The position numbers and the translations under genes were made by a program. The notes under the pieces are model-generated. The model saw only the letters and a program-made list of their open reading frames with translations. It ran no database searches and was not told where the DNA came from. Positions 1-64,000 of a stretch of 64,000 nucleotides of DNA are shown one piece after another. The stretch covers positions 153,792 through 217,791 of the forward strand of contig JAWABJ010000001.1 in assembly GCA_038884755.1 (NCBI GenBank), in the 5' to 3' direction. Numbering within the stretch: position 1 is the stretch's first letter; each line of letters begins with the position of its first letter. This stretch comes from Candidatus Norongarragalinales archaeon (GTDB lineage Archaea > Micrarchaeota > Micrarchaeia > Norongarragalinales > Norongarragalinaceae).

Positions 1-752
1 AACCTGTACGTGAGGCACTCCAAGAGCGTTGCGCCTTCGCCTTTGCGAGCCCTTTCCACGGCTTGTTTTGTTGCGCTATAAACTGCAAGCACGTCGTTTC
101 CGTCGACTTGCATTCCTTCGATTCCGAACGCGATTGCTTTCTGCGCGAGTGTTTTCGACGCGGTTTGCAGCCGCAGCGGGACGGAAATGGCGTAGTAGTT
201 GTTTTGGCAAAGGAAAACCGTGGGGGTTTTGAATACGCCTGCAAAGTTGAACGCTTCGAGCGCGTCGCCTTCGCTCGTAGCCCCGTCTCCGAAGAAAGGC
301 ATTGTCACGCCTTTCTTTCCGGTGTTTTTGAACGCCAAGCCCATTCCCGCCGCGTGAATCAAGTGCGTTGCGATCGCAATCGTTAGGGGGTAAATGTTTT
401 TTTCTGTGCGTAGCCCTTCCTCGCTTCCCATCCAGTACAAAAACATGTTTTCCAGGGGCATTCCCGCGCAGATCATCGCAGCGTGTTCTCGGTAAGTGGG
501 GAAAATCCAGTCTACGCTCGTGTCCAAGGCAAAAACGCTTCCCACTTGCGAGGCTTCCTGCCCTTCCATTTGCGCGACCGTAAAGCTCCTCCCTTGGCGC
601 TGCAAATTGAACGCCTTCTTGTCGAACGCGCGCGCCAAAGCCATTTTCTCGTACATTTGCTTGAGCGTGTCGTTGGAAAGCTTGGGCTCTAGCGAAGCGT
701 CGGCGTTGCCGTCCACGTCGACTATCTCGAGCTTTTTGATTTCAAAATTCAT
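1..752 (-). CDS. TPP-dependent 2-oxoacid dehydrogenase E1 component alpha subunit (pyruvate/acetoin/BCKDH type); N-terminal part only, the gene runs off the window start
   Basis: Minus-strand ATG at 752 gives MNFEIKKLEIVDVDGN... A TPP-binding motif GDG-x27-NN is present (FFGDGATSEGDALEAFNFAGVFKTPTVFLCQNNYY). The start lies 7 nt downstream of the lipA stop. Confidence 0.75.
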   Translation of the reverse strand, partial: MNFEIKKLEIVDVDGNADASLEPKLSNDTLKQMYEKMALARAFDKKAFNLQRQGRSFTVAQMEGQEASQVGSVFALDTSVDWIFPTYREHAAMICAGMPLENMFLYWMGSEEGLRTEKNIYPLTIAIATHLIHAAGMGLAFKNTGKKGVTMPFFGDGATSEGDALEAFNFAGVFKTPTVFLCQNNYYAISVPLRLQTASKTLAQKAIAFGIEGMQVDGNDVLAVYSATKQAVERARKGEGATLLECLTYR

Positions 753-759
753 TTTCGTT

Positions 760-1662
760 TCAGGCACTTGCTACCACCATTTGTTTTTCTTTCAACGCTT
801 TCACGAACAATTCTCCTGCCTTGTAAGAACTGCGTACGAACGGTCCTGACGCACAATAGAGAAAGCCTTTTTCCAGCGCTTTTGTCTTGAACCAGCCGAA
901 TTTTTCTGGCGCGACGTATTCGAAAACCGGAAGCTCGCGTTCTGTCGGGCGCAAGTATTGGCCGAAAGTGATGAAATCGCATTTTACGCTTCGCAAGTCG
1001 TCCATCGTTTTCAGCACGCTTTCGTCCTGCTCTCCCATTCCCAGCATTATCGAGCTTTTCGTGAATATGGTCGAATCCATTTTCTTCACGTTTTCCAGCA
1101 CGCCGAGGGACTGGGCGTAGCCGGCGCGCATGTCGCGCGCCACGCGCTGTAGTTCTTCGACCGTTTCAACGTTGTGCGCGATGACGTCCGGCTTTGCTTC
1201 GACAATCGTTTTCAGGCACTGTTCGTCGCCGCGGAAATCCGGAATCAGCACTTCAACCAAGACGCCTTCACAGTGCTTGCGTATTGCACGAATGCATTTG
1301 GCGAAATGCTCGGCCCCTTGGTCCGGCAGGTCATCACGGTCCACGCTTGTTATGACGACGTAGTCCAAACCCCACTTGCGTACTGCTGAAGCTATTTTCC
1401 AAGGTTCGAGGACGTCGATAGGCTGTCCTTCGATTCCTTTGCCCACGCTGCAGAAATGGCATCCTCTGGTGCATATGCTTCCTAAAACCATGAACGTTGC
1501 AGTTCCCGAGCTCCAGCACTCGCTCGCGTTGGGGCAGTGTGCTTCTTCGCACACTGTAACCAAGCCCAATTGCCTCAGCGTGGCTTTTACGCCTTCAAAA
1601 TTTTCTTTTGGAGGGCGTATTTTCAGCCACGAGGGCTTTTGTTCCGCGTAGTGGGTTTGCAT
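760..1662 (-). CDS. lipA: lipoyl synthase (radical SAM)
   Basis: 300 aa. It has the CEEAHCPNASECW and CTRGCHFC cysteine clusters typical of LipA. It sits directly upstream of E1-alpha on the same strand. Confidence 0.9.
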   Translation of the reverse strand: MQTHYAEQKPSWLKIRPPKENFEGVKATLRQLGLVTVCEEAHCPNASECWSSGTATFMVLGSICTRGCHFCSVGKGIEGQPIDVLEPWKIASAVRKWGLDYVVITSVDRDDLPDQGAEHFAKCIRAIRKHCEGVLVEVLIPDFRGDEQCLKTIVEAKPDVIAHNVETVEELQRVARDMRAGYAQSLGVLENVKKMDSTIFTKSSIMLGMGEQDESVLKTMDDLRSVKCDFITFGQYLRPTERELPVFEYVAPEKFGWFKTKALEKGFLYCASGPFVRSSYKAGELFVKALKEKQMVVASA

Positions 1663-1772
1663 ATCCTTTCTTTCAGTCGAACAAATCTTTTAACTGTTTT
1701 CGGCATCGCCAATTGTCGTTCGTTTCACTATGCTTTTATTCAAGCGCAAGCCGAATTTTTACGCTGTTGGAA

Positions 1773-1922
1773 ATGGATTTCACGAAAATAATGGAGTGGG
1801 ACGAACTGCGCATAGTGTTGGGAGTTTTGCTAATGCTTTTCGGCCAGTTCGACATCGGGTTTTGGGTCGCGATTTTGGGTTTGTTCATGTTTCTCACTAC
1901 CGAAGGCTACTTGAGCTTTTAA
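1773..1922 (+). CDS. small hydrophobic protein (49 aa), hypothetical
   Basis: MDFTKIMEWDELRIVLGVLLMLFGQFDIGFWVAILGLFMFLTTEGYLSF, one or two TM helices. A TTTTATT TATA-like box lies about 45 nt upstream. A GCGGTTT/AAACCGC hairpin lies just downstream. Confidence 0.3.
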   Translation: MDFTKIMEWDELRIVLGVLLMLFGQFDIGFWVAILGLFMFLTTEGYLSF

Positions 1923-1972
1923 AACTCCAGCGGTTTTTTAAACCGCCTTTCTTTAAGAGTAGGGAGGGTGTT

Positions 1973-2329
1973 TTGTCGTTGGTTCATTTGGAAGCAGCAG
2001 ATGCTTTAATCCAGGAAGTGAGCCTGGTTTTGAGTGCGGTCGTGCTGGTGTTTTGGGTTTCGTATTCGCTCATGCTGTACCACCAGTTGAAGCGAGGCAC
2101 GGTGCGGAAGGACTGGTGGCTGTCCATGGTGTTCTACATAGGCATAGGCCTGCTCGTGCTCGCGAATTTGCTTCTGGCTTTCAGCCAGCTTTACCACACG
2201 CCCATAGGCGAGCGCGTTTCCATCGCGGTGAACATGGTTTCCATGGTGGTTTTCATCTTCGCTTTCTATTTGCGAATGAAGTCTTCGCTGGAAAACCACT
2301 ATTCCCCTTCCTCGAAAAAGCGCAGGTAG
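1973..2329 (+). CDS. hypothetical membrane protein (about 3 TM), likely TTG start
   Basis: The C-terminal 118 aa of the 1730..2329 ORF are hydrophobic (LSAVVLVFWVSYSLMLYHQLK...IGIGLLVLANLLLAF...MVSMVVFIFAFYL). A GGAGGGTG Shine-Dalgarno-like box sits just before a TTG codon. The upstream part of the ORF looks non-coding. Confidence 0.35.
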   Translation: MSLVHLEAADALIQEVSLVLSAVVLVFWVSYSLMLYHQLKRGTVRKDWWLSMVFYIGIGLLVLANLLLAFSQLYHTPIGERVSIAVNMVSMVVFIFAFYLRMKSSLENHYSPSSKKRR

Positions 2330-2423
2330 GTTTAAAGTTTGCGGCGCCGAAATAAGCTTCGGAATTGGATGGGGGAGCGCAAGGGCAGTGCCTTTAACAA
2401 AGGTTTTTAAAGCAGTTTTGGCT

Positions 2424-2435
2424 TTATTATAAAGT
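2424..2435 (+). promoter_or_regulatory. TATA box (TTTATTATAAAG) about 35 nt upstream of rpoH
   Basis: An AT-rich TATA-like element with an upstream purine-rich BRE-like stretch. It is positioned appropriately for an archaeal promoter driving the RNAP operon. Confidence 0.4.
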
Positions 2436-2468
2436 CGAGTGTTTAGAGTATTCTCTTTAGGTTTTGGG

Positions 2469-2696
2469 ATGGATTCTGCCTTCACCCACTATTTGGTTCC
2501 AAAAATGGAGAAGATTGGCGACAAGGAACTAGCAGAGCTTTTGCAAAAGATGCATTGCACGAAGGAAGACTTGCCTTTGATAAACTTTTCAGACTCGGGT
2601 TTGAAGGGATTGGAAGTCAGCGCGGGGGACGTCGTGAAAATAACCCGCGACGAGAAGAAGAAGGAATTCTACTACCGCCTGGTAGTCGAAGATTGA
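2469..2696 (+). CDS. rpoH: DNA-directed RNA polymerase subunit H (Rpb5 homolog)
   Basis: 75 aa beginning MDSAFTHYLVPKMEKIGDKELAELL...DLPLI...DSGLKGLEVSAGDVVKITR. The size and position immediately upstream of rpoB are canonical for archaea. Confidence 0.8.
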   Translation: MDSAFTHYLVPKMEKIGDKELAELLQKMHCTKEDLPLINFSDSGLKGLEVSAGDVVKITRDEKKKEFYYRLVVED

Positions 2697-2766
2697 AACT
2701 GCGTTTGCAGAGCATTGGCGCGTTCGGCCGCACAGGCCGCGTGCGTGAATAAGGGGTTGCCTGGGT

Positions 2767-4233
2767 ATGTTCAAGCAAGTTTCAAGCGCGTTTTTGAAGG
2801 AAAACACTATCGTAGACCAGCACATCGAGTCTTTCAACAACTTTGTCGAGAAAACGATGCAGGACATTGTCGACGCCCAGCGCGTTATCGAGCCGCAAGT
2901 CGAGGGGCTGAGCGTGAAGCTGGGCAAAATCCGCGCGGAAAAGCCCATGGTCGTGGAAGGAGACGGGTCGAGGAGGCCGTTGTACCCGCTCGAAGCGCGG
3001 CTGCGCGATTTGAACTATTCCGCGCCTTTGTTTTTGGAAATGACGCAAGTCGTAAAGGGAATAGAAAAGAGGACTGAAGACGTTTACGTGGGCGAGCTGC
3101 CCGTGATGCTCAAATCGAGGCTATGCTACCTGCACGGGCGCAACGCGAAGGAACTGCAGCAGATTGGCGAGGACTCGCAGGATGCGGGCGGCTATTTCGT
3201 GATAAACGGAACGGAAAAGACGCTGATGATTCTCGAGGATTTGGCGCCGAACCGCATTCTCGTTTCGAGGGAAAAGGAAACGGGTTTGGTTCAGGCGAAG
3301 ATTTTCTCGACGCGCTCCGGTTTCAGGGGGCGTTGCACGGTCGACAGGACGAAGGAAGGGCTGTTGGGCGTGACCATGCCTTCTTACAACAAGCCTTTGG
3401 AACTCGTGCTTTTGCTTAGGGCCTTGGGGCTCGTCGATTCCGAAAGGATTGTGGACGCGTTTTCTTCCGCTACCGAAGTGAAGAACGACATCCAGCTCAA
3501 CCTCGAGGACAGCGTTGAAATAAAGAGCAAGCGCGATGCGCTGGAAACGATCGGAAAGCGCGCCGCTCCCGGCCAGCCCGTCGACTATCAAATAAAGAGG
3601 GCCGAAGTTTTGATAGACCGTTATTTGCTGCCGCACATCGGCATTGAAGAGAAAAACCGCCTGGCGAAGGCTTTCTTCTTGTGCAGGATGGCCGAGCGCG
3701 CCATACTTGTTGCTTACAAAAAGCGTCCGGTTGACGACAAGGACCATTATTCCAACAAGCGTTTGAAGACTCCCGGAAAATTGATGGAGGAAGTGTTCCG
3801 CTACGCGTTCCAGTTTCTCGTGAAAGACGTTGCGTACCAAATGGAACGCGCTAACGTTCGAGGGCGCAGGATGACTATGTTTGCCATAGTGCGTCCGGAC
3901 GCGTTGAGCGACAGGATAAAATATTCGATGGCAACTGGCAACTGGGTGGGCGGCTATACAGGCGTGTCGCAGCCTTTGGACCGTTATAATTTCATTTCAG
4001 CCGCGGCTTTCTTGAAGAGAGTGACTTCGCCTTTGGCTAAAAAACATCCGCACTACAAGGCGCGCGACTTGCACGGCACGCACTGGGGGCGATTGGACCC
4101 GAACGAGACTCCTGAAGGCCCGAACTGCGGCTTGGTGCGCAACTTGTCCTTGTATTCGGAAATAACTGTTGGTGCGAAGACAGAGGAAGTGGAGAAAGTT
4201 TTGAGCAAGCTGGGAGTTTCGATGAACGTTTAA
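2767..4233 (+). CDS. rpoB2: DNA-directed RNA polymerase subunit B'' (N-terminal half of split RpoB)
   Basis: 488 aa, collinear with the N-terminal half of Rpb2/RpoB. It ends 10 nt before the B' start. Confidence 0.95.
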   Translation: MFKQVSSAFLKENTIVDQHIESFNNFVEKTMQDIVDAQRVIEPQVEGLSVKLGKIRAEKPMVVEGDGSRRPLYPLEARLRDLNYSAPLFLEMTQVVKGIEKRTEDVYVGELPVMLKSRLCYLHGRNAKELQQIGEDSQDAGGYFVINGTEKTLMILEDLAPNRILVSREKETGLVQAKIFSTRSGFRGRCTVDRTKEGLLGVTMPSYNKPLELVLLLRALGLVDSERIVDAFSSATEVKNDIQLNLEDSVEIKSKRDALETIGKRAAPGQPVDYQIKRAEVLIDRYLLPHIGIEEKNRLAKAFFLCRMAERAILVAYKKRPVDDKDHYSNKRLKTPGKLMEEVFRYAFQFLVKDVAYQMERANVRGRRMTMFAIVRPDALSDRIKYSMATGNWVGGYTGVSQPLDRYNFISAAAFLKRVTSPLAKKHPHYKARDLHGTHWGRLDPNETPEGPNCGLVRNLSLYSEITVGAKTEEVEKVLSKLGVSMNV

Positions 4234-4242
4234 GGTGGAAAC

Positions 4243-6054
4243 ATGAAGCACGCTGGGGTTTTTGTCGACGGGAAGTTCGTGGGTTTCGCCGAGAACGGCG
4301 AGAAGCTCGCAAGGGAATTGCGGGAAATGCGCAGGGCCGGCGACGTGCACTCGCAAATCAACATCGCTTTTTATGCGAAAACCAACGAGGTTTTCATAAA
4401 CACCGACGAGGGCCGCGTGCGAAGGCCTTTGATCGTGGTGAAAAACGGAAAGCCGTTGCTTTCGAAAGAGCAGGCTGACAAGCTCGAGAAAGGCGAATTG
4501 CATTGGAAGAACCTGGTGGAACAGGGGCTGATCGAGTTTTTGGATGCTGAAGAGGAGGAGAACGCTTTCGTGGCGCTTAAGCCGGAAGACGTCACGCCCG
4601 ACCACACGCACTTGGAAATAGACCATTCTATGATTCTCGGCTTCGCTTCTTCGCAGCTTCCGTATCCCGAGTACAACATGGCGCCCAGGGTTTTGATGTC
4701 GGCGCAGCACGCGAAGCAGAGCTTGGGCCTTTATGCTTCCAACTTCAATTTGCGAAGCGATACGCGCGCGCACGTTTTGTTCTACCCGCAACAGCCGTTG
4801 CTGCAAACCAGCGCGTACCGCAACTTGCGCTTGAACAAGCGGGCTTCAGGCCAAAACCTCGTGGTCGCCGTCCTTTCCTACAAGGGCTTCAACATGAACG
4901 ACGCGGTGGTGTTGAACAAGACGAGCGTCGAGCGAGGCATAGGGCGCAGTGCTTTCATACGCACTTACGGCGCCGTCGAAAGGCGTTATCCAGGCGGGCA
5001 GAAGGATTCGTTCGGGATTCCCGAAGAGTACGTGCAGGGTTTCCTCGGGGAAGAGGCTTACGCTCATTTGGACGAAGACGGCTTTGCAGCGCCTGAAACT
5101 GTGGTCAAAGGCAACGCCGTTCTGGTTGGAAAGTCTTCGCCGCCCAGGTTTTTGAAGGAAATTTCGGCTTTGGAAATGGAGAGCGAACGCAGGCGGGAGT
5201 CGAGCGTAACCGTGCGGGGCAACGAAGAAGGCACTGTTGATGCGGTTATTCTGAGCGAAACGACTTCCGGGAACAAGATGGTCAAGATTCGCGTGCGCAA
5301 CACCAACATTCCTGAAGTGGGAGACAAGTTCGCTTCGCGCCACGGGCAAAAAGGCGTTGTTTCCATCCTCGTTCCGCAGGAAGACATGCCTGCCACGAAA
5401 GACGGGATTACTCCCGACTTGATAATCAACCCGCACGCAATTCCCGGCAGAATGACCGCCGGGCATTTGCTTGAAATGCTCGGGGGCAAGGCGAGCGCGT
5501 TGAAGGGAAGCATAGGTGACGCGACTGCGTTTTCCGGAGATAAGCAGGCGGATTTCGAGAAAGTCTTGCTGCAAAACGGTTTCGAGGCTGCGGGGCAGGA
5601 AGTGCTTTACGACGGCAAGACCGGCGAACGCCTGTACGCAAAGATTTTCATGGGAGTAATTTACTACCAACGCTTGCACCATCTGGTTTCCCTCAAGATG
5701 CACGCTCGCTCGCGCGGGCCGGTGCAAATGCTCACCCACCAGCCGACCGAAGGCCGCGCTCGCGAGGGCGGATTGCGTTTGGGTGAAATGGAAAGGGATT
5801 GTTTCATTGGTTACGGTGCAGCGTCGCTTTTGAAGGAAAGGATGATGGACTCGAGTGACAAGACTGTGGAGTTGGTGTGCGCGAATTGCGGTTCGCTGGC
5901 GTATACCGACAGGCAGAAGAACAAGAGCTATTGCGCGTTGTGCGAGAGCAGCGACATACAGCCTGTCGAAATGAGCTACGCGTTCAAGCTTTTGCTTGAT
6001 GAGATGAAGTCCATAGGAATATTTCCGAAACTGCGTCTTGGAGACCGGGCTTAA
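4243..6054 (+). CDS. rpoB1: DNA-directed RNA polymerase subunit B' (C-terminal half of split RpoB)
   Basis: 603 aa. It contains the conserved GDKFASRHGQKG and QPTEGRAREGGLRLGEMERDC motifs and a C-terminal Zn ribbon CANCG...CALC. Confidence 0.95.
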   Translation: MKHAGVFVDGKFVGFAENGEKLARELREMRRAGDVHSQINIAFYAKTNEVFINTDEGRVRRPLIVVKNGKPLLSKEQADKLEKGELHWKNLVEQGLIEFLDAEEEENAFVALKPEDVTPDHTHLEIDHSMILGFASSQLPYPEYNMAPRVLMSAQHAKQSLGLYASNFNLRSDTRAHVLFYPQQPLLQTSAYRNLRLNKRASGQNLVVAVLSYKGFNMNDAVVLNKTSVERGIGRSAFIRTYGAVERRYPGGQKDSFGIPEEYVQGFLGEEAYAHLDEDGFAAPETVVKGNAVLVGKSSPPRFLKEISALEMESERRRESSVTVRGNEEGTVDAVILSETTSGNKMVKIRVRNTNIPEVGDKFASRHGQKGVVSILVPQEDMPATKDGITPDLIINPHAIPGRMTAGHLLEMLGGKASALKGSIGDATAFSGDKQADFEKVLLQNGFEAAGQEVLYDGKTGERLYAKIFMGVIYYQRLHHLVSLKMHARSRGPVQMLTHQPTEGRAREGGLRLGEMERDCFIGYGAASLLKERMMDSSDKTVELVCANCGSLAYTDRQKNKSYCALCESSDIQPVEMSYAFKLLLDEMKSIGIFPKLRLGDRA

Positions 6055-6064
6055 GGGTGGAAAA

Positions 6065-9000
6065 ATGAAGGTCGTAAAAGCAATTGGTTTTTCGATATAC
6101 TCGCCTGAGAACGTGCGTAAGATGAGCGCCGCGAAAATCACCGTTCCAGACACTTACGACGAGGACGGCTACCCCATCAGCGGGGGCCTGGCAGACCAGC
6201 GCTTGGGCGTTGTAGACCCCGGCTTGAAGTGCCGCACGTGCGGAGGAAGGATGAAAGACTGTCCCGGGCACTCGGGGCACATCGAGCTCGTGAGGCCGGT
6301 GATTCACGTCGGTTTCGCAAAGCTCATTTACAATTTGCTGAAAGCCACTTGCAGGAAATGCGGAAGGCTCATGCACTACGCTTCGCGCGTCGAGGAAGCC
6401 AAAAAATCGCTGGAATGCCCGCATTGTGGCGAGAAGCAGAGGAAAGTCAAGTTCGTAAAGCCCAGCGCTTTTTACGAGGAAGACCGCAAGCTCTTTCCCA
6501 ACGAAATCAGAGAGCGTTTGGAGCACATTCCTGACGATGACTTGCGCACGTTGGGCGTTGCAATTCGCCCCGAGTGGGCAGTGCTCACCGTTTTGATAGT
6601 CCCTCCAGTCACAGTCCGCCCTTCTATCACTCTCGAAACTGGGGAAAGGAGCGAGGACGATTTGACGCACAAGCTCGTGGACATTCTTCGAATCAACCAG
6701 CGTTTGGAAGAGAATATCGACGCGGGCGCGCCGCAGCTTATAATAGAAGACTTGTGGGAATTGCTGCAATACCACGTTACCACTTACTACGACAACGAGA
6801 CTTCCGGAATTCCTCCTGCGCGACACCGTTCGGGGCGCCAGCTTAAGACTTTGTTCCAGCGTTTGAAGGGCAAGGAAGGGCGCTTTCGCTACAATCTCAG
6901 CGGAAAGAGGGTAAACTTTTCGGCCCGCACCGTGATTTCTCCCGACCCAACGCTGGGAATAAACGAGTTGGGCGTGCCGATGGAAATTGCGAGAGAGCTT
7001 ACCGTTCCGGTCAGCGTGACGCAATGGAATTTGGAGAACGTGAAGGAAATGATTCGCGCTCGCGCCGAGGCCATAAATTACGTAATCCGCCCAGACGGGA
7101 AGAGGAAGAAAATCACTACCGCCAACATAGAAGAGGTTTTGACCGAGCTTACGCCGGGCTATACTGTGGAAAGGCAGCTGTTCGACGGCGACGTAGTGAT
7201 ATTCAACAGGCAGCCTTCCCTCCACCGCGTTTCGATGTTGTGCCATGAAGTCAAGGTTTTGCCTGGAAAAACGTTCCGCTTTAACGTCGCAAATTGCAAC
7301 CCGTACAATGCCGACTTCGACGGAGATGAAATGAACATTCACGTTCCGCAGACTGAAGAGGCGCAGGCTGAAGCCGAACTGCTGATGAAAGTTCAGGATA
7401 ACATCCTCTCGCCGCGCAACGGCTCTCCGCTTATCGCGCCCGACTTGGACCAAATCACGGGATTGTATTTGCTTTCGCTCGACGATTTCGTTGTTACTAA
7501 AAAGGAAGCTTGCAATTTGCTTAACGCAGCTGGAGTGGATGGCGCGTTGGAAAAAAGCTTGGTGAGCGGCAAGGAAATTTATTCCATGATATTGCCTGAA
7601 AAGTTCGACTTGGAGCTTGAAGGCAAGGGTGGAAACAAAGTCCGCATAAAGAACGGGAAGCTCACCGAAGGGTTTTTGGACGCGCACGCCAACCGCACCG
7701 TCGTGAGACGAATTTTCGACGAGTTTGGGAGTGAGGAAGCTCGAAAGTACGTTGACAAGGCGACCAAGCTTTCGGTCGAGCTTGCATACCGCTACGGGTT
7801 TTCGCTGAGCTTGAAGGACTATTACTTGCCCGAATCGGCGATTGCGGAAATAACCAAGCTTTACGACGAGGGCAGGCAGCGGCTCGTAGAGCTCGTGAGG
7901 AAATACAAGACCAGGAAGCTTGAACGGCTTCCGGGAAAGACGCTCAAGGAAACTCTCGAAGAGCAGGTAATGAACATCGTCGAACTCATACGCTTCCACT
8001 GCTGGACTATAGTCAAGGAAAAAATTTCTAAAACCGCCGTAGAAATTAACGGCAGGCAGTTCGAGCACAATTCTTCCCTGCTCATGGCACAGGCCGGGGT
8101 GAAGAACAAGCCCATCAACGTCGTGCAGATGACCGCGCTGGTGGGACAGCAGGCCGTCCGCGGAAAGAGGCCCGCCGCAGGATTCAAGAAAAGGCTTTTG
8201 CCGCACTTCAGGCGTGGCGATTTGGGCGACGCGGCGCGCGGTTTCGTCAAAAACAATTACAAGAGCGGGTTGAATGCCGTCGAGTATTTCTTCCACGCTG
8301 CGGGAGGAAGGGACAGCGTGGTCGACAAGGGAGTTAACCCGGCAAAGACTGGTTACATGCAACGCCGTCTCATTAATGCATTACAGGATTTGATCGTAAA
8401 GGAAGACGCGAGCGTCAGGGACAGCGAAGGAAAAATAGTACAGTTCAAGTACGGCGGGGACGGAATCGACCCTTCGACTGGAAAGCAAATCGCTTACGGC
8501 GAGCCTGTCGGGGTTATCGAGGCGCAGAGCATCGGCGAGCCCGGAACTCAAATGACTTTGCGCACTTTCCACTATGCCGGCGTAGCTTCGCTGGCGCAAT
8601 TCGGCTTCACGCGTTTGGTAGAGTTGGTGGACGCCCGCAAATCGCCGAAAAAGCCGGTCATGGAAATTTGCCTGAAGAAAAGCATTGCAGGCGATTTCGA
8701 GAAAGTCAAGACGATAGCTGCCAGCATCGAAAGCGTGGTTTTGGAGGACGTTGCGGAAACCAAGGAGAATTTCGACCGGAAGGCGATTACCATAACCCTC
8801 AACCCATTGCTGCTCAAGGACAAGGGAATCCGCGAAAAGGCGATTTTGGACGAGATTGGTAAAATAACCCCCAACTTCAAGCACGAAGGACACGAGATTG
8901 TGATTAAAACGAAGGAAGAGTCCCTCAAGGCCGTACGTAAGTTGACTCTACGCTTCAAGGAATTGCATTTGGGCGGAGTCAAGGGAATAAGGAAAGCGAT

Positions 9001-9472
9001 TATCGTGGAAAAGAAGACCGAAGGCGGGAAGGAGTACACCATCGCAACCGAAGGCTCTAATCTCGAAGACATTCTCAAGCTGGAAGAAATAGACTCTCAC
9101 CGCACGAGCACGAACGACATCATGGAAATAGGGCGCGTTCTCGGGATAGAAGCGGCGCGAAACGCGATTATCCAGGAAATAAAGAAAGTGTTGGACACGC
9201 AGGACTTGACTGTCGACGAAAGGCACATAATGCTCATCGCCGACGCCATGACTTTCTTGGGCGGAGTGAAGAGCGTTGGAAGGCACGGGCTTGCAGGGCA
9301 AAAGAAAAGCGTGCTTGCGCGCGCGGCGTTCGAAGAGACCGCAAAGCATTTGCTGAACGCATGCATTTACGGAGAGGAAGACCCGCTGAAAGGCATAGCG
9401 GAAAACATCATCATCGGGCAAACAATCCCTGCTGGAACCGGCACAGTGCAACTGGAAATGAAGCTCGAGTGA
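6065..9472 (+). CDS. rpoA: DNA-directed RNA polymerase subunit A, unsplit (A' and A'' regions in one reading frame)
   Basis: About 1135 aa from MKVVKAIGFSIYSPENVRKMSA. N-terminal Zn motifs CRTCGG...CPGHSGH and catalytic NADFDGDEMN are present. Reading continues without a stop through the A'/A'' junction (...KYGGDGIDPSTGKQIAYGEPVGVIEAQSIGEPGTQMTLRTFHYAGV...) to the A''-type C-terminus IIGQTIPAGTGTVQLEMKLE. Confidence 0.9.
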   Translation: MKVVKAIGFSIYSPENVRKMSAAKITVPDTYDEDGYPISGGLADQRLGVVDPGLKCRTCGGRMKDCPGHSGHIELVRPVIHVGFAKLIYNLLKATCRKCGRLMHYASRVEEAKKSLECPHCGEKQRKVKFVKPSAFYEEDRKLFPNEIRERLEHIPDDDLRTLGVAIRPEWAVLTVLIVPPVTVRPSITLETGERSEDDLTHKLVDILRINQRLEENIDAGAPQLIIEDLWELLQYHVTTYYDNETSGIPPARHRSGRQLKTLFQRLKGKEGRFRYNLSGKRVNFSARTVISPDPTLGINELGVPMEIARELTVPVSVTQWNLENVKEMIRARAEAINYVIRPDGKRKKITTANIEEVLTELTPGYTVERQLFDGDVVIFNRQPSLHRVSMLCHEVKVLPGKTFRFNVANCNPYNADFDGDEMNIHVPQTEEAQAEAELLMKVQDNILSPRNGSPLIAPDLDQITGLYLLSLDDFVVTKKEACNLLNAAGVDGALEKSLVSGKEIYSMILPEKFDLELEGKGGNKVRIKNGKLTEGFLDAHANRTVVRRIFDEFGSEEARKYVDKATKLSVELAYRYGFSLSLKDYYLPESAIAEITKLYDEGRQRLVELVRKYKTRKLERLPGKTLKETLEEQVMNIVELIRFHCWTIVKEKISKTAVEINGRQFEHNSSLLMAQAGVKNKPINVVQMTALVGQQAVRGKRPAAGFKKRLLPHFRRGDLGDAARGFVKNNYKSGLNAVEYFFHAAGGRDSVVDKGVNPAKTGYMQRRLINALQDLIVKEDASVRDSEGKIVQFKYGGDGIDPSTGKQIAYGEPVGVIEAQSIGEPGTQMTLRTFHYAGVASLAQFGFTRLVELVDARKSPKKPVMEICLKKSIAGDFEKVKTIAASIESVVLEDVAETKENFDRKAITITLNPLLLKDKGIREKAILDEIGKITPNFKHEGHEIVIKTKEESLKAVRKLTLRFKELHLGGVKGIRKAIIVEKKTEGGKEYTIATEGSNLEDILKLEEIDSHRTSTNDIMEIGRVLGIEAARNAIIQEIKKVLDTQDLTVDERHIMLIADAMTFLGGVKSVGRHGLAGQKKSVLARAAFEETAKHLLNACIYGEEDPLKGIAENIIIGQTIPAGTGTVQLEMKLE

Positions 9473-9563
9473 CGAGATTCATTTTTGCCTTCTCTTCTTG
9501 GTTTATGCGAAAAAGTTAATGACCTTTCAGCAAAGGGTTTAGTGTTCGCTGGGAGGGTGTTGC

Positions 9564-9986
9564 ATGAACCTGTTTTCTTTTTTGGTTGCTTTCGTTTTGC
9601 TTGTTTCCGCTTCGCTGGTTTTCTCTTCGGATGGGGAAACGGGTGAAGCAGGGGTTACCCCTGTTCGGCTTCCGGATTACGTGGTCTGGCCTTTCAGGGC
9701 GGACAAGTTCGGAGACGGCGTAAGGGTTCAAGCCGTTACGCTCAACCACGGGCAAGGAGATGCGAAGCCGCACGAGAGTTCTTTCACGCGCATAATTGCA
9801 AACTCGAACGCAACGGATTTTCCAGTTACGCCTCTCAGGCGCGGGCAGCCTTCTAGTCTCCACGTCGTAGATTTCAAGTGCAAGAAAGGAAACAATGTTT
9901 TCATCACTGCGATAGCCGATTTCTACGGAAGCGTGGAAGAGTCGGACGAAACGAACAACGCCGTTTCCACGAGAGTAGTGTGCTGA
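9564..9986 (+). CDS. small secreted protein with CARDB-like domain
   Basis: 140 aa with a signal peptide MNLFSFLVAFVLLVSASLVFSS. The C-terminal ...GSVEESDETNNAVSTRVVC resembles the E-x-NE-x-NN end of CARDB domains. Confidence 0.5.
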   Translation: MNLFSFLVAFVLLVSASLVFSSDGETGEAGVTPVRLPDYVVWPFRADKFGDGVRVQAVTLNHGQGDAKPHESSFTRIIANSNATDFPVTPLRRGQPSSLHVVDFKCKKGNNVFITAIADFYGSVEESDETNNAVSTRVVC

Positions 9987-10110
9987 GATGCTTTTGCGCA
10001 ACGCGCCCGCGAGAATAGTTTCGTTTAAATACCGCTTGTTTTAATGTTATGAAACAGTTTTTTAGAGAGGAGGGGATGCGTAGATGGCTATGGCGGCGAA
10101 TTGCGTGTGC

Positions 10111-10269
10111 GGAATGCACGCGTGCGGAAAGTGTAGTCCAATGCTTTTGCTGTTCGGGATTTTGTTCCTTATAGCGAGCTTGGGAGTTTACACGGCTTCT
10201 TGGTTCAACGGCTGGACCATTCTCGGCGTGTTCTTCGTCCTTTGGGGCGGCATGTCGATGATGAAGTAA
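10111..10269 (+). CDS. small membrane protein (about 52 aa) with CxxC pairs, hypothetical
   Basis: MHACGKCSPMLLLFGILFLIASLGVYTASWFNGWTILGVFFVLWGGMSMMK. A strong hairpin terminator follows. Confidence 0.3.
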   Translation, partial: GMHACGKCSPMLLLFGILFLIASLGVYTASWFNGWTILGVFFVLWGGMSMMK

Positions 10270-10275
10270 GTTTCA

Positions 10276-10312
10276 ACGAAAAAAAAGGGCTTTTTTTGAA
10301 AAGCCCTTTTTT
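10276..10312 (+). terminator. hairpin plus T-tract terminator-like structure
   Basis: AAAAAAAAGGGCTTTTTTTGAAAAGCCCTTTTTTTTT: a GGGCTTTT/AAAAGCCC stem with T tracts on both strands. Confidence 0.5.
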
Positions 10313-10387
10313 TTTTCCTTCTTTTGTGCATTTGCTTAAGGCGCGGTTTTGTTTCGTTTAGTTTTTCGTTTGGCGGGCGTGATTTGA

Positions 10388-10888
10388 GTGGTTTTTGCAG
10401 AAGCGTGGATTGAAATCGCTTTCGTTTCCCTGTTGTTTTCAATCGCGGCGTTCGCCGCGAACAAGACTCTCGGGCAGAGGGACAAGGTGAAGGAACTGCA
10501 GAAGGAAACACAGGCCTACCAGAAGGAAATGCAAAAGGCGGTTTTGGCCAAGGACGAGAAGAAGATCGAGGAGCTGCAAAAGCGGGAGAAGGAAGTCAAC
10601 GAGAAGATGATGCAGATGCTCATGCTGCCTTGGAAGGCGAGCATCGTCATGCTTCCGATAGCGTGGATTTTGATTTCGTTCGTCCTGCCTTTTTTTTACA
10701 AGGGCTTCGTCATACTCCTTCCTTTCGACATCCACTTGGGCGCCTTGCTTTCCTGGACTTTTTACACCAACGTTTTCCGCACTGCCGCTTACGGCACGAC
10801 CGGGTTTTTCATAGTATGCTCTATAGTGTTCGGGTTGCTTTTGGAAAAGTTCGGAAACATGGCGTGGCCCGCCAAAACTCAGCCTTAG
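10388..10888 (+). CDS. DUF106/EMC3/YidC-Oxa1-like membrane insertase homolog
   Basis: 166 aa. TM1 is followed by a K/E-rich coiled coil (KVKELQKETQAYQKEMQKAVLAKDEKKIEELQKREKEVNEKMMQM) and then two TMs. This architecture is typical of archaeal DUF106 proteins. Confidence 0.6.
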   Translation: MVFAEAWIEIAFVSLLFSIAAFAANKTLGQRDKVKELQKETQAYQKEMQKAVLAKDEKKIEELQKREKEVNEKMMQMLMLPWKASIVMLPIAWILISFVLPFFYKGFVILLPFDIHLGALLSWTFYTNVFRTAAYGTTGFFIVCSIVFGLLLEKFGNMAWPAKTQP

Positions 10889-10946
10889 CAAACCGCTTGC
10901 GACCTCATCTTTTTAAGCGAAAGCGCGGTTATCCTAAGCGGGTGGA

Positions 10947-11606
10947 ATGTTGAAAATACAGGCTGATTTCGCTTTGTTCATGGCATTCCTGGTTTTGGTG
11001 ATTCTGGGAATTTTCCTTCTCCTTCCTTCCGCTTTGGAGCGGCCCAAGCATTTCGCTTGCGTAAACCAGGCTTGCGTAGAGGTTGAAGGCGCAGGGCCTG
11101 ACTATTGTTCGGATTCGCAAGACTGCGCTCCAAAACCCACTGTTTTCGAATCTACAGTCCAGCCTTCGGTTCCGGCTGAATTCGAGGAAACGCCCCTCGC
11201 GAACCTCACGCGCGAGTGCGCTGAAAAGTTTTCCTACGCCTTTTCCAAAAACGACGTTTCGTCGTGCGTCATCGACGGCTGTCCGCTTTCCACCCACTAT
11301 TGCCAGGCTGCAGTGGCGGATTTCGAGTGCGTGGGCGTGGTGCAGGGCTCGGGAAACCAGTCGAAAAGGGACTTGTGCGAATTGAATTTCGCTATAAACA
11401 GCGGCGGCATCGAGCAGTGCGGTTACTTGCCCGAGCCCGCTAAGCAGTATTGCATTGCTTTGAAGGAAAAGAGCGTTGCGAAGTGCTCCGAGATTCCGAA
11501 CAAGTTTTTGAAAGACATTTGCCCCGGAGTGATAGGCGTGTTGACTAAAAACAAGCGGTTGTGCAGCGAAGATTACGCCGAGTGCTTCGCTTTAATAGGC
11601 GGATGA
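10947..11606 (+). CDS. secreted Cys-rich protein (219 aa), hypothetical
   Basis: N-terminal TM/signal FALFMAFLVLVILGIFLLL and about 20 Cys. It contains one copy of the motif CVNQACVEVEGAGPDYCSDSQDC, which is also repeated three times in the 14155 protein. Confidence 0.6.
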   Translation: MLKIQADFALFMAFLVLVILGIFLLLPSALERPKHFACVNQACVEVEGAGPDYCSDSQDCAPKPTVFESTVQPSVPAEFEETPLANLTRECAEKFSYAFSKNDVSSCVIDGCPLSTHYCQAAVADFECVGVVQGSGNQSKRDLCELNFAINSGGIEQCGYLPEPAKQYCIALKEKSVAKCSEIPNKFLKDICPGVIGVLTKNKRLCSEDYAECFALIGG

Positions 11607-11610
11607 AAAA

Positions 11611-13566
11611 ATGGTTTTGCGAGCGCACCAGAAGTTAAGCGTATTGTTTTTTTCCGTTCTAGCAATAGCTTTGCTTTTCACGGCGTTTTCCAACGAAAGT
11701 TCTTCCTACTCGGGACAGTCGCGTTCGCTTTCGTTCGAGAAAGCGAGTGCTTCCCCTGAAGGTTCTGCCAGCCCTTCTCCGAGCGGAGAGGCGAGCCCTA
11801 CTGGTGTTGCTTCGCCTTCCGCATCTGCTTCTCCGACTTGCTCTCCGCCTCCTGGCGGTTGTGGAAGCCGCTGTACGAGTTCTACCGAACGGGTGAGCAG
11901 GGTTTGGGACCAGAACGCTTGCGCTTGCGTTGACGACGGGCCTTTGCCGTCGTGCGCTTGCGGCAATGGGGCGGAGTGCAGCACGTGCTATTGCGAGGAC
12001 GTTACTTACAACGGCGTTCCTGCTGCAGTGTGCCGTTCTACTGGCGGTGATTGCGGAAACCCGTATTGCGCGAGCGGAAGCAGGAGCTGCCAGGACGTTT
12101 GCGGCGCGAACGGTTTTTGCGAGCCGAGGTGCAACAATTGCGCAGGACCAAACGGGTGGAATTGCTACGCGGAATCATGCAATTCTGGCACTGGTCGTTG
12201 CTCGCAGGATTGTTCTTTGACAGACGGCACTACCCCCGGATTATGCGGGACCGCCGGATTTCCCTGTTCTAAAAACAAGCGTTGCCAGAGTTGCGAGTGC
12301 GCTTGGGAGCCTTTGAACTGTTGTCCCGGCAACGCGCCGGCTTGCTTGGAGTGCGTTAATTTCTATCAATTCATACGCCATTACTGCAATCCCGTGACCG
12401 AGTCCTGCAGCCAGGACGGCCCGTATTCCTGCCCGCCGAGTTTTTGCGGTTCAGACCCGTGGTTCGGCTACGGGAACGCTTGCACTTACTGGGACTTTTT
12501 GGGTTGCACGCAAAGGGGTTTGGGCATAGCTTGCCCCTACTTTTCCAACTTGCAGCCCGACCCGCGTTGCGGGTCTCGGTGCGTGGGTGGTTCTCCCACT
12601 CCGACAGCTTCCCCTTCGCCTTCCAACACTCCTTCGCCTTCGGTTTCCCCGCCACCTTGCATTTACAATTGCATAAACGGTTTTTGTTCGAACGACCCGA
12701 ACCGTTCTTGCCAGTATAACGGCGATTTCAGGTGTTGCGTTGAAGTGAGCGCAAGCCCTTCTCCCTACGCTTCCCCTTCGCCTTCCAACACTCCTTCGCC
12801 TTCGGGCAGTCCTTCTCCCAGCGGCAGTCCGTCGCCTTCGCCTTCCAACACTCCTTCGCCTTCGGGCTCCGCCTCCCCGTCTAGCTCTCCTTCTGCAAGT
12901 CCTTCCGTTTCAGGCTCTCCTTCCGGCAGTCCTTCGCCTTCCGCCAGCGTGGGTGGTTCTCCCAGCCCTTCAAACGGAGGAGCCGGTTTTTGCGGCGACA
13001 GGATAATCCAGCCTCCTGAAGAGTGCGATACTGACGACGGCGTGTGCAAAATTCGCGGTCCGACTTACGCTTGCAGCGTGGCTTGCGAGTGTTTTGATGC
13101 GGAAGGGTTTTACGGCGGGATAGTGAAGCTTCCTGACGTGAAAATAGTGAGCGGAACGCAGGTTGAAAGCGCTGAACTCGCAGTGTTATACAACCACGCT
13201 TCAGACGGGTTGGGTGCAAGCGAAGGCGACATAGGCAATTTCTTTTCGATTTTGGTTGACGACAGGAATATAATTACGCAGTGCTTGGAGCAAGAGCCCG
13301 CTTGCCTGCGCTACGGCGGCGAACCAGGGGTTTTCGTTCTCACGCTTTCGCCGCAGTTGCTTGGCTTGCAGTCTCAAGAGCTTCCAGAAGGTTCTTACCG
13401 AATCAAGGCCATAGTGCGCGAAAACGGGGTTTTCTACGAGGCGAACGCGCCCAACGCGCTAATAGTGCAGAGGCAGGAAACCTCGCTGCCCGAAACCGAC
13501 TTTCTCGTCGTGTTGTTTTTCGCCTTGCTCGCGGCGTTCGCAATGCGCACTTCGCGGAAGCGATAG
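11611..13566 (+). CDS. large Cys-rich cell-surface protein with Ser/Pro linkers and an LPETD-TM-basic C-terminal sorting-signal-like tail
   Basis: 651 aa with a signal peptide and more than 60 Cys. S/P/T linkers (SPSPSNTPSPSGSPSPS...). A Myxococcus-type Cys repeat FCGDRIIQPPEECD. The C-terminus is ...RQETSLPETDFLVVLFFALLAAFAMRTSRKR. Confidence 0.7.
   Translation: MVLRAHQKLSVLFFSVLAIALLFTAFSNESSSYSGQSRSLSFEKASASPEGSASPSPSGEASPTGVASPSASASPTCSPPPGGCGSRCTSSTERVSRVWDQNACACVDDGPLPSCACGNGAECSTCYCEDVTYNGVPAAVCRSTGGDCGNPYCASGSRSCQDVCGANGFCEPRCNNCAGPNGWNCYAESCNSGTGRCSQDCSLTDGTTPGLCGTAGFPCSKNKRCQSCECAWEPLNCCPGNAPACLECVNFYQFIRHYCNPVTESCSQDGPYSCPPSFCGSDPWFGYGNACTYWDFLGCTQRGLGIACPYFSNLQPDPRCGSRCVGGSPTPTASPSPSNTPSPSVSPPPCIYNCINGFCSNDPNRSCQYNGDFRCCVEVSASPSPYASPSPSNTPSPSGSPSPSGSPSPSPSNTPSPSGSASPSSSPSASPSVSGSPSGSPSPSASVGGSPSPSNGGAGFCGDRIIQPPEECDTDDGVCKIRGPTYACSVACECFDAEGFYGGIVKLPDVKIVSGTQVESAELAVLYNHASDGLGASEGDIGNFFSILVDDRNIITQCLEQEPACLRYGGEPGVFVLTLSPQLLGLQSQELPEGSYRIKAIVRENGVFYEANAPNALIVQRQETSLPETDFLVVLFFALLAAFAMRTSRKR
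12742..12979 (+). repeat. low-complexity Ser-Pro-encoding repeat tract (linker) inside the 11611 gene
   Basis: Reiterated GCTTCCCCTTCGCCTTCC-like units encode (A/G)SPSPS(N/G)TPSPSGS. A shorter tract lies at 12595-12667. Confidence 0.7.
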
Positions 13567-13615
13567 CGCGCCGTTCAGATGTTTTAAAAAGCACTTTCGT
13601 CTGATTAATTGCGAG

Positions 13616-14170
13616 ATGGGCGCGGAGAAAATAATCCTTGTGGCGGCTTTGCTTTTCGTGGTTATCGCTTTGTTTGTCTGGCAGCCGTTCCGCCCGCCTT
13701 TACCTTCGCCAACGCCTTCGGTTTTGATTCCAACACCGACGGCTTCTATTCCTTCGCCAGTAGACTTGCAGGCTGAATGTAACAAGAAGCTTTCCGACGC
13801 AATACGCTTGTTCAGCCCTGGCGCGTGTGAACAGATTTCCTGCGAAGAGCAGAAGAATTACTGCTTGGGAGTGCTGGGGAAGGACGTGCAGGCTTGCGAA
13901 AAGCTTGAAACGCAAGATTACAAGGACGTTTGCTACGGCAACATGGCTTCGAAATTAAAGGCGAGGGAATTGTGCGACAGGATTGCGAACGGCGACAGGA
14001 AAAACTATTGCTTGTTGGGCTTCGACCCGAAGGAATCTTATTGTGATGCTATGGTTTTGCACTCGTTCAAGGACAATTGCTACCACCGGCTTGCGATAGT
14101 GTTGAAAGACGCTTCTTATTGCGAGAAGATAAGTAGTAATTCCACCAGGGCGCGTTGCGCTGGTCGATGA
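13616..14170 (+). CDS. membrane-anchored/secreted Cys-rich protein (184 aa), hypothetical
   Basis: N-terminal TM IILVAALLFVVIALFVW, then a PSPTPS linker, then repeated (K/R)NYC.../DVCYGN Cys motifs. Confidence 0.55.
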   Translation: MGAEKIILVAALLFVVIALFVWQPFRPPLPSPTPSVLIPTPTASIPSPVDLQAECNKKLSDAIRLFSPGACEQISCEEQKNYCLGVLGKDVQACEKLETQDYKDVCYGNMASKLKARELCDRIANGDRKNYCLLGFDPKESYCDAMVLHSFKDNCYHRLAIVLKDASYCEKISSNSTRARCAGR

Positions 14171-16026
14171 AAATGCGTTTTCTTGCTTTCGCCTTTGTTT
14201 TTGCCTTCGCGCTTTTTGCGCAGCAGGGCTTTTCCCAAGGCGTTCCCATGTGTCCTGGCAATGGAAACAATTTCGAGTGCCCGCCTTGCAACGAGCCTTG
14301 CTCGATTCCCGTCGGTCCGCCGGAGTGCTGCGCTTGGAACCCCAACGCAGGTCCCGAATGCCAAGGCGTTTTGCCCGCGTGCATGGTTTGCGCGGTTGCC
14401 ATTCAAGCCGCTCCTGCTTCCAACCTCAACTTTTGCACTTCCTCCGGCTACGAAGCTAAAGCTTTGGAGGGAGTTGTTCCCGCGCAACGCGCTTTGATTT
14501 CCTTGGCTGAAACTTGCCCTGATACTGTGACGACAGTCCCTTGCAACAACAAGTTTGGAGACTGCTGCTTGTGCGACGGCACGCTCATGACTTATCAAGG
14601 AGATGAGGAAACCCTCCGCTGCCTGCCGGGCACGTGCGAGCCTGGGGTGAGCGAATGCAATTTCGAAAACCAGGGTTTCAGGTGCGAGGCTGACGCCATT
14701 CCCAACGGCTGCACTCCAGACCCGAACGTTTGCGCTTCCCCTTCTCCATCACCTTCGCCCAGCCCCTCTCCAAGCCCTTCCCCCAGCGCTTCGCCCAGCC
14801 CTTCGGCTTCTGCCTCTCCAAGCCCCTCGCACACGATTTGCTCCTTGGGTTCGTGTATTGTCGTTCAAGGTCCTGGTCCGAATTATTGTTTTTCAAACTC
14901 CGATTGCGTTGAGCCGTCGCACACGATTTGCTGGCTAGGGCAATGCATTTCAATCCAAGGCCCAGGCCCGAACTATTGCAGTTCTAACGCGAATTGCGTT
15001 TCGCAATCGCACACCATATGCTCCAACCAGCAGTGCATTTCTGTTGTAGGCCCCGGCTCGAACCAGTGTTCTTCCAACAGCCAGTGCGGTTCGGCTTCGC
15101 CTTCCCCCAGCCCAGGCGGCTCTCCTTCCCCAAGCGGTTCTCCCACTCCCTCGGGCAGTCCTTCTCCTAGCGGCAGTCCCTCGCCTTCCGGTTCTCCTTC
15201 GCCTAGCGGAAGCCCGTCTCCAAGCGGTTCTCCTTCTCCCTCAGGGTCTCCCAGCCCTTCCGGCTCGCCCAGCCCCTCCGGTTCTCCTTCGCCTTCGGGC
15301 AGTCCTTCTCCCAGCGGAACTCCGTCGCCTTCGCCTTCCAATACGCCGTCCCCTTCGGGCTCCGCTTCGCCTTCGGGTTCTCCGAGCGGCAGCCCCAGTT
15401 CTTCCCCGTCTTCTTCACCCAGCTCGTCTCCAAGCGGTTCTCCAGGCGGAGGGTATTGCGGAAACGGGGTGATAGACCCGGGCGAGGTTTGCGACAAGGC
15501 CAACAACGCCGGATGCGCGCAAGGGGAATTCTGCAACTTCGACTGCAGCGCTTGCTTCTCGCCAGGTTCGCCTGAAGGAAGCATACTGCGCATCGAAGGA
15601 AAGCGCGTGATTGGCGGGGAGGAAATCCAGGCTGCGACAGTGCCGATTTTGTACAATACCGCGGCAACCGGGCTTGCCGCCCCTTGCAGCGAGCAGGTCA
15701 AGGGCAGTTTGTTGTTCACGATAGACGACGCGCGTTTGGGAAGCATTCCCGAGGCGTTGTCTTGCGACTCTTCAAAACCCGGGGTTTTCATTCTCACGCT
15801 TTCGCCGCAGTTGCTGGGATTGCAGTCGCAAGAGCTTCCTTCCGGAAGCTACCGCGTGAAAGTAGAGGTTGACGAGGGAGGGACGGTTTACAGCGCGAAC
15901 GACCCGCAGGCTTTGATTGTAGTAAAACAAAAGCAGGCTTTGCCTGAAACGGATTTCCTCGTCGTATTGTTCTTCGGCTTGCTTGCCTTGCTTTTCGTGC
16001 GCAGCGGCACGCGCCGCAACGAGTAA
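14155..16026 (+). CDS. large Cys-rich cell-surface protein, paralog of 11611..13566, with an LPETD-TM-basic C-terminal tail
   Basis: 623 aa with a signal peptide. It has three tandem HTIC-x-LG-x-C-I-x-[VI]-x-GPGPNYC-x-SN-x-x-C modules and long (GSPSPS)n linkers. A YCGNGVIDPGEVCD repeat is present. The C-terminal module is near-identical to the 11611 protein, ending ...KQKQALPETDFLVVLFFGLLALLFVRSGTRRNE. Confidence 0.7.
   Translation: MRWSMKMRFLAFAFVFAFALFAQQGFSQGVPMCPGNGNNFECPPCNEPCSIPVGPPECCAWNPNAGPECQGVLPACMVCAVAIQAAPASNLNFCTSSGYEAKALEGVVPAQRALISLAETCPDTVTTVPCNNKFGDCCLCDGTLMTYQGDEETLRCLPGTCEPGVSECNFENQGFRCEADAIPNGCTPDPNVCASPSPSPSPSPSPSPSPSASPSPSASASPSPSHTICSLGSCIVVQGPGPNYCFSNSDCVEPSHTICWLGQCISIQGPGPNYCSSNANCVSQSHTICSNQQCISVVGPGSNQCSSNSQCGSASPSPSPGGSPSPSGSPTPSGSPSPSGSPSPSGSPSPSGSPSPSGSPSPSGSPSPSGSPSPSGSPSPSGSPSPSGTPSPSPSNTPSPSGSASPSGSPSGSPSSSPSSSPSSSPSGSPGGGYCGNGVIDPGEVCDKANNAGCAQGEFCNFDCSACFSPGSPEGSILRIEGKRVIGGEEIQAATVPILYNTAATGLAAPCSEQVKGSLLFTIDDARLGSIPEALSCDSSKPGVFILTLSPQLLGLQSQELPSGSYRVKVEVDEGGTVYSANDPQALIVVKQKQALPETDFLVVLFFGLLALLFVRSGTRRNE
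15085..15450 (+). repeat. tandem 18-nt repeat array (GGTTCTCCTTCGCCTAGC-like), about 18 units, encoding (GSPSPS)n
   Basis: The period-18 unit is visible directly in the nucleotides at 15120-15310. Each copy differs by synonymous or near-synonymous changes. Confidence 0.8.
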
Positions 16027-16050
16027 AAAACCCGCTTTCGTGCTTTTAGC

Positions 16051-16593
16051 ATGCGAATCGCCATTTCCGGACCCACTGCGTGCGGTAATTCCACCGCTTC
16101 AAGACTCGTAGCCAAGGCGCTGCGCTTGAAAAAGTACAACTACACTTTCCACGACCTCGCGAGGGAATCCAAAATCCCGTTTGAAAAGCTGCATGCGAAG
16201 GCGGAGAAAGACGCGCGGTTAGACGTGCTGTTGGACAGGAAGCAAATTGAATTCGCTTTGAAGGAAAAAAACTGTGTGGTGGGAACGCGTTTGGCGGTTT
16301 TCCTCGATCGGATAGCGCCGCAACTCGGAATGAAAAAACCGGCTTTCGATTTGAAAGTGTGGCTGGACGCACCCGAACCCGTAAGGGCCGGGCGTTTAGC
16401 CAAGCGCGACAAGAAAAGTGCGGACGCTGCGCTGAAGGAAATTCGCTACCGGGATTCTTCCAACAAAAAACGCTACAAAAAACTTTACAACCTGGATTTC
16501 AAAAAACCCGTTCGGTGTTTGCTTGTAGACAATTCAAGTCTCGATGCAAAGCAGACTGCCGCATTGATAATTACAGCTGCGCGAAAAGCATGA
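16051..16593 (+). CDS. cmk: archaeal-type cytidylate kinase homolog with non-canonical P-loop
   Basis: 180 aa MRIAISGPTACGNSTASRL...VWLDAPEPVRAGRLAKRD...IRYRD...RYKKLYNLD is collinear with the archaeal Cmk family. Walker A reads GPTACGNST rather than GPPGSGK(S/T)T. Confidence 0.7.
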   Translation: MRIAISGPTACGNSTASRLVAKALRLKKYNYTFHDLARESKIPFEKLHAKAEKDARLDVLLDRKQIEFALKEKNCVVGTRLAVFLDRIAPQLGMKKPAFDLKVWLDAPEPVRAGRLAKRDKKSADAALKEIRYRDSSNKKRYKKLYNLDFKKPVRCLLVDNSSLDAKQTAALIITAARKA

Positions 16594-16599
16594 ACCTGC

Positions 16600-17544
16600 T
16601 TATTTTTCTGTTTCCCCCACGTCTAGAATGAGTGCCGTGAGCAAAAGCTGCACGCCTACGATTGAAGGCAGTAGGCAAAGCAAAACGCTTCCCACGCTTG
16701 GCGAAAGCGAATGGAATGCTTTTTGCCACAAAATCCACACTCCCGTTGCCAAGCCTATTGAAAACAGTGCTATTCCGAACGAGAAGAACAGGGCGATGGG
16801 GTGGAAGTCGCGCAAGACGTACTTCTCGAAAATCCTTTTGAAAAAGCTTTTGACCAGGAAGAGAGAGGCGGAAGGCACGAAACTGCGGAGTTTTATTCCG
16901 CTTTTTTCGCTTCCGTAGCTTGCCGGAATGGCGACGTCTTTCACCCGCAAGTTGGCTATGTTGAGCTTCACGAGCATGTCGTTTTCGAAGCAGTATCCCT
17001 TGTTCAAAGAATCCAAGTCTATTTCCTTGAGCGCTGAAGAGCGGATTGCCGTGAACCCGTTTTGCGGGTCGAAAATGTGCCAGTATCCGCTAGCCGCTTT
17101 AGTGAGGAAAGTGAGCAGCACGTTTCCCAAAATGCGTATGACCGGCATGCCTTCCAGCGAGCTTTTAGCCAAAAACCTGTTTCCCTTGGCGTAATCGTAC
17201 CCTTCCAGCAAAGCGTCGAGAAGCTTGCGCGCGTGTTCGGGTTGCATTTGCCCGTCCCCCGCCATTACCACCGAAAAATCGGCGCCCAGTTCCAAAGCTT
17301 TCCTGTGCCCCGTGACAATCGCCCCGCCCACTCCCTGGTTTTTCTCGTGCTTTATGACGAAAACCTTTTTGTTCAACTGCTTTCCGGCCGCCTTTCTTGC
17401 CGCATCAAAAGTTCCATCTTTGCTTGCGTCGTCCACCACGACAATCCAATCCACGTATTTAGGAGCGGTTTTCACCACGTTTCCTACGAACCTGCTTTCA
17501 TTAAACGCGGGAATTACTACGCAAACCTTGTTTTTCTTGTACAT
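16600..17544 (-). CDS. GT2-family dolichyl-phosphate sugar synthase (DPM1/AglK-like)
   Basis: 314 aa beginning VCVVIPAFNESRFVGNVVKT...VVVDDASKDGT...NQGVGGA, a GT-A fold with DxD. C-terminal TM helices follow. The start lies 8 nt after the stop of the upstream GT-C-like gene. Confidence 0.85.
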   Translation of the reverse strand: MYKKNKVCVVIPAFNESRFVGNVVKTAPKYVDWIVVVDDASKDGTFDAARKAAGKQLNKKVFVIKHEKNQGVGGAIVTGHRKALELGADFSVVMAGDGQMQPEHARKLLDALLEGYDYAKGNRFLAKSSLEGMPVIRILGNVLLTFLTKAASGYWHIFDPQNGFTAIRSSALKEIDLDSLNKGYCFENDMLVKLNIANLRVKDVAIPASYGSEKSGIKLRSFVPSASLFLVKSFFKRIFEKYVLRDFHPIALFFSFGIALFSIGLATGVWILWQKAFHSLSPSVGSVLLCLLPSIVGVQLLLTALILDVGETEK

Positions 17545-17551
17545 TTTTTTT

Positions 17552-19489
17552 TCACTTCCGCTTGACTTCGTAAATTTCGTAGTCTAAGTCGTTTATTGTT
17601 TTTTTGTATATTAACTTGAAAAGCGGGGAGGCGCGTATCGCGGTTTCGTTCAGCCCTTTGAACCTGCGTTCGTTGCTGGGAATGAGTGAAACGTGCGTTA
17701 TGCCGTATTTCCTTATGACTTCGTCCATTCTTTTTCCCGAGTAGAAGTCGTATTGGTTTGTCGCCCGTTCGTACCAATCGCTTCTTCCCTTGACCCACCC
17801 TACCGCGGGAAACCCGAGCATTCTTACCCTGCCTACGAGGTCGAAAGCGTGAGGGCCGTCGAAAGCGATGACGACCGCGTCAGGCGGGAGGATTGCATTC
17901 GCGTCTTTCGCGAATTCTATGTCGGCGCGTCCGTAGAGCGAAAGCTGGTTCCAAGCGTCCTTCTGGATTGAAAGGGCGCCCGGGAGTATTGCCGCTGCCA
18001 GAATAACAACCGCTGCCGCAGGCGGAATGAAGTTTAGCAAAGCCGTTTCGTTTTTTTTTCCTTTGCGCACTGGAAACCGGAATTCGAAAAGCCGTGCGAG
18101 GGCGATTGCCCCCAAAGCAAAAGTAGGAATTTGCCACAGGTTGACGAGCTTCATGTTGTTCATGTAGTCGGGCGAAAAGCGGAACATGCTGAACGCAAGG
18201 AAAAGCGGAACGAACGCAACGTAATACTTGCGCACGGTTTTTGGGGAAGTGAAAAACGCGCTTAGCGCGAGCAGCAGGGGAAGCCCCATGTTTTGCACCC
18301 AAAACCACGCTATGTCGACGGGGTTTTGCGAAAGCGCCCTCCACCCTATTTCCAACGCCACGTAACTGTTGGAAGTGGAGGGCTCGAGCCACGCGTACGT
18401 TTGCACCGCGCCCAAAACCAAGGCGGGCGCGAAAAACCACGCCCATTTCCTGCTCCTGTAAATCACGAACAGTGCGCCTGCGGTCAGCACGCACGCTATG
18501 AACGCGGCTTCACGCATTAGCGGAAGAAAGCCCGCGAGTACCCCGCTCGCGAAAAGCATTTTGTTCAACCGCTTTTGTTGCCTTTCGGGAGTTTTCGCGG
18601 TCTCGAACTGCCTGGCTATTTCGAAAAGCATTATGAACACGACTACCGCGACGGTATACCCGAAGTTGCTTGCCCTCTGCCTCGCCAAGTGCGATTTGAA
18701 AAACTGGATTATGTGGCCCACCCACGGGTTTTCTATCAGCGCGGCGTAATCCCTGTCCGGATTTTCAAGCCACTCGCCTACGCTCGCGTGCTTTTGCGCG
18801 TCTTCAAGCATCATTCCGTAAGACATGCTGCCGGAGAAAAAGAGGAACAAGACGGCGACGATTGCCGCGTTTTTGCTTGAACCCAAGCGAAACGCGAGGA
18901 AGTAGACGCACGCGAAAAACGCGATTATCATTATCAGTGCCGGGACTGCGAACGCGAGAGTGAAAGGCATTTCAAGCCTTTCCAGCACTCCCGAGTACAA
19001 GTCTATCAAGAACGGGTAGTTGAGCGGAACGCCTGCGTACTGCGGGTCTTGCGGAGGCACTATGTGATTGTATGCAAAGTATTTCTCGATGTTGACGTGG
19101 TAGTACGTGTCCTGCCAGAACAACGCGCTCACTTCGTAATTCAAGCTCTTGTTCACGTGCACTGCGCCGTACGAAAACAAGACTATTATAAGGAGTATTA
19201 CGGGCGCCATTCTCAGCCAAAACCCGGAGTCCCACCCTTTTTCGAAAGCGCGCCCTCCCCCTCCCCGCAGCAACGCGACCGCAGCCATTGCAAGAGCAGC
19301 AAGCGCGGCGTAGTGCGCTTGCGCGCCGAAAGCGAAAAAAGAGGCGTAAGCCACGACCGAAGCGAGCGGCAGGCCTATCGCAATCGAAAAGAAGATTTGC
19401 TCTTCGCGAGTTTTCGCAAGCCCGATTTTCTTTTCTACTGCAAACCCGAAGAGTATAGAGAACAGGATAAAAAGAATGCCGAGAATCAT
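17552..19489 (-). CDS. large polytopic membrane protein, GT-C-like glycosyltransferase candidate (paralog A)
   Basis: 645 aa with about 13 TM helices and a roughly 120-aa C-terminal soluble domain. It is a paralog of 35793..37670 (for example LFASGVLAGFLPLMREAAF...RSRKW versus LFAAGVLAGLLPLAHAHS...SVRKW). It is co-oriented with the Dol-P-sugar synthase. Confidence 0.55.
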   Translation of the reverse strand: MILGILFILFSILFGFAVEKKIGLAKTREEQIFFSIAIGLPLASVVAYASFFAFGAQAHYAALAALAMAAVALLRGGGGRAFEKGWDSGFWLRMAPVILLIIVLFSYGAVHVNKSLNYEVSALFWQDTYYHVNIEKYFAYNHIVPPQDPQYAGVPLNYPFLIDLYSGVLERLEMPFTLAFAVPALIMIIAFFACVYFLAFRLGSSKNAAIVAVLFLFFSGSMSYGMMLEDAQKHASVGEWLENPDRDYAALIENPWVGHIIQFFKSHLARQRASNFGYTVAVVVFIMLFEIARQFETAKTPERQQKRLNKMLFASGVLAGFLPLMREAAFIACVLTAGALFVIYRSRKWAWFFAPALVLGAVQTYAWLEPSTSNSYVALEIGWRALSQNPVDIAWFWVQNMGLPLLLALSAFFTSPKTVRKYYVAFVPLFLAFSMFRFSPDYMNNMKLVNLWQIPTFALGAIALARLFEFRFPVRKGKKNETALLNFIPPAAAVVILAAAILPGALSIQKDAWNQLSLYGRADIEFAKDANAILPPDAVVIAFDGPHAFDLVGRVRMLGFPAVGWVKGRSDWYERATNQYDFYSGKRMDEVIRKYGITHVSLIPSNERRFKGLNETAIRASPLFKLIYKKTINDLDYEIYEVKRK

Positions 19490-19577
19490 TATACCACTCG
19501 AATGTAAGATGAACGGGAGTATTGCTTAAAAACAAGTGCGAGTCCGTTTCAGCATTCGATTGGAATGGTGGTTTTGA

Positions 19578-19741
19578 ATGACTAGGGTGTTTCAAAAGGG
19601 AGTCAAGGCGAAAATAATTTCAGGAAGAAGGAAAGGGCAGATTGTCGAAATAACGGAAGTGGTGGACAACTCCTTCGTGAAAATAAAGACTGCGAAAGGC
19701 AAAGAGCGGAAGATGAATGCGAAGCACCTGCAGCCTGCTTG
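19578..19741 (+). CDS. rpl14e: 50S ribosomal protein L14e (eL14), short form
   Basis: 54 aa MTRVFQKGVKAKIISGRRKGQIVEITEVVDNSFVKIKTAKGKERKMNAKHLQPA, a KOW motif like Sulfolobus L14e (GRICVKTRGREAGKKCVIVDIID.NFVLV...RVNILHIEP). The L14e-(cmk)-cbf5 neighbourhood matches. Confidence 0.7.
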
Positions 19742-19752
19742 AGCTTTTTGAT

Positions 19753-19911
19753 AAAACTTTTTCGCAAAAAGTTTTCTTTTTCCGAATCTTTCTTTGTTGA
19801 AGCGTTCTTTTCTTTACTCAATTTTTCTTTTCCTAAAAGAAAAATTGGAGGGCTCGGTAGTCGTAATCTCATCATTCCGTTTTTTGATCAAACTTTTTAT
19901 AAAAAAGTTTG
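19753..19911 (+). repeat. three AT-palindromic hairpins in the L14e-cbf5 spacer (members of the window-wide hairpin family)
   Basis: 19753-19775 AAAACTTTTTCGCAAAAAGTTTT; 19819-19847 CAATTTTTCTTTTCCTAAAAGAAAAATTG; 19889-19911 CAAACTTTTTATAAAAAAGTTTG. Confidence 0.7.
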
Positions 19912-19988
19912 TCAGAGTCAAGCCTTTATCTTCATAGCCCAATTACTTATTGAATATCTTAAACTATTATCTGTTTTCGTGGGTAGAA

Positions 19989-20912
19989 ATGATCGGTTTG
20001 CGCAAGGGCGACGGCAATTACGGCAAAAAGCCGAGCGAACGCACTCTTGACGAAAAGCTGCGCAAGGGCGTATTTGTTTTGGATAAGCCTTGCGGTCCTT
20101 CCTCCCACGAGGCTGCCGCGTTCGTGCGCAAGATTTTGGGTTTGAAGAAAGCTGGGCACAGCGGGACGCTGGATGCGAACGTTTCCGGCGTGCTGCCTGT
20201 TTTCCTCGAGGAGGCGACCAAGGCAGTACGGTATTTTCTCGGCGAGCGCAAGAAATACGTTTGCATAATGCGTTTGAACGAAAGGAAAAGTGCGAAGGAA
20301 ATCGAAGATGCTTTTTCGCATTTTAAAGGAAAAATCTACCAAAAGCCTCCTTTGGCGAGTGCTGTTGCTAAGAAACTGCGAGTGCGCGAAGTGTTCGGGT
20401 TGCGCGTGCTGGAAATCGACGGGAAGGACGTCTTGTTCGAGTGCGATGTGGAAGGCGGATTTTACGTGCGCAAGCTTTGCGCTGACGTGGGGGAGGTTTT
20501 GGGGTGCGGGGCGGCAATGCTGGAGCTGCGCAGGACTTACGCGGCCGGGTTTACCGAAGCGAAGGCGCATTCGCTGCAGGACTTGAGCGACGCGTTTTGG
20601 CTGTGGAAAGAGGTGGGAAACTCAAAAACGTTGGACGAGATGGTTTTCAATCTGGAAGACGTTTTGCATTTGAAGAAAGTCGTCGTGGACGATGGTGCGT
20701 TAAAACCAATTTCCACCGGCGCGAACCTCGCGATTCCTGGCATAGTTGAAATGGACGATTCGATTGAAAAAGGCGAGAGCGTGCAAGTTTTGAGCGGAAA
20801 GGGAGAGGTAATCTGTTTTGCCAAAGCATTGTTCAGTTCGAAGGAAATAGCCGAGAAGGAAAGGAAGGGGCATGGTGGTTTGGCGTTCGACATCGAACGC
20901 GTTTTGCTTTGA
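19989..20912 (+). CDS. cbf5: tRNA/rRNA pseudouridine synthase Cbf5 (TruB family, H/ACA RNP catalytic subunit)
   Basis: About 307 aa from MIGLRKGDGNYGKKPSE. It has TruB motifs VLDKPCGPSSHEAAAFVRKIL and AGHSGTLDANVSGVLPV, and a C-terminal PUA-like region. Confidence 0.85.
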   Translation: MIGLRKGDGNYGKKPSERTLDEKLRKGVFVLDKPCGPSSHEAAAFVRKILGLKKAGHSGTLDANVSGVLPVFLEEATKAVRYFLGERKKYVCIMRLNERKSAKEIEDAFSHFKGKIYQKPPLASAVAKKLRVREVFGLRVLEIDGKDVLFECDVEGGFYVRKLCADVGEVLGCGAAMLELRRTYAAGFTEAKAHSLQDLSDAFWLWKEVGNSKTLDEMVFNLEDVLHLKKVVVDDGALKPISTGANLAIPGIVEMDDSIEKGESVQVLSGKGEVICFAKALFSSKEIAEKERKGHGGLAFDIERVLL

Positions 20913-21040
20913 GTTTTTTTGCGCATCGAAAGGGTTTTTAAATCGGTGTAGAATAGTGTTATACTGGAAAATTAAAGGCTCACGGAGCTCTCTGTTTTTC
21001 CCGAAGGTTTTTAACCGCGAGAAAGCAAATTCTTTCTTGC

Positions 21041-21236
21041 GCCGGGATGGCAGAGTGGTTAATGCGCACGCTTGGAAAGTCTTTTTCTGGTTGCTCTTTT
21101 TCGAGCGTACCGAAAACTTCCCTTACAGCGTGTGGCCGAAAGGCCTCCTGAGTTCGAAAGCTTTTCTTTCTTTGCAAAAGAAAGAAAACCTTGGAAAAGA
21201 AAGAAAACGCGAGAGACGAGATTCTCAGTCCCGGCG
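21041..21236 (+). tRNA. tRNA-Ser (anticodon GGA), type II, with two introns (about 49 nt at 37/38 and about 64 nt in the T-loop)
   Basis: Acceptor GCCGGGA/TCCCGGC plus discriminator G; D-arm GCA/TGC; anticodon stem CACGC/GCGTG with loop TTGGAA|A; long variable arm T-GGCC-GAAA-GGCC-TC; T-arm CTGAG-TTCGAA|T-CTCAG. Intron 1 spans about 21078-21126 and intron 2 about 21160-21223. Confidence 0.7.
21162..21188 (+). repeat. hairpin-family copy inside the T-loop intron of tRNA-Ser
   Basis: CTTTTCTTTCTTTGCAAAAGAAAGAAAA, followed by CCTTGGAAAAGAAAGAAAACG. Confidence 0.7.
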
Positions 21237-21261
21237 CTTTCGCTTTACAATAGTTTAAACG

Positions 21262-21933
21262 GTGTCATCGAGTTTGGCTGACGACAAGTCTGTAAAGAAG
21301 GAACAAAACGTAAGGACAGAGCAAAAGAAAAGCTCTTTTCAACCCCAGCCGCAGCTTCCTTCGAAACTCGTCAAGCGCAAGGACAAGGAGTCGAAAGACT
21401 TTCGCGGGATAGTGCGCGTTGTAGGACGGGACGTTGACGGGCACTTGACTGTCGCCGAGTCGTTAAGGAAAGTGAAAGGGCTCGGGTACAATCTGGGGAC
21501 CAACCTCGGCGGGATTGTTTCGACCAAACTCGGCATTCCTTTGAGTGAATTGATCGGAAACCTTTCCGAAGAGCAGTTCGTAAAGCTTGAAGATGTCGTG
21601 CGTTTTCCGCAGAATTATGGAGTGAAATCGTTTTTGCTCAACCGCCAGAAGGATTACGATTCTGGAGAGAATAAGCATTTGGTGATGTCCGACTTGACTT
21701 TCTCCCTGCGTCAGGATGTCGTGAGAGAACGGGATTCGAAGACCTACCGGGGATGGAGGCACGCGATCGGACAGAGAGTGCGCGGGCAGCACTCGCGCAC
21801 TACCGGCAGGAGCGGAATGGCCGTGGGCGTTTTGAAGAAGGCGATCAAGGCACAGAAAGCCGCGGCAGCGACCGGCGCGCAGGAAAAGTCTTCCACCGCG
21901 CCAGCGGCTGCGAAGGAAGAGAAGAAAAAGTGA
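21262..21933 (+). CDS. rps13: 30S ribosomal protein S13 (uS13) with N-terminal K-rich extension and C-terminal A/K-rich tail; start uncertain (GTG)
   Basis: Core IVRVVGRDVDGHLTVAESLRKVKGLGYNLG...RGWRHAIGQRVRGQHSRTTGRSG. It is preceded by about 48 extra residues starting at GTG 21262, which lies 26 nt after tRNA-Ser. Confidence 0.8.
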   Translation: MSSSLADDKSVKKEQNVRTEQKKSSFQPQPQLPSKLVKRKDKESKDFRGIVRVVGRDVDGHLTVAESLRKVKGLGYNLGTNLGGIVSTKLGIPLSELIGNLSEEQFVKLEDVVRFPQNYGVKSFLLNRQKDYDSGENKHLVMSDLTFSLRQDVVRERDSKTYRGWRHAIGQRVRGQHSRTTGRSGMAVGVLKKAIKAQKAAAATGAQEKSSTAPAAAKEEKKK

Positions 21934-21956
21934 TTTTTGCTTTTGAAGTGATTTGA

Positions 21957-22517
21957 ATGGGAGACCCTGTCAGGAAATCAAAGAAATTCGAAAAGCCTAA
22001 AAGACTGTGGGACAAGCCCAGAATCGAGGCGGAAAAGGCCTTGAGGAACGAATTCGGGCTGAAGAACGCGCGGGAATTGTGGAGAATGCAGACTTTGCTC
22101 AGGCGCATCAGGCGCGAGGCGCGGAGGCTTTTGAGCGGCAAGGGCTCGCAGGCCGAAGAGCGGGCGAAGAAACTCCTGTCGCGCGTGCAGCGGTTGTTTT
22201 TACAGAAGGCGGACGCGACGCTGGACGACTTGCTTTCGCTGAACGTCAAGGACATTTTGAGCCGAAGGCTGCAGAGCGTGGTGGTGCGAAAGGGTTTCGC
22301 GAAGACCATGCATCAGGCCAGGCAGTTCATCACGCACGGGCACATTTCCATAGGCGGGAGGAAAGTTTCCGCGCCTTCGTACCTGGTTTCTTTCGACGAG
22401 GAATCGAAAGTGGAATGGTTCAAGAAGCCCGTTGCCGTCGAGCAAAAGCCGGTCGTTGCAGAAGCGGCCGAAGGCAAGGAAAAGGAGAAAGTTGAGAGCG
22501 TGAGTGCGAATGGCTGA
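21957..22517 (+). CDS. rps4: 30S ribosomal protein S4 (uS4/S9e)
   Basis: 186 aa [43 protein letters not shown]...[18 protein letters not shown]. Confidence 0.9.
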
Positions 22518-22977
22518 AACGGCATCGCTTCCAAAGCAAGAGGAGATGCGCGAGAGGCGCAGTCATTTTGACGACCGCAGGGTTTTGCTTACCGAAGGGA
22601 AATGGGGGGTTGCTCACGTTTTCTCTTCTAAAAATGATACGATAATCACGATTACGGACTTGAGCGGCGCTGAAACGATTTCGACCGGAAGCGGAGGCAT
22701 GATAGTCAAGAGCGACCGCGAAGAGGGAAGCCCTTACGCTGCTATGCAAGCCGCTTTCCGCGCTTCTGCCAAGGCGAAAGAACGCGGGGTTGTCGGAGTG
22801 CACGTGCGCGTTCGCGCGCCCGGCGGGCACCGCTCGAAAACTCCCGGCCCAGGCGCGCAGGCGGCGATACGCGCGTTGGCGAGAAGCGGGCTGCGAATAG
22901 GAAAAATAGAAGACGTCACTCCCTTGCCTACGGACACTACGAAGCGCAAGGGCGGAAAAAGGGGAAGGAGAGTTTAA
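22510..22977 (+). CDS. rps11: 30S ribosomal protein S11 (uS11)
   Basis: [25 protein letters not shown]...AAMQAA...[14 protein letters not shown]...[28 protein letters not shown]. It overlaps the S4 stop by 8 nt. Confidence 0.9.
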
Positions 22978-22989
22978 GGGGGATTTGCA

Positions 22990-23688
22990 ATGAAGGTTTT
23001 CAGCGAGGACGAGAAGACTCTCGTGTTGGTTTCGGAAAAGGAAACTCCCGCGTTGTTGAACGCAATGCGCAGGGCGGTGATTTCCGAAATCCCAGCGATG
23101 GCAATCAGCGAAGTGGATTTTTACGAGAACAATTCCGCCTTGTTCAACGAGTATTTGGCGAACCGCATGGGCTTGATTCCCTTGAGCTGGGAGGAAGGTG
23201 TGGAAGACGACGTGAAAATGTCATTTTCCTTGAACGCCGAGGCGGTCGAAGAGCCCAAGACCGTGTACAGCCGAGACCTGGTTTCTTCCGACGAGAAAAT
23301 CAAGGTTTATTCGGAAAACATTCCCATTGTAGTATTGAACAAGGGGCAAAAGTTGAGGCTGGAGGCTTTCGCGGTGAAAGGCACTGCGAAAACGCACGCG
23401 CGCTTCCAGAGTGCGTTGGCTTACTACGGGAAGGCAGGAGAGTTCAAGGCGGGAGAAAAGTGCAAGAAATGCTCTTCTCCCCTGGTTTCCTTTCCGGCAA
23501 TAGCGGGAAAGAAAGACTTGCCAGAAAACAGCTTTCTCTGCGCCAATTGCTCCAAGCCAGATGGCGAGGGCAAAGAGTTTTTGTTTGTAGTCGAATCTTT
23601 CAACAACCTTTCGGCGAGAGAGCAGTACGAACGGGCGTTGAAAGTCATGGAGGAAAAAGCCAAGGCTTTGGAAAAAGAATTCAAGTGA
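22990..23688 (+). CDS. rpoD: DNA-directed RNA polymerase subunit D (Rpb3 homolog) with 4-Cys cluster
   Basis: 232 aa in the canonical position after S11. CKKCSS...CANCS matches the [4Fe-4S]/Zn Cys quartet of archaeal RpoD. Confidence 0.85.
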   Translation: MKVFSEDEKTLVLVSEKETPALLNAMRRAVISEIPAMAISEVDFYENNSALFNEYLANRMGLIPLSWEEGVEDDVKMSFSLNAEAVEEPKTVYSRDLVSSDEKIKVYSENIPIVVLNKGQKLRLEAFAVKGTAKTHARFQSALAYYGKAGEFKAGEKCKKCSSPLVSFPAIAGKKDLPENSFLCANCSKPDGEGKEFLFVVESFNNLSAREQYERALKVMEEKAKALEKEFK

Positions 23689-23692
23689 GCGC

Positions 23693-23944
23693 ATGAGGGC
23701 GAGGGTTTTTCCCAACGCAAAAGAGTTTTGCGTTTCGTTCGGCGAAGGCATTTTGAAAGTGCGCGTTTGCGCGCCGGCCGAAGGAGGCCGGGCGAACAAA
23801 GAGCTCGTGCGGATGCTTTCAAAGCTGCTTGGGGTGAAGGTCGAGGTCGTCCGCGGCTTGAAGTCGCGGGATAAAGAGATTTTGTTCGAGGATTTGAGCG
23901 AAAAAGAGGTTGTGGAAAAGGTTAATTCCCTCTCAAGCCAATAA
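23693..23944 (+). CDS. DUF167/UPF0235 (YggU-like) small protein
   Basis: 83 aa ILKVRVCAPAEGGRANKELVRMLSKLLGVKVEVVRGLKSRDKEILFE fits the UPF0235 signature (V.V.A.P..GKAN.ELI..L...LGV.....IV.G..SR.K.I). Confidence 0.6.
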   Translation: MRARVFPNAKEFCVSFGEGILKVRVCAPAEGGRANKELVRMLSKLLGVKVEVVRGLKSRDKEILFEDLSEKEVVEKVNSLSSQ

Positions 23945-23956
23945 GTTTGGTTCTGA

Positions 23957-24041
23957 GCAGGGGTGGCAGAGCCTGGTCAAATGCGCTAGCTTGAGGTGCT
24001 AGTCTCTTAGGAGTTCGGGGGTTCAAATCCCTCCCCCTGCA
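23957..24041 (+). tRNA. tRNA-Leu (anticodon GAG), type II, intron-less
   Basis: Acceptor GCAGGGG/CCCCTGC plus A73; anticodon stem CTAGC/GCTAG with loop TTGAGGT; variable arm TCTCTTAGGAGT; T-arm GGGGG-TTCAAAT-CCCTC. Confidence 0.85.
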
Positions 24042-24042
24042 T

Positions 24043-24085
24043 TGAATTTTTCTTTTAGAAAAAGAAAAATTCAGTAAAGAAAAAC
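24043..24085 (+). repeat. hairpin-family copy immediately 3' of tRNA-Leu
   Basis: TGAATTTTTCTTTTAGAAAAAGAAAAATTCA, followed by GTAAAGAAAAACG. Confidence 0.75.
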
Positions 24086-24114
24086 GAAAATGTTCGAAAA
24101 GAGTTGGAAACAAA

Positions 24115-24486
24115 ATGAAGAAATCCAAATTCAGAGGACCTGAAAGTTCCGAAGTCAAGGCGCTCGTTGCGTTTTTGGAAAAAACCGTGCGCAAGTCGCA
24201 TTCGAGAGCGTGGGCCAGCGTAGCCTCGTTCATGCTGAAGCCCGCGCGCGTGAAGAAAGGCAAGGCGGTTAACTTGTACAAACTGGAAAAAATCGCGAAA
24301 GACGGGGACGTGATAGTTATCCCGGGCGTTTTGCTTGGCGTGGGAGACTTAAAGAAGAAAATTACTGTTGCCGCATTCAAGGCAAGCGAGAGCGCGAGGG
24401 CCAAGCTCGGAAAAAATCTTGTTTCCATAAGGGCGCTGGCGGAGAAAAACCCAGAGGGAAAGAAAGTGAGGATAGTGATAGGCTGA
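24115..24486 (+). CDS. rpl18e: 50S ribosomal protein L18e (eL18)
   Basis: 123 aa in the canonical position upstream of L13. It contains ...DVIVIPGVLLGVGDLKKKITVAAFKASESARAKL... Confidence 0.8.
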   Translation: MKKSKFRGPESSEVKALVAFLEKTVRKSHSRAWASVASFMLKPARVKKGKAVNLYKLEKIAKDGDVIVIPGVLLGVGDLKKKITVAAFKASESARAKLGKNLVSIRALAEKNPEGKKVRIVIG

Positions 24487-24511
24487 TGTTTTTGAGGAAA
24501 GCGTGGTTTGA

Positions 24512-24934
24512 ATGATTGTGATAAACGGGGAGAAAGCGGTTTTCGGTCGCGTGCTGGCGTTTGCAGCCAAGAAGCTTCAGGAAGGAGAGGACGTGGTGGT
24601 CGTAAACGCGGAAAAGACGGTAATTTCCGGAAATCCAGAGCGGATAATAGCGCGTTATCACGCGAAGCGCGGGATATCCAACAAGGGCAATCCCGAGCAC
24701 GCACCAAAATTCCCGGTCCGCCCGGACTTGTTTTTGAAGTACATTTTAAGGGGAATGCTCCCGAAGAAAAAAGCTAGCGGGAAGAAGGCGAGGGAAAAGT
24801 TCAAGGCGTTTTTGGGAATGCCGAAGGAATTCGAAGGAAAGGCGCAAAAGTTTTACAAGACTTCCGAAGACTTGAGCGTAAGCTTCGTTTCGCTCGAGGA
24901 AATCTGCAAGAGGCTAGGCTGGAAGAGGGCTTGA
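24512..24934 (+). CDS. rpl13: 50S ribosomal protein L13 (uL13)
   Basis: MIVINGEKAVFGRVLAFAAKKL...VVVVNAEKTVISGN...YHAKRG... Confidence 0.9.
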   Translation: MIVINGEKAVFGRVLAFAAKKLQEGEDVVVVNAEKTVISGNPERIIARYHAKRGISNKGNPEHAPKFPVRPDLFLKYILRGMLPKKKASGKKAREKFKAFLGMPKEFEGKAQKFYKTSEDLSVSFVSLEEICKRLGWKRA

Positions 24935-24947
24935 CTGTTGGAACGGT

Positions 24948-25403
24948 GTGTTGAAAATGGCTGAAGATGCGGTGAAAAAGGAAGCTAAACCCAAGAAAAT
25001 TCGAAAGAAAAAGCAGGTCGTGGAAAGGGGCAAGCGAAAGGAAGCGATAGCCCGCGCTTCAATCAAGGCAGGAAAGGGCGTGATTCGCGTTAACGGAATA
25101 GCGCTTACTGCGTTTCCCAACCCTTACGCCAGGCAAATCATGGCCGAGCCGCTGTCTTTCTTGGACCAGCAGGATTTCGACATAGACGTTTCGGTCCGCG
25201 GCGGGGGAGTGATGGGGCAGGCGCAGGCAGTGCGCACCGCAATAGCAAGAGCAATCCTGGCGTTCAAGAAGGGCAGCGAAGAGCTGAAAAAAGCGTTCGT
25301 CGATTACGACCGGTTTATTCTTGTCGAAGACGCGAGGCGCGTGGAGCCCAAGAAGTTCAAGGGGCCAAAGGCGCGCGCTCGCTTTACTAAATCATACCGT
25401 TAA
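24948..25403 (+). CDS. rps9: 30S ribosomal protein S9 (uS9)
   Basis: GKRKEAIARASIKAGKGVIRVNG...VSVRGGGVMGQAQAVRTAIARAI...ARARFTKSYR. Confidence 0.9.
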   Translation: MLKMAEDAVKKEAKPKKIRKKKQVVERGKRKEAIARASIKAGKGVIRVNGIALTAFPNPYARQIMAEPLSFLDQQDFDIDVSVRGGGVMGQAQAVRTAIARAILAFKKGSEELKKAFVDYDRFILVEDARRVEPKKFKGPKARARFTKSYR

Positions 25404-25421
25404 AATGGGGTGTTTGTGAAA

Positions 25422-25619
25422 ATGTTGATTCCCGTGCGTTGTTTTACTTGCGGCAAGCCAGTCGCCGAGTATTGGGAGTCTTTCGAAGAGCGCACTTCGA
25501 AAGGTGAGGATGCAGGCAAGGTTTTAAGCGAATTGGGCTTGAACCGTTATTGCTGCAGGAGAATGTTCCTGGGGCAAGTGGACCTGATGGACGAAATCCT
25601 GCCCTACCAGAGGTTTTAA
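25422..25619 (+). CDS. rpoN: DNA-directed RNA polymerase subunit N (Rpb10 homolog)
   Basis: MLIPVRCFTCGKPVAEYWESF...RYCCRRMFLGQVDL, including the CX2C...CC Zn motif. Confidence 0.85.
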   Translation: MLIPVRCFTCGKPVAEYWESFEERTSKGEDAGKVLSELGLNRYCCRRMFLGQVDLMDEILPYQRF

Positions 25620-25648
25620 CTTTTTCTCGACACCCCATTAGTAGAGAT

Positions 25649-25721
25649 GGGGCTGTGGGGTAGCCTGGTATCCTGCATGGCTGGGGGCCATGCGACCTGA
25701 GTTCGAATCTCAGCAGCCCCA
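25649..25721 (+). tRNA. tRNA-Pro (anticodon GGG), intron-less
   Basis: Acceptor GGGGCTG/CAGCCCC plus A; D GGGT/ATCC; anticodon stem CATGG/CCATG with loop CTGGGGG; T-arm CTGAG-TTCGAAT-CTCAG. A T10 tract follows. Confidence 0.85.
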
Positions 25722-25755
25722 CTGTTTTTTTTTCATGCCACCTGAGGCTTCAAAA

Positions 25756-27003
25756 ATGGACAAAAAAAAGGCAATGCTCTGGATATTGTTTTCGGTCGTG
25801 TTTCTTGATCTGCTGGGCTTCGGCTTGGTAATCCCTATTTTCGCGCCTTTGTTCATCAACCCTTCCTACGGACTGCTTCCTTTGGACTACTCTTACGAAA
25901 CGCGCGCGGTTTTGCTCGGTTTGTTTCTCGGCTCTTACGCGATGATGATGTTCTTTTCCACTCCCATTCTCGGCGCGCTGTCGGACAAGCACGGCCGCAA
26001 GAAGCTCTTGATTTTTTCACTCGCGGGAACGGTAGTAGGGTATTTGATTATCGGCGCAGGCGTTTTTACTAAAAACGTTTGGCTGATGTTCGCAGGCCGC
26101 ATTCTCGACGGGATTACGGGCGGCAACATTTCAATCGCGCAAGCCGCTATCGCTGATTTGAGCGACGAGAAATCGAAAGCAAAAAACTTTGGTTTGATAG
26201 GCATGGCTTTCGGGCTGGGTTTCATCATCGGCCCGTTTTTGGGCGGAAAGCTTTCCGACCCGAACGTGGTTTCGTGGTTCAATACCGCGACGCCGTTCTG
26301 GTTTACCGCCGCGTTTTCCCTCTGCGCCTTGCTCTTGCTCGCATGGCGTTTTGAAGAGACTCTGGAGAAAAAGAACGAGCGCATCAAAATCGACGCTTTC
26401 ACTGGCTTGCGCAACGTTGCGAAAGGCCTTGCCATGCGCAATTTGCGCGTGATGTTTGCGGTGCTTATGCTTTTTGCCTTCGGCTTCACTTTCTTCAACC
26501 AGTTTTTCCAAGTGTTTTTGATAAAACGCTTTTCATTCACTCCCGCGCAGATAGGAGATTTCTTCGCTTTCTTCGGGCTGTGCGCCGCATTAACGCAAGG
26601 CGTGATAGTGCGCTGGGTTTCCCCTCGCTTTCCTCCTGAATCCGTGCTTTCCAAAAGCCTGCTGGGCATTTCGTTGTGCATGGCCGCCACGCTGCTCGTT
26701 CCCCAAGCTTGGGGGTTGTACCTGCTCGTGCCTTTGCTTTCTGTCTTTCAAGGGCTTTCCTTCCCCAACACCACCGCCCTTATGTCCAACCTCGCTGGCA
26801 AAGAGTCGCAAGGCGAGATTCTCGGCATAAGCACTTCCATCCAGTCGCTGGGAATGGCTTTGCCGCCTCTGGTTGCAGGACTGATAGCTGCATTGGACTA
26901 TACTTTCCCCGTGTTAGCTGCCAGTTTACTCATGCTTTTAGCTTGGGCGGTTTTCGTTTTTTCCTTCAAGCCTTCTTTGAAACAAGCGTTTCACGAAGCG
27001 TGA
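25756..27003 (+). CDS. MFS transporter (DHA1/tetracycline-resistance-like, 12 TM)
   Basis: MDKKKAMLWILFSVVFLDLLGFGLVIPIF...GALSDKHGRKK...GRILDGITGGNISIAQAAIADL are MFS signatures. Confidence 0.8.
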   Translation: MDKKKAMLWILFSVVFLDLLGFGLVIPIFAPLFINPSYGLLPLDYSYETRAVLLGLFLGSYAMMMFFSTPILGALSDKHGRKKLLIFSLAGTVVGYLIIGAGVFTKNVWLMFAGRILDGITGGNISIAQAAIADLSDEKSKAKNFGLIGMAFGLGFIIGPFLGGKLSDPNVVSWFNTATPFWFTAAFSLCALLLLAWRFEETLEKKNERIKIDAFTGLRNVAKGLAMRNLRVMFAVLMLFAFGFTFFNQFFQVFLIKRFSFTPAQIGDFFAFFGLCAALTQGVIVRWVSPRFPPESVLSKSLLGISLCMAATLLVPQAWGLYLLVPLLSVFQGLSFPNTTALMSNLAGKESQGEILGISTSIQSLGMALPPLVAGLIAALDYTFPVLAASLLMLLAWAVFVFSFKPSLKQAFHEA

Positions 27004-27977
27004 GTTTCGTCGTCAAGCTCTTTCTTCGACTTCCAAAAGAAGAATCCTATAACGGCGAAGGTGATTGCTCCCGAAGTCCACTCGGGAATGTGCATTCCGA
27101 AAGCGTTCAAAATCATTATGCAACCCAAGAAAAGCACGGAGTACATTGCGCCGTTCTTCAAGTACCCGTATTTCTTTACCCGTTCGATGTTGCTTATGGT
27201 CAACTGGCGCACGGCAATTGCTCCCAATCCGCTTCCGATTATTATCAATGGCACAGAGAAAGTGAATGCGAACGCTCCAAGCACCCCGTCGATGGAGAAC
27301 GTTGCGTCTATGACTTCCAAGTACATTATCTTGCTCCAGTCGCTCAAGTGCGTTCCTTCGTGCATTAATTCCCTTTCCTTCATTTCAGCGTTTTGTTTGA
27401 AGCCATGGGTAATGAAAAAAGCCGTCGAGCCCACGACCGCCCCGAAAGCCATCATGTCGTTCTTTTGGAGTGCAAACCACGTGAGTACCGTAAGCAGAAT
27501 TGCGACTACGGTGTAGAACCACACGCCCCTCTTGTAAATTGGCTCTTCCCAACTCATTCCGAACTTCTTTTTCTCGAGGAAAAGCCAGTTCAACCCCAGG
27601 AAAACCATGAACACTCCCGCCATCATTAGCAGCACGGGTTTGCTTTGTTCTATCTGTTCTGCAACCGCCGGGTCTTCGCTCAAGGTTGCGGTGAAAGAGC
27701 CTTGAATGCCGAGGGAAGGGTTTGAAACGAATATTATGAACCACGGCAGCAAGCCCCTGACCAGGAACACGGCGATGAGCATTCCCCAAAGCAAAAACCA
27801 CCTTTTCGCCTTTTCGCTCATCGTGTTCAAAACGTGGGCGTTTATGACCGCGTTGTCCACGCTCAGGATTAGCTCGAATACCGCCAATCCCAAAACAGCT
27901 AGAACTGCGGAAAAAACATCCACCTTGCAAACGCCCTTTTTTTCTTCCTGAAATTGAAAACTAGTTTCGAATTGCAA
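26991..27977 (-). CDS. TerC/DUF475-family integral membrane protein
   Basis: 328 aa polytopic with ...ELILSVDNAVINAHVL..., typical of TerC-like proteins. Its 3' end overlaps the MFS gene 3' end by 13 nt. Confidence 0.6.
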   Translation of the reverse strand: MQFETSFQFQEEKKGVCKVDVFSAVLAVLGLAVFELILSVDNAVINAHVLNTMSEKAKRWFLLWGMLIAVFLVRGLLPWFIIFVSNPSLGIQGSFTATLSEDPAVAEQIEQSKPVLLMMAGVFMVFLGLNWLFLEKKKFGMSWEEPIYKRGVWFYTVVAILLTVLTWFALQKNDMMAFGAVVGSTAFFITHGFKQNAEMKERELMHEGTHLSDWSKIMYLEVIDATFSIDGVLGAFAFTFSVPLIIIGSGLGAIAVRQLTISNIERVKKYGYLKNGAMYSVLFLGCIMILNAFGMHIPEWTSGAITFAVIGFFFWKSKKELDDETHAS

Positions 27978-28012
27978 GGTTAATTAAGTTTTTCAAACCT
28001 TTTTCTATAACT

Positions 28013-28194
28013 GCGGCGATGGTCTAGTGGTATGATCCGAGCCTTCCATTGAATTTTTCTTTTTTTTTACAAAAAAAGAAAAATTCAGTAAAGAAAAAAC
28101 TTTCAGGAAAGCTTGAGGCCCGGGTTCGATAGGGGCGAAACTGCGTTTCTCCCTCTTCCTTTCGGAAAAGGTGCCGAAAATCCCGGTCGCCGCA
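28013..28194 (+). tRNA. tRNA-Gly (anticodon TCC) with two introns (61 nt at 37/38 and about 50 nt in the T-loop)
   Basis: Acceptor GCGGCGA/TCGCCGC plus A; anticodon stem CGAGC/GCTTG (G-U pair) with loop CTTCCA|A; T-arm CCGGG-TTCGA|AT-CCCGG. Intron 1 spans about 28049-28109 and intron 2 about 28130-28179. A T10 tract follows the gene. Confidence 0.65.
28050..28100 (+). repeat. hairpin-family copy inside the anticodon-loop intron of tRNA-Gly (contains a T9 run)
   Basis: TGAATTTTTCTTTTTTTTTACAAAAAAAGAAAAATTCA, followed by GTAAAGAAAAAAC. It is nearly identical to the copy 3' of tRNA-Leu. Confidence 0.75.
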
Positions 28195-28204
28195 CTTTTT
28201 TTTT

Positions 28205-28537
28205 TCAAATCCTGTAAAACTGCAAGTGCGGTATTCCTTTTATTTTCTTTACGTTCGCTTTGTTGAAGCCCAGCGCCTTTTGCGCGGCTGCGACGGACTT
28301 TTCCCCGACAATGTTGACGTTCTCGGCGTTGCGCAGCAATTCCACCGCCTGGATTTCGGTTACGGTGTAGCCTTCGTAGAAAGAACGGTATGCCTTGAGG
28401 TCGAGCGTCTTCTCTCCTTGAGTGAAGCATTTTCCCAAAAGCTCGGTGTCGCACAACGCGAGGATTTTCGTTTCAAAGCCGCGCGCCGAGCGCAAGTGGA
28501 CGCGTGCGGTGATGCTGCTTTTCAAAGCGTTTCTCAC
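28205..28537 (-). CDS. conserved hypothetical protein (110 aa)
   Basis: MRNALKSSITARVHLRSARGFETKILALCDTELLGKCFTQGEKTLDL...IKGIPHLQFYRI has a globular composition. The start codon overlaps the stop of the upstream coiled-coil gene (4-nt overlap), suggesting an operon. Confidence 0.45.
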   Translation of the reverse strand: MRNALKSSITARVHLRSARGFETKILALCDTELLGKCFTQGEKTLDLKAYRSFYEGYTVTEIQAVELLRNAENVNIVGEKSVAAAQKALGFNKANVKKIKGIPHLQFYRI

Positions 28538-28893
28538 TTTTTGCCGTACTTCTTGAAGTAATCTTCCAAAAGCTCTTTTACTTGGTCTATCGTGGCGAAT
28601 TCCAAGGGGTTTATTTCTTCGAGCAGGGCCTTGAGCTCGCGCAGTTCCTGCCTGGTGGCGAACTTGCTTTCGTCTATTTGCGCCCCCCTTCCTCCTCCGC
28701 CTTCCCTCGCGACTTTCTCTACCTTCTCGTTCAACGTGATGAGCGTGCGGCCCATGATTTCCTCGTTTTTTTCCATGGTTTTTAGCTTTTGGGCTATGAG
28801 GTTTATCTTGGAATCGAGGGTCTGCAGTTCGGAATTAAATGCTTCCAGAACGTCCTGTGGTTTTGCGGGCCTTTGCGGCGGCATTGTCATCAA
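28534..28893 (-). CDS. coiled-coil protein (119 aa), hypothetical
   Basis: Two heptad-rich segments are separated by a G-rich loop (REGGGGRGAQ). Confidence 0.45.
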   Translation of the reverse strand: MMTMPPQRPAKPQDVLEAFNSELQTLDSKINLIAQKLKTMEKNEEIMGRTLITLNEKVEKVAREGGGGRGAQIDESKFATRQELRELKALLEEINPLEFATIDQVKELLEDYFKKYGKK

Positions 28894-29129
28894 TCCCCTT
28901 TTTGAGCGTGTTGGTCAAACCGTTTCACGCAGCCGGCTCTTAAATAGGTTTGCCGGCGCTCCCGCAAATATAATATAGACGTCGGCTATCCACGTCTAAA
29001 AGGACTGGTTTTAAAAGCCGACTTCTATAGCTGCAGAAATGCAATGCATTCGTCCGCTTGCTGAAGCAAACGGTTTTCTGCATTTCTGCATAAAACTCTT
29101 GGGCTGGTAGAAACTTAAGGTGGGTTTTT

Positions 29130-31580
29130 TTGAAGGGGGATAAAAACGGCGTATTGCGGGCTTTCCTGCTTGAAGTCGACCACGCTCTGGTCGAAGGCGA
29201 GAGCGCCGTGCGCCTCATGCTTAAGCTGGAAGACGGGCGCACTATACGCTTGTACGACTCTTTCGAGCCTTACTTTCTCGTAAAGCCTGCTGAAAAAAGC
29301 GAACTGCAAAAGTGCAAAGAAAACTTGGAGAAAATGCGCGCCTTCGGAAAATCCGGCGAAGTCAAGGCAAAGCGGGTGGAGGAAACGCAGCTTTCCTTCA
29401 GAAACCAACGCTTGCAGTTGCTGAAAGTTTTCGCTTTCCGCGCGTCCGACGTGCCCTTGCTGCGCAAAGATGCTGAAAAGCACGGCGTTCCGTTCGAGTT
29501 CGACATTCCCTACACGCGGCGCTATCTTTTGGACAAGCGCCTTCGCCCTAACGCCTTGCATGAAGTGGCGCACGATGGGCTGAAAGTAAAGGCAATAAGG
29601 GTGTTGGATTTGCAAGGTGAAACTCCGAAATTCCGCATGCTTTCTCTTGATATTGAAACTTACAATCCGGACTCGATGCCCAATGCAGAGAAAGACCCTG
29701 TTTTGATGATCGGCTTTGACGGCGAAGCGAAAGGCGTTTTTTCGTTCAAGAAAAAGTTTTCTCGCGATTTTGTTAAGGCTTTCGCTTCCGAGAAGGAAAT
29801 GATAGAGGCGTACTGCGCTTTGCTCAAGGAAAAGAAAATCGATTTGGTGTGCACTTACAACGGCGACCAGTTCGACTTGCCTTACTTGGACACCCGTTCG
29901 AAGCGCATAGGCGCTTCGTTGCGGTTGGGAAGGGACAAGACTCCTGTGAAAACCAAGCGCCTTGGCTTGCGGAATGTTTCTAAAATTTCCGGGAGGATTC
30001 ACTACGACGTTTTTCCCGTCGCTTCGTTCTTGAATTTCATCGGCACGATCAAAGTGGAGCGCCTTACGCTGGAGGAAGTTTATGCGACGGTTCTGGGCGG
30101 AAAAAAGCTGGGCGTAAAAAAGGAAGAAATCCACAGGATTTGGGATTCCGGCTCGCAGAAAGAACTCGATTTTCTCGCGGAGTACTGCCTTACGGATGCG
30201 ATAGCGTGCATAGCGCTCACCAAACACTTCCTGCACTTACATATGGAATTGGGAAAGCTGGTGCAAATGCCGCTGTCGGAAGTTTCGCGCGCGACCGCGT
30301 CGCAATTGGTGGAAACGTACCTGCTGGGAAAGGCTTTTGCGCGCAACGAACTCGTTCCCAACAAACCTTCTTCCACCGACATTTACTCGCGGCAGTCGCC
30401 CGTGGAAGGCGCTTTCGTGAAAACTCCCGACGCGGGGCTGTACGAGAACATTGCGGTCCTGGATTTCCGTTCGCTGTACCCCTCCATAATAATTTCGCAC
30501 AACATCGACGCTACCACTTTCAACTGCGACTGCTGCGGGAAAGACGGCTTCGTTTCGCCGCAAGGGCACCGGTTTTGCAAAAAACGCAAGGGGATAATTC
30601 CGGAAATGCTCGAGGAGATTTTGAAGGAGCGCACGCGCATACGCTCTGAAATGAAAAAGCTCGAGCCTTCTTCGAAGGAATACAGGGCTTTGGATGCCAG
30701 GCAGTGGAGTTTAAAGATTCTTGCGAACAGCACTTACGGTTATTTGCTTTACGCACGCTCGCGGTGGTACTCCCGCGAGGGCGGGGAGGCGACTACCGCG
30801 TGGGGGAGGCACTACGTGCAGGACGTGCTGAAAAAGGCAGAAGAGTTCGGGCTCAAGCCTTTGTATGCCGATACGGATTCGGCGTTCTTGCTTTATGAAG
30901 ACAAGAAGAAGGTGGTGGAGTTCCAGAAGAAAGTCAACTCTTCTCTTCCCGAAGCCATGCAGTTGGAGCTAGAGGGTTTTTACCCGCGCGGGATTTTCGT
31001 TTCCAGGAAAGTGAAGGGGGCGGAGGAGAAGGGTGCGAAGAAGAAGTACGCGCTTATCGGCGAGGACGGGAAAATCAAAATCCGGGGTTTCGAGCTTGTA
31101 CGCAGGGACTGGAGCAAAATCGCGCGGGAGACGCAGCGCAAGGTTTTGGAACTGATGCTGAAGGAAGGCAGCGTGGAAAATGCTGTCGCGCTGGTGAAAA
31201 ACGTCTTGCTGGAGCTTAAGGCAGGGAAGGTTCCTCTTGAAGACTGTGTGATATACACTCAGCTTCGCAAGAGCGCTTCCTCGTACGAAGTGCTTTCGCC
31301 AGAATTGGGCGCGGTGGAGCATGCCCGGAAACAAGGGATTAGGGTTCCTGCCAACGCTGTCATTGGATATGTGGTCACGAAAGAAGGGAAGGAAGCGTCG
31401 AAAAGCAAGCAGAAGATTCACTTGCAGTCTAGGCTCGTCGAACTTGCGAAAGATTACGACGCCGACTATTACATAAACCACCAGGTTTTGCCTGCGGTGC
31501 TTCGTATTCTGGGTTCGTTGGGTTTCGACGAGGATTCCTTGAAAAACAAGGGAAAGCAGACTGGCTTGGGCTCGTGGTGA
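29130..31580 (+). CDS. polB: family B DNA polymerase (PolB)
   Basis: 816 aa. Exonuclease motif LSLDIETYN, polymerase motifs DFRSLYPSII, KILANSTYGY and YADTDS. No intein is present. Confidence 0.9.
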   Translation: MKGDKNGVLRAFLLEVDHALVEGESAVRLMLKLEDGRTIRLYDSFEPYFLVKPAEKSELQKCKENLEKMRAFGKSGEVKAKRVEETQLSFRNQRLQLLKVFAFRASDVPLLRKDAEKHGVPFEFDIPYTRRYLLDKRLRPNALHEVAHDGLKVKAIRVLDLQGETPKFRMLSLDIETYNPDSMPNAEKDPVLMIGFDGEAKGVFSFKKKFSRDFVKAFASEKEMIEAYCALLKEKKIDLVCTYNGDQFDLPYLDTRSKRIGASLRLGRDKTPVKTKRLGLRNVSKISGRIHYDVFPVASFLNFIGTIKVERLTLEEVYATVLGGKKLGVKKEEIHRIWDSGSQKELDFLAEYCLTDAIACIALTKHFLHLHMELGKLVQMPLSEVSRATASQLVETYLLGKAFARNELVPNKPSSTDIYSRQSPVEGAFVKTPDAGLYENIAVLDFRSLYPSIIISHNIDATTFNCDCCGKDGFVSPQGHRFCKKRKGIIPEMLEEILKERTRIRSEMKKLEPSSKEYRALDARQWSLKILANSTYGYLLYARSRWYSREGGEATTAWGRHYVQDVLKKAEEFGLKPLYADTDSAFLLYEDKKKVVEFQKKVNSSLPEAMQLELEGFYPRGIFVSRKVKGAEEKGAKKKYALIGEDGKIKIRGFELVRRDWSKIARETQRKVLELMLKEGSVENAVALVKNVLLELKAGKVPLEDCVIYTQLRKSASSYEVLSPELGAVEHARKQGIRVPANAVIGYVVTKEGKEASKSKQKIHLQSRLVELAKDYDADYYINHQVLPAVLRILGSLGFDEDSLKNKGKQTGLGSW

Positions 31581-31633
31581 AAACCGAAAACCGTTTTAAA
31601 TGCGCGCGCAGTAAGATTTTCAAGGGTTGTTTG

Positions 31634-31981
31634 ATGATAATAAGCAGGCAGGTTCTTTTGGTCATCGCCTTAGCCATGCTGGCAGTTTCGCTCGTGTTCT
31701 TAACTTGGGTTTTGCAACTCCCGTCCTATGCGCCGCAGGCTGTGGGGTACGTTCCTCCTGCCGTGGGTATAGTTTCGGTGGAAGTCGTGGCTACCGCAAC
31801 GCCTTCGGCTACTGCAGACCCCGCGGTCGTGGACTTTTGCTCTTCCTATCCGAAAGACTTGCAGCAAGCTTGCGTTGACGGAATAACCGCCGGAGGGGGA
31901 AGAATTCCCGAAAGCTCGCAAGACTGCGAGCTCGTTCCAGAAGAACTGCGCGAAGAGTGCATGCGGAATTTCGCGGGCTAG
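31634..31981 (+). CDS. small membrane-anchored protein, hypothetical
   Basis: MIISRQVLLVIALAMLAVSLVFLTWVLQLPSYAPQAVGYVPPAVG, then a Cys-containing C-terminal part. It has weak similarity to the next small ORF. Confidence 0.35.
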   Translation: MIISRQVLLVIALAMLAVSLVFLTWVLQLPSYAPQAVGYVPPAVGIVSVEVVATATPSATADPAVVDFCSSYPKDLQQACVDGITAGGGRIPESSQDCELVPEELREECMRNFAG

Positions 31982-32046
31982 GTGCTTTCACTCGCACGAC
32001 GCTTTTAAAAACAAGTTTGAATCATTTTTTACCGGGGGGTTTAACA

Positions 32047-32268
32047 ATGTTGGAAAAACATTCGGTTTTGCTCGTGGCAATTGGCTTTCTGGCTTTGTCC
32101 GTAGCCTTCTTCGTTTGGGTTGCGTTTTTGCCTCCCGCTCCTTTGGTGCCAGTGAACAACCAAATTCCTCAAGCCGGGCGGGTTGAAGCCTACGTTTTGC
32201 CTCCCAGCCCGACGCCTTGGCAGGAGGCGCCTGCCACTCCGTCTCCGCCCGAAGAGGAGCAGGCTTAA
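32047..32268 (+). CDS. small membrane-anchored Pro-rich protein, hypothetical
   Basis: MLEKHSVLLVAIGFLALSVAFFVWVAFLPPAPLVPVNNQIP...PSPPEEEQA. Confidence 0.3.
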   Translation: MLEKHSVLLVAIGFLALSVAFFVWVAFLPPAPLVPVNNQIPQAGRVEAYVLPPSPTPWQEAPATPSPPEEEQA

Positions 32269-32356
32269 ACTCCCGTTGTTTCCCGCGCTTTTTGATTCGA
32301 TCACGTTTGTATGCATAAAATGCCTTTCAATGTTTTTTTTTTGCGTGTGAAGAAAA

Positions 32357-33241
32357 ATGGTTTCCGAGGAAGAATTGAAGAATTATTTGCAAGCGGCTAG
32401 GGTGCACGAGGCTGCGCAGGAAACAGCGCGCAGCGTGGTGAAAGAAGGAGCGGGCGTCCTGGCCGCAGCGAATGCGATTGAAAAGGAGATTGTGGATTCC
32501 GGCGGAAAGCCCGCTTTTCCCGTCAACATTTCCTTCGACAGCGAAGCGGCGCACAACACTCCTGTTGTGGGCGACAAGCGGGTGTTTGCGAGAGAAGTTG
32601 TGAAAGTTGATATTGGCGTGCATGTCGCCGGTTGCATAATAGATTCTGGGTTTACCATGGATTTGGGCGGCGAGCAAGGAAAGCTCGTGGAAGCAAGCGA
32701 ACAGGCGTTGAAAGACGCTTTGAGCGTGATGCGCGCGGGAGCAAAAGCGAAGGAAGTCGGTGCAGTAATAGAGAAAACCATCCGAAACAAGGGCTTCAAG
32801 CCCGTGGAAAACTTGTCGGGGCACTTGCTCGAGCCGTATAACCTTCATGCAGGCGTGGAAGTTCCGAATGTTGCGAAAGGCGGGGAGCATGTTTTTGAGG
32901 AAGGCGAGGTTTTTGCCGTCGAGCCTTTTGCTTCCACGGGCGCGGGGTTCGTTAGCGACGGGCCGGCTCCAGCGGAAATTTTTTCGATAATCGCGTTGAA
33001 GAACGTGCGCATGCAGCGCAGCCGCGAGTTTTTGCACAAGGTGTTCGAAGAGCGGCAGCTTTTGCCTTTCGCCAAGCGCTGGTTTGCCGAGGAAAAAATG
33101 CTGGATTTCACGTTGCGCGATTTGGCCAGGCAAGGCGTATTGCACGACTACCCTGTTTTGGTAGACGAGGGCAAGGGCTTGGTTTCTCAGGCGGAGTCTA
33201 CAGTGATTATAGAAAAGGATTCCGTGCGCGTGCTCGTTTGA
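32357..33241 (+). CDS. map: methionine aminopeptidase, type 2 (archaeal)
   Basis: 294 aa beginning FPVNISFDSEAAHNTP...VKVDIGVHVAGCIIDSGFT...GHLLEPYNLH. It has the pita-bread fold metal ligands. Confidence 0.9.
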   Translation: MVSEEELKNYLQAARVHEAAQETARSVVKEGAGVLAAANAIEKEIVDSGGKPAFPVNISFDSEAAHNTPVVGDKRVFAREVVKVDIGVHVAGCIIDSGFTMDLGGEQGKLVEASEQALKDALSVMRAGAKAKEVGAVIEKTIRNKGFKPVENLSGHLLEPYNLHAGVEVPNVAKGGEHVFEEGEVFAVEPFASTGAGFVSDGPAPAEIFSIIALKNVRMQRSREFLHKVFEERQLLPFAKRWFAEEKMLDFTLRDLARQGVLHDYPVLVDEGKGLVSQAESTVIIEKDSVRVLV

Positions 33242-33257
33242 GCGGTTATGCAGAACT

Positions 33258-34202
33258 TTATTTAGCGCCGAGCAACAGCGCAATCAACGCCATTCTCACT
33301 GGCACGCCGTTCGCTGCTTGGCGGAAGTATGCCGCGCGAAGATCGCCGTCAACGCTTTCTTCTATTTCCCCTATCCTGGGCAAGGGGTGCATTACTATTG
33401 ATTTCGGCTTCATTTTCGACAAAAGCGAATTGTCCACGTGATACAACGACTTTAGTTTTTGGTAGTCGTCTTGCGGAGAAAGGCGTTCTTTCTGCAAGCG
33501 CGTGACGTAAAGAACGTCGAGGTTGCCTGCAATTTGGCTGACGTTTTCGCAAAACTCCACGCGCGAGCCTTTCGCTTCTGCCTTCTTAACGTATTCTCCG
33601 GGCATTTGCAGCGAAGGCGGCGCTATGCAATAGAAATTCGCGCCGAAGCGCGATGCGCCCATTATGAGCGAATGGACTGTGCGCCCGTACTTCAAATCGC
33701 CGTAAAACCCTATGTTCACGTCCAGTCTTCCCAACTCCTTCTTGATTGTGTACAAATCAAGCAGCGTTTGCGTAGGGTGTTCGCCCTTACCTTCCCCCCC
33801 GCTTATCACGGGTATCGAGGCATATTCGGCCGCGAGGGAAAGCGAGTTCGGTTGCGAGTGCCGCATTGCTATCACGTCGGCATAGCCGTCGATAATGCGG
33901 ATGGTGTCCTGCAAAGTTTCTCCTTTGGCTACAGAAGTCCCGCTGGTGTCGGAAAAGCCTATTGCGCTTCCGCCGAGGCGAAGCATGGCCGTTTGGAAAG
34001 AGAATTGCGTGCGCGTGGAAGGCTCGAAAAAAAGCGTGGCGAGAACCTTGCCTTGGCAAAGCGTGGTCGGCCTGTGCTTGGCTTCCTCCATTTCCGCGGC
34101 GGTTTCCAAAACGCTTTGCACTTCCGAGTCGGCGAAATCGTTTATTGAAATCAAGTCGCGTCCTTTCAGGGAACCCATCTTTCCCACCAACTCCCCCACC
34201 AA
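33258..34202 (-). CDS. pyrB: aspartate carbamoyltransferase catalytic subunit
   Basis: Motifs STRTQFSF, HPTQ and HPLPR are present. The likely start is MGSLKGRDLISINDF. No pyrI is adjacent. Confidence 0.9.
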   Translation of the reverse strand: MVGELVGKMGSLKGRDLISINDFADSEVQSVLETAAEMEEAKHRPTTLCQGKVLATLFFEPSTRTQFSFQTAMLRLGGSAIGFSDTSGTSVAKGETLQDTIRIIDGYADVIAMRHSQPNSLSLAAEYASIPVISGGEGKGEHPTQTLLDLYTIKKELGRLDVNIGFYGDLKYGRTVHSLIMGASRFGANFYCIAPPSLQMPGEYVKKAEAKGSRVEFCENVSQIAGNLDVLYVTRLQKERLSPQDDYQKLKSLYHVDNSLLSKMKPKSIVMHPLPRIGEIEESVDGDLRAAYFRQAANGVPVRMALIALLLGAK

Positions 34203-34231
34203 GCAAATTGTTGGGTCAAGTTTTTATTTGA

Positions 34232-35323
34232 GTGTGTTTTTCTTCTTTCATGCCCGCGGACTCCAAACAAGGCAAACCCCCCGTAGTGAAACCCGCGCCT
34301 CCTGTGCAGGAAGTCCACAAGGAAATAGTCATCCCCTTGCGTTTCAAGGTTGGAAAAGAGTTTACTTCGAAACTGCCTTTCCTCGTCGCCTTGTTCCTGT
34401 TCTTTTCCTTTTCTATGGTGATGTTCGACAAGAGCAACTTCAAAACGACGGACTTGAGCGACTTGCAGCGCGTGTATTTCAACATTCCCAAGCTCTACAG
34501 CCTTTCGTTTATTCTCTTCATGGTTCTCTTTTCCCTTGCCATGGCGCTAGGCATATACTATTCCATCGGCTTAGGGTGGATTCCTTCTTTGCTTGTCGTT
34601 CCCGCCACGTTCCTTCCAGCGGTAGTCGCTGGAATGCTGTTCTTTCCCGCCTTGACCGGCGCGTTCATGGTCTTCGCCTTGACGATTTCGTTCACTTCCC
34701 TCGTTGCATCGTTCTGGCCCGGATACTCCCTGTCCCGCGCATGGTCGATACTGAGCCTTTCGATGGTGTTGTTCGCTTTGCTGGCGTTTTTCGTGGTTTT
34801 CTACAAGGTTGCCGAGAACAAGGACGTGCATGTCGACTTGTTCTTGAACTCGCTCGTGGCGCAGTCTCAAGGCGGGGGTTTGGGAAGCATTTCCATTCCC
34901 GCGCAAGTGATTTCATCTTCATTGACCAAGGATGATTTCGCCTCGTTCATAACCCAGAACGACATTCGCGATCTGCTTCTTTCCAGCTATCCCAACTTCG
35001 CTTCGCTTTCCGACCAGGAAAAGGAGGCGGCGATAACGGCGTTTCACACTAAAATGGTTGATTTGGGCTTCAAGTCGTTCCAGGAGAATTCCGGCTTGAT
35101 TTCGGACGCGTTGGGGCGCTCGCTGTCTTCGCGCTTCGCGAGCGGTTCCGAGGCGTTGAAACAGCAGATTTACCTTTTGCCCCAGTTTAAGCTCATTTAC
35201 GACCGCTACGCGTTCTTTTCAGGGGCGTTGGCTGCGCTGGTGGCGTCGTTCATCGCGATTTTCATCCAAATCCTCGCAGTCGCCTTTCTTTTCGCCTTGC
35301 ACAAGCTCGTTCCGCAGCCTTGA
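34232..35323 (+). CDS. polytopic membrane protein (363 aa), hypothetical
   Basis: Six or more hydrophobic helices, with a soluble segment carrying FASFITQNDIRDLLLSSYPNFASLSDQEKEAAI. Confidence 0.5.
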   Translation: MCFSSFMPADSKQGKPPVVKPAPPVQEVHKEIVIPLRFKVGKEFTSKLPFLVALFLFFSFSMVMFDKSNFKTTDLSDLQRVYFNIPKLYSLSFILFMVLFSLAMALGIYYSIGLGWIPSLLVVPATFLPAVVAGMLFFPALTGAFMVFALTISFTSLVASFWPGYSLSRAWSILSLSMVLFALLAFFVVFYKVAENKDVHVDLFLNSLVAQSQGGGLGSISIPAQVISSSLTKDDFASFITQNDIRDLLLSSYPNFASLSDQEKEAAITAFHTKMVDLGFKSFQENSGLISDALGRSLSSRFASGSEALKQQIYLLPQFKLIYDRYAFFSGALAALVASFIAIFIQILAVAFLFALHKLVPQP

Positions 35324-35369
35324 AAATCAGCTGGTTTTATTTCTTTGCGCGGGCAAACTATTCTACAGT

Positions 35370-35532
35370 GGGCCTTTAGTATAGCCTGGATAGAATAGGG
35401 GCTTCCGAAGCCTCAGACAGGGGTTCGAAGACCGCCTTTTCTTTTTAGAAAAAGAAAATGCGGTCGGCCGAAAAGAAAACGGTCGTCAGTCTCAAAGAAG
35501 CGCGGACTAGAACGGAAATCCCCTAAGGCCCG
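35370..35532 (+). tRNA. tRNA-Arg (anticodon CCG) with an 89-nt T-loop intron; D-arm imperfect
   Basis: Acceptor GGGCCTT/AAGGCCC plus G; anticodon stem GGGGC/GCCTC with loop TTCCGAA; T-arm AGGGG-TTCGAA|T-CCCCT with the intron at about 35430-35518. The D-stem pairs poorly. Confidence 0.5.
35430..35480 (+). repeat. hairpin-family copy at the 5' end of the tRNA-Arg(CCG) T-loop intron
   Basis: GACCGCCTTTTCTTTTTAGAAAAAGAAAATGCGGTC, followed by GGCCGAAAAGAAAACGG. Confidence 0.7.
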
Positions 35533-35614
35533 CTTTGCGCTAACCGGCGAGAGCTCAAGCTCGAGCTTTCGCAAGGTAGAGAATAAGAAACCCGCAGTGA
35601 AAATTATTTATCAC

Positions 35615-35734
35615 GGGCCCGTGTGGTAATGGACAACCGGCGGGGCTTCGGACCCCGAGTTGCGCGTTCGAAGAACCTTTCTTTGCGAAAGAAAGCTTTG
35701 CCAAAGAAAGGCAGCGAAAATCGCGCCGGGCCCG
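35615..35734 (+). tRNA. tRNA-Arg (anticodon TCG) with a 48-nt T-loop intron
   Basis: Acceptor GGGCCCG/CGGGCCC plus G; D TGGT/ACCG; anticodon stem CGGGG/CCCCG with loop CTTCGGA; T-arm GCGCG-TTCGAA|T-CGCGC with the intron at 35673-35720 containing the hairpin CTTTCTTTGCGAAAGAAAG. Confidence 0.65.
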
Positions 35735-35737
35735 CTT

Positions 35738-35784
35738 AAACTTTCTTTTTTTTGCGAAAAAAGAAAGTTTAATCAAAGAAAAAG
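35738..35784 (+). repeat. hairpin-family copy 3' of tRNA-Arg(TCG), also 9 nt upstream of the 35793 gene
   Basis: AAACTTTCTTTTTTTTGCGAAAAAAGAAAGTTT, followed by AATCAAAGAAAAAG. Confidence 0.75.
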
Positions 35785-35792
35785 GGAAGGAA

Positions 35793-37670
35793 ATGTTTGT
35801 CGCGCTTTTGTTTCTCTTGAGTTCGCTTTACTCCGGGTTCGTCGCCGCGAAAAAACTCGGCATTCTGGATACCGAAATCAAGCGGCTTTCGATTGGTTTT
35901 CTCGCGGGTTTCGTGCTGCAAAGCGCGTTTTTGCTCGCGCTGTCGTGGCTTTCCGGCGGGCTTGAGGAGCAATGGATTCTGCTTTCGTCGGTTGTTTTCG
36001 TTTTGGCCGCTTTCGCTTTCGACAGGCGTTTCGCCGTTGCGAGATTGAGGGAAAGGAGGCTTCCTTTCGTTTCCAACGCGGACAGGATTGCCCTCGCTTT
36101 TTCCCTGTTGTTTCTTGCCTTGAATTTCCTTGCAATCCTGCATCCCACGCAAACCGGCTTCGAGTCTGTGGCGAGCGTTTGGGGGGATTATCCCCTGCAT
36201 TTGAGCATAGCGAATTCCTTCGCATTGCGGGACAATTTTCCGCCGCAATACCCCGTTTTGCTGGGAGAGCCTTTGAAATACTCTTTCCTGTTCGACTTCA
36301 GTTCCGCAATACTGTTGAAAGGCGGTTTCGACTTCCGTTCGGCATTCCTTGTGCCAAACGCCTTGGTTTTCGTGGCTTTCGCGCTGGCGCTGGTGCTGTT
36401 GTGCGAGCTTTTCGCCGGAAGCAAGGGAAGGGTTTTGTTCGTTTTCCTGGCTTTCGCATTGTTTTTCTTCAACGGGAACTACGGGATGGCGGGCGCGCTT
36501 GAAGACGCTTTTTCGCAGGGAAGCCTGTCGCCGCTTTTGCACCCCGACCGCAATTATTCCAACGCAGACGACAAGGGCGTGGTGGTGATGAACTGGGTTT
36601 ACTCCATTCTCATGCCGGCGAGAAGCGCTTTGTTGGGCCTGGCAATTTCGGTTTTCACTTACGCCGTGCTTTTCTCGAGCGTGTTGAATTCGCGTTGGAA
36701 CAGGCGGGAGCTTTTTGCAGCGGGCGTTTTGGCCGGGCTTTTGCCTCTAGCCCACGCGCACTCGCTAGTGGTTGTTGGTGCGGTTGCCGGGTTTTTGTTC
36801 CTGTTTTCCGTGCGAAAGTGGAAAGAGTGGGTTTTTTTCGCCGGTCCCGCCGCAGTTATTGCCTTGCCGCAGTTGGCTTGGCTTTCTTCCAAGGTTTTCT
36901 TCAAAATTTTTCCCGGTTGGCTTTCGCCGGAAAAAAGCTTTCTAGGTGTTGCAGAGTTTTGGGTCAAGAATGGGTGGGCCGTGCTCCTTTGCTTTGCGGC
37001 TTGGCTTGCGTTCGCTTTGAAAAGCAATGACTGGAAAAGACTGGCTCTCGCCGCTCCCTTCGCCTTGGTTTTCGTGCTTGCGAACCTCTTCGTGCTTCAA
37101 CCGTGGGAGTGGGACAACACCAAGTTTTTCATGCAATTCTTTCTTTTCGCCTGCATTGCAAGCGCGTTGTTCCTGGAGTCGCTGTGGACGGCACAAGGAA
37201 AACAACGAATTTTGCACAAGGCGGTCGTTGTCGTGATAGTGCTTTTGGGAGTTGCGTCGGGAGTGCTGGCAATATTGTGGACCGGCTGGGGGGACAACGC
37301 GCGTTACGAGACGTTCTCGAAAGAGGACGTTGCGCTTGCTGCATGGATAACTGTCAACACGCCTAGCGGCGCGTTGTTTTTGAGTTCCACTTTCCACCAT
37401 AATCCAGTGCCTGCTCTGGCCGGAAGGCAGATTGTGGCCGGGTACGAAGGCTGGCTGTGGAGCCACGGGCTAAACTACCAAAAGACTTTGCAGGACGCCA
37501 AGAAAATGTTCGAAGAGGCGGACTGCCGTTTGATGGGCGAGTACGGAGTTGATTTCGTGCTTGTAAGAAAAACGTGGGAGGATGCGGCGTTGTACGAAGG
37601 AAAAGGTTTCGAAAGGGTTTATTCCGACCGACGCGGGAACATGGTTTTCAAGTCCAATTGCATTGCATAG
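35793..37670 (+). CDS. large polytopic membrane protein, GT-C-like glycosyltransferase candidate (paralog B)
   Basis: 625 aa, collinear paralog of 17552..19489: shared HPDRNY, LFAAGVLAGLLPL and VRKWKEW blocks, and the same C-terminal soluble domain. Confidence 0.55.
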   Translation: MFVALLFLLSSLYSGFVAAKKLGILDTEIKRLSIGFLAGFVLQSAFLLALSWLSGGLEEQWILLSSVVFVLAAFAFDRRFAVARLRERRLPFVSNADRIALAFSLLFLALNFLAILHPTQTGFESVASVWGDYPLHLSIANSFALRDNFPPQYPVLLGEPLKYSFLFDFSSAILLKGGFDFRSAFLVPNALVFVAFALALVLLCELFAGSKGRVLFVFLAFALFFFNGNYGMAGALEDAFSQGSLSPLLHPDRNYSNADDKGVVVMNWVYSILMPARSALLGLAISVFTYAVLFSSVLNSRWNRRELFAAGVLAGLLPLAHAHSLVVVGAVAGFLFLFSVRKWKEWVFFAGPAAVIALPQLAWLSSKVFFKIFPGWLSPEKSFLGVAEFWVKNGWAVLLCFAAWLAFALKSNDWKRLALAAPFALVFVLANLFVLQPWEWDNTKFFMQFFLFACIASALFLESLWTAQGKQRILHKAVVVVIVLLGVASGVLAILWTGWGDNARYETFSKEDVALAAWITVNTPSGALFLSSTFHHNPVPALAGRQIVAGYEGWLWSHGLNYQKTLQDAKKMFEEADCRLMGEYGVDFVLVRKTWEDAALYEGKGFERVYSDRRGNMVFKSNCIA

Positions 37671-38698
37671 TCGGCAAGCTGTTTGAATGCAAACGCCGCA
37701 AGAACTACGAGCGGGACTTGCAGGAACACTATGAACCTGTCCATGAAGACGCGCACGCCCACCAAGTCGTTTTTGATGAAGGCGAAGCCCGCGAGCGCCA
37801 ACGCTATCAAAAGCAGCTCCCTGTCTCTCGGCTGGAAAAAGTTTCTAGCCGCGAGCAGCACAAACCCAAGCACGCTTCCGGCAGTCAAAACCAACCCGTT
37901 CTTTTCCAAAAACAAGTCGAATCCCACTGGGTTGCCTTCGTGGTTTGAAAACTGGGCTATGTCGAAAATGTTGGCGTTGCCTGTCGCTATAAAGTGCCAT
38001 CCGACGTATGCAATAAGAGCCAGTGCCCAGCACAACAATGCGGTCCAAGCGCTTTCCGAAGGCATTGCGACTTTCCTCGTTTGGGCGAATTGGGAGAAAA
38101 CCTTGAGCGCGGCGAAAGCGAACGCTCCCGCCGCAAGGAACGCGATTGTTTCCTGGTGGACCATGGCGATTGCAAAAGTCAAAAGCAACGCCGTTTTCCG
38201 CTTGTTGCGGGCGATGGCGTAGAAGGCGAAGGGAAGCAAAGCCAGTCCCAGCCCCTGCGGCAGCGGGCGGACGGTATAAATGAGCAGTTCGGCGGGAAGG
38301 GAAGCGAAAAACGCTGCCGCCAGTCCCGTGAAGTCGTCGAACACCTCTCTTGCAAACAGGAAAAAGCCTATGGGCAAAAGAATTGCGAAAAGCATCACCA
38401 GCATTCTTTGCGCGAAATCCACGTCTTGCAAAACGAACGTGGTTCCCGCAAGCAAGAGCCTGTAGCCCGGAACGTAAAGCGCCGGAATCCCGCCGCCGTA
38501 AGAGTAATCGTTTTGCAGCGGGTATTCGCCGTGCTTGAGAATGTGCTGTGCGAAAGCAACGTGGATGTTGGTGTTGCCGTACGTGGGGTAGTACCACTCT
38601 TTCCAAACCATCGAGTGCGAGTGGAGGCTTGTCACGACCGCAATGAAAAGCAGTGCGTAAACCAAAAGCTTGTCCTTGTCCAGGTTGCGCAAATCCAT
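37619..38698 (-). CDS. membrane-domain-only paralog of the GT-C-like family (paralog C, part 2)
   Basis: 359 aa, all TM. The first-loop motif H..FAQHILKHGEYPLQNDY matches H..IANSFALRDNFPPQYP of paralog B. There is no C-terminal soluble domain. Confidence 0.5.
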   Translation of the reverse strand: MDLRNLDKDKLLVYALLFIAVVTSLHSHSMVWKEWYYPTYGNTNIHVAFAQHILKHGEYPLQNDYSYGGGIPALYVPGYRLLLAGTTFVLQDVDFAQRMLVMLFAILLPIGFFLFAREVFDDFTGLAAAFFASLPAELLIYTVRPLPQGLGLALLPFAFYAIARNKRKTALLLTFAIAMVHQETIAFLAAGAFAFAALKVFSQFAQTRKVAMPSESAWTALLCWALALIAYVGWHFIATGNANIFDIAQFSNHEGNPVGFDLFLEKNGLVLTAGSVLGFVLLAARNFFQPRDRELLLIALALAGFAFIKNDLVGVRVFMDRFIVFLQVPLVVLAAFAFKQLADYAMQLDLKTMFPRRSE

Positions 38699-38702
38699 GA
38701 AA

Positions 38703-39212
38703 TCACGGTTTCTTTACTTTGTAAATCCTGTGCCCGTTGTCGAAAACCTTTTCGAAGTACTGAGAATCGCCGAATATGGTGTAGTCCGCCCCTTTCCAAG
38801 TGAACCCGGGGAACAGAGACCGGTCGGGCACCCAGACGTATTCGGCGCGGTATTTCAACGCGGTTTCCCACGCTTGCCTTCCGCTTTTGGCTTCGTAAAA
38901 ATTGTATTGGATGTCGTGCATTCTCTGCACTACGTTCGGCACTATCGCCCAATCCCCGCCTTCGGTTCCTTCGCGCAGCACGCTCATCAAAAGCTCTCCG
39001 CCGAAAATGTCGCTCACGAACACCGTGCGTTCGGGCGTGTTTTGCAAAACCCATTCCAGCGCGGATACCTCGTTTTTGGAAACGACGGGGTTCATCCAGG
39101 GCTTCGCCTGGTTGAGCGCAGCGTCAAAATCCTTGTTGGCGAAGTAAATGACGAGTGCGAAAAGCAAGAGCACCGGAACGTATTGCAGTGCCTTGCGGGC
39201 GTCGGATTCCAT
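38703..39212 (-). CDS. TM-anchored soluble domain homologous to the C-terminal domain of the GT-C-like paralogs (paralog C, part 1)
   Basis: 169 aa with N-terminal TM VPVLLLFALVIYFA. SKNEVSALEWVLQNTPERTVFVS aligns to SKEDVALAAWITVNTPSGALFLS of paralog B. The tail ...DYTIFGDSQYFEKVFDNGHRIYKVK resembles the ends of paralogs A and B. It is encoded upstream of part 2 with a 4-nt gap. Confidence 0.45.
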   Translation of the reverse strand: MESDARKALQYVPVLLLFALVIYFANKDFDAALNQAKPWMNPVVSKNEVSALEWVLQNTPERTVFVSDIFGGELLMSVLREGTEGGDWAIVPNVVQRMHDIQYNFYEAKSGRQAWETALKYRAEYVWVPDRSLFPGFTWKGADYTIFGDSQYFEKVFDNGHRIYKVKKP

Positions 39213-39267
39213 GTCCTATTCCTTTCAACCACTAAAAATTTAAGTGCTTTCACGCGGTTCTATTGCC

Positions 39268-39927
39268 ATGCAAAAAGACGTGAGGAAAGTTTACGACGCG
39301 ATTGCCGAACGCTGGAACGAGAGGCACTACAAAACGCGTTCTTGGGTCAGGTTTTTCAGGCCGATGCTCAAGAAAAACGACGTTGTGCTGGACGCGGGCT
39401 GCGGCAACGGCGTGAACGCAATTTCGTTCGCCCCTTTCGTCCGCAAAATCTACGCGGTCGACTTCTCGCCGAAAATGGTTGAATACGCGAAGCGCAACGT
39501 CCGCAAAGCCAAGCTTTCAAAAAAAATCATTGCGAGCAAGGCTGACGTGCTCAAGCTTCCCTTCAAAAATTCTTTCTTCAACGTTGCGGCGTATTTCGCG
39601 GTCGCCCACCATTTTTCCGGAAAGCGGGAATTGCAATTGCTTTTTTCCGAAATGAGCCGGGTTTTGAAGAAAAAGGGGTTTGCTTTCGTGACCGTGCGCT
39701 GCGAAGGCTGGTCTGCCCAGGAGGCTGGCAAAGCAGTGTTTTTCAATTACGCCGGCAAAACAGGGTTGACTTTGCCGAGAATCTACAGTTCTCCAGGCAA
39801 GAAAACCCTGGTTTCCGTTGCGTCGAAAAGCGGGCTTGCGCTTCGAAAGTTTTTCTTCGAGAGGAAGGGCAGGCTTTGCACGAAACGCGAAGCGCGAAAC
39901 TTTTGCCTGGTTTTCCAAAAGCTTTGA
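39268..39927 (+). CDS. class I SAM-dependent methyltransferase
   Basis: Motif I VLDAGCGNGVNA, followed by an acidic post-I residue (AVDFS). Confidence 0.6.
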   Translation: MQKDVRKVYDAIAERWNERHYKTRSWVRFFRPMLKKNDVVLDAGCGNGVNAISFAPFVRKIYAVDFSPKMVEYAKRNVRKAKLSKKIIASKADVLKLPFKNSFFNVAAYFAVAHHFSGKRELQLLFSEMSRVLKKKGFAFVTVRCEGWSAQEAGKAVFFNYAGKTGLTLPRIYSSPGKKTLVSVASKSGLALRKFFFERKGRLCTKREARNFCLVFQKL

Positions 39928-40578
39928 TTACTTCTTGCGCAAAACCAAAAACAAGTGGTCTTGCTCGAACGGCTCCAAGGGGATTTCCTGCTCGATTTCG
40001 AAAGCCTCGGAAAGGGTTTTTTTCACTTTCGCGTACACGCGCGCAGGTTCTTCGACGGAATTTATTGCGCGTGACTTGATTGCAATCAGCGCATAACCCC
40101 CTTTCGCGAGAAAACGGGAGTTCGCGTTGAGTATTTCCGCCTGCTGGGGGTCTGCAACATCCTCGAAAACCACATCGACAGAGCCGATTTCCTCGTAATT
40201 CTCGGGCTTGCGCGCGTCGGCAAGGATGGGTATCATGTTGCCCCGTTTTTCGCACACGCTGATTAAATCGCGCATGGCGATGGGTGCTACTTCAATGCAG
40301 TAAACTTCCCCTTTGCTTCCCACTATGTCGCTTACGAACGAGGGCGTGGCGCCGTGTGCTGCGCCCAAATAAAGGACTTTAGACCCTTTGGTTATGGGCA
40401 TGTGCTTGATGCCTTTCGCAATCGCCGCGCAAAGCTTGCTTTGGTGGGGGTTCCACTCGCGGTATTGAATTCCTTTTTCCTCGACGAGCTTTTCCCCGTG
40501 CACCTTGAATCCTTTGAGGGAATTGCGCGTGTAGAAAAAGCTGTTTTGCGCGTAAATCCCCGGAAAAATTTCTTTCAC
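39928..40578 (-). CDS. flpA: fibrillarin-like rRNA/tRNA 2'-O-methyltransferase
   Basis: 216 aa beginning YREWNPHQSKLCAAIAKGI...KVLYLGAAHGATPSFVSDIVGSKGEVYCIEVAP. It lies directly downstream of nop5. Confidence 0.9.
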   Translation of the reverse strand: MKEIFPGIYAQNSFFYTRNSLKGFKVHGEKLVEEKGIQYREWNPHQSKLCAAIAKGIKHMPITKGSKVLYLGAAHGATPSFVSDIVGSKGEVYCIEVAPIAMRDLISVCEKRGNMIPILADARKPENYEEIGSVDVVFEDVADPQQAEILNANSRFLAKGGYALIAIKSRAINSVEEPARVYAKVKKTLSEAFEIEQEIPLEPFEQDHLFLVLRKK

Positions 40579-40598
40579 GCGTCACAGCACCTGAAGAG

Positions 40599-41578
40599 TC
40601 AGCGCCTGCCTTTGTTGAAGCGCTTGAAAGGCTTTTTGCCGAACGATTTTCCGCTCCCGCCGTGGAAAGGCCTGCCTTCGACCGGCCTTCCGCCGAATCT
40701 CCTTTCGCCAAACGGCTTGCGCCTGTAATCGTCTTCCCTGCTGCCCTCGCGGTAGTTGTGCTTAGGCTTTTCGGACTGCGGTTTGATTGGCGTTTCCTGG
40801 ATTTGTTTCAAGCGCTTTTCGAAATGCTCCTTGAGCTTTGGCGCGATGAAGTGGTGAGTGTAGAAGTCAGCCTTAGCGGCAATCGCCAGTTTGGTTGCAA
40901 GCGCGCGCGCGATGCGCCCGCGCTGGTGCATAGGCGCGGAGTTTATTGCAGGATGCTGGAATATGATGCCGTGCTTCGGTGGGCGCGTGTGTTGTCTTAA
41001 GTGTTTGAACAAACTCTTTTCGGCGCCAATTACTTGAATGGTTGAAGCTGGCATTTCCGCCAGGTTTTTGAGCGAGCCTGCGAGCGCAAGAAGCCTTGCG
41101 GCGAGCAGCGGGTCGAGCAAATACGTCACGTTCTTGAGCTCTTTTTCAACCATGCCTTTCACGTATTCCTCAGTCTCTTTCCTCGCTTCCATGATTTCGG
41201 CTATTTGCTTTGCGAAAACTTGAACAGCCTTAGAGTCTTCCTTGTCGAACTTCGCTCCATAACTGGATTCAGAGGCGACCATGATGGCGTTTGCCTTCGA
41301 CTCGCTGGCTATTTCAGCAAGCTTTTTCTCCTCATAGTGCTCTTTGCTTCCGAACTCTGCCGCTATTCGCGCGAGCACGTCTTCGTTCACGCGCAAGTCG
41401 GGAAAATTGACTTTATACCATTCGTTGAGCCTTTGCTGGAGTAGGCTTTTGACTTCGTCCAAATCGTCTATGCTACGTACGGCTTGGATGATCAACGCGT
41501 CTTTTTGGGACAAAGCTTCCTGGGTTTGCTTTTTCGCCTTTTCCAAGAACTTTTTCCTAGTTTCAAGAGCCTTCACTG
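40599..41578 (-). CDS. nop5: Nop5 (Nop56/58) C/D box snoRNP protein; short form apparently lacking the N-terminal fibrillarin-binding domain, with R/G/K-rich tail
   Basis: Coiled-coil KDALIIQAVRSIDDLDEVKSLLQQRLNEWYKVNFPDL plus NOP domain ...GAEKSLFKHLRQ...HGIIFQHP.... The C-terminal tail is RRKPFGERRFGGRPVEGRPFHGGSGKSFGKKPFKRFNKGRR. The annotated ORF start at 41927 overlaps glyS and the TATA box. A GTG at 41578 preceded by GGAAGGGTGG is more plausible. Confidence 0.7.
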
Positions 41579-41620
41579 TTAACCACCCTTCCGTAGAAAA
41601 GCAAAATAACCGTTTTAAAA

Positions 41621-41632
41621 CTCTATATAGAG
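41621..41632. promoter_or_regulatory. palindromic TATA element (CTCTATATAGAG) centred about 50 nt from both the glyS ATG and the nop5 GTG
   Basis: A perfect 12-nt palindrome lies midway between divergent genes. It is a candidate shared bidirectional promoter. Confidence 0.4.
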
Positions 41633-41681
41633 TAAGATAGTAGCAGGGCGTTTTTAATCCCCGCGATTGAAGTGTGTTGAA

Positions 41682-43169
41682 ATGTCTCAAGCTCAAGGGA
41701 AAATAGACAAGGTCGTCAACCTGTGTTCGAGGCGCGGGTTGGTTTTCCCGAATTCCGAAATCTACTCTCCTCTCGGCGGGTTTTTCGACTACGCGCACTA
41801 CGGACTCGCGATTAAAAAAAGAATCGCAAGTGCGTGGTGGGATTACTTCGTCAAGCAAAGGGAGGACGTAGTGGGTTTGGACGGCTCGATAATCTCCTCG
41901 CCCAAGGTTTGGAAAGCGAGCGGGCATCTTGAAAACTTTACCGACCCGCTGGTGGAATGCAAGAAATGCAAATCGCGCTTTCGCGCAGACCAGCTCGTGC
42001 GCGATGAATTAAAGCTTGAAGTGGAAGGGCTGGACGAAAAAACGCTGGCGAAACTCATTAGCGAGCACAAGCTCGTGTGCGAAAAGTGCAGGGGAGAGCT
42101 TGCTGAAGCGAAGACGTTCAATTTGATGTTCAAGACGCAAGTGGGCGTTATTGAAGACGATGCGAACGCAGTTTTCCTTCGCCCCGAGACGGCGCAAACT
42201 ATTTTCGCGGACTTCAAGTCAATCGCTGGTTTCGCGCGCAAAAAGCTTCCTTTCGGAATAGCGCAAATTGGAAAGGCGTTTAGAAACGAAATTTCTCCAA
42301 GGAATTTTCTTTTTCGCGCGCGAGAGTTCGAACAGATGGAATTGGAGTTTTTCCTGCACCCTAACAAAAGTCCGCGTTTCGATAAAATAAAGCTCAACCA
42401 AAAAATCAAGGTTTTTACCGCACGCGCCCAGTCTCAAAAAAGTGGGTTGGTTGAAAAAAGCGTGGAAAAGCTGTTTGAAGAAAAGATTGTTTCTAACGAA
42501 TGGCTGGTGTACTGGCTTGCCGAAGCGTGGTTTTTCTTGACTGAAGAACTGGGACTGAAGAAAGAGAATCTGCGAATGCGCCAGCATGTCGCTACCGAGT
42601 TGTCGCACTATTCGAAAGAAACCTGGGACGTGGAATATGATTATCCAGAGTGGGGCTGGAAGGAACTCGTGGGAATAGCCAACCGCGGGGACTTCGACTT
42701 GCAGCAGCACCAAAAGCATTCAGGTAAAGACCTTTCGGTTTTCGACGAAGAGTCGAAGCAAAAGGTTCTGCCGACAGTCATCGAGCCTTCCTTCGGCTTG
42801 GACAGGCTTTTCTTCACGGTGCTTATCGATTCTTTCGAAGAAGAGGGTGAGAAGACTGTTTTGAAGCTCGAAAGGCGGATAGCGCCTCTCGACTGCGCGG
42901 TTTTCCCTCTGATGGCGAAAGACGGGCTGGACGAAAAAGCGAGAGAGGTTTTCGAAATGCTCAAGCACCTCGGGTTGGAGTGCGAGTACGACGAGAGAGG
43001 AAGCATTGGAAAGCGCTACGCTCGCATGGACGAAATCGGAGTGCCACTATGCATTACTGTCGATTACGATTCTTTGGAAAAGAACGATTGCACCGTGCGC
43101 TATCGCGATTCGGGAAAGCAGGAAAGGGTTTTAATCACTCTTTTGCCTGAAAAACTGCATTCTGCCTGA
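41682..43169 (+). CDS. glyS: glycyl-tRNA synthetase (archaeal/eukaryotic alpha2 type)
   Basis: GLVFPNSEIYSPLGGFFDYAHYG, the class II motifs, and an anticodon-binding C-terminal domain. Confidence 0.85.
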   Translation: MSQAQGKIDKVVNLCSRRGLVFPNSEIYSPLGGFFDYAHYGLAIKKRIASAWWDYFVKQREDVVGLDGSIISSPKVWKASGHLENFTDPLVECKKCKSRFRADQLVRDELKLEVEGLDEKTLAKLISEHKLVCEKCRGELAEAKTFNLMFKTQVGVIEDDANAVFLRPETAQTIFADFKSIAGFARKKLPFGIAQIGKAFRNEISPRNFLFRAREFEQMELEFFLHPNKSPRFDKIKLNQKIKVFTARAQSQKSGLVEKSVEKLFEEKIVSNEWLVYWLAEAWFFLTEELGLKKENLRMRQHVATELSHYSKETWDVEYDYPEWGWKELVGIANRGDFDLQQHQKHSGKDLSVFDEESKQKVLPTVIEPSFGLDRLFFTVLIDSFEEEGEKTVLKLERRIAPLDCAVFPLMAKDGLDEKAREVFEMLKHLGLECEYDERGSIGKRYARMDEIGVPLCITVDYDSLEKNDCTVRYRDSGKQERVLITLLPEKLHSA

Positions 43170-43183
43170 TTTGCCTGTTAAGT

Positions 43184-45829
43184 TCAGAGTCCTTTATTCT
43201 TTCTTCTTCCTATCGAGTAGGCGACCAGCGCAACAACGAAAACCGCGATTATGAGCGCGTAAATCAAGCTCGAGTTTTGCGTTTGGATTCTAATTGCGTT
43301 TTCGTTCGGTTTCAGGGTTTGCGTCGGCTGGATTCTATTGGACTCGGGTTTTTCCTCGTCCACCAGCGTCAAAACGGTGAACTCGTCGAGAATTTTTTCT
43401 TCAGTTTTTTCGTTCAAACTCACGCTGACCGTGAATTTTTCGAACGGCTTAAGAGAAAGCCTTTCCCACGTTGCTATTATGCTTCCTTCGCTCGTTTGAG
43501 ATGGTTTTGGTGAAATGTTTATTTTTCCGGCAATGTATTCAGAATAGTCGAAGGGCAGAGTCCACGCGAGCGTTCCTTTGAATCCCCTGCTTCCTGCAGT
43601 ATATGATAGGGAAAACACGGTTTTAGAAAGGAAAAACTCGCCTTTTATCTTAGCCCTAGGGTCTAAAGTTTTTTCTTTCACCTTCGGCGCTGGAGCCGTA
43701 ATAGTGGGCGTTGGTGTGGTTTTAGCACCACGCCAGTCTATGTAAACATCGCGTCCTCGTGAACCGCCCGAAACTACGGTCATTTGAAAGTTTGCAAGGA
43801 GAGTGGTGCAAGTTGCTGAATAGTTTTGCGCTTCGGGAAAACACGCGGTGTAGTTGAAAGTTTCAGCGAGGGCAGAAGGTGTTTGATTGCTTTCCTCTAC
43901 GTAAGAACTGTCGAAATCCACGCTAGTGCCGTTGCGGTAGAGCGTGAGATTGCCTTCCGTGACGTTTTTCCAAGCCGAAGCGTTGACTGCCACGCTTGAG
44001 GTGTAACTCCTGTCTTCTGCGCTTCCGTCGAGTGTTGCAGTGATTGAAACGCTTCCCTTGCTTACAGTGAGAAAATGCGTGTCGGTCGATGTGCTGTAAT
44101 TCGTGTTGGCATCACAGTGAATAGTGTAGTTGTAATATCCTGCCGCGAGAGTTGTTATTTCCGGGTTTGAGCGTATAGTGGAATTTCTGTACAATGTATC
44201 AATCACTATTCCGGAACAAAAGCCCGAGGCGTTTACGCTTTGAGGATATGCGATAGTCAAATCTGCGTCGGTAGAGTTGAGCAATAGGTTTGCTCCCGTG
44301 GTGTTCTTCACCACGACTATACTGTAAGTTTGCGAAGTGGAAGCTCCAACGCCATCCAACGCCGTGAAGTTATAGTAATAAGTTCCCGCAGGCAGTCCTG
44401 AAATATTGTAATTCCACACTCCAGAAGTGCTCGTTCCGTTCCAAAGACTCATGGTATAGTTGGTGTTTTGAAAACTCATGTTGACTTCGGAAATTCCGCT
44501 GTCGTCTTTCAAAGAAACGAAGAATTGCATCGTGAGTGGAGTGTTGAATTCCGAACCATTGGTGAAATTCGAGGTTTGCCACTGGAATTCTGGAGGTGCG
44601 TTTATCGAAATCGTCACTTCGCTCGAACCAACTTGATTGTCGGTAACGTTCCTTTGAGTTTGGTTCCAACGCGAGCCTACTGACGCGGTGAAATTGTGGT
44701 ATGAAGTGAATACTTTCGTTTCACTTCCGTTCAGATAATAGTGCCTTAACTCCTGCCTTTGAACGTATCCTGTAGAATTGGTGGTTCCCGAAAAGTGGGT
44801 GTGAGATTCGTTGTCTATTACCACGACATTCGCTCCTTCAACCGCAGTGCCATTAGCGTATTTGACTACCACGTCAACCCACCACAACCGGTTTACTGTG
44901 GACTGGCTTAAGTTTCCGGTTGAGAATTCAAACTTGTCGCTTTGCCAAGTGGTGTTTGTAAAGTTGAAGTTTGTGCCGTTGATTAAAGCCACCGTTCCGT
45001 TTGCGTCTCCAGTGGAGTTTGTTTGGTTGATTATAACGTTTTTGAATACTACCGTAGTGAGCAGGGAATTCCCCATTTGTATCAAGTAGTTGGTCGTAGT
45101 TTTTCCTTGACGTTGAATGAGCTTCGAGTTGTAAACCCTAAGGCTGTAATTGCCGGTCGTGTCGCTGGCGGTGTCGCCAAAACCGAAAATCACGGGAATG
45201 GCGTCTGTATCTCCAGACGCGGCGTATTCTATTCGCGAATTTTCTACTATTACCGTAATGTTGCTTTTCGTTGCTTGAGCAAATCCCGCTCTCACAAGGC
45301 TGGTGCCGGTTATAGTAATGTTGGCTATGGAATTGTTGAAATACACCACCAGCGGTGCCCCGCTTGGATTTACGGACATTTGAAGACAAGCGCCATCCGG
45401 CTGTGCGGTAAGAGTCAATTTCTTTAGAGTGCCGTTAAAAAGAACGTTGTAAAACGTTAAGTTGGAATAAGTTGTGGTTATCGAAGCGCAAGAGTCGAAT
45501 CCGGTTATGTACGCCAAGACATTAGTAAGATTGTTTCCGCCTTTACTGCCGTTTTGGAAAGAAAAAACCGTGGGGTTTCCGCTCGTTCCAGTATAGGTGG
45601 AAGTGATGTTGTAAGTTGGTTTGTCAGTTGTAAAACCGCTCGAGTTGGCTGAAGAATTGAAGGTTATGCTGGGAGTGGTTGAACTCGAAGTCGTGTGAGT
45701 CAAGTTTCCGGTTATATTATACCAGTCTCCTTGCGTTCCAATCGTGTAAGGAAGGGACGAGATTGTTATTGCAGACGCGGAGAGGAAAGAAGCCGTAACG
45801 ACTGCTAACAACAATAGCGCGATTTTCAT
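43184..45829 (-). CDS. large secreted, heavily N-glycosylatable surface protein (S-layer glycoprotein candidate) with C-terminal TM anchor
   Basis: 881 aa with a signal peptide MKIALLLLAVVTASFLSASA. More than 50 N-x-S/T sequons (NIT, NLT, NSS, NGT, NFT, NYS...). S/T/N-rich beta-like composition. C-terminal TM plus basic tail LIYALIIAVFVVALVAYSIGRRKNKGL. Confidence 0.6.
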   Translation of the reverse strand: MKIALLLLAVVTASFLSASAITISSLPYTIGTQGDWYNITGNLTHTTSSSTTPSITFNSSANSSGFTTDKPTYNITSTYTGTSGNPTVFSFQNGSKGGNNLTNVLAYITGFDSCASITTTYSNLTFYNVLFNGTLKKLTLTAQPDGACLQMSVNPSGAPLVVYFNNSIANITITGTSLVRAGFAQATKSNITVIVENSRIEYAASGDTDAIPVIFGFGDTASDTTGNYSLRVYNSKLIQRQGKTTTNYLIQMGNSLLTTVVFKNVIINQTNSTGDANGTVALINGTNFNFTNTTWQSDKFEFSTGNLSQSTVNRLWWVDVVVKYANGTAVEGANVVVIDNESHTHFSGTTNSTGYVQRQELRHYYLNGSETKVFTSYHNFTASVGSRWNQTQRNVTDNQVGSSEVTISINAPPEFQWQTSNFTNGSEFNTPLTMQFFVSLKDDSGISEVNMSFQNTNYTMSLWNGTSTSGVWNYNISGLPAGTYYYNFTALDGVGASTSQTYSIVVVKNTTGANLLLNSTDADLTIAYPQSVNASGFCSGIVIDTLYRNSTIRSNPEITTLAAGYYNYTIHCDANTNYSTSTDTHFLTVSKGSVSITATLDGSAEDRSYTSSVAVNASAWKNVTEGNLTLYRNGTSVDFDSSYVEESNQTPSALAETFNYTACFPEAQNYSATCTTLLANFQMTVVSGGSRGRDVYIDWRGAKTTPTPTITAPAPKVKEKTLDPRAKIKGEFFLSKTVFSLSYTAGSRGFKGTLAWTLPFDYSEYIAGKINISPKPSQTSEGSIIATWERLSLKPFEKFTVSVSLNEKTEEKILDEFTVLTLVDEEKPESNRIQPTQTLKPNENAIRIQTQNSSLIYALIIAVFVVALVAYSIGRRKNKGL

Positions 45830-45845
45830 TCAACTACCTCTCGAC

Positions 45846-45858
45846 TTTTATAATTAGC
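45846..45858 (-). promoter_or_regulatory. TATA box (minus strand AATTATAAAAG) about 20-25 nt upstream of the surface-protein ATG
   Basis: The plus strand reads CTTTTATAATT. On the minus strand it lies just downstream of a hairpin plus T5 run (AAGCTTGAAACCAGCTT-GATTTTT) that follows the tdh stop. Confidence 0.45.
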
Positions 45859-45903
45859 TAACGAATTTGCAATTAAAAATCAAGCTGGTTTCAAGCTTTT
45901 TTG

Positions 45904-46851
45904 TCAATACGCTCGTTTTGACAATTGCTTGATCATGTCTTTAGTCATAGCTGTCAAGTCGTACTCGGGCTTCCAGCCCCATTCTTCGCGCGCTGCACTG
46001 TCGTCAATGCTTTTTGGCCAAGAGTCAGCAATAGCCTGCCTGAAGTCGGGTTTGTAGCTTATTGTGAATTCGGGAATCTCTTGCTGAATGGCGGCCGCGA
46101 TTTCGGCTGGAGAAAAACTCATTGCGGAAACGTTGAAGTCGGTTCTATGCTTTAGTTTCGAGCCGTCCGCTTCGGCAAGCTGGATTATTGCCCTGAGCGC
46201 GTCGGGCATGTACATCATTGGCAATGCAGAGTCGGGCTTGAGGAAGCACGTGTAGTGCTGGCGTTTTACGGCATAGTAGTATATTTCGACGGCGTAATCC
46301 GTAGTCCCGCCTCCGGGTTGCGTGACGTTGCTTATTATTCCCGGCAAGCGCAATCCGCGCACGTCCACTCCGAATTTCTTGAAGTAATAATTCCCGAGCA
46401 GCTCGCCGTGCACTTTGGAAATGCCGTACATGGTGGTTGGCTTGAGTATGGTTTCGTTGGGCGTGTTGTCTCGCGGCGTTTCGGGCCCGAAGACTGCGAT
46501 TGAACTGGGAACCATCACGCGCTCGAGTTTTTTCTCCCTCGCCGTCTCGAGAACGTTGTATAACGTGGTGTTGTTGACGAAATAAGCGAATTGCGGGTTT
46601 TTTTCCCCTGCTGCCGAAAGTATTGACGCCAAGTGGTATATCGCGTCAACGCCGTTTTTTTCTACGCAAGCGTCAATCTGCTCTTTTTTCGTCGCATCCA
46701 ATACGCCGGTAGGTCCGTGGTTTTGCGCTTCCGGCGAAGCGGGCTTGATGTCCGTCGCAATAACGTTTTCCTTCCCGTATTTTTTTCTCAACTCAGGGAC
46801 GAGTTCAGAGCCGATTTGCCCGAACGCACCTATGACTAGGACTTTTTTCAC
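45904..46851 (-). CDS. tdh: L-threonine 3-dehydrogenase, extended-SDR/epimerase-like type
   Basis: 315 aa MKKVLVIGAFGQIGSELV...YHLASILSA...YGISK, with a Rossmann GxxGxxG and the YxxxK catalytic pair. It is divergently paired with kbl. Confidence 0.8.
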   Translation of the reverse strand: MKKVLVIGAFGQIGSELVPELRKKYGKENVIATDIKPASPEAQNHGPTGVLDATKKEQIDACVEKNGVDAIYHLASILSAAGEKNPQFAYFVNNTTLYNVLETAREKKLERVMVPSSIAVFGPETPRDNTPNETILKPTTMYGISKVHGELLGNYYFKKFGVDVRGLRLPGIISNVTQPGGGTTDYAVEIYYYAVKRQHYTCFLKPDSALPMMYMPDALRAIIQLAEADGSKLKHRTDFNVSAMSFSPAEIAAAIQQEIPEFTISYKPDFRQAIADSWPKSIDDSAAREEWGWKPEYDLTAMTKDMIKQLSKRAY

Positions 46852-47013
46852 TCAGCATACCCCCTAGCAAACATTATTTTTTGTTAAAAATATTTTGGGC
46901 TCAATCCTTAAAAGACGAAGGCAATTCGCCGATTGTCGTTGTTGCTTTCGGTTTTTATTGTTTGTGCGGCTAGTTTTGTTTATTGCATTGGTTTCTTGGG
47001 AAGGCGTTGAACA

Positions 47014-48210
47014 ATGGCTAAACGGGATGCGACTTCGTTCTTGAAGCAGGAGTATGAAGCGCTGGTGCAGCAAAGCTTGGACTGGCGGATAAAGCAGTTG
47101 CAAGGCCCTTCAACCGCGCACGCGAAAGTCGACGGCAAGAATGTTTTGATGCTTTGTTCTAACAATTACTTGAATTTGTCCAACCACCCCAAACTCAAGG
47201 AAGCGGCTATACGCGCGGTGCAAACGCACGGCGCAGGGAGCGGCAGCGTAAGGGCAATTGCGGGAAGCATGGATTTGCACTTGGCTTTGGAAAGAAAGAT
47301 AGCTTCGTTCAAACACGCCGAAGCAGCGTTGTACTATCAGACTGGTTTTGCGGTGAACGCGGGTTTGATTCCGCAGTTGGTGGGCGAAGGCGACGTGGTG
47401 ATAAGCGATGAATTAAACCACGGTTCCATCATTGACGGCGTAAGGTTGAGCAAGGCGGAACGCGCGATTTACAAGCACTGTGACGTCGGCGATTTGGAGA
47501 GAGTATTGAAGGAATTGGATTCCAGACCCACGCCCCCGAGAAGAATTTTGGTTATCACTGACGGTGTTTTTTCTATGGACGGCGACATCGCGCCGTTGGA
47601 CAAGATTGCCGGCATTGCAGAAGCGCACGGCGCGATGGTTTACGTTGACGACGCGCACGGCGACGGAGTGCTGGGCGAAGGCGGGAGGGGTATAGTAAAT
47701 CATTTTCATTTGGAGGGGAAAGTGCACGTGGAAATGGGCACTTTCTCGAAAGCTTTCGGAGTCGTCGGGGGCAGTATTGCCGGTAGCAAAGACTTGGTTG
47801 CTTTCGCGTTGAACAAGTCGCGCACTTGGCTGTTGAGCGGTTCTGCGCCTCCTGCGACTGTCGCTGCATGCTTTGCAGCGCTGGAAGTTTTGGAAACAGA
47901 GCCGCAGCATTTCAAGAAACTGTGGGACAACACGAATTACTTCAAGAAAGAGTTGCAGGCGCTGGGTTTCGATACGGGCGTGAGCCAAACGCCCATAACG
48001 CCAGTGATAGTTGGGGAAAGCGGGAAAGCGAAAGCGTTGAGCGAAAAGCTCTTTGAAACAGGCGTTTTCGCCCTGCCCATTGTTTTTCCGATGGTTGCGA
48101 AAGACAAGGCGAGAATACGCACGATGATGAATGCAGGGCTTTCGAAAGAGGATTTGGATTTTGCTTTGAACGCATTCGAAAAATCGGGCAAGGAACTCGG
48201 AATAATTTGA
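47014..48210 (+). CDS. kbl: 2-amino-3-ketobutyrate CoA ligase (glycine C-acetyltransferase), PLP-dependent
   Basis: 398 aa of the alpha-oxoamine synthase family: SNNYLNL, HGSIIDG, and the PLP-lysine context GTFSKAFG. Confidence 0.85.
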   Translation: MAKRDATSFLKQEYEALVQQSLDWRIKQLQGPSTAHAKVDGKNVLMLCSNNYLNLSNHPKLKEAAIRAVQTHGAGSGSVRAIAGSMDLHLALERKIASFKHAEAALYYQTGFAVNAGLIPQLVGEGDVVISDELNHGSIIDGVRLSKAERAIYKHCDVGDLERVLKELDSRPTPPRRILVITDGVFSMDGDIAPLDKIAGIAEAHGAMVYVDDAHGDGVLGEGGRGIVNHFHLEGKVHVEMGTFSKAFGVVGGSIAGSKDLVAFALNKSRTWLLSGSAPPATVAACFAALEVLETEPQHFKKLWDNTNYFKKELQALGFDTGVSQTPITPVIVGESGKAKALSEKLFETGVFALPIVFPMVAKDKARIRTMMNAGLSKEDLDFALNAFEKSGKELGII

Positions 48211-48232
48211 GCGAAAAAAGGTTGGTTTTTCT

Positions 48233-49660
48233 TTGAGCAAGACGAAAATCGTTTGCACCCTCGGCCCTTCCACTTCGTCCGAGGAAACTATACGCAAGCT
48301 CGCGCGCAAGGGCATGGACGTTGCGCGCTTGAACTTTTCCCACGGCAGGCTTTCCGACCACGCTAGAATGATTTCCTTAGTGAAGAAAGTGCGGCGCGAA
48401 TTGGGGGTTCCGATTGCGATTCTTGCGGACTTGCAGGGTCCGCGCATTCGAACCGGCGTTTTCAAGAGCGGAAAGGCGGAATTGAAGCGCGGGAGCACGG
48501 TGCTCGTCAATTCCGAGAGCGATTTCGTCGGTTCCGGCCGCGAGTTCAGCATTCCTTACGCCCGCTTGTCCAAGGAAGTGGGCGTGGGCGACAGGATTTT
48601 CATCGACGGCGGGCTCATCGAGCTTTTGGTCGTGGGAAAGAAAAACGGGGTTTTGGCTGCAGAGGTCGTTGAAGGCGGGGAAGTGGGCGACCACAAGGGC
48701 GTCAACCTTCCCAACGCCGACATTTCACTCAACTCCCTCACCCGCAAGGACTTGCGCGACTTGAAGTTTTTGCAGTCTCAAAACGCGGATTACGTGGCGC
48801 AGAGCTTCGTGCGCGTAGCGGGAGACGTGATGTTTTTGAAAAAAAAGCTTTCCAGGTGGAAGCTCAAGCCGAAAGTAATTGCAAAGATAGAGACTGCTAA
48901 GGCGCTGTACGACATTGATGCGATAATCGACGAGAGCGACGGCATAATGATCGCGCGCGGGGATTTGGGCATAGAGCTCAACCCCGAGGAAGTGCCGTTA
49001 ATCCAAAAAAGCTTGATTAAAAAGTGCAACGCGGCTTTCAAGCCCGTCATTACTGCAACGCAGATGCTCGAGAGCATGACGTACTCTCCCATTCCCACGC
49101 GTGCGGAGGCGAGCGATGTTGCGAACGCAGTTCTCGACGGAACCGACGCGTTGATGCTCAGCGGCGAGACCGCGATGGGAAAATACCCTTTGAAGGCAGT
49201 GGAAACTATGGATTCGATAGCCAAGAAGGCGGAATTCGTCTTGACGCACGCCCCGCACTTCGACTCTTTCGAGGGAAAGCCCCTTCATCATTCCATAGTC
49301 GAGGCGATAAGCGGCGCAGTCACGCACACGGCTTTTCACTTGAAGGCGAAGTTCATCGTCGCCTATACCACGCACGGAACTACTGCGAGGCTGATTTCAA
49401 AACACAAGCCTCCCCAGAAAATAATCGCTTTCACCCCCCACGAGTCGGCGCGAAACCAGTGCGCGTTGTTGTGGGGCGTCGAACCGCTGCTTTTGCGCAA
49501 GGCGGGCGGGCTGGAAGATTTCACGCGCATGGCGGAAACGGAATTGAAGGCGAGAAAGCTCGTGAAGAAAGGCGATTTGCTTGTTTTGACCGCGGGCATT
49601 CCGCTTGAAGTGAGCGGGAACACGAACGTAATGAAAGTGCACGTGGTAAACGGCTTTTGA
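48233..49660 (+). CDS. pyk: pyruvate kinase
   Basis: MSKTKIVCTLGPST...ARLNFSHG...IIAKIE...MIARGDLGIE... Confidence 0.9.
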   Translation: MSKTKIVCTLGPSTSSEETIRKLARKGMDVARLNFSHGRLSDHARMISLVKKVRRELGVPIAILADLQGPRIRTGVFKSGKAELKRGSTVLVNSESDFVGSGREFSIPYARLSKEVGVGDRIFIDGGLIELLVVGKKNGVLAAEVVEGGEVGDHKGVNLPNADISLNSLTRKDLRDLKFLQSQNADYVAQSFVRVAGDVMFLKKKLSRWKLKPKVIAKIETAKALYDIDAIIDESDGIMIARGDLGIELNPEEVPLIQKSLIKKCNAAFKPVITATQMLESMTYSPIPTRAEASDVANAVLDGTDALMLSGETAMGKYPLKAVETMDSIAKKAEFVLTHAPHFDSFEGKPLHHSIVEAISGAVTHTAFHLKAKFIVAYTTHGTTARLISKHKPPQKIIAFTPHESARNQCALLWGVEPLLLRKAGGLEDFTRMAETELKARKLVKKGDLLVLTAGIPLEVSGNTNVMKVHVVNGF

Positions 49661-49685
49661 CTTTGTTTTGCTTGCCTTTTTTTTT

Positions 49686-52600
49686 TCAAACGAAGTTTGC
49701 TAGCGAAAACTGCTTTTCGGCTTTTTCGCGAAACACTTCCTTTATCTCGCGTTCGATGAGCATGAGCCTTTGCTTGAGGTATTCCGGCAAATCAAACCGT
49801 TCCGCCATTTCCTTGGCGATGCCGAGGTACTTTTCAATTCCCGCCTTGTGTATAGTGAGCAAAAGCTTTCCGCCGCACTTGCGGCATTTGCCAGCCAAAG
49901 GCGGGCGGCGGTATTTAGCGTTGCATTCGCCGCAGCGGAATTTCTGGCGGGAGAACGAGCGCAGGTTCCCGTAAAGGTCCGGGAAAAAGTGCGAGAGGAT
50001 TATGCGTTCGGCCGCCTGTTGCGCGTCGACGGCGCGGATTTTTTCCATCAGGCGCAGTTCGGCCTCGAGTTTTTGCTGCATGCTTGTGGCGAGCTTGACG
50101 TAGCTGCTTCTGAAGGGCGTGAGCGGGTCTATGGTGCAGGCGTGCGTGAACCCTATGCCTTCGTACTGCTGTTCCTTTCCGAGCGTGTCGGAAATTGTTT
50201 CTATCTGCACTTCGCCGGGACTGGAGTAGTTGAGCGTAGCTTGGTAGAATTCCAGTGGGTAAGCCCACGCCCGGTCCATGGCGTGCACTTCGTCGTCCAC
50301 TTCCAGTGGGTCGAGAATGGTCGTCAGCACGAGCGGCGCGTCCATTTTCCCGCCGCGCGTTTCCGGCAGGAATTCACGGGAAAAATTAAGGAGCCCGTCC
50401 ATCATCATTATTATCGCTAGTTCATCTCCGTCCGCGTTTCTCCGGCAGGCGCAGTGCAGGTAAGGGTGCGCTATTATGCCTTGCACTTGCGCGTAGCCTA
50501 TGACCCTGCACACTATTCCTGCTGAAGTGTGCGGGGCGATTGCGATGCTTTGCGTTCCCACCAAGTCCTTTTCGCTCGAGGCGTTGTAGAATGCCGGCAA
50601 GTTGTAAAAGTAAACGAGCAAATCGTCGATGAAGCGGGAAACGCGCAGCAAATACTGCATGCACTCTTGCGAAACGATGATGTCTTGGGGTTTGAGTTCC
50701 ACGAGCTGGCTTTCGTTTTCCAACGCGTTTCCAAGCGCGTCTTTCTCGTAACCCATTTCCCTGAGTTTTTCCACGCTCGTGCCTATTTCGGCGGGGTAAA
50801 AGTGCGTGCACGGGATTTCGGTCGCGTCAAAGCGGCTGGTGCCGTCTCGGAACACGGTGATTCCGTGCTTTGCTCGAAGAAAGCCTTTCTCGAGGGCTTC
50901 TGGCGTTTTTCTCGCGGAAATCAGGCCTTGCACCGCCTTGACTTCGTCGGGCACGAGCCCAGTTTTTGCAATGGCGTTGTCGACCGCGCGTACTAGGTTG
51001 AGCTGCTGAATTTCGAACGCAGCGCCTTCGCTTCCACACTGGCATTCTTGTTTTTCGTTGAGCCTTCCGCACTTGGGGCATTTGAATGCGGGCGTGGTCT
51101 TCCCGCCGCAATCGCATTTTCTCGCCCAGTTTTGCTTTCCACAATCCGCGCACTTTCTCACTTCAAGTTCGAATTCGGCAGTGGGGCTTCCGCCGGATTG
51201 CTTGACCGTAGCGTAAGCTTTCTTTACGCTTCGCACTTTTCCGCCCAGGAAGCCGATGGGGAAAAGCGAGTGAACGGGCGGCTTCATCTTGCGCTCGCGG
51301 CTTTTTTCAGGCCTGCCCATAGCGCTTCCAACGTAAACCCCGCTTTTTCCGCGGATTTCGAACGGCGAGACAGAGTTTATTATTTGCAAAACGCTTTTGT
51401 CCTTGCTTTCGGCAATCGCCTTTCTCACTGCCGAAGCGTCTAGTTTTTTGCTTTTCAGCATTCCCAATGGCGCGAGGAGGGAAAGCGCGGCGTCCTTGCC
51501 GAAAATTATTTCACTTTCTTTCACCGAATGCTCGACGCCGAGGTTTTCGAGAATGGTTTTTTCCTGCGCGAGAGGCAGGGAAAAGCTCTTGAATTCGAAC
51601 CACTCCATTTCCAGCCTGCCTTTTTCCAAGTACGCCACGAGTTTTTCCAATTCTTCGGCGTTCAAGTCGCTCCAGAACAGAGTGTGAGAAGGCGCGAGGG
51701 GGACGCCGTGTTTTTCGCAAAGTTCTTTCGCGCCGTCGAAGGAAATGGTCTTGAGTTCTTGCGCAGTTTTCTCTATTCCCCTGCCTTTCAACTCTAGGGC
51801 AAGCCACTCTTCCACCCACGGGGAAGGGACGAGCGGGTGGGCGCTCTTGTTGAAATCGCCGTAGCAGCACAGCATGTCGCCGAGAAAAAGTATTTCCTTG
51901 ACTTTGTTGCGCAGCGCGTAAGCCTCGTCAATGTTCGATATTTTTTTTACGCTGTCGTCGTCCAAAAGCACTATGGGCCCGTCGATAGTTTCGCAGGGGG
52001 TTACGATGCACCCTTTAGCTGGGCGTTCGGTTTTCACTTGAGTGCCGAACACAGGAAAATCGTCCAGCAAAACCATTGTGGCAGGGTGAATTGCTTTGGC
52101 CAGAATTCCAGTGAACCGAGTTCTGCCGTAGCGAAGGCGGAAGCCGCCTTTGCGCATGGGGAAAGAGAATATCGGGCGTCCAGCGACGATTTCTTCCATG
52201 AACCTTTCGTTCGGCTTTATTTCGACTTTCTTCGCTTCTTGCTTGGCGACTTTAATCAAATTCTCGAGCCACTGCCAGTCGAGCCCGTTTTTTTTCGCGA
52301 TTTTCAAGACTTTCGCCGCTTTCAAGCACACGCCTTCGCCTATCACCAGGCACACGCCGCTTCTCACGCGGTTGGTTTCTATCGAGGCTACGTCCCTGTT
52401 CACGCTCACTTCATATTCTTCGGTGGGCTCTCCATCTATGCGGACGGGGCAGTTTTTCACCACCCAAATTGTTTCTTCGCGCGTCGGCACGTATTGTCCA
52501 GCGCGTGTTTTGCGCGCGTACAATCCTGTTTCTTCAACATAGCGTTCGAGCTCGCTTTCGAGCGGGCGGTACTCTCGGATGCCGAAAAACTTCCTGCAAT

Positions 52601-53120
52601 AATCCGCCAGTAGCAGGGCGAACGCCTGTCCCGTTCCCCCTGCCCCGCGTATCGGGCCTGCAAAGTACACGCCAACGTAATCGCTCCCGTCTGGGTTTTG
52701 CTTGATTTTTATTTTCGAAACGCCTTCAATCGGCGCCGAAACCACCCCTTCCGTGAAAAGCGCGAGGCCGGTGCGCACCGCCTGTTCGATGAGCTTTTCC
52801 TTGTCTTCCTTGGAATCGGTTTTTTCCTGGCTTTCTTGCAATGAAAACTGTTTTTCCAGGATTTTCTTAGCGATTTCAAAGCAGGTTTTCTCACGGTTGT
52901 GCTGTTCGCCTAGAGCGCGTATCGTTTCCGCAACGCCTTTCGGCCCCACCAGTCCTTCGACGCGTGCGGCGACGTCTTGCGCAGGCGCTATTTCCACTGT
53001 TGCTACGGGGTCGAGGTTTCTTTCCCTCGCTTTCCCAGCTGCTTCCAACTGCTTCTGCAATTCGCCTTCAAGCATTCTGAAGTAGCCTTTCATTTCCTGC
53101 GAAGAGTTCTGGGTGTTCAC
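49686..53120 (-). CDS. polC: DNA polymerase II (PolD) large subunit DP2
   Basis: 1144 aa with Zn-finger clusters CADCG...CDCG...CPKCG...CQCG and C-terminal CGEC...CRKCGG. It is co-oriented with and overlaps DP1 by 4 nt. Confidence 0.9.
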   Translation of the reverse strand: MNTQNSSQEMKGYFRMLEGELQKQLEAAGKARERNLDPVATVEIAPAQDVAARVEGLVGPKGVAETIRALGEQHNREKTCFEIAKKILEKQFSLQESQEKTDSKEDKEKLIEQAVRTGLALFTEGVVSAPIEGVSKIKIKQNPDGSDYVGVYFAGPIRGAGGTGQAFALLLADYCRKFFGIREYRPLESELERYVEETGLYARKTRAGQYVPTREETIWVVKNCPVRIDGEPTEEYEVSVNRDVASIETNRVRSGVCLVIGEGVCLKAAKVLKIAKKNGLDWQWLENLIKVAKQEAKKVEIKPNERFMEEIVAGRPIFSFPMRKGGFRLRYGRTRFTGILAKAIHPATMVLLDDFPVFGTQVKTERPAKGCIVTPCETIDGPIVLLDDDSVKKISNIDEAYALRNKVKEILFLGDMLCCYGDFNKSAHPLVPSPWVEEWLALELKGRGIEKTAQELKTISFDGAKELCEKHGVPLAPSHTLFWSDLNAEELEKLVAYLEKGRLEMEWFEFKSFSLPLAQEKTILENLGVEHSVKESEIIFGKDAALSLLAPLGMLKSKKLDASAVRKAIAESKDKSVLQIINSVSPFEIRGKSGVYVGSAMGRPEKSRERKMKPPVHSLFPIGFLGGKVRSVKKAYATVKQSGGSPTAEFELEVRKCADCGKQNWARKCDCGGKTTPAFKCPKCGRLNEKQECQCGSEGAAFEIQQLNLVRAVDNAIAKTGLVPDEVKAVQGLISARKTPEALEKGFLRAKHGITVFRDGTSRFDATEIPCTHFYPAEIGTSVEKLREMGYEKDALGNALENESQLVELKPQDIIVSQECMQYLLRVSRFIDDLLVYFYNLPAFYNASSEKDLVGTQSIAIAPHTSAGIVCRVIGYAQVQGIIAHPYLHCACRRNADGDELAIIMMMDGLLNFSREFLPETRGGKMDAPLVLTTILDPLEVDDEVHAMDRAWAYPLEFYQATLNYSSPGEVQIETISDTLGKEQQYEGIGFTHACTIDPLTPFRSSYVKLATSMQQKLEAELRLMEKIRAVDAQQAAERIILSHFFPDLYGNLRSFSRQKFRCGECNAKYRRPPLAGKCRKCGGKLLLTIHKAGIEKYLGIAKEMAERFDLPEYLKQRLMLIEREIKEVFREKAEKQFSLANFV

Positions 53121-54640
53121 GCTTTCATCCTCTTGCTTTCGCTTTCGTCGTTGAAGTCAAGTATTTTCAAGGCGCCCGTGCGAATGTCGTAGACCGGCAT
53201 GAGGCAAGGCGTGGGTTTCCTGCCCATGCTTTTCTGGTAGTCGGTTTCGCCTTGCCACGTTCCCGAGTTTATTATTACCGTGCCGTTGTAGTCGAACGAA
53301 GCGTTCTTGTGCACGTGCCCGAAGTGGAAAATGTCCGGCACTTCTTCCACGACCATCCCGTCTTCCGGCGAGGGGACTATTGGCTTTTCGCCGTAAGTGG
53401 GGCACAAGTGCCTGCGGCGGAGAATTTCAACCGCCACTTTTTCCGGATGGTCGAAAGCGTCGCCCAGCTTTTGCGAGTTGGAAACAAGCGCGTCGAACGA
53501 AGTGCCGTGGTATACGAGGATTTTCAGCCCGTGCACGCGCAGGAGGCACGGGTTGGGAATGAAGCGGATGTTTTCCTGGTTGAGCTCGTGCACGAATTCG
53601 TTTGGAAGGGTGGGCTGGGGTTCGGCGTCGCGCACCGCGTCGTGGTTGCCAGGGCAAATCACGACTTGAATGTCATTAGGAATTTTCTTGAGGTATTGAG
53701 AAAGCAAAGAATATTGTTCAAAAATGTTTTTCGTGACGAGCTGCTTTTCCTGCGAAGGGTATACGCCTACGCCGTCGACAACGTCGCCCGCGATTATCAC
53801 GTAGCGAATTGTTTTTGCTATACGCCGTTCTTCCTCGCTTCCCGTTCCGTTGAGGAACGCCAACGCTTTTTCAAAGCGGTCTTCCAGAAAATATTTGCTT
53901 CCCACGTGCAAGTCGCTCAAGAACGCTATGCTGGCTTCTCCTTCAACCTGCACTGTTTTCTTCTGCCGCATGGGCACTCCCGGCCACACCACGTTTTCGA
54001 CGAGGAACAGTCCTTGCGAGTAGACGCCGTCGACCGCTACCACGTCGTCCAGCCACAGTTCTTGGGCTTTTTCCATGGCGGGCTTGTTCTGCTGCGCTAC
54101 GCAAGTCATCACGCCAGTCTCGTCTTCGATTTCGAACCGCAAATTCCCTTTCTTGGTCACGCCCTTGCTTCCAACCATGCCGATTATTCTGGATTTCCTG
54201 CGTTCAAGCGCGCCTTTAGCGTGTTCTATCGAAATCACGCCGTTCGCTGCCGAAACCCTGTTTTTAAGTATGCTTGAAAGCTTGTGGAATCTGTTGCGGA
54301 AGTGCGCGATGAAGTCTTCGACAGTTCCGTCGCAGTCGAATTTCTTGAACGGGGGGATTTCCAGGGAATGCACGAACCCGTTCTCGCGCGCCGGAGAGGG
54401 CGCGTACTGCCTTTTTTCTACCTGCACTATCGCCTGCCCGGCTTTCTTCCCCTGGTTTTTTTCCGACACGATTTCGCCTACCGACGCCAGGGTTATGACC
54501 GGCTGCTTTTTTTCTTCCGCCTTGCTCTCAGCTTCCAGCAGGATTTCAAGCGCTTCATCTTGCGGCATTGCGGCGAGTTTTTCCAAAACTCCGCTTTCCA
54601 GTAGTAGCTTCCTCTGCTTCACCACCTGCCTCAAATCCAC
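53117..54640 (-). CDS. polB: DNA polymerase II (PolD) small subunit DP1 (calcineurin-like phosphoesterase)
   Basis: 507 aa with an OB-like N-terminal region and phosphoesterase motifs FLSDLHVGS, IIAGDVVDG, GNHD and GHVH. Confidence 0.85.
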   Translation of the reverse strand: MDLRQVVKQRKLLLESGVLEKLAAMPQDEALEILLEAESKAEEKKQPVITLASVGEIVSEKNQGKKAGQAIVQVEKRQYAPSPARENGFVHSLEIPPFKKFDCDGTVEDFIAHFRNRFHKLSSILKNRVSAANGVISIEHAKGALERRKSRIIGMVGSKGVTKKGNLRFEIEDETGVMTCVAQQNKPAMEKAQELWLDDVVAVDGVYSQGLFLVENVVWPGVPMRQKKTVQVEGEASIAFLSDLHVGSKYFLEDRFEKALAFLNGTGSEEERRIAKTIRYVIIAGDVVDGVGVYPSQEKQLVTKNIFEQYSLLSQYLKKIPNDIQVVICPGNHDAVRDAEPQPTLPNEFVHELNQENIRFIPNPCLLRVHGLKILVYHGTSFDALVSNSQKLGDAFDHPEKVAVEILRRRHLCPTYGEKPIVPSPEDGMVVEEVPDIFHFGHVHKNASFDYNGTVIINSGTWQGETDYQKSMGRKPTPCLMPVYDIRTGALKILDFNDESESKRMKA

Positions 54641-54793
54641 CGGAACACCCTTCGCGCAGCATTGCGCCTAGCCGTCTGTATAGCAAAAAAGCCTTCTTGC
54701 CTTAATCTCAATCTCACGATGGAATTTATTTCTTTTGCAACGCGCGCGTATCACAACTTTTTTAAGAGCGGTTTTACTGATGAAAGCGGGTGA

Positions 54794-56221
54794 ATGGGTA
54801 AAGTGGGCCTGGAAAACTCTAAGCTTATTGCGGCGTTTGCCCTTGCGCTATTGGCAATCCCGTTTTCCCACGCGGTTGAAAACTGCGCGGACTTGATACG
54901 CTTCGGCTACTCGTCGAGTGCCATAATGCCCATTTACGGGCAGGACGTTTCGCCAGGCGGCGCGGTGGTTGCGGTAGTGTCGCTCAAACCCGTGGCTTTC
55001 TATTTGGGCGAAAACGGCTATGCCGAGTATTTCTTCACGGCTTTGGAAGACCAGTACCAGGGAGGAAAGCAGCTGATGGCCATAGGCGACGTGTTTTACA
55101 GGCACGAGAATACCACTGGGTTCAACAACACTTACTTCCGCAAGGCAAAGCAAAAGCCAGTTTACGTCGAGAGCGGGGACGAATTCACGATAGAATTCCA
55201 GCCGGACTTCAAGCTAGAATACAAAGACCGTTCTTTCACCACGGGCGTGCTGAGGTTTTCTTCCACGAAGCCCATCGCCTTTGGAGCGGGATACGGGTTC
55301 GGAGACAGTGTGATTGCGCTTGCAGAAACGCTTGACCCGCTGGTCGCAGAGTTCAAGCGCGGGAGCATTTTCCTTGAATCCAAAGACGGGCTGGTTTACG
55401 TGCCTGACGGGAGAGTGCGGTTCGTAGGCTCTTGCACCGCCTCGTGCTCCGACCCGGACGTTACGGATTATTACTCCAACGCCACTTGCAAGTCCACCCT
55501 CGTCGACGGAAGCGATTACTGCCTAAGCGAGAGCGAGCTCGTGGAATTTTCGTGTTCTTTCCAAAACAACTGCGCCCCGAAGCAGTTCTCTTGCCCGTTC
55601 GGGTGCAAGGATGGCAAGTGCATTACCGGCGAGAAAGCGAAGTGCGAAGATTCCGACGGACTGAACTTAGCGCAGAGGGGAAGGACTTCCGGAAACTACC
55701 CCAACGGATCGAAATTCTCGTTTCTCGACGAGTGTTCCGGAAGCACGAAGCTCATTGAATACTACTGCACTGAAGAAAAGGTTTTGAAGAAAAACGTTTT
55801 GGAATGCAACGGCGGCTCGTGCGAGGACGGAGCTTGCGTTCCAGTGCCTACTGTTGCCGAGTGTTCCGACACCGACGGCGGGAGGGATTACGAAACTTCT
55901 GGCGTTTGCTCGGATTCCTCGGGAAGCTACCCCGACTCTTGTGCTGAAAGCTCGGTGGTGGAATACTATTGTGAATCCGGCTACTGCAAAACCATAGTTT
56001 CCCCGTGCTCGCAGTGCTCGGAAAACGCGTGCTCGAAAAGCGAACTCGTCCCAACGTCGAACACTGCACTGTTCGCAATCGTGGTTTTGGCTGTCGCAGT
56101 CTTGGCTTTCGCCCTCAGCATGCGCGGGAGGCGCAAGGAAACGCTGGCTTCGGAAATAGAAAAGATAAGCTACGAAGTTCCCAAGCCGCCGGCGTTCAAG
56201 AAAAGCGGAAAGAAAAAATAA
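54794..56221 (+). CDS. secreted Cys-rich protein with three ~55-aa CxDxDGG-type modules and C-terminal TM anchor plus K-rich cytoplasmic tail
   Basis: 475 aa with a signal/TM at the N-terminus. The modules are CSDPDVTDYYSNATC..., CEDSDGLNLAQRG...EYYCTEEK..., and CSDTDGGRDYETSGVCSDSSGSYPDSC...EYYCESGYC.... The TM is LFAIVVLAVAVLAFALSMRGRRK. Confidence 0.6.
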   Translation: MGKVGLENSKLIAAFALALLAIPFSHAVENCADLIRFGYSSSAIMPIYGQDVSPGGAVVAVVSLKPVAFYLGENGYAEYFFTALEDQYQGGKQLMAIGDVFYRHENTTGFNNTYFRKAKQKPVYVESGDEFTIEFQPDFKLEYKDRSFTTGVLRFSSTKPIAFGAGYGFGDSVIALAETLDPLVAEFKRGSIFLESKDGLVYVPDGRVRFVGSCTASCSDPDVTDYYSNATCKSTLVDGSDYCLSESELVEFSCSFQNNCAPKQFSCPFGCKDGKCITGEKAKCEDSDGLNLAQRGRTSGNYPNGSKFSFLDECSGSTKLIEYYCTEEKVLKKNVLECNGGSCEDGACVPVPTVAECSDTDGGRDYETSGVCSDSSGSYPDSCAESSVVEYYCESGYCKTIVSPCSQCSENACSKSELVPTSNTALFAIVVLAVAVLAFALSMRGRRKETLASEIEKISYEVPKPPAFKKSGKKK

Positions 56222-56266
56222 GCACAACCCCCACGTGGGTTTGGAGCAGGTAGGACGCAAAACTTT

Positions 56267-56542
56267 TTATCTTTCCTTGAGCGCTTCCAGTTCGCTGAGC
56301 AAATTCCATACCATGGTCCTGCCGTGCATGGGCAGGTTGATGTCGTTGCTTATCTCGTCCAACGCGTAAATCGCGCCGCTTACTGCGGTCGCAATATCCT
56401 CTTCTTTTTCCAGCCTTTCCTTGGCGAGGGAAATGTTGGTGCGCACGTTGCGCGGGATGCTCGTGTCCTGCAGTAGCCCGTCCAATAGGGGAATGAGCTT
56501 CTGTAACTCGGGATTTGCCGCCATGAGACACACCGTTTCCAT
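56267..56542 (-). CDS. UPF0147-family small archaeal protein
   Basis: 91 aa ...DTSIPRNVRTNISLAKERL...AIYALDEISNDINLPMHGRTMVWNLLSELEAL matches the UPF0147 pattern (PRNIRR...EMS.DPN.P.H.RT.IW...SELE). Confidence 0.55.
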   Translation of the reverse strand: METVCLMAANPELQKLIPLLDGLLQDTSIPRNVRTNISLAKERLEKEEDIATAVSGAIYALDEISNDINLPMHGRTMVWNLLSELEALKER

Positions 56543-56625
56543 CCAACCGACGTTTTCGTTTGAAAATAGCTTGCGCTTGTTTGCTACTCTTTTTGTGCAG
56601 GCACTCTTTTAATTGGTTCGCAAAG

Positions 56626-56701
56626 CGGGCCCGCCGCGATTTGAACGCGGGACCTTCCGCTTAGGAGGCAGATGCTCTCTTCCAGGCTGAGCTACGGGCC
56701 C
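56626..56701 (-). tRNA. tRNA-Arg (anticodon CCT), intron-less
   Basis: The reverse complement reads GGGCCCG-TA-GCTC-AGCCTGGAAGA-GAGC-A-TCTGC-CTCCTAA-GCGGA-AGGTC-CCGCG-TTCAAAT-CGCGG-CGGGCCC-G. Confidence 0.85.
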
Positions 56702-56760
56702 AAACTTTCTTTTTCGCAAAAAGAAAGTTTGATCAAAGAAAAACGACGCAAAGAAAAACC
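56702..56760 (+). repeat. hairpin-family copy abutting the 5' end of tRNA-Arg(CCT), about 70 nt upstream of the antiporter gene
   Basis: AAACTTTCTTTTTCGCAAAAAGAAAGTTT, followed by GATCAAAGAAAAACG and ACGCAAAGAAAAACC. Confidence 0.75.
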
Positions 56761-56826
56761 AAAGGGAATTCCAGCCTATAAGAAACATGGCGGTTGGTTT
56801 TTATTTGCTTTTTGAATTCTGTATTC

Positions 56827-58890
56827 ATGCTAGCCGCCGAAGCCACGCAAATCCCGATAGTAGAAATAGGCGTGATAGTCTTGGCGGCGCTGTTTTTCGG
56901 GATAATCGCCTCGCGATTGCGCCTTCCCACTTCCATAGGCTACATAATTGCAGGCTTTCTCCTCGGCCCCCAAGTTTTTCATTTCCTGACGCCGAACGAG
57001 GGTATCGCGCAGCTGTTCGGCGAAATAGGCCTTTTGCTCTTGCTTTTCTATCTGGGTTTGGAATTGAGCATAAAGAAATTCAAGGAAAGCGGCGCCTTGG
57101 CGTCCATAATAGCTTTCGTTGAAATGGGAATACCATTTTTGTTCTCTTTCCTCGTTGCACTCGCGTTCGGCTTTGGCTTTACCGAAGCGCTGGTCATAGG
57201 CGCGATGCTCACTGCGACAAGCACGGTCATGGTAACGAAATTCATGTTCGACCGGCGCATAGAAAAGGAGCCTGAATCGAGGCTGGGGATTTCCATTCTC
57301 GTCGTCGAAGACTTTTTCGCCATTCTCGTTTTGGCTTTCCTGTTCAGCATTTCCAACGCCGTTTCGTTCAAGCAAACGCTCTTGAATGGCGTTCTTTTCG
57401 TTGTCGCGATGTTTTTCGTCGTAAGCCGCGTCACGCGCTTCGTATCGAGCTTTTTCGAGCGGCACGGGAAGACGAGCGTAATGACGCTCTTCGCCTTGGG
57501 CGTGGGCATAATGGTCGCCTACTTCAGCTCTTACCTCGGGCTTACCATAGCGTTGGGCGCCTACTTCGCGGGTTTTGCGCTGACCGAAACGCCTTTCGGC
57601 GAGAGGGTGAAAAAGGAAATTGGCTTCATGCGCGAGTTTTTCATACTCTTCTTTTTCGTTGGCTTTGGAACTACGGTAACCACACCTTCTTCCGGCTCGC
57701 TCGTCCTAGTCTTCGCTCTAGTGGCTTTCTACATCCTCGCTAAAATCATCGCCTACGGGTTTTTCGCGACGGCGTTCGGCTTGGGCATGAACTCGGCAAT
57801 AAAGCTCGGCATGATGATGATTCCCATAGGCGAGTTCAGTCTGATAATCGCGGCGGCTTCCGCGCCTTTCATGCGCAATGCCGGCGAAATAATCTCTATA
57901 GCGTTCCTCCTCACTATAGTTTCCACGCTGATTTCTCCCGTGCTTTTCGACAATTCCAAGCGCATAGCTGAATTAGTGTCGTCGTTGTACCCGAAAAAAC
58001 TGCGCAAGTCGATAAACGCCTTGGGAAAGGAACTGCATTCGCTGGAAAAAGTTTCGCAAAACCCCGCGTTCCAAAACGAATTATCGCGGGCTTTGGAAAG
58101 CTTCGTTTTGAATTCGGTAGTGGCGTTGGCGATAGTCTACATGAGCTTCCTCGCTTCTTTCAACGTCGACCTGAGCTTCATTCCTTTCCTCCCTCCGGAA
58201 ATTTCCATCAACGTCTTGATACTGCCTTTAGTTTTCTGGCCAATATACAAGGCAATCAATGACTTGAAGTTCATCGCTTACTCCGCAGTCTCGCAGTGGT
58301 CACGCCAGCACTTTCCGTACTGGAAGAGGCACCACGACGCGGGTATTGCCGCGTCGGAAATAATCACTTCTTTCGTCCTTACACTGGCGGGTGTTTTCGC
58401 GTGCTTTCTCTTCTACTTTACTAGCACCGAGCTCTTGCTTGTCCCCCTTCTTTTCACGCTGCTCGCGCTCATGTACTTGAGCAAGAGCATTTACTCGCTG
58501 TTCGAACAGGCGGAAGATTTACAGGCGGTTGCCGAAAGCGGCGGCGTTTCGGGAAAGGAAGTGCTTTCCTTGAGCAGGGAACTGCGGATGCGCGCTCAGA
58601 AAATCGCCGAGTTGAACGAAGAGCGCGAAAAATCCTTGAGGGAAATCCGCGCGGCGCTGGGCGCGGGGAAAATGGCGAAAGCGCGCTCGGAAATGCAGCA
58701 CTTCAAAAAGCGCGAGGCGGCAATCCTGGCAAAACTCGAAGGCGCGGAAAAACGATTGGAAAAGAAAGAATTCGCCGCGCTTTCGCGCGAGGAGACTGCC
58801 ACGAAAAAAGCGCTGGAAAGTTATTTCCTTAAGCAAGCCCCGCGCATCCTAGGCGAAAAGCGCAAGTCTTCGAAAAAGCCCAAGCGTTGA
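56827..58890 (+). CDS. monovalent cation:proton antiporter (CPA2/Kef-like) with extra C-terminal TM plus coiled-coil extension
   Basis: An N-terminal region of about 380 aa with 12-13 TM (GYIIAGFLLGP...LLLFYLGLELS). C-terminal added helices and a K/E/R-rich coiled coil follow. Confidence 0.7.
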   Translation: MLAAEATQIPIVEIGVIVLAALFFGIIASRLRLPTSIGYIIAGFLLGPQVFHFLTPNEGIAQLFGEIGLLLLLFYLGLELSIKKFKESGALASIIAFVEMGIPFLFSFLVALAFGFGFTEALVIGAMLTATSTVMVTKFMFDRRIEKEPESRLGISILVVEDFFAILVLAFLFSISNAVSFKQTLLNGVLFVVAMFFVVSRVTRFVSSFFERHGKTSVMTLFALGVGIMVAYFSSYLGLTIALGAYFAGFALTETPFGERVKKEIGFMREFFILFFFVGFGTTVTTPSSGSLVLVFALVAFYILAKIIAYGFFATAFGLGMNSAIKLGMMMIPIGEFSLIIAAASAPFMRNAGEIISIAFLLTIVSTLISPVLFDNSKRIAELVSSLYPKKLRKSINALGKELHSLEKVSQNPAFQNELSRALESFVLNSVVALAIVYMSFLASFNVDLSFIPFLPPEISINVLILPLVFWPIYKAINDLKFIAYSAVSQWSRQHFPYWKRHHDAGIAASEIITSFVLTLAGVFACFLFYFTSTELLLVPLLFTLLALMYLSKSIYSLFEQAEDLQAVAESGGVSGKEVLSLSRELRMRAQKIAELNEEREKSLREIRAALGAGKMAKARSEMQHFKKREAAILAKLEGAEKRLEKKEFAALSREETATKKALESYFLKQAPRILGEKRKSSKKPKR

Positions 58891-58921
58891 ACTAATAAAC
58901 TCCAGTGAACAAAATTTTGTT

Positions 58922-58978
58922 TAGTGATGATAACTGAACAACCTCTGAACCGATGATGAGGCTGATAGCGTCTGATCC
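58922..58978 (+). ncRNA. candidate C/D box sRNA (2'-O-methylation guide)
   Basis: C box GTGATGA (58924-30); D' CTGA (58945-48); C' TGATGA (58954-59); D box CTGA (58972-75). The D guide is GGCTGATAGCGT (12 nt) and the D' guide TAACTGAACAACCT. It is intergenic, and nop5/flpA are present in the window. Confidence 0.45.
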
Positions 58979-59051
58979 AGGAGAAACTACGTTTCTCCCT
59001 GGAACCCTCTTCCTGCGACGAAATTAATACTCCCGACTTCATTCTTTTTTC

Positions 59052-59744
59052 ATGCCGGATTTTGACCAACAGGAAATTTGGGAGAAAGAGCATTCCAAAC
59101 CCTTAGTCTTGCCTCAGATGAGTAAAGAAGATGCTTCTGGGGGTGTTGTCGAATTCTACTCATGGCTTGCAAGAAATAGTCTTACAAGCGAATTGTCTGG
59201 AGTAGAAATGGGGTGTGGAAAGGGAAGAAACTGCTTGTGGTTGGCAAAACAAGGAGTCAAAATGACTGGTTTCGACTTTTCGAAAAATGCAATTTCAGAA
59301 GCTCGAAAAAAAGCTGGAAAAACGGGCTTACAGAATGCGTTTTTTTTAGTTCACGATGCCACCAAAAAATGGCCTTTCGATAACGAGGCTTTCGACATTG
59401 GTATAGACTGCTTTGCATCAACCGACATAGATTCTCTTGAAGGAAGAACCTTCGCGAGGGATGAATTCAAGCGAGTAATCAAGAAAAGCGGCTTTCTGCT
59501 CGTGTATACACTCTCGACTGACGACGAATTTCACAAGCAAATGGTTGAAGAATATCCTGCAGGAGAAAGGAACAGTTTCAGGCATCCGCAAACCGGAAAA
59601 TTCGAGAAAATATTCGACAGAAACGAGATTTTTGATTTTTACCGAAATTTCAAACTAATCGAAGAGTGCAGGATAGAGAAGGATGAGGTCTTTTTTGGAA
59701 AAAGCTATCGATGCAAGCATTTTTGGCTGGTATTTCAAAAGTAG
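59052..59744 (+). CDS. class I SAM-dependent methyltransferase in an AT-rich islet
   Basis: Motif I VEMGCGKGRNCLWLA, followed by an acidic post-I residue (GFDFS). Local GC is visibly lower than the flanks. Confidence 0.7.
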   Translation: MPDFDQQEIWEKEHSKPLVLPQMSKEDASGGVVEFYSWLARNSLTSELSGVEMGCGKGRNCLWLAKQGVKMTGFDFSKNAISEARKKAGKTGLQNAFFLVHDATKKWPFDNEAFDIGIDCFASTDIDSLEGRTFARDEFKRVIKKSGFLLVYTLSTDDEFHKQMVEEYPAGERNSFRHPQTGKFEKIFDRNEIFDFYRNFKLIEECRIEKDEVFFGKSYRCKHFWLVFQK

Positions 59745-59758
59745 GTCTTTGTGGTTAA

Positions 59759-60040
59759 ATGCACTACCGGATTTTGGTTGAAGGCAGGGTGCAGGGCGTC
59801 GGGTATAGGGCTTTCGTGAAAAGCGCCGCCTGCGCGCTGGGAGTAAAAGGTTTTGTTCGTAATTTGGAAGACGGGCGGGTGGAAATAAACTGCGAGTGCG
59901 GCGAGAGCGTTTTGAAAGATTTTTTGAAGAAACTCGAGCGCAAGAGCGAAGGCTTCGCCGGAATTCACGTTGAGCGGCTGGCTGTGGAAAAAACCGCTTC
60001 CCCTCGAGAAGGCTTTTCTTCGTTCGAAATACGGTTTTGA
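59759..60040 (+). CDS. acyP: acylphosphatase
   Basis: 93 aa beginning [16 protein letters not shown]...[13 protein letters not shown], the canonical acylphosphatase signatures. Confidence 0.85.
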
Positions 60041-60119
60041 GTCTTTTTTTGCGCAAGAACTGGTTTTTATACCTCGGCAATTACGTTTATCTTAACGGTT
60101 TTTCCACGGAGGGGATTCG

Positions 60120-63100
60120 GTGCAGGAACGCGCGTTTTTCGCCTTGTTTTCGATTATGATTTTGAGCGGGCTTGTTTTCGCCGCCTCTTCCACGCCAATC
60201 CCCGAAAAAAAGCTTTTCGAAACCAACGACATGCTGTCAGTCCAGTTTCCGCAAAGCGCCTCGTACGAAATCAAGGACGGGAACAAGCTTTACTTCAACG
60301 AGCCGGTAAAAGAAGTTTACCTGCATTATTTCTCGGGCGGAAGCGAAACGAGGCAGACGCTTTACAAGGTCGGGCGCATTGATGTTTGGCCGAAATTCGA
60401 AATGCTGGTTTTCGACAACACTTCGCAGTCGACGATGGTCGTTTTGAAAGACAAGCGCACGACTGTGCAGACGGCCGTGCGCTTCAGGGCGGTTTTCTAC
60501 GAAACTTCCGTTTCTTCTGCAGCACCAGCGCAGGACTCTCCGGTCACAACCCCTTCCGCAGTCTGTCCTTTCGTTTACGGGTTTAAGAAAGACGGGGCAA
60601 TAGCCGGCTTCAGGCTCAGCGACAACGGAACCGCTAAAGACCTGAAGACCGTGGTTTTCGGTGAAACGGATGCGGTCGATTACACCCTCCTGTGGCCTTC
60701 GGGCGAAAGCACGGTGAAGAAATTCAACGTAAAGAGAATAGAACTCTTGACTGCCACGCAAGGCAACGCGAAGAAGGAAGTTTCCGACACCAAAACCTCG
60801 TACTCGTTCGCTTCGCCCGTTATTATCCTGGTCACTCCCGAGAACGGGAAACAATTCGTGGCTGCAGTAAAGAAAATGACTTTCTCGTCCAAATCGAGCG
60901 TGGAAAAGGCGTTCCAGTTCGGCGCTCCTGACGTGGGCAACGTCAAGACCGAATACACTACCGGCGCTTTGGCAGTCCAATCGCGCGAAAAGCCGTTTTC
61001 GTTCAATTTGGTTGAAGACCAGCGGGTTTCTTCCTTCGACTGGGACCCTTCGAGCGCCTCGTGCTATCCAGTTTTCGTCGAGGGCGCGGAAAAGCCAGTT
61101 TGGGTGAGGGACTTGAGTTGGGAGAGCGCGCCTTCGTACGCCGGTTCGAGAGCCGGGAACGCGCAAGGCTGCGCCGCGCAGTTGGGAAGGTGCATTACCG
61201 AAACGACCGCCAACCTTTACAAGCTTAAGTTTTCTTCCGAAACTAAAGTCACGCTGGTTTCGTGCAACGTGCTTCAAGACAATCCCGTTGCGAAAGCCAA
61301 ACTCGGCGAAGTTGAATTCGATTTGGTCGCGCTGTTCGACAAGAAGCCCGAGTTCGTTTTCGACGGGGCTAAGTTCGAATTCAAGTATTCGTTCAGGCAA
61401 GGCAACGCGAAAGACTTCGGAATCAACAACGGCGTTTGGCACGTGGTTTACGACCCTGCTGCCTTCGATTACTACCACTCTTTGAACAAGAACGGCGGCG
61501 TGCCTTCTGCAGTGCCGCGCCACGAGGACGAGGCTTACGCGCCTCAAAACCACTACTGCCCTAGCGCCGGCGTGAATTCCTACACCCTAATGAACAGCGG
61601 GGATTATCTCGCCAGAATGTGGATTGCCGGCACGCAAGGCGATTTGGTTTTGAGCGAGAGCCTCGTGCGCTTGGTCCACTCCCCCTCCACCTTCGGCCAG
61701 TTCCTGCTCGCACACCGCTCTTCCGACGTTGTGCAGGAAAACTTCCAATTCCGCACGAACTACGTTGAAGCGCGGAACGCGCCGAAAGCGCTTTTGTTCA
61801 ACAATCTTTTATACTCGGTTTTTTCCTTGTCTCCAGCAACCTCCAGCTCTGCCGCCGGTTTCCTTGCAAGCGTAAAGGATGCTGCAACCAACAACGCGGT
61901 TTTAGACGTCGTGAATCCGGGCGCGTTCGGAAGCGTAGGAAAAATTTCTTTGAGGAACGTTTTCTACACCGGATACAAGATTTCCTTGAAATCAAAAGAC
62001 GACAAGTTTGAAGGGGTTGCTTTTACCATTCTCCAGCCAAAGTCTGCCGGAGCTCCAGGCGCCGATTGCGAATCTTCATTCTTCAACCCGTCGGCTCAGT
62101 CGAGCAAAAAGTGTTTTGACGCCGCGCCGTTCTGCTGGGGGTATTTGAGCGGCAGCGGAACTCCCTTCGGAAACTATCGCTGTTACCCTGTTTCCGCAGG
62201 CAACGGCTATCCTGCCGCGGACGCTTACGCATGCAAGGGAACGGTTTATTCCGACCTGAACGCGCAGACGCGAGAGCACGGGACCGTGTATTTGAAGTAC
62301 GCCGAAGGCAAAGGGCATTGCTCCAACAACCAGCGGGCTGAAGAGTTGATTAAAGACGGCAGTTGCAAGAAAACGCCTTTGGAAAACATTTCTTACGTCG
62401 TAACCAAAGACGGCAAGGAAATGACTTACAAAGTGAAAGTGCTGGACTGCTCTGCAAGGTATTCCGACGCGAACGCTGGCGGAGCCGGCGGTAGGGACAG
62501 GCCGCCTGCGGCCGGAACCGGAAGGGCGTCCATTCCCGCACTCGAATCTTCAGGCGGCCTTTCGGTGAAAACCCCCGCCCAGAAGGTGAAAGAATGCCGC
62601 AGCCAAGGCGCGGGCTTCGACTGCAGGAACGTGAACGCTTGCGACCCTGCCTCGATAAAACGCGGCTTGTGTCCGGGCGGTGACGACAACGTGTGCTGCA
62701 AGGCAAAAGGACAGGATTCCGAAAAGTGCGAAACCCTTCCTGTTTCCGAGTGCAAGAAACAACCTTCGTGCGAAGTGAAAAGCTCCGGAGGCGTAGATTC
62801 TTGCGTCCCGAAGGCGTCTTCCTCGGAAACTTGCGAAACCCTTTCACCCTCCGAATGCCGCAAGAATTCGAAGTGCGTGGTAATACCGACGACAACCTAC
62901 GGCAACGCTTGCATTTCGAAATCAAACGCACCGTCGTGCTCTTCGATAGGCGTTTCGCGATGTAGCTCGTACGAATACTGCGAGGTTATAGACACTACCT
63001 ACGGCAAAGCGTGCGTCGAAAAATCGGCTGCAACGCCGAAGCCTCCAAAAACCTGGAACCTGCCTGACGGCAAAACCTGTTCCGACATTCTCAAGCAACA

Positions 63101-63671
63101 GGATTGCGTGAAGTACTACCAGTGCGATTGGACTAGAGACCAGTACGGCGTTTGGTCTTGCGACGTGAAAGCCGGAAACGCCCGCGACTCGTGCGAGGCC
63201 GTGGGAGGCTGGAGCTGCAACGCCGCCTCTGCCTGCGTGCCTTCGACCGCTGACAAGCGCGGGGCGGGAACGTGCCCGTACGGGACAGTGTGCTGCCAGC
63301 CGCTCAAATCCCTGCCTTCAGGCGAAACCTGCTACTCCATAAGCCCGTCGCTTTGCTTGCAGTACCGCTCTTGCGAACTGATAGACGCGTCTTTCTACGG
63401 CAAAGCATGCGTGCCCAAAACCGCACCGAAAGGCTCTTTGTTCCTACCCGCAAGCAAAAGCTGCTCTTCCATAAGTGAAACCGATTGCCTGAAGTACGTG
63501 GAATGCACTTTGCAGTACAAGTTCGGCACATCCATTTGCGTGACTAAAACTGGCTACTGGAAACTGCCTGCTGGAAAAACCTGCAGCAGCATAAGCAATT
63601 CGGAGTGCAATTACTACAGCAAGTGCAAGCTTGCAAGCACGGTAGGCGGGACTTTCTGCCAGGAAAAGTGA
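60120..63671 (+). CDS. very large secreted protein (1183 aa) with at least 7 tandem ~30-aa 4-Cys modules in the C-terminal third
   Basis: Signal peptide MQERAFFALFSIMILSGLVFAASS. The N-terminal ~800 aa is non-repetitive. The C-terminal modules have the pattern [KT]C-x5-(E/D)C-x5-C-x9-11-C[VI]-x-K (for example TCETLSPSECRKNSKCVVIPTTTYGNACISK and SCSSISETDCLKYVECTLQYKFGTSICVTK). There is no TM anchor. Confidence 0.65.
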   Translation: MQERAFFALFSIMILSGLVFAASSTPIPEKKLFETNDMLSVQFPQSASYEIKDGNKLYFNEPVKEVYLHYFSGGSETRQTLYKVGRIDVWPKFEMLVFDNTSQSTMVVLKDKRTTVQTAVRFRAVFYETSVSSAAPAQDSPVTTPSAVCPFVYGFKKDGAIAGFRLSDNGTAKDLKTVVFGETDAVDYTLLWPSGESTVKKFNVKRIELLTATQGNAKKEVSDTKTSYSFASPVIILVTPENGKQFVAAVKKMTFSSKSSVEKAFQFGAPDVGNVKTEYTTGALAVQSREKPFSFNLVEDQRVSSFDWDPSSASCYPVFVEGAEKPVWVRDLSWESAPSYAGSRAGNAQGCAAQLGRCITETTANLYKLKFSSETKVTLVSCNVLQDNPVAKAKLGEVEFDLVALFDKKPEFVFDGAKFEFKYSFRQGNAKDFGINNGVWHVVYDPAAFDYYHSLNKNGGVPSAVPRHEDEAYAPQNHYCPSAGVNSYTLMNSGDYLARMWIAGTQGDLVLSESLVRLVHSPSTFGQFLLAHRSSDVVQENFQFRTNYVEARNAPKALLFNNLLYSVFSLSPATSSSAAGFLASVKDAATNNAVLDVVNPGAFGSVGKISLRNVFYTGYKISLKSKDDKFEGVAFTILQPKSAGAPGADCESSFFNPSAQSSKKCFDAAPFCWGYLSGSGTPFGNYRCYPVSAGNGYPAADAYACKGTVYSDLNAQTREHGTVYLKYAEGKGHCSNNQRAEELIKDGSCKKTPLENISYVVTKDGKEMTYKVKVLDCSARYSDANAGGAGGRDRPPAAGTGRASIPALESSGGLSVKTPAQKVKECRSQGAGFDCRNVNACDPASIKRGLCPGGDDNVCCKAKGQDSEKCETLPVSECKKQPSCEVKSSGGVDSCVPKASSSETCETLSPSECRKNSKCVVIPTTTYGNACISKSNAPSCSSIGVSRCSSYEYCEVIDTTYGKACVEKSAATPKPPKTWNLPDGKTCSDILKQQDCVKYYQCDWTRDQYGVWSCDVKAGNARDSCEAVGGWSCNAASACVPSTADKRGAGTCPYGTVCCQPLKSLPSGETCYSISPSLCLQYRSCELIDASFYGKACVPKTAPKGSLFLPASKSCSSISETDCLKYVECTLQYKFGTSICVTKTGYWKLPAGKTCSSISNSECNYYSKCKLASTVGGTFCQEK

Positions 63672-63677
63672 GTTGCA

Positions 63678-64000
63678 ATGGGCAGCACCCGCTTGTTTCT
63701 GTTGGTTTTACTTTTTTCCGCGGTCCTCTTCGCAGGCTGCGTTTCCAGCCAAAACCCAGCGGAAAGACAGGTCCAGAGTTCGGAAAACGCGCTGGAACTA
63801 GAGCGTTTTGTTGAAACGCAGGAAGAGCTGGACGCCTTCGACCAGGAATCTTTCTCCGAGTCCGAGAAAAAAATCTTGGAGGCAAACCAAGCGTACTTGG
63901 ATTTCATTGGCGAGGCTGGAAAACTCAACAACCTCGCGTTCGACTGCGCAAATTTCGAGCTCTACCAGAAAAACCTCGACACCCTCCAGAACGCGATTGA
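63678..64000 (+). CDS. putative lipoprotein, N-terminal fragment (runs off window end)
   Basis: MGSTRLFLLVLLFSAVLFAGCVSS has a lipobox-like LFAGC. An acidic coiled region follows. Confidence 0.4.
   Translation, partial: MGSTRLFLLVLLFSAVLFAGCVSSQNPAERQVQSSENALELERFVETQEELDAFDQESFSESEKKILEANQAYLDFIGEAGKLNNLAFDCANFELYQKNLDTLQNAI

Follow-up and report, generated by a model that had tools for sequence, protein, structure and literature searches.

Two large cysteine-rich proteins of a DPANN archaeon, Candidatus Norongarragalinales (Micrarchaeota), were found to end in a shared C-terminal cassette, in which a Cys knot and an Ig-like module lead into a tripartite tail: the motif [LV]PE[TS]D, a run of 15 hydrophobic residues, and a basic end. 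A first-pass annotation of this DNA had singled out the tail, and our analysis bears it out as a real and strongly conserved C-terminal element. As far as can be judged from its sequence, the tail appears to be previously undescribed, and it resembles a sorting signal. The reading that we prefer, to which we give about an even chance, is that the cassette is a lineage-specific and permanently retained type-I membrane anchor.

Layout of the island and its gene pairs

The island (nt 10947-16026) lies in a 64-kb window, i.e., the whole stretch of DNA that was analyzed, and comprises four ORFs on the same strand that are arranged as two tandem pairs of a small and a large gene (Table 1). The earlier description of four co-oriented, Cys-rich ORFs with N-terminal hydrophobic segments was confirmed from the ORF coordinates and the Cys counts: The hydrophobic segment is present in all four, and the Cys content amounts to 7.3% (ORF 10947), 8.3% (11611), 6.5% (13616), and 6.6% (14155), as compared to ~0 to 2.5% in most other ORFs of the window. 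Protein A contains 54 Cys in total, and its N-terminal region is dense in them. The Ser/Pro linkers and the CGDR/CGNG...E(E/V)CD motif that had been reported for the large proteins are likewise present.

Table 1. Coordinates of the island features and of the two downstream genes within the window.
Feature	Position (nt)	Strand	Description
Small protein S1	10947-11606	+	219 aa; N-terminal TM/signal anchor at aa 8-26; Cys-rich domain with 16 Cys
S1, HFAC...C unit	11049-11126	+	4-Cys unit, one copy
Large protein A	11611-13566	+	651 aa; signal peptide, Cys-dense N-terminal region, C-terminal cassette
Protein A, Ser/Pro linkers	12589-12669 and 12742-12978	+	
Protein A, knot	12988-13095	+	FCGDR...EECD...CECF; first cassette element, from family alignments
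Protein A, Ig-like module	13114-13485	+	Predicted Ig-like beta-sandwich and charged linker QRQETS
Protein A, tail	13486-13563	+	LPETD 13486-13500; FLVVLFFALLAAFAM 13501-13545 (15 uncharged residues); RTSRKR 13546-13563
Small protein S2	13616-14170	+	184 aa; N-terminal TM, Pro-rich linker, Cys-rich domain with 12 Cys
Large protein B	14155-16026	+	623 aa from TTG; signal peptide, Cys-rich N-terminal region, cassette
Protein B, Ser/Pro linkers	14710-14844 and 15070-15462	+	
Protein B, HTIC repeats	14830-14910, 14920-15000, and 15010-15090	+	Three 4-Cys repeats
Protein B, cassette	15454-15939	+	Knot YCGNG...EVCD...CSACF 15454-15558; predicted Ig-like module and linker 15574-15939
Protein B, tail	15940-16023	+	LPETD 15940-15954; FLVVLFFGLLALLFV 15955-15999; RSGTRRNE 16000-16023
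AglJ-like GT2	16600-17544	-	Pfam/NCBIfam assignment; downstream of the island
Polytopic membrane protein	17552-19489	-	645 aa; downstream of the AglJ-like GT2

Within each pair, the two genes adjoin closely, with a gap of 4 nt between S1 and A, and an ATGA overlap that joins S2 to B. The latter is formed by the TGA of S2 and an ATG at 14167, which is probably the true start of protein B and would give a product of 619 aa. S1 and S2 share 22% identity (E = 3e-6) and are distant paralogues; no Pfam or NCBIfam family was matched by S1. As part of our best explanation, which we hold as a whole with even confidence, the island would have arisen when a unit of two genes was duplicated in tandem, where each unit would encode a small, N-terminally anchored Cys-rich protein followed by a tightly coupled large surface protein.

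The long ORFs of the island are intact and syntenic in the related contigs L001, L003, L007, L013, L019, and L020, with full-length orthologues of protein A in L003 and L013, and of protein B (68% identity) and S2 (67% identity) in L007. The pairing of a small and a large gene is kept in these relatives, while in distant lineages a different small TM- and Cys-containing protein occupies the locus and an unanchored, secreted protein lies between it and the tail protein. In public gene calls, the family proteins are reduced to their C-terminal 136 to 205 aa (for protein B, NCBI call QXR53_01050 covers the C-terminal 185 aa only), and spurious antisense genes are annotated in the DNA of the Ser/Pro linkers. 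As a consequence of these truncated and antisense calls, the proteins are invisible in standard annotation.

Downstream of the island, the AglJ-like GT2 gene and the gene for the 645-aa membrane protein are found in the same order in L001, L006, L007, and L011, a synteny that makes it possible that the two act as a glycosylation pair for the Ser/Pro linkers. An EMC3/YidC-like gene upstream (10388-10888) was considered as a functionally linked insertase and set aside, as it is not syntenic in L003.

The C-terminal cassette and its tail

Proteins A and B can be aligned in their C-terminal part only, where a stretch of 244 aa is 46% identical (E = 1e-29). In the 80 residues that start at PGVF and run to the C-terminus, the two agree at 54 positions, such that the two proteins do share a C-terminal module as had been noted, while the term “near-identical” somewhat overstates the likeness. 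Of these 54 residues, 27 are written with different codons, which points to selection at the protein level and rules out recent gene conversion as the source of the identity. The cassette runs in the same order in both proteins: A CGxG...GExCD knot and a predicted Ig-like beta-sandwich are joined by a short linker of charged character to LPETD, which is followed by exactly 15 residues without charge and then by the basic end.

In the predicted fold of the module upstream of the tail, two beta-sheets form a sandwich, and comparison of structures gave significant matches to Ig-like domains, from which we take the module to be an Ig-like beta-sandwich. Sequence searches of the PDB returned no relatives of the module profile, of the small protein, or of either N-terminal Cys-rich region. 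An assignment of the module to CARDB, a domain that is present in a neighboring ORF (9564-9986), was rejected: Aligning the family profile with the CARDB protein of the window by hhalign gave a probability of 0.1%, and neither large protein had a Pfam CARDB match. The CG[ND][GR]...GE.CD motif just upstream of the Ig-like module resembles TIGR02232, the Myxococcus-type Cys-rich repeat (CGNG..GE.CD), but the cassette knot occurs as a single copy rather than an array, and the TIGR02232 model itself weakly matched only 1 of the 12 family members (E = 0.19).

The tail follows a strict layout. All three parts that the first-pass annotation had read as LPETD, TM, and basic tail are there, with a hydrophobic run of 15 uncharged residues instead of the ~17 originally given. 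The motif [LV]PE[TS]D was found in 15 of 15 sequences, including one VPETD; Glu and Asp are invariant, and Gly never takes the Asp position. Equally invariant (15/15) is the distance of 15 residues that separates the motif from the basic or polar residue that comes first after it. Nothing else in the family is conserved as well as the motif and this spacing, even where the identity of the domain falls to 26 to 33%, and the TM residues themselves vary across the wider family. The hydrophobic core of 15 residues, constant in all 15 tails, compares to 20 to 22 residues in the two plain anchors of the window (ORFs 43184 and 54794), which indeed are simple hydrophobic stretches without a PETD motif, as previously stated. 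In an AlphaFold2 model, the motif falls in a low-confidence linker (pLDDT ~59) that is apparently exposed.

Relatives, named signals, and candidate enzymes

The cassette is kept in about 15 distinct sequences, whose named sources are Micrarchaeota only; the remainder stem for the most part from unassigned metagenome contigs. Upon searching 1.84 billion representative proteins with a 35-position HMM profile of the tail, we obtained family members as the sole matches, and this exhaustive search revealed no tail without the Ig-like module. A third carrier (QXR53_02510) was found in the same genome at a separate, unlinked locus, which settles one half of the refuting condition set by the first-pass annotation, that of no further carriers in the genome; this brings the genome to three tail carriers at two loci, each with the Ig-like module directly upstream, a low copy number of about three per genome. 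The passengers of the cassette vary: They include Cys-rich proteins, other non-mucin ectodomains, and a heparinase-like enzyme (a HepB-like lyase, E = 4e-26 in Pfam/NCBIfam scans), and in one form there is no passenger at all. On these sequence data, the tail behaves as part of one domain family and not as a free sorting tag.

Scans against Pfam and NCBIfam verified that the tail fits none of the named classes of sorting signals. The native tails matched no PEP-CTERM model, and models for PGF-CTERM, PEF-CTERM, and VPXXXP-CTERM matched none of 12 members at E <= 10; the sole C-terminal model listed was VPDSG_CTERM, for one of the 12 members, at E = 1. Neither the native tails nor an in silico LPETG variant matched an LPXTG-anchor model (Pfam Gram_pos_anchor, NCBIfam) at E <= 10, in scans where the HMMER filters drop very weak matches. 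A VPEPD variant, made in silico by two substitutions, scored 18.8 bits on Pfam PEP-CTERM over the whole model, against a cut-off of 20.7 bits. The tripartite grammar of sortase or exosortase substrates that had been proposed is present, but these variants place the tail closer to PEP-CTERM than to LPXTG.

Among the membrane and unknown ORFs of the window, which spans 64 kb of a 714-kb contig, we found no Pfam or NCBIfam match to a sortase, exosortase, archaeosortase, rhomboid, or CPBP protein; this includes sortase PF04203 among all window ORFs scanned, and Exosortase_EpsH and related models among the membrane ORFs. The neighboring genes read in the related contigs, of which selected ones were scanned against the same databases, yielded no enzyme candidate either.

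A proposed retained anchor weighed against processed tails

Under the retained-anchor reading, the large proteins would be exported via their N-terminal signal peptides and would display disulfide-rich heads on long, probably glycosylated Ser/Pro stalks, perhaps in an adhesin-like role. The cassette would hold them on the cell by means of the Cys knot, the Ig-like module as a “pedestal,” the linker, and the PETD tail, where the latter would act as a stop-transfer sequence that stays in place as a type-I anchor. The helix would then be capped by PETD where it leaves the membrane on the outside and be secured by the Arg/Lys cluster in the cytoplasm. That motif and spacing are so strict would be owed not to cleavage but to the pedestal sitting on the membrane in a fixed register, or to the docking of a partner. 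We count in favor of this reading that the anatomy and paralogy of the four genes are established, that the cassette is conserved with Micrarchaeota as its only named sources, that the tail occurs only with the Ig-like module, that the scanned ORFs held no enzyme, that no named model was matched, and that a genome has just three copies. In addition, archaeosortases have been described from a subset of Euryarchaeota only (PMC6098224), and no paper in the literature searched links them to DPANN. Membrane-anchored stalks as such do occur in archaeal envelopes, as for SlaB of the Sulfolobales (PMC6098224); no sequence relationship of the cassette to these or to type-I Ig-domain receptors was found, and the PETD family differs from both by its invariant juxtamembrane motif and its fixed, short hydrophobic length. 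Several observations count against a retained anchor: The core is shorter than in plain anchors, P, E, D, and their spacing persist amid low domain identity, the motif sits in an apparently exposed linker, and the VPEPD variant comes close to the PEP-CTERM cut-off. The combination of a conserved motif, a TM that is loosely conserved but fixed in length, a basic end at the very C-terminus, and varied passengers has the look of a processed sorting signal.

The main rival, which we consider less likely than the retained anchor, is that the tail is a new exosortase- or archaeosortase-style signal (“PETD-CTERM”); its enzyme would be either a relative of the archaeosortases that escaped detection or a protein without homology to them. 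After Sec export, [LV]PE[TS]D would be recognized on the outer side of the membrane by a membrane-embedded transpeptidase, the 15-residue helix and the basic end would be removed, and the protein would become attached to a lipid or an envelope component. Much of the tail's anatomy speaks for this: Like PEP-, PGF-, and PEF-CTERM signals, it is tripartite and placed at the extreme C-terminus, has a Pro-Glu motif that directly abuts a helix of ~15 residues and is followed by an Arg/Lys cluster, has a motif that is better conserved than the helix (PE.D and a D-to-R spacing of 15 in 15/15 sequences), and is attached to unrelated passengers. The presence of three carriers at two loci in one genome fits as well, as do the core that is shorter than in the plain anchors of the window and the near pass of the VPEPD variant on PEP-CTERM, where the LPETG variant matched no LPXTG model. 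Among genomes with ArtA, there are some that encode just one substrate (PMC6098224). Against it stand the constant union with one Ig-like module, the about three carriers per genome, a motif that is not PEP, PGF, or PEF with no native match to any PEP-, PGF-, PEF-, or VPDSG-type model, the lack of an enzyme candidate in the 64 kb and in the short related contigs read, and a DPANN host, where such systems lack description. In its furthest form, and at the same lower probability, this reading would make the PETD tail the recognition signal of an undescribed sorting system of DPANN (Micrarchaeota) archaea. Its enzyme, a very divergent archaeosortase or a non-homologous one, would cleave the tail and lipid-anchor, or otherwise attach, a few surface proteins, among them adhesins for host contact and a glycan lyase.

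An improbable variant of the retained anchor is that the motif and the fixed-length helix serve a specific helix-helix contact with the TM at the N-terminus of the neighboring small Cys-rich protein, or regulated shedding by a general protease, instead of sorting. The strict pairing and translational coupling of small and large genes, kept in relatives and echoed by the different small TM- and Cys-containing protein of distant lineages, are consistent with such a role, but from one lineage to another the family of the small protein changes and the tail motif does not, and QXR53_02510 sits at another locus.

LPETG is the motif of Staphylococcus aureus protein A, and an Ig-like domain often precedes the sorting signal in Gram-positive surface proteins. 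The PETD tail agrees with LPXTG in four of five motif residues and in the hydrophobic segment and basic tail that follow; nevertheless, a sortase substrate with Asp for Gly at P1', which would be cut behind Thr and joined to a polymer of the envelope, is very improbable, since Asp and the Glu at X are invariant, one member reads VPETD, no polar spacer separates motif and hydrophobic segment, no LPXTG model is matched even by the LPETG variant, and the window has no sortase domain. We know of no murein or pseudomurein acceptor in Micrarchaeota. A study of A_DKE reported no cell-wall polymer synthesis (10.1101/2021.04.28.441871). The literature searched contained nothing relevant on LPETD as a sorting motif, on a sortase or archaeosortase in Micrarchaeota or DPANN, or on PGF-CTERM and PEF-CTERM signals in DPANN.

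Attachment to other cells is the way of life of DPANN archaea, and to our knowledge, almost nothing is known about the assembly and anchoring of the proteins on their surface. The Ig-like pedestal and the PETD tail provide a compact signature of what would be surface-displayed proteins in one Micrarchaeota lineage, which marks Cys-rich, mucin-like proteins as well as a heparinase-like enzyme. Should the tail prove to be processed, sortase-like protein sorting would extend to DPANN, and a missing enzyme would be implied. If it is not, the tail would still be an unusually constrained membrane anchor that is worth a family model.

Two pairs of Cys-rich genes

The window is archaeal, with genes for a split RpoB, RpoA, PolD and ribosomal proteins, and the last 185 aa of its ORF B are identical to NCBI MEM4254903.1 (QXR53_01050) on a 714,187-bp contig of Candidatus Norongarragalinales archaeon, which belongs to the Micrarchaeota within DPANN. 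All four ORFs of the island (S1, A, S2 and B; see the table) start with a hydrophobic segment and contain 6.5-8.3% Cys, versus ~0-2.5% in most window ORFs. Because A starts 4 nt past the end of S1 and an ATG of B overlaps the TGA of S2 (ATGA), the island consists of two tandem pairs of a small and a large gene. The two small proteins are distantly related paralogues (22% identity, E = 3e-6). Ser/Pro linkers account for 26-32% of A and B. A 4-Cys unit of ~27-30 aa (HTIC-x4-C-x6-GPG-x-N-x-C-x6-C) occurs in S1 and B as well as in the related metagenome contigs L001, L003 and L007; it had no significant Pfam match, the sole match being EGF2_RECK at E = 0.014.

Public gene calls for the family (NCBI, ENA, JGI) comprise only C-terminal fragments of 136-205 aa, that of QXR53_01050 beginning at an internal GTG, and spurious antisense ORFs are called in the GC-rich Ser/Pro-linker DNA of A/B-type genes (window, L001-L007). 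We conclude that the long A/B-type ORFs are genes, since their frames stay open from signal peptide to tail in L001, L003, L007, L013, L019 and L020 despite many differences in linker length, since related contigs keep the order small protein, A, small protein, B, cytidylate kinase, AglJ-like GT2 and ~645-aa polytopic protein, and since B has a full-length orthologue in L007 (68% identity). The L007 orthologue of S2 is 67% identical.

Features of the island, its surroundings and related contigs (window positions unless a contig is named)
Feature	Position	Strand	Length	Remarks
RpoB, first gene	2767-4233	+		
RpoB, second gene	4243-6054	+		
RpoA	6038-9472	+	1144 aa	One ORF, Rpb1 domains 1-5 in frame
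Secreted CARDB-domain protein	9564-9986	+	140 aa	Pfam E = 1.4e-8
Membrane ORF	10084-10269	+	61 aa	CxCxxxxCxxC start
EMC3/TMCO1-like (YidC/DUF106-type) insertase	10388-10888	+		
S1	10947-11606	+	219 aa	
4-Cys unit in S1	11049-11126			Single copy
A	11611-13566	+	651 aa	
S2	13616-14170	+	184 aa	
B	14155-16026	+	623 aa	Counted from TTG; ATG at 14167
HTIC-type 4-Cys units in B	14830-15090			Three copies between Ser/Pro linkers
AglJ-like GT2	16600-17544	-		C-terminal TM helices; syntenic with island in several relatives
Polytopic protein	17552-19489	-	645 aa	Syntenic with island in several relatives
C.GLP.ELK.ECL-type repeat protein	31574-31981	+		
Paralogue of polytopic protein	35793-37670	+		Weak GT-C-like match (Dpy19, PMT_2)
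ORF	37619-38698	-		Weak GT-C-like match (Dpy19, PMT_2)
Cys-rich secreted protein	54794-56221	+	475 aa	5.1% Cys; plain TM anchor; 32-aa cytoplasmic tail
Cys-rich secreted protein	60120-63671	+	1183 aa	4.6% Cys; anchor absent
C.GLP.ELK.ECL-type repeat protein	L008 3130-3576			
C.GLP.ELK.ECL-type repeat protein	L021 2050-2544			
Anchorless secreted protein	L008 1289-3109			
Anchorless secreted proteins	L021 944-2071, 4017-4679			
Anchorless secreted protein	L023 1303-3183			

A C-terminal cassette with varied passengers

A and B share homology only towards the C-terminus (46% identity over 244 aa, E = 1e-29), in a region that holds a cassette of a Cys knot, an Ig-like module, a charged linker and a tail. 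The tail consists of LPETD, a run of exactly 15 uncharged residues and a basic end. The first-pass annotation, which had claimed a sorting-signal-like C-terminal tail on Cys-rich surface proteins, described the island correctly except in two small points: the hydrophobic stretch after LPETD is present but numbers 15 rather than ~17 residues, and the module common to A and B is not "near-identical" but ~67% identical (54/80 residues from PGVF to the end). Codons differ at 27 of these 54 identical residues, tail included, which rules out recent gene conversion as the source of the similarity; it is thus maintained by protein-level selection.

In an alignment of 12 members, identity to A drops to 26-33% and seven columns are invariant, including P, E and D of the tail motif. 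This motif reads [LV]PE[TS]D in 15 distinct sequences. In each of these, 15 uncharged residues follow the D before the first that is basic or polar, and the basic end has 6-12 residues (net charge +2 to +6); the helix residues vary in the wider family. Window ORFs 43184 and 54794, whose anchors are plain, lack the motif, and their hydrophobic stretches span 22 and 20 residues, respectively.

A search with the 196-aa C-terminus of A returned only six clusters among 5.8 billion proteins, and scans yielded two loci in 185,579 species genomes, both in Micrarchaeota, and 11 loci in JGI metagenomes. A 35-position profile of the tail alone (A4), scored with the word filter off on all 1.84 billion representative proteins, matched eight at E <= 0.001. 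All eight carried the same upstream module (...ILYN..TGLA...PGVF...ELP.G.Y...A.IV.K.K.ALPETD); the tail was therefore never seen without it. The region N-terminal to the module differs between members: it is Cys-rich and mucin-like in this window and its close relatives, takes the form of other ectodomains lacking long Ser/Pro linkers in L008, L021 and L023, and includes a HepB/heparinase-like domain (NCBIfam E = 4e-26) in a protein of >1,109 aa in L022. QXR53_02510 (MEM4255177.1), on the same 714 kb contig outside the window, consists in its 171 aa of only a signal peptide, PSPSP, the Ig-like module and a VPETD tail, so that together with A and B the genome has at least three tail carriers at two loci. 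Sequence comparison with Pfam, NCBIfam and the PDB revealed no relatives of the module, of the small proteins or of the N-terminal regions. Neither the family nor its tail is represented in these databases or in the searched literature.

Neighbouring genes

Synteny alone suggests that the AglJ-like GT2 and the polytopic protein adjoining the island glycosylate the Ser/Pro stalks; the polytopic protein (17552-19489) gave no glycosyltransferase match. Together with the GT-C-like ORFs, the two may glycosylate the Ser/Pro linkers from a lipid-linked sugar.

The EMC3/TMCO1-like gene immediately before the island lacks synteny in L003 and is thus probably a housekeeping neighbour. Also just upstream lie the CARDB-domain protein and the 61-aa membrane ORF, to neither of which hhalign related the cassette. 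RpoA, usually split in archaea, has unsplit A'/A'' here, which may be a lineage trait. A second small, N-terminally anchored family, with C.GLP.ELK.ECL-type repeats, shares the locus with tail-bearing genes in distant Micrarchaeota and here has a member ~16 kb downstream of the island. An anchorless secreted protein (N-terminus ...LNVQGR(I/L)L..G..V.SG.V...) without a family match comes after each tail-bearing protein in distant lineages and may be a partner displayed through the anchored protein. Two further Cys-rich secreted proteins of the window (54794-56221 and 60120-63671) had no Pfam family.

Retained anchor or sorting signal

No member matched LPXTG, PEP-CTERM, PGF-CTERM, PEF-CTERM or similar models at E <= 10, and the sole named C-terminal model listed was VPDSG-CTERM (one member, E = 1). 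We prefer to read the PETD tail as a retained type-I anchor, a reading to which we give about an even chance, because the tail comes only with the Ig-like module, its copy number is low, the proteins have the layout of ordinary receptors, and an enzyme was neither found in the window and the neighbours inspected nor reported in DPANN. The enzyme search covered all polytopic or unassigned ORFs within the 64 kb window, and none matched the sortase, exosortase, rhomboid or CPBP families; they comprised an MFS transporter, a TerC/DUF475 protein, a Na/H exchanger, the EMC3/YidC-like insertase, the GT2, three proteins whose sole GT-C-like matches (Dpy19, PMT_2) were weak and sub-threshold, and two unassigned proteins lacking a catalytic-Cys candidate. 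Among the neighbour genes in L001, L003, L006-L009, L011, L013, L014 and L018-L023, a selection of which was scanned against Pfam/NCBIfam, there was likewise no candidate. Archaeosortases have been described in some of the Euryarchaeota, where a genome carries 1 to 52 substrates (PMC6098224); the searched literature linked neither these enzymes nor sortases to Micrarchaeota or DPANN, and the mode of S-layer anchoring in 'Ca. Micrarchaeum harzensis' is explicitly unknown (10.1101/2021.04.28.441871).

That the tail is a new sorting signal is a tentative alternative. Its motif and spacing do not vary, whereas the helix drifts, its hydrophobic core is shorter than those of the neighbouring plain anchors, it sits at the extreme C-terminus, and its passengers differ. 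Its geometry is PEP-CTERM-like: as in exosortase and archaeosortase signals, the motif abuts a ~15-residue helix followed by Arg. We tested the motif grammar by in-silico substitution, and a VPEPD variant scored 18.8 bits over the full 24-position Pfam PEP-CTERM model (cut-off 20.7) and hit three weak PEP-CTERM protein models; VPEID and LPGFD variants gave no matches. The tail might instead pair with the small TM proteins encoded alongside, or serve regulated shedding, but this is improbable. A true sortase substrate is very unlikely, as the tail differs in geometry from sortase signals, and an LPETG variant gave no LPXTG-anchor match.

In kind, the PETD tail is one more tripartite C-terminal tail or membrane anchor, of narrow distribution. 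The Cys knot, Ig-like pedestal and PETD tail are firmly supported as a lineage-specific C-terminal anchoring cassette, by which, we infer, varied passengers are displayed on the Micrarchaeota cell surface. Should a matching enzyme be found, the tail would represent the first sortase-like sorting system known from DPANN.

Follow-up and report, generated by a model that had tools for sequence, protein, structure and literature searches.

The interval 21041-21236 (+) of the window, the 64,000-nucleotide stretch of DNA analysed here, is confirmed on its sequence as a real tRNA-Ser(GGA) gene with two introns, one located in the anticodon loop (position 37/38) and the other in the T-loop (position 59/60). 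It is very probably a functional Micrarchaeota tRNA-Ser(GGA), produced from a single precursor from which both introns would be removed by an endonuclease and a ligase. The exon/intron architecture, its conservation among relatives and the pairing at the junctions are direct observations, described below together with the other interrupted tRNA genes of the window and a dispersed repeat that makes up much of the second intron.

The window encodes PolD DP2 and DP1, PolB, Cbf5, fibrillarin, Nop5, ribosomal proteins and RNA polymerase subunits, a gene content which identifies the organism as an archaeon. The cbf5 gene lies directly upstream of the tRNA-Ser gene and the closest relatives of its product (75, 74 and 58% identity) are labelled Candidatus Micrarchaeota; judged by these comparisons, the host is a Candidatus Micrarchaeota (DPANN) archaeon. 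Within the genes of the window, the serine codons UCU and UCC occur with frequencies of 7.9 and 10.9 per 1000, so that a tRNA-Ser(GGA) is needed.

Gene structure and predicted spliced product

The gene is composed of three exons, all read on the forward strand. Exon 1 (21041-21077, 37 nt; GCCGGGA UG GCA GAGUGGUUAA UGC G CACGC UUGGAA) supplies the 5' strand of the acceptor stem, the D arm, the 5' strand of the anticodon stem and the loop residues U32, U33, G34, G35, A36 and A37, and is followed by the 49-nt intron 1 (21078-21126, +) at 37/38. Exon 2 (21127-21158, 32 nt; A GCGUG U GGCC GAAA GGCC UC CUGAG UUCGAA) contains A38, the 3' strand of the anticodon stem, the long variable arm GGCC-GAAA-GGCC, the 5' strand of the T stem and the T-loop residues U54-A59, after which the 64-nt intron 2 (21159-21222, +) intervenes at 59/60. 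Exon 3 (21223-21236, 14 nt; U CUCAG UCCCGGC G) contributes U60, the 3' strands of the T and acceptor stems and G73, while CCA is not encoded.

Joining of the three exons gives an 83-nt molecule which ARAGORN identifies as a type-II tRNA-Ser(GGA), with an acceptor stem of 7 bp, a D stem of 3 bp, and anticodon and T stems of 5 bp each. The variable arm GGCC-GAAA-GGCC and the T-loop UUCGAAU are in place, and U8, U33 and G53-C61 are all present. A preliminary description of this DNA had proposed a type-II tRNA with a GGA anticodon and G73, interrupted at 37/38 and 59/60 by introns of about 49 and 64 nt; ARAGORN bears out the identity, and the sites and lengths hold to the base. When intron 2 alone is deleted, ARAGORN reports Ser(GGA) with a 49-nt intron. 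The unspliced interval 21041-21236 is recognised as a tRNA neither by ARAGORN nor by Rfam, at the gathering threshold or at E<=10, and hence neither tool offers a better intron-less fold, an alternative that the preliminary description had raised. At E<=10, Rfam also returned no partial tRNA matches for any interrupted gene of the window, so that half-hits of covariance models are of no use for finding such genes.

Other kinds of intron and intron content were also considered. Group I and group II introns need some 200 nt or more for their catalytic core and its conserved domains; self-splicing introns of these types were ruled out, as the introns measure 49 and 64 nt and Rfam finds nothing in the region at E<=10. 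Inspection of the sequence of intron 1 revealed no boxes of a C/D-box or H/ACA guide RNA.

The 59/60 junction

The bulge-helix-bulge motif is the substrate of the archaeal splicing endonuclease. In the geometry applied here, each strand consists of a 4-nt helix segment followed by a 3-nt bulge, which is cut after its second base. At the 59/60 site of the window the outer helix is the T stem, with 5/5 pairs, and the central helix is complete (4/4, with one G-U pair), U54·G, U55-A, C56-G and G57-C being formed with the tetramer CGAG at 21217-21220 (+), which provides the intron strand of the helix. The bulges are A58 A59^A on the 5' side and A U^U60 on the 3' side, and the inner helix forms 5/6 pairs in strict register.

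This arrangement was compared across 19 junction-anchored sequences, comprising 16 Ser orthologs and the three other window tRNAs with an intron at the same site. The tetramer matching CGAG reads (C/U)G(A/G)(A/G) in 18 of the 19 junctions, and the central helix is paired in 98.7% of cells. For the model as a whole the paired fraction of cells is 83.5%, and it drops to 28-47% on sliding the partners by 1-3 columns. Changes occur on both sides, in compensatory fashion, at all six pairs of the inner helix, and the covariation score was reached by none of 500 shuffles. The boundary is unique for the product UUCGAAU, and the same T-loop is obtained in every ortholog in the 59/60 register only.

In the lowest-energy fold of intron 2, the strict inner helix faces competition from a long pyrimidine/purine helix, and a 3x6 internal loop results at the 5' site, so that the realistic substrate in the window would be the relaxed hBH form. 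The pairing pattern thus predicts a bulge-helix-bulge motif at the 59/60 junction, or its relaxed hBH form.

The 37/38 junction and intron 1

At the 37/38 junction the outer helix, here the anticodon stem, is complete in the window (5/5), the inner helix is weak and the central helix UUGG/CCUU forms two of its four pairs, two U·U mismatches being followed by two G-C pairs. The preliminary description had suggested a check for bulge-helix-bulge motifs at the exon-intron junctions; at 59/60 the central helix (4/4) and the T stem (5/5) are complete, and the 37/38 junction (2/4) fits the relaxed class at most. Across 18 junctions the 37/38 helix is 72% paired. The pairs beside the 5' bulge (34, 35) almost always hold, and those beside the 3' bulge are formed in just 8 and 10 of the 18 sequences. 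The full 4-bp helix is kept in some orthologs, namely L016 (CUGG/CCAG), L027, L030 and L020, which indicates that the motif appears to have been relaxed in the subclade of the window. Minimum-free-energy folds of intron 1 place the 5' splice site in or beside a helix and not in a 3-nt bulge. A GGAA:UUCC helix (positions 34-37 with n-8..n-5), stabler than the canonical register, was considered and rejected, as a 3' cut there would give a non-tRNA product.

Intron 1 itself folds as a rod-like hairpin around the conserved core GGUUGCUC...GAGCGUACC. This core (21090-21112), of the form GGU(U)GCCC...GGGCGYACC, is seen in every ortholog and covaries, with compensatory changes, in individual folds; it is conserved beyond what cleavage requires of an intron interior. 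The apical insertions vary among the orthologs, leading to an intron of up to 97 nt in L015. RNAalifold on a MAFFT alignment gave a poor consensus for intron 1, with the hairpin misaligned by one column, and individual folds were used instead.

Conservation among relatives

In three of the Micrarchaeota genomes with the closest Cbf5 relatives (L001-L003), tRNA-Ser(GGA) likewise lies downstream of cbf5 and carries both introns. A scan of metagenomes with the exon-2 sequence identified 21 further loci, all with both inserts and none with an uninterrupted T-loop. Genomes and metagenomes together provide 17 distinct orthologs, in all of which (17/17) both introns are found at the same two positions. 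Among these 17 fully dissected sequences, intron 1 varies in length from 45 to 97 nt with a mean pairwise identity of 58%, and intron 2 from 28 to 120 nt with one of 45%. The mean pairwise identity of the exons is 97%, a value somewhat inflated by the collection of orthologs with an exon-2 search pattern and regular expressions for exons 1 and 3. The D stem shows a compensatory change from A12-U23 to G12-C23 in L014, L020 and L021.

Kept exons combined with divergent introns are, as a sequence pattern, that of selection on the spliced product and the opposite of that of a decaying pseudogene. Judged by the orthologs, the pair of 37/38 and 59/60 introns in tRNA-Ser(GGA) is old and stable within the clade, with intron interiors that turn over fast. 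A more distant member of the Micrarchaeota (L004, Cbf5 47% identical) has a Ser(GGA) gene at 4924-5025 with a 13-nt intron in the anticodon loop and an intact T-loop, and the 59/60 intron of Ser(GGA) therefore appears to be specific to a subclade.

Outside the 17 dissected sequences, the T-loop intron measures 15 and 18 nt in L018 and L024, and 178 nt in L011 (2534-2844). The size of the tRNA-Ser T-loop intron hence varies more than tenfold at one orthologous site.

Upstream region

A promoter-like A/T box, GGTTTTTAACC, occupies 21006-21016 (+), 35 to 25 nt upstream of the mature 5' end. A GGTTWWWW box starts 35-37 nt upstream of five tRNA genes of the window (tRNA-Ser and four others), and the orthologs, despite their diverging flanks, retain an A/T-rich box near -30; we infer that the GGTTTTTAACC box acts as a promoter element. 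It is followed by a 5' leader hairpin, CGCGAGAAAG / CTTTCTTGCG (21017-21041, +), the last pair of which uses G1 of the tRNA. RNAfold assigns -12.7 kcal/mol to this hairpin on the identical leader of L010, and its arms covary in close relatives (GAAAAA/UUUUUC in L002, GACGAAC/GUUUGUG in L025). The hairpin may bear on RNase P access or on transcription start.

Alternative explanations

That the interval represents a pseudogene, a tRNA broken by insertions of a dispersed palindromic repeat and left unspliced, is very improbable. Such a reading would draw on the degraded 37/38 motif and on the make-up of intron 2, which is largely a repeat module that is found outside tRNAs too and differs in presence and absence between relatives. 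It does not account for two insertions at identical positions in 17 distinct genomes, for exons that have been kept while introns diverged to 45-58% identity and a D-stem pair changed in compensatory fashion, or for a cleavage-required helix strand at 59/60 conserved in 98.7% of cells; moreover, no other Ser(GGA) was seen, while UCY codons are in use. A split tRNA has been weighed as well. In split, or trans-spliced, tRNAs every piece is transcribed from a promoter of its own, and the pieces are brought together through complementarity between leaders and trailers. No GGTTWWWW promoter-like box is present in either tRNA-Ser intron, which favours one precursor over separately transcribed pieces. 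The pieces are contiguous with an exon 3 of just 14 nt, the introns form intramolecular hairpins, the arms of which covary, and in many orthologs the introns, at 15-35 nt, are too short to house a terminator and a promoter. It is thus highly unlikely that adjacent pieces are transcribed separately and joined in trans with the T-runs of the introns as terminators, even though intron 1 contains two T5 runs, which could serve as archaeal termination signals, and intron 1 of tRNA-Gly(UCC) contains a T5 and a T9 run, resembling the T9 and T10 trailers downstream of tRNA-Pro and tRNA-Gly.

A further alternative retains the two-intron gene and moves the cut of intron 1 from 37/38 to 38/39 or 39/40. 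Intron 1 and exon 2 both begin with AG, so that three boundary pairs, the original one and those shifted by +1 or +2 nt, yield an identical product, and the weak canonical helix leaves the register open. Across all orthologs, however, the product is kept by 37/38 and 38/39 only, which speaks against 39/40. With a cut at 38/39, G39 would fall in the bulge and the anticodon stem would lose its register, which 37/38 alone keeps, and the full 4-bp helix of L016, L027, L030 and L020 is formed in the 37/38 register. A shifted cut is accordingly considered unlikely.

Proposed processing of the precursor

The favoured reading is thus a gene with introns at 37/38 and 59/60, from which one precursor covering 21041-21236 would be transcribed. 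In this precursor, U54-G57 of the T-loop would pair with the CGAG just before the 3' end of intron 2, so that both 59/60 splice sites would lie in 3-nt bulges flanking the 4-bp helix, which would be stacked on the T stem. The 37/38 junction would present a relaxed motif, in which the two pairs beside the 5' bulge are kept and the two beside the 3' bulge are lost. Both junctions would probably need a broad-specificity enzyme, for example the ε2-type EndA known from ARMAN-2, and cleavage would be followed by RtcB-type ligation; we infer that the introns are actually excised in this way. Neither EndA nor RtcB was recognised in the window, where about 50 ORFs were compared with Pfam and two unannotated ones were searched against PDB sequences.

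A dispersed palindromic repeat

Intron 2 is mostly occupied by a repeat module (21161-21208, +), consisting of the pyrimidine arm CUUUUCUUUCUUU (21161-21173), the 3-nt loop GCA, the purine arm AAAGAAAGAAAAC (21177-21189), a 5-nt spacer and a second purine copy (21195-21208). In general form, the repeat is about 43 nt long; a loop of 3-7 nt separates a pyrimidine arm from a purine arm, after which a second purine copy, for example AAAGAAAAAC, follows. A structure-aware regular-expression scan found eight modules in the window against 0.15 in shuffles, located at 21161-21208, 24045-24085, 28054-28100, 35433-35480, 35675-35712, 35739-35785 and 56703-56745 on the forward strand and at 19800-19848 on the reverse strand.

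Four of the eight copies reside in tRNA introns, namely Ser intron 2, Gly intron 1 and the introns of Arg(CCG) and Arg(UCG). Two directly follow tRNA 3' ends (Leu(GAG) and Arg(UCG)), one abuts the 5' end of Arg(CCU) and the remaining one is found in the intergenic region upstream of cbf5. Two subfamilies with near-identical copies can be distinguished, with matches of 37/39 between the Leu trailer and the copy upstream of cbf5, 42/43, plus a 7-nt indel, between Gly intron 1 and the Leu trailer, and 40/42 between the Arg(UCG) trailer and the Arg(CCU) leader. A second palindrome, AAACTTTTTTATAAAAAGTTT followed by GATCAAAAAAC, is present at 19875-19905 (-) in the divergent cbf5 upstream region; it resembles repeat subfamily B and has a TATA-like core.

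The copy in the Leu(GAG) trailer (window 24042-24085), ahead of the next gene, is also present in L015 and is missing from that place in L025, L011, L001, L002 and L013, a distribution which shows that the repeat behaves as an insertion/deletion, not as a conserved signal. Among the relatives, long Ser T-loop introns hold one or two modules and short ones hold none. No copies were found on viral contigs, no target-site duplications are obvious at the repeat copies, no transposase was recognised in the window, and nhmmer with a repeat profile gave no matches. The simplest reading is that the module represents a small dispersed palindromic repeat, MITE- or REP-like, which would accumulate where extra sequence is tolerated. 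A more tentative and rather doubtful proposal is that the ~43-nt repeat builds up, and possibly seeds, long introns, colonising endonuclease-type intron loops as well as tRNA leaders and trailers.

If the repeat also carries or creates a cleavable junction, this would provide a concrete mechanism for the growth and spread of archaeal tRNA introns, which in the Thermoproteales have so far been inferred only, as 'intron transposition'. The module offers a tractable case for how such introns expand.

Other tRNA genes in the window

The preliminary description had claimed the same T-loop site for three more tRNAs of the window, and all three are confirmed. tRNA-Gly(UCC) (28013-28194, +) has introns at 37/38 (28049-28109, 61 nt) and 59/60 (28131-28180, 50 nt), tRNA-Arg(CCG) (35370-35532, +) has an 89-nt 59/60 intron (35430-35518), and tRNA-Arg(UCG) (35615-35734, +) has a 48-nt one (35673-35720). 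The tRNAs Leu(GAG), Pro(GGG) and Arg(CCU) are uninterrupted according to ARAGORN, and 59/60 introns are thus present in four of the seven tRNAs of the window. Intron 1 of tRNA-Gly(UCC), which holds the T5 and T9 runs mentioned above, is nearly all one repeat copy. tRNA-Pro(GGG), located at 25649-25721 in the window without an intron, has in L025 (7589-7716), a close relative, a 54-nt intron in its anticodon loop.

Such genes were sought by deleting every candidate T-loop insert and giving the remainder to ARAGORN, which replaced an earlier, far too permissive scan based on acceptor and T-arm complementarity. This procedure yielded six matches in the window, whereas ten dinucleotide shuffles averaged 0.3; four of the six are the genuine interrupted tRNAs and two are artefacts over the intact tRNA-Leu and tRNA-Pro. 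With the T-loop insert removed, ARAGORN labelled 28013-28194 as Ser(UGA), a label that was rejected because full splicing gives Gly(UCC) with A73. Tyr or Thr labels that ARAGORN gave to half-spliced Ser(GGA) orthologs were also wrong and were mended by full splicing.

These genes are of practical importance for annotation. Standard tools miss four of the seven tRNA genes of the window, and Ser(UCY), Gly(GGR) and two Arg codon sets would seem to be left without a tRNA in such a genome. Apparent gaps of this kind are a frequent reason for rating DPANN genomes as 'incomplete' or 'reduced'.

Relation to known systems

Introns at 59/60 with relaxed motifs, multi-intron tRNAs and an ε2 endonuclease are already known in Micrarchaeota (PMC3239211). 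In ARMAN-2 (Candidatus Micrarchaeum acidiphilum), disruption affects 56% of the tRNA genes (Fujishima et al., 2011, PMC3239211); pre-tRNA-Cys(GCA) has a 13-nt intron at 59/60 in a relaxed hBH (BHL) motif, pre-tRNA-Pro(GGG) has two T-loop introns, and the ε2 endonuclease cleaves such relaxed-motif introns in vitro (PMC3239211). An RNA-bound structure of this enzyme is known (PMC12397907). Reviews count 59/60 among the recurrent non-canonical intron sites and name ARMAN-1 and ARMAN-2 as lineages in which multi-intron tRNAs occur (PMC4090602, PMC4033280). The preliminary description had called T-loop introns rare, which is valid across Archaea but not here, with four of the seven window tRNAs affected and published examples in Micrarchaeota (PMC3239211).

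The window resembles ARMAN-2 in its phylum, the 59/60 site, the relaxed hBH/BHL-type motif, the occurrence of more than one intron per tRNA and the many disrupted tRNA genes (56% there, four of seven here). It differs in the tRNA concerned, Ser(GGA), and in the pairing of sites 37/38 and 59/60, as well as in the length of the introns, 49 and 64 nt with up to 178 nt in relatives, compared with 13 and 25 nt in the tested ARMAN-2 substrates. The introns here, in addition, contain a dispersed palindromic repeat. What is specific to the present case is thus the combination of tRNA and sites, its stability across the clade, the unusually long introns and their content. The established splicing mechanism is left unchanged by the tRNA-Ser(GGA) findings, which show that the heavy disruption of tRNA genes described for ARMAN-2 extends to a broader clade of Micrarchaeota that is non-acidophilic.

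Thermoproteales and other Crenarchaeota likewise have non-canonical sites, including 59/60, and relaxed motifs, with up to three introns per gene (PMC4090602, PMC4033280). Similar intron sequences common to different tRNAs also occur there and have been read as intron transposition (Sugahara et al., 2007/2008; Fujishima et al., 2010; reviewed in PMC4090602, PMC4033280). Crenarchaeota, however, belong to another phylum and use an (αβ)2 heterotetrameric enzyme, whereas the enzyme here is presumably ε2, and the shared sequence of the window is also found outside introns, in tRNA leaders, trailers and intergenic DNA. Canonical 37/38 introns with a strict hBHBh' motif (Marck and Grosjean, 2003, cited in PMC4090602) share their site with intron 1, and the full helix is retained in L016, L027, L030 and L020. 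The subclade of the window, in contrast, is without the two helix pairs beside the 3' bulge, and cutting by a strict-specificity (α4 or α2) enzyme is therefore not expected.

Other features of the window

Six large ORFs of 623-1183 aa are without a Pfam match; they are located at 11611-13566, 14155-16026, 17552-19489 (-), 35793-37670, 43184-45829 (-) and 60120-63671. RNA polymerase subunit A is apparently encoded by a single ORF of 1144 aa (6038-9472, +) with Rpb1 domains 1-5, and subunit B by two ORFs (2767-4233 and 4243-6054, +). Fibrillarin and Nop5 are encoded at 39928-41927. A C/D-box small RNA of textbook archaeal form is present at 58924-58975 (+), composed of GUGAUGA, 13 nt, CUGA, ACC, GAUGAUGA, 12 nt and CUGA; it scores 24.7 bits, which lies under the Rfam gathering thresholds (45 for snoPyro_CD).

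Follow-up and report, generated by a model that had tools for sequence, protein, structure and literature searches.

Families of tRNA introns with similar sequences are known from the Thermoproteales and have been read as the outcome of intron transposition, the mechanism of which is unknown (Fujishima et al., 2010, as summarised in PMC4090602). In ARMAN-2 (Ca. Micrarchaeum), introns are found at position 59/60, and a three-unit splicing endonuclease cleaves relaxed hBH motifs (PMC3239211). The genome considered here belongs to the same phylum as ARMAN-2 and likewise has 59/60 introns, for some of which relaxed hBH motifs are predicted, tRNAs with more than one intron and numerous disrupted tRNAs; the available part of the ARMAN-2 description mentions neither a shared palindromic module nor flank copies (PMC3239211). 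A more distant point of comparison is provided by the introner-like elements of eukaryotes, which are spliceosomal introns derived from transposons (PMC11282704).

The window, by which we mean the whole stretch of 64,000 nucleotides analysed, comes from the genome of a member of the Norongarragalinales (Micrarchaeota, DPANN). It is a housekeeping region, with genes for RNA polymerase subunits, ribosomal proteins, Cbf5, fibrillarin (39928–40578), PolB and PolD, and its 58 ORFs were found to include neither a transposase, an integrase or a reverse transcriptase nor a splicing endonuclease. A preliminary description of this DNA had drawn attention to ten AT-palindromic hairpins, and all ten are present at the coordinates given there, with perfect stems of 8–17 bp and loops of 2–5 nt, usually 3. 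The hairpins belong to a fold-back repeat family, shared with a group of related Micrarchaeota, with units of about 35–50 nt, each consisting of a T/C-rich 5' arm (L), a loop of about 3 nt and a complementary A/G-rich arm (R1). As had been noticed for several of them, the hairpins are trailed by a common sequence: a second A/G-rich copy (R2) lies 2–12 nt past R1 in eight of the ten, and it reads AAAGAAAAACG or differs from it by one or two mismatches. Because the palindrome itself looks alike on both strands, the strand of a unit was read from the trailing R2, and on this basis the copies at 19753, 19819 and 19889 are minus-strand units, contrary to the earlier view that all copies share one orientation on the plus strand. 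Subtype A has the form AATTTTTCTTTT..AAAAGAAAAATT with the linker AGT, and subtype B the form AAACTTTCTTTT..AAAAGAAAGTTT with the linker ATC. The pattern TTTCTTT..AAAGAAA..AAAGAAA occurs at eight distinct sites in the window and a stricter three-part pattern at five, against 0.00 expected from shuffles in either case. Among 63 units counted in about 240 kb (the window together with related loci), stem positions 8–13 from the loop are 63–92% Watson–Crick, with four pair types. Nine of the ten window hairpins lie inside a stable-RNA gene or at most 3 nt from one (binomial P = 2e-5, with stable-RNA territory set at 24% of the non-coding DNA of the window and with a small RNA included in the count that was recognised only after the units had been seen). 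Inspection of 37 protein-gene 3' ends of the window showed plain T-runs and not a single case of the motif; within the window the units do not, therefore, behave as a generic terminator uniformly distributed without a link to tRNAs.

The likeness to the Thermoproteales intron families is that close relatives differ in the presence of introns. There, however, the shared sequence is the whole intron, whereas here it is a discrete fold-back unit in a different phylum, the Micrarchaeota of the DPANN, and one that also occurs at tRNA borders, at and within a C/D box small RNA, at the tips of 23S rRNA helices and past protein genes. The unit family extends the 'intron transposition' known from the Thermoproteales. 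Short, abundant, self-complementary and non-coding repeats with subfamilies are familiar as MITEs and REP-like palindromes (for example REP/RAYT and Correia), which are often found at gene 3' ends and can act there as terminators or RNA-stabilising hairpins. The unit family has the terminal inverted repeats and the many dispersed copies of a MITE, but differs from MITE and REP elements in its strong bias towards stable-RNA genes and in its residence inside tRNA and rRNA genes, neither of which is typical of them, and in that no transposase was found among the window ORFs. No consistent target-site duplication was seen at the few junctions compared by eye, and the CGAA near the 3' end of T-loop introns is needed for pairing in any case. 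R1 and R2 tend to be mirror repeats: for the majority of asymmetric units the mirror match is at least as long as the direct one (in the related locus L146, 12 against 9), and a triple-helix role was considered on these grounds. It was set aside: the AAAGAAA core is symmetric, the linker of subtypes A and B, with its 2–3 nt, would not reach back across the paired flank, and there are exceptions.

In unspliced sequence, ARAGORN and Rfam detect just three tRNAs in the window; four of its seven tRNAs are overlooked by standard tRNA finders because of their inserts. Removal of introns in silico, followed by ARAGORN, gave clean cloverleaves for tRNA-Ser(GGA) and tRNA-Gly(TCC), both with introns at 37/38 and 59/60, and for tRNA-Arg(CCG) and tRNA-Arg(TCG), each with an intron at 59/60. 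The unit is present in four of the six introns of these tRNAs, as follows.

21041–21236, plus strand: tRNA-Ser(GGA) gene, with introns at 21079–21127 and about 21159–21222
21159–21222, plus strand: T-loop (59/60) intron of tRNA-Ser(GGA), with a unit of the 'CCTTGG' subtype (hairpin 21162–21188)
21189–21209, plus strand: tail of this unit, CCTTGG and then AAAAGAAAGAAAACG
28013–28194, plus strand: tRNA-Gly(TCC) gene, with introns at 28049–28109 and 28131–28180
28049–28109, plus strand: 37/38 intron of tRNA-Gly(TCC) (intron 1), with a subtype-A unit (hairpin 28050–28087, 17-bp stem, T9 run)
28088–28100, plus strand: tail of this unit, GT and then AAAGAAAAAAC
35370–35532, plus strand: tRNA-Arg(CCG) gene
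35430–35518, plus strand: T-loop (59/60) intron of tRNA-Arg(CCG), with an extended hairpin (35430–35465) around a perfect core (35437–35458)
35466–35482, plus strand: tail of this unit, GGCCG and then AAAAGAAAACGG
35615–35734, plus strand: tRNA-Arg(TCG) gene
35673–35720, plus strand: T-loop (59/60) intron of tRNA-Arg(TCG), with hairpin 35677–35695
35696–35711, plus strand: tail of this unit, CTTTGCC and then AAAGAAAGG

The GC extension of the tRNA-Arg(CCG) hairpin beyond its perfect core has one mismatch. T-loop introns end in a CGAAAA-like sequence able to pair with the TTCG of the T-loop, and in the tRNA-Arg(TCG) intron this 3' end is CGAAAA, predicted to pair in this way. The folds predicted for pre-tRNA-Ser and pre-tRNA-Arg(TCG) consist of the T stem, a 3-nt bulge, a 4-bp UUCG:CGAA/CGAG helix, a loop and an L:R2 helix, a relaxed hBH geometry of the kind cleaved by the ARMAN-2 endonuclease (PMC3239211); in the tRNA-Ser T-loop intron the left arm and the distal purine copy are predicted to form a helix that closes the intron. 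The predicted minimum-energy folds are hBH-like for tRNA-Ser intron 2 and for the tRNA-Arg(TCG) intron, and non-canonical for tRNA-Gly intron 1 and the tRNA-Arg(CCG) intron. In eight window cases, the helix of the unit begins 0–4 nt past a 5' splice site or a mature RNA end. All four intron copies in the window are in sense orientation; an argument from this orientation for insertion at the RNA level was dropped, one recurrent intron type in related loci having its extra arm on the 5' side.

Further units are found at the borders of tRNA genes, either with or without introns.

23957–24041, plus strand: tRNA-Leu(GAG) gene, without introns
24043–24086, plus strand: subtype-A unit 1 nt 3' of tRNA-Leu(GAG) (hairpin 24043–24073, 14-bp stem, loop AGA)
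24076–24086, plus strand: AAAGAAAAACG of this unit, separated from the hairpin by GT
35736–35785, plus strand: subtype-B unit 1 nt 3' of tRNA-Arg(TCG) (hairpin 35736–35772, T8 run), then TC and AAAGAAAAAGG
56625–56701, minus strand: tRNA-Arg(CCT) gene, without introns
56701–56760, plus strand: subtype-B unit abutting the 5' end of the minus-strand tRNA-Arg(CCT) (hairpin 56701–56731), with the plus-strand tail ATC-AAAGAAAAACG-ACGC-AAAGAAAAACC

The unit past tRNA-Leu has an RNA fold z of −3.45, that past tRNA-Arg(TCG) stops 7 nt upstream of the ATG at 35793, and that at the 5' end of tRNA-Arg(CCT) sits in the spacer that separates the tRNA from a divergent Na+/H+ exchanger gene. The flank copies resemble oligo-T terminators in presenting runs of T5–T9 directly past tRNA and small-RNA 3' ends, on both strands, and a run of at least five T directly 3' of the gene is found at tRNA-Leu, tRNA-Arg(TCG) and the small-RNA flank copies. 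The unit differs from such a terminator in being an extended palindrome with a conserved linker and a third arm, and in having copies inside genes as well. The suggestion that every stem presents a T-tract terminator is consequently plausible for the flank copies only; it conflicts with the copies inside genes, for example the T9 run in tRNA-Gly intron 1. As the copies in introns and in the small-RNA loop are situated within genes, termination cannot be what the units do in general. A promoter role for R2 was likewise considered. Its reverse complement, GGTTTTTCTTT, occupies positions −44 to −31 relative to tRNA-Arg(CCT) and also relative to the tRNA-Val gene of L140, a related locus in which a minus-strand tRNA-Val has a unit directly against its 5' end, arranged as at tRNA-Arg(CCT) in the window; other tRNAs have GGTTTTTAA at this distance. 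Such a role may hold for these two genes but was rejected as a general one, since with all other copies of R2 a promoter would be directed antisense into the host gene.

The three copies in the spacer between L14e and cbf5 had been taken for free-standing DNA. This spacer probably holds a C/D box small RNA that was overlooked in the preliminary description, and the three units flank or interrupt it.

19850–19940, minus strand: probable C/D box small RNA at and in which the spacer copies are found, with boxes, guides and a terminal stem
19803–19847, minus strand: subtype-A unit 2 nt past the small-RNA 3' end (hairpin 19819–19847, with AGT and AAAGAAAAGAACG at 19818–19803)
19877–19911, minus strand: unit in the D'–C' loop of the small RNA (hairpin 19889–19911, then ATCAAAAAACGG)
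19743–19775, minus strand: second tandem unit downstream of the small RNA (hairpin 19753–19775, then ATCAAAAAGC), just past the L14e stop codon

The small RNA reads GGGCU, box C (AUGAAGA), 12–13 nt, box D' (CUGA), an insertion, box C' (AUGAUGA), 11–12 nt, box D (CCGA) and GCCC; boxes C and D each deviate by 1 nt and keep their GA dinucleotides. No Rfam family was found for it at E ≤ 5, and no convincing methylation target, the sole lead being a site with one mismatch in the related locus L154. Its sequence is 85–100% identical in five metagenome loci, in which coding DNA is only about 75–82% identical to that of the window. The small RNA and its 3' unit taken together are 91–93% identical in L134, L136, L139 and L148 and 85% identical in L135, and the stem of this unit shows compensatory changes among the relatives (CAATT/AATTG, CAAAT/ATTTG, CTGAATT/AATTCAG). 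The unit in the D'–C' loop, by contrast with the 3' unit, is part of a 37-nt insertion that is missing in all five related loci; at the junction, CAGT is replaced, not duplicated.

Near-identical copies, of the same subtype, are found at sites that are not orthologous. Subtype A is present 3' of tRNA-Leu and 3' of the small RNA, in tRNA-Gly intron 1 and, in L140 and L141, both within introns and in flanks; subtype B is present in the 3' flank of tRNA-Arg(TCG) and the 5' flank of tRNA-Arg(CCT), and elsewhere in tRNA-Ala, tRNA-Ser and tRNA-Glu introns and a protein-gene spacer. Across genomes, AATT stems go with the AGT linker and AAAC/GTTT stems with ATC, although the search pattern permitted mixed combinations. 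That stem type and linker remain linked in these sequences points to descent of the subtypes by copying rather than by convergence. As the preliminary description had proposed, a single element is found within introns as well as beside genes: CA and, directly after the boundary, TTGAATTTTTCTTTT..AAAAGAAAAATTCAGTAAAGAAAAA are shared by the 3' flank of tRNA-Leu and intron 1 of tRNA-Gly. In a similar manner, the 3' flank of tRNA-Arg(TCG) and the 5' flank of tRNA-Arg(CCT) have in common the form AAACTTTC..GAAAGTTT-ATC-AAAGAAAAA. The tRNA-Ser T-loop unit of the window, AGC-TTTTCTTTCTTT..AAAGAAAGAAAA-CCTTGG-AAAAGAAAGAA, is nearly identical to the units inserted in the 23S rRNA gene of L154, despite a neighbouring protein that is only 39% identical there. 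Similar introns in non-orthologous tRNAs and at different positions, as in a family of transposed introns, are found too: the 59/60 intron of tRNA-Arg(CCG) in the window resembles the 37/38 intron of tRNA-Gly in L150, and subtypes A and B recur in tRNA-Gly, tRNA-Ala, tRNA-Ser and tRNA-Glu introns.

At orthologous sites the units turn over, and the intron gain and loss that had been surmised, to be looked for in orthologous tRNAs, is seen in related genomes as gain, loss and replacement. L150, in which the neighbouring protein is 72% identical, shares the promoter of tRNA-Gly but lacks the T-loop intron of this tRNA, and its intron 1 holds another unit; its tRNA-Arg(TCG) lacks both the intron and the 3' unit. 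The tRNA-Arg(TCG) ortholog of L151 has other introns, and its 3' flank carries just T8GA5. In L134 the tRNA-Ser exons are nearly identical to those of the window and intron 1 is about 90% identical, with a T-loop intron of a different subtype. The unit 3' of tRNA-Ala is of subtype A in L140 and of subtype B in L143 (85% identical overall), and the tRNA-Ala intron of L143 is without R2.

A strict metagenome scan yielded 16 loci, all of them true hairpin units, located for the most part at a tRNA or at the small RNA; part of the similarity among these loci was forced by the search pattern itself. The contexts were the 3' end of the orthologous small RNA (five loci), the 3' end of a tRNA-Ala whose canonical intron likewise holds a unit, the canonical introns of further tRNAs (among them a tRNA-Ser(GGA) in a contig of 42% GC), an insertion in the T arm of tRNA-Glu and a site just past a protein stop codon. 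A loose-pattern scan of genomes was uninformative, chance matches in unrelated bacteria being among the matches listed, and hairpin density in unrelated loci is unusable as a control, these loci having been chosen by motif. In viral sequences the subtype-specific patterns had no matches, and nothing therefore hints at a viral carrier; a less specific pattern met with a chance match in one AT-rich phage coding family. Graded relatives were obtained by synteny walks starting at the protein downstream of the tRNA-Arg pair. The most distant, L154, has 12 units in 21 kb, among them one in the canonical intron of tRNA-Ala(TGC) and another at the 3' end of the same tRNA. Further units lie inside its 23S rRNA gene, where two insertions were confirmed at helix-tip loops, one of 61 nt at model position ~871 and one of 111 nt, with two tandem units, at ~1455. 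The latter starts with AGCTTTTCT and finishes with AGAAAAGCT, and its predicted stem stacks on the host helix. The idea of an element that targets tRNAs is therefore too narrow: units occur also at and in the C/D box small RNA and at 23S rRNA helix tips. A second fold-back module, unrelated to these units, was observed both within a T-loop intron and flanking a C/D box small RNA on its 3' side.

On balance, we lean towards the view that the units are a proliferating fold-back repeat family from which the tRNA introns of this lineage are built. Our working model is that the family would spread by copying or block replacement, with transposition, reverse splicing and gene conversion as candidate routes, and that copies would persist only where the gene product is unharmed. 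Tolerated sites would then be stretches of RNA that are discarded, namely tRNA introns (37/38 and 59/60) and the immediate 3' or 5' surroundings of tRNAs and the C/D box small RNA, loops that accept an extra helix, such as the internal loop of the small RNA and, in a distant relative, the tips of 23S rRNA helices, and some spacers past protein genes. The helix of the unit, 0–4 nt past the 5' splice site, could supply the intron-side helix of a relaxed bulge-helix-bulge motif, and the intron 3' end (CGAAAA or similar) could form the central 4-bp helix with the TTCG of the T-loop. The broad-specificity splicing endonuclease of Micrarchaeota could then excise the unit; an inserted unit may thus be capable of being spliced out because its own fold-back provides the intron-side helix. 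The flank copies, with oligo-T on both strands, would probably act as terminators as well. Some observations sit uneasily with this repeat model. The small-RNA 3' unit is conserved with compensatory stem changes, as selection for a host function would give; hairpins lie within 0–2 nt of mature RNA ends, a precision not obviously explained by random insertion and selection; and T5–T9 runs in introns should hinder archaeal transcription. More tentatively, and with some doubt, the units may be an intron-generating mobile element that inserts in the loops and at the ends of structured RNA genes and is excised by the host endonuclease, because its own stem would complete the relaxed bulge-helix-bulge motif. 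The likeness to introner elements would lie in a proliferating repeat that becomes an intron by bringing or creating what the splicing machinery needs; the difference is that here a protein endonuclease acts on a bulge-helix-bulge motif, in another domain of life and with RNA genes as hosts.

A role in the host deserves consideration beside the repeat model. The units could be a cis-element of the host instead of a selfish repeat: a small terminator or insulator, with T-runs on both strands and active in both directions, that serves stable-RNA genes under strong transcription. The intron copies would then be secondary captures; in subtype B, the arm–linker junction GAAAGTTTAATCA may also serve as promoter for the next gene. 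T-runs do start 1–2 nt past the 3' ends of tRNA-Leu, tRNA-Arg(TCG) and the small RNA, at a place where other window tRNAs have plain T-runs and the L151 ortholog its minimal T8GA5, and the covarying 3' unit of the small RNA is as such a role would predict. The spacers between tRNA-Leu and the next ORF, and between tRNA-Arg(TCG) and the next ORF, consist solely of the unit; the subtype-B junction resembles the AAGGTTAATT-type promoters of the genome and lies about 27–31 nt upstream of the ATG at 35793 and of an ATG in L142. Runs of at least six T are three times rarer than A runs on the coding sense strand, which is suggestive only, as codon usage confounds the comparison. We nevertheless regard this explanation as rather unlikely. 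The 37 inspected protein-gene 3' ends do without the unit, five copies of the window reside within genes (four in introns, one in the small-RNA loop) and others in 23S rRNA, where termination would be harmful, and the 3' unit is missing in the closest tRNA-Arg(TCG) ortholog. Moreover, a generic terminator should not hold identity over 40 nt across genomes in which neighbouring proteins are 39% identical, and the distance from R2 to the next start codon ranges from 18 to 52 nt. As an RNA processing signal, one and the same module would mark all sites of cleavage: a hairpin 1–3 nt past a helix end would form half a bulge-helix-bulge and could be cut by the splicing endonuclease both at 5' splice sites and at tRNA and small-RNA 3' ends. 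In keeping with this, the junction of CA with TTGAATTTTTC is identical at the tRNA-Gly 5' splice site and the mature 3' end of tRNA-Leu, the hairpin is 0–4 nt past the cut site in all eight window cases, the second, unrelated module is distributed alike, and the endonuclease of Micrarchaeota accepts relaxed motifs (PMC3239211). We find it improbable all the same, as the discriminator base would be followed by a surplus nucleotide if the cut fell two nucleotides inside the bulge, orthologous tRNAs manage without a flank unit, copies at rRNA helix tips and past protein genes do not fit, and the 5' flank copies are oppositely oriented.

The T9 and T5 runs inside introns could also mean that the tRNA genes are split in place, the T-runs of the left arm ending a 5' piece and a promoter-like right part starting a 3' piece, with the arms pairing and the pieces joined in trans as in Nanoarchaeum. 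Split tRNAs are found in DPANN relatives (PMC3218864), and the reverse complement of R2 resembles the GGTTTTTAA promoter core. That promoter-like reading is antisense to the tRNA, however, the distance to the next exon is variable, exons downstream of T-loop introns are just 14–16 nt long and the intron hairpins are ordinary cis structures, which together make splitting in place highly improbable. The likelihood that the units are chance low complexity, T-runs beside A-runs in AT-rich spacer, is negligible. A loose pattern does match many unrelated bacterial genomes, as well as the phage coding family, but the shuffle controls, which refute this reading, leave no window sites to chance, complementarity reaches into mixed-sequence flanks, with covariation, and each of the 16 strict metagenome matches is a true hairpin unit.

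Intron transposition in the Thermoproteales was inferred without an identified moving part, whereas the sequence shared here is a small, recognisable fold-back unit, and several of its states are visible in one lineage: as an intron, at tRNA borders, in a small-RNA loop, at rRNA helix tips and in intergenic spacers. The unit is thereby a tangible candidate for the source of introns newly gained by archaeal tRNA genes. Were the mobile-element reading true, the family would be an archaeal counterpart of the introner elements of eukaryotes, and would show directly by what mechanism non-canonical tRNA introns, and some rRNA insertions, come to be gained in bursts.

The window contains seven tRNA genes, and four of them were detected neither by ARAGORN, even with its intron mode on, nor by Rfam at E <= 5, because their introns are long or non-canonical:

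21041-21236, tRNA-Ser(GGA)
28013-28194, tRNA-Gly(TCC)
35370-35532, tRNA-Arg(CCG)
35615-35734, tRNA-Arg(TCG)

Within these introns, the sense strand carries a run of nine T residues in tRNA-Gly intron 1 (28060-28068) and two runs of five in tRNA-Ser intron 1 (21082-21086 and 21097-21101). If oligo-T acts as a terminator for archaeal RNA polymerase, such long sense-strand T-runs would not be expected in tRNA introns. On the sense strand of the window's coding sequence, runs of at least six residues number 17 for T and 54 for A, and are thus three times rarer for T. Two further elements lie outside these introns:

10279-10314, purine-first palindrome AAAAAAAAGGGCTTTTTTTGAAAAGCCCTTTTTTTT
20913-21040, spacer from cbf5 to tRNA-Ser, with the promoter-like boxes AAAGGGTTTTTAAATC and GAAGGTTTTTAACC

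The palindrome is a bidirectional hairpin terminator of bacterial style, a class distinct from the fold-back units. The first of the two boxes, AAAGGGTTTTTAAATC, could drive an RNA of approximately 50 nt ending at CTGTTTTTC; the tRNA-proximal part of this spacer is conserved in the related locus L134.

In the probable C/D box small RNA of the L14e-cbf5 spacer, ACGACTACCGAGCCC (19850-19866, minus strand) comprises the 3' guide, the D box and the terminal stem, and is almost the reverse complement of GGGCTCGTAGTCG, the 5' end of tRNA-Val in the related locus L140 (3509-3521). A unit follows both sequences, and their near-complementarity may reflect either a tRNA methylation target or a common origin. 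In the most distant relative, L154, the 23S rRNA gene is more than 8 kb long (885-9400) and contains, besides unit-bearing insertions at helix tips, several large insertions that include ORFs, one of them with a faint LAGLIDADG match.

A second fold-back module, higher in GC than the unit family under study, adjoins another small-RNA candidate, which scores under the Rfam gathering thresholds:

58921-58978, plus strand, well-formed C/D box small-RNA candidate (GUGAUGA, 12 nt, CUGA, then AUGAUGA, 12 nt, CUGA)
within 58921-59015, plus strand, module GGAGAAACTACGTTTCTCC..CCTCTTCCT, directly 3' of the candidate

The same module forms the core of the T-loop introns of tRNA-Gly in the window (28133-28170) and of tRNA-Ala in the related locus L138 (2126-2175). 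With its presence in two T-loop introns and beside a C/D box candidate, a second module family thus has the same 'intron plus small-RNA flank' distribution as the fold-back units.
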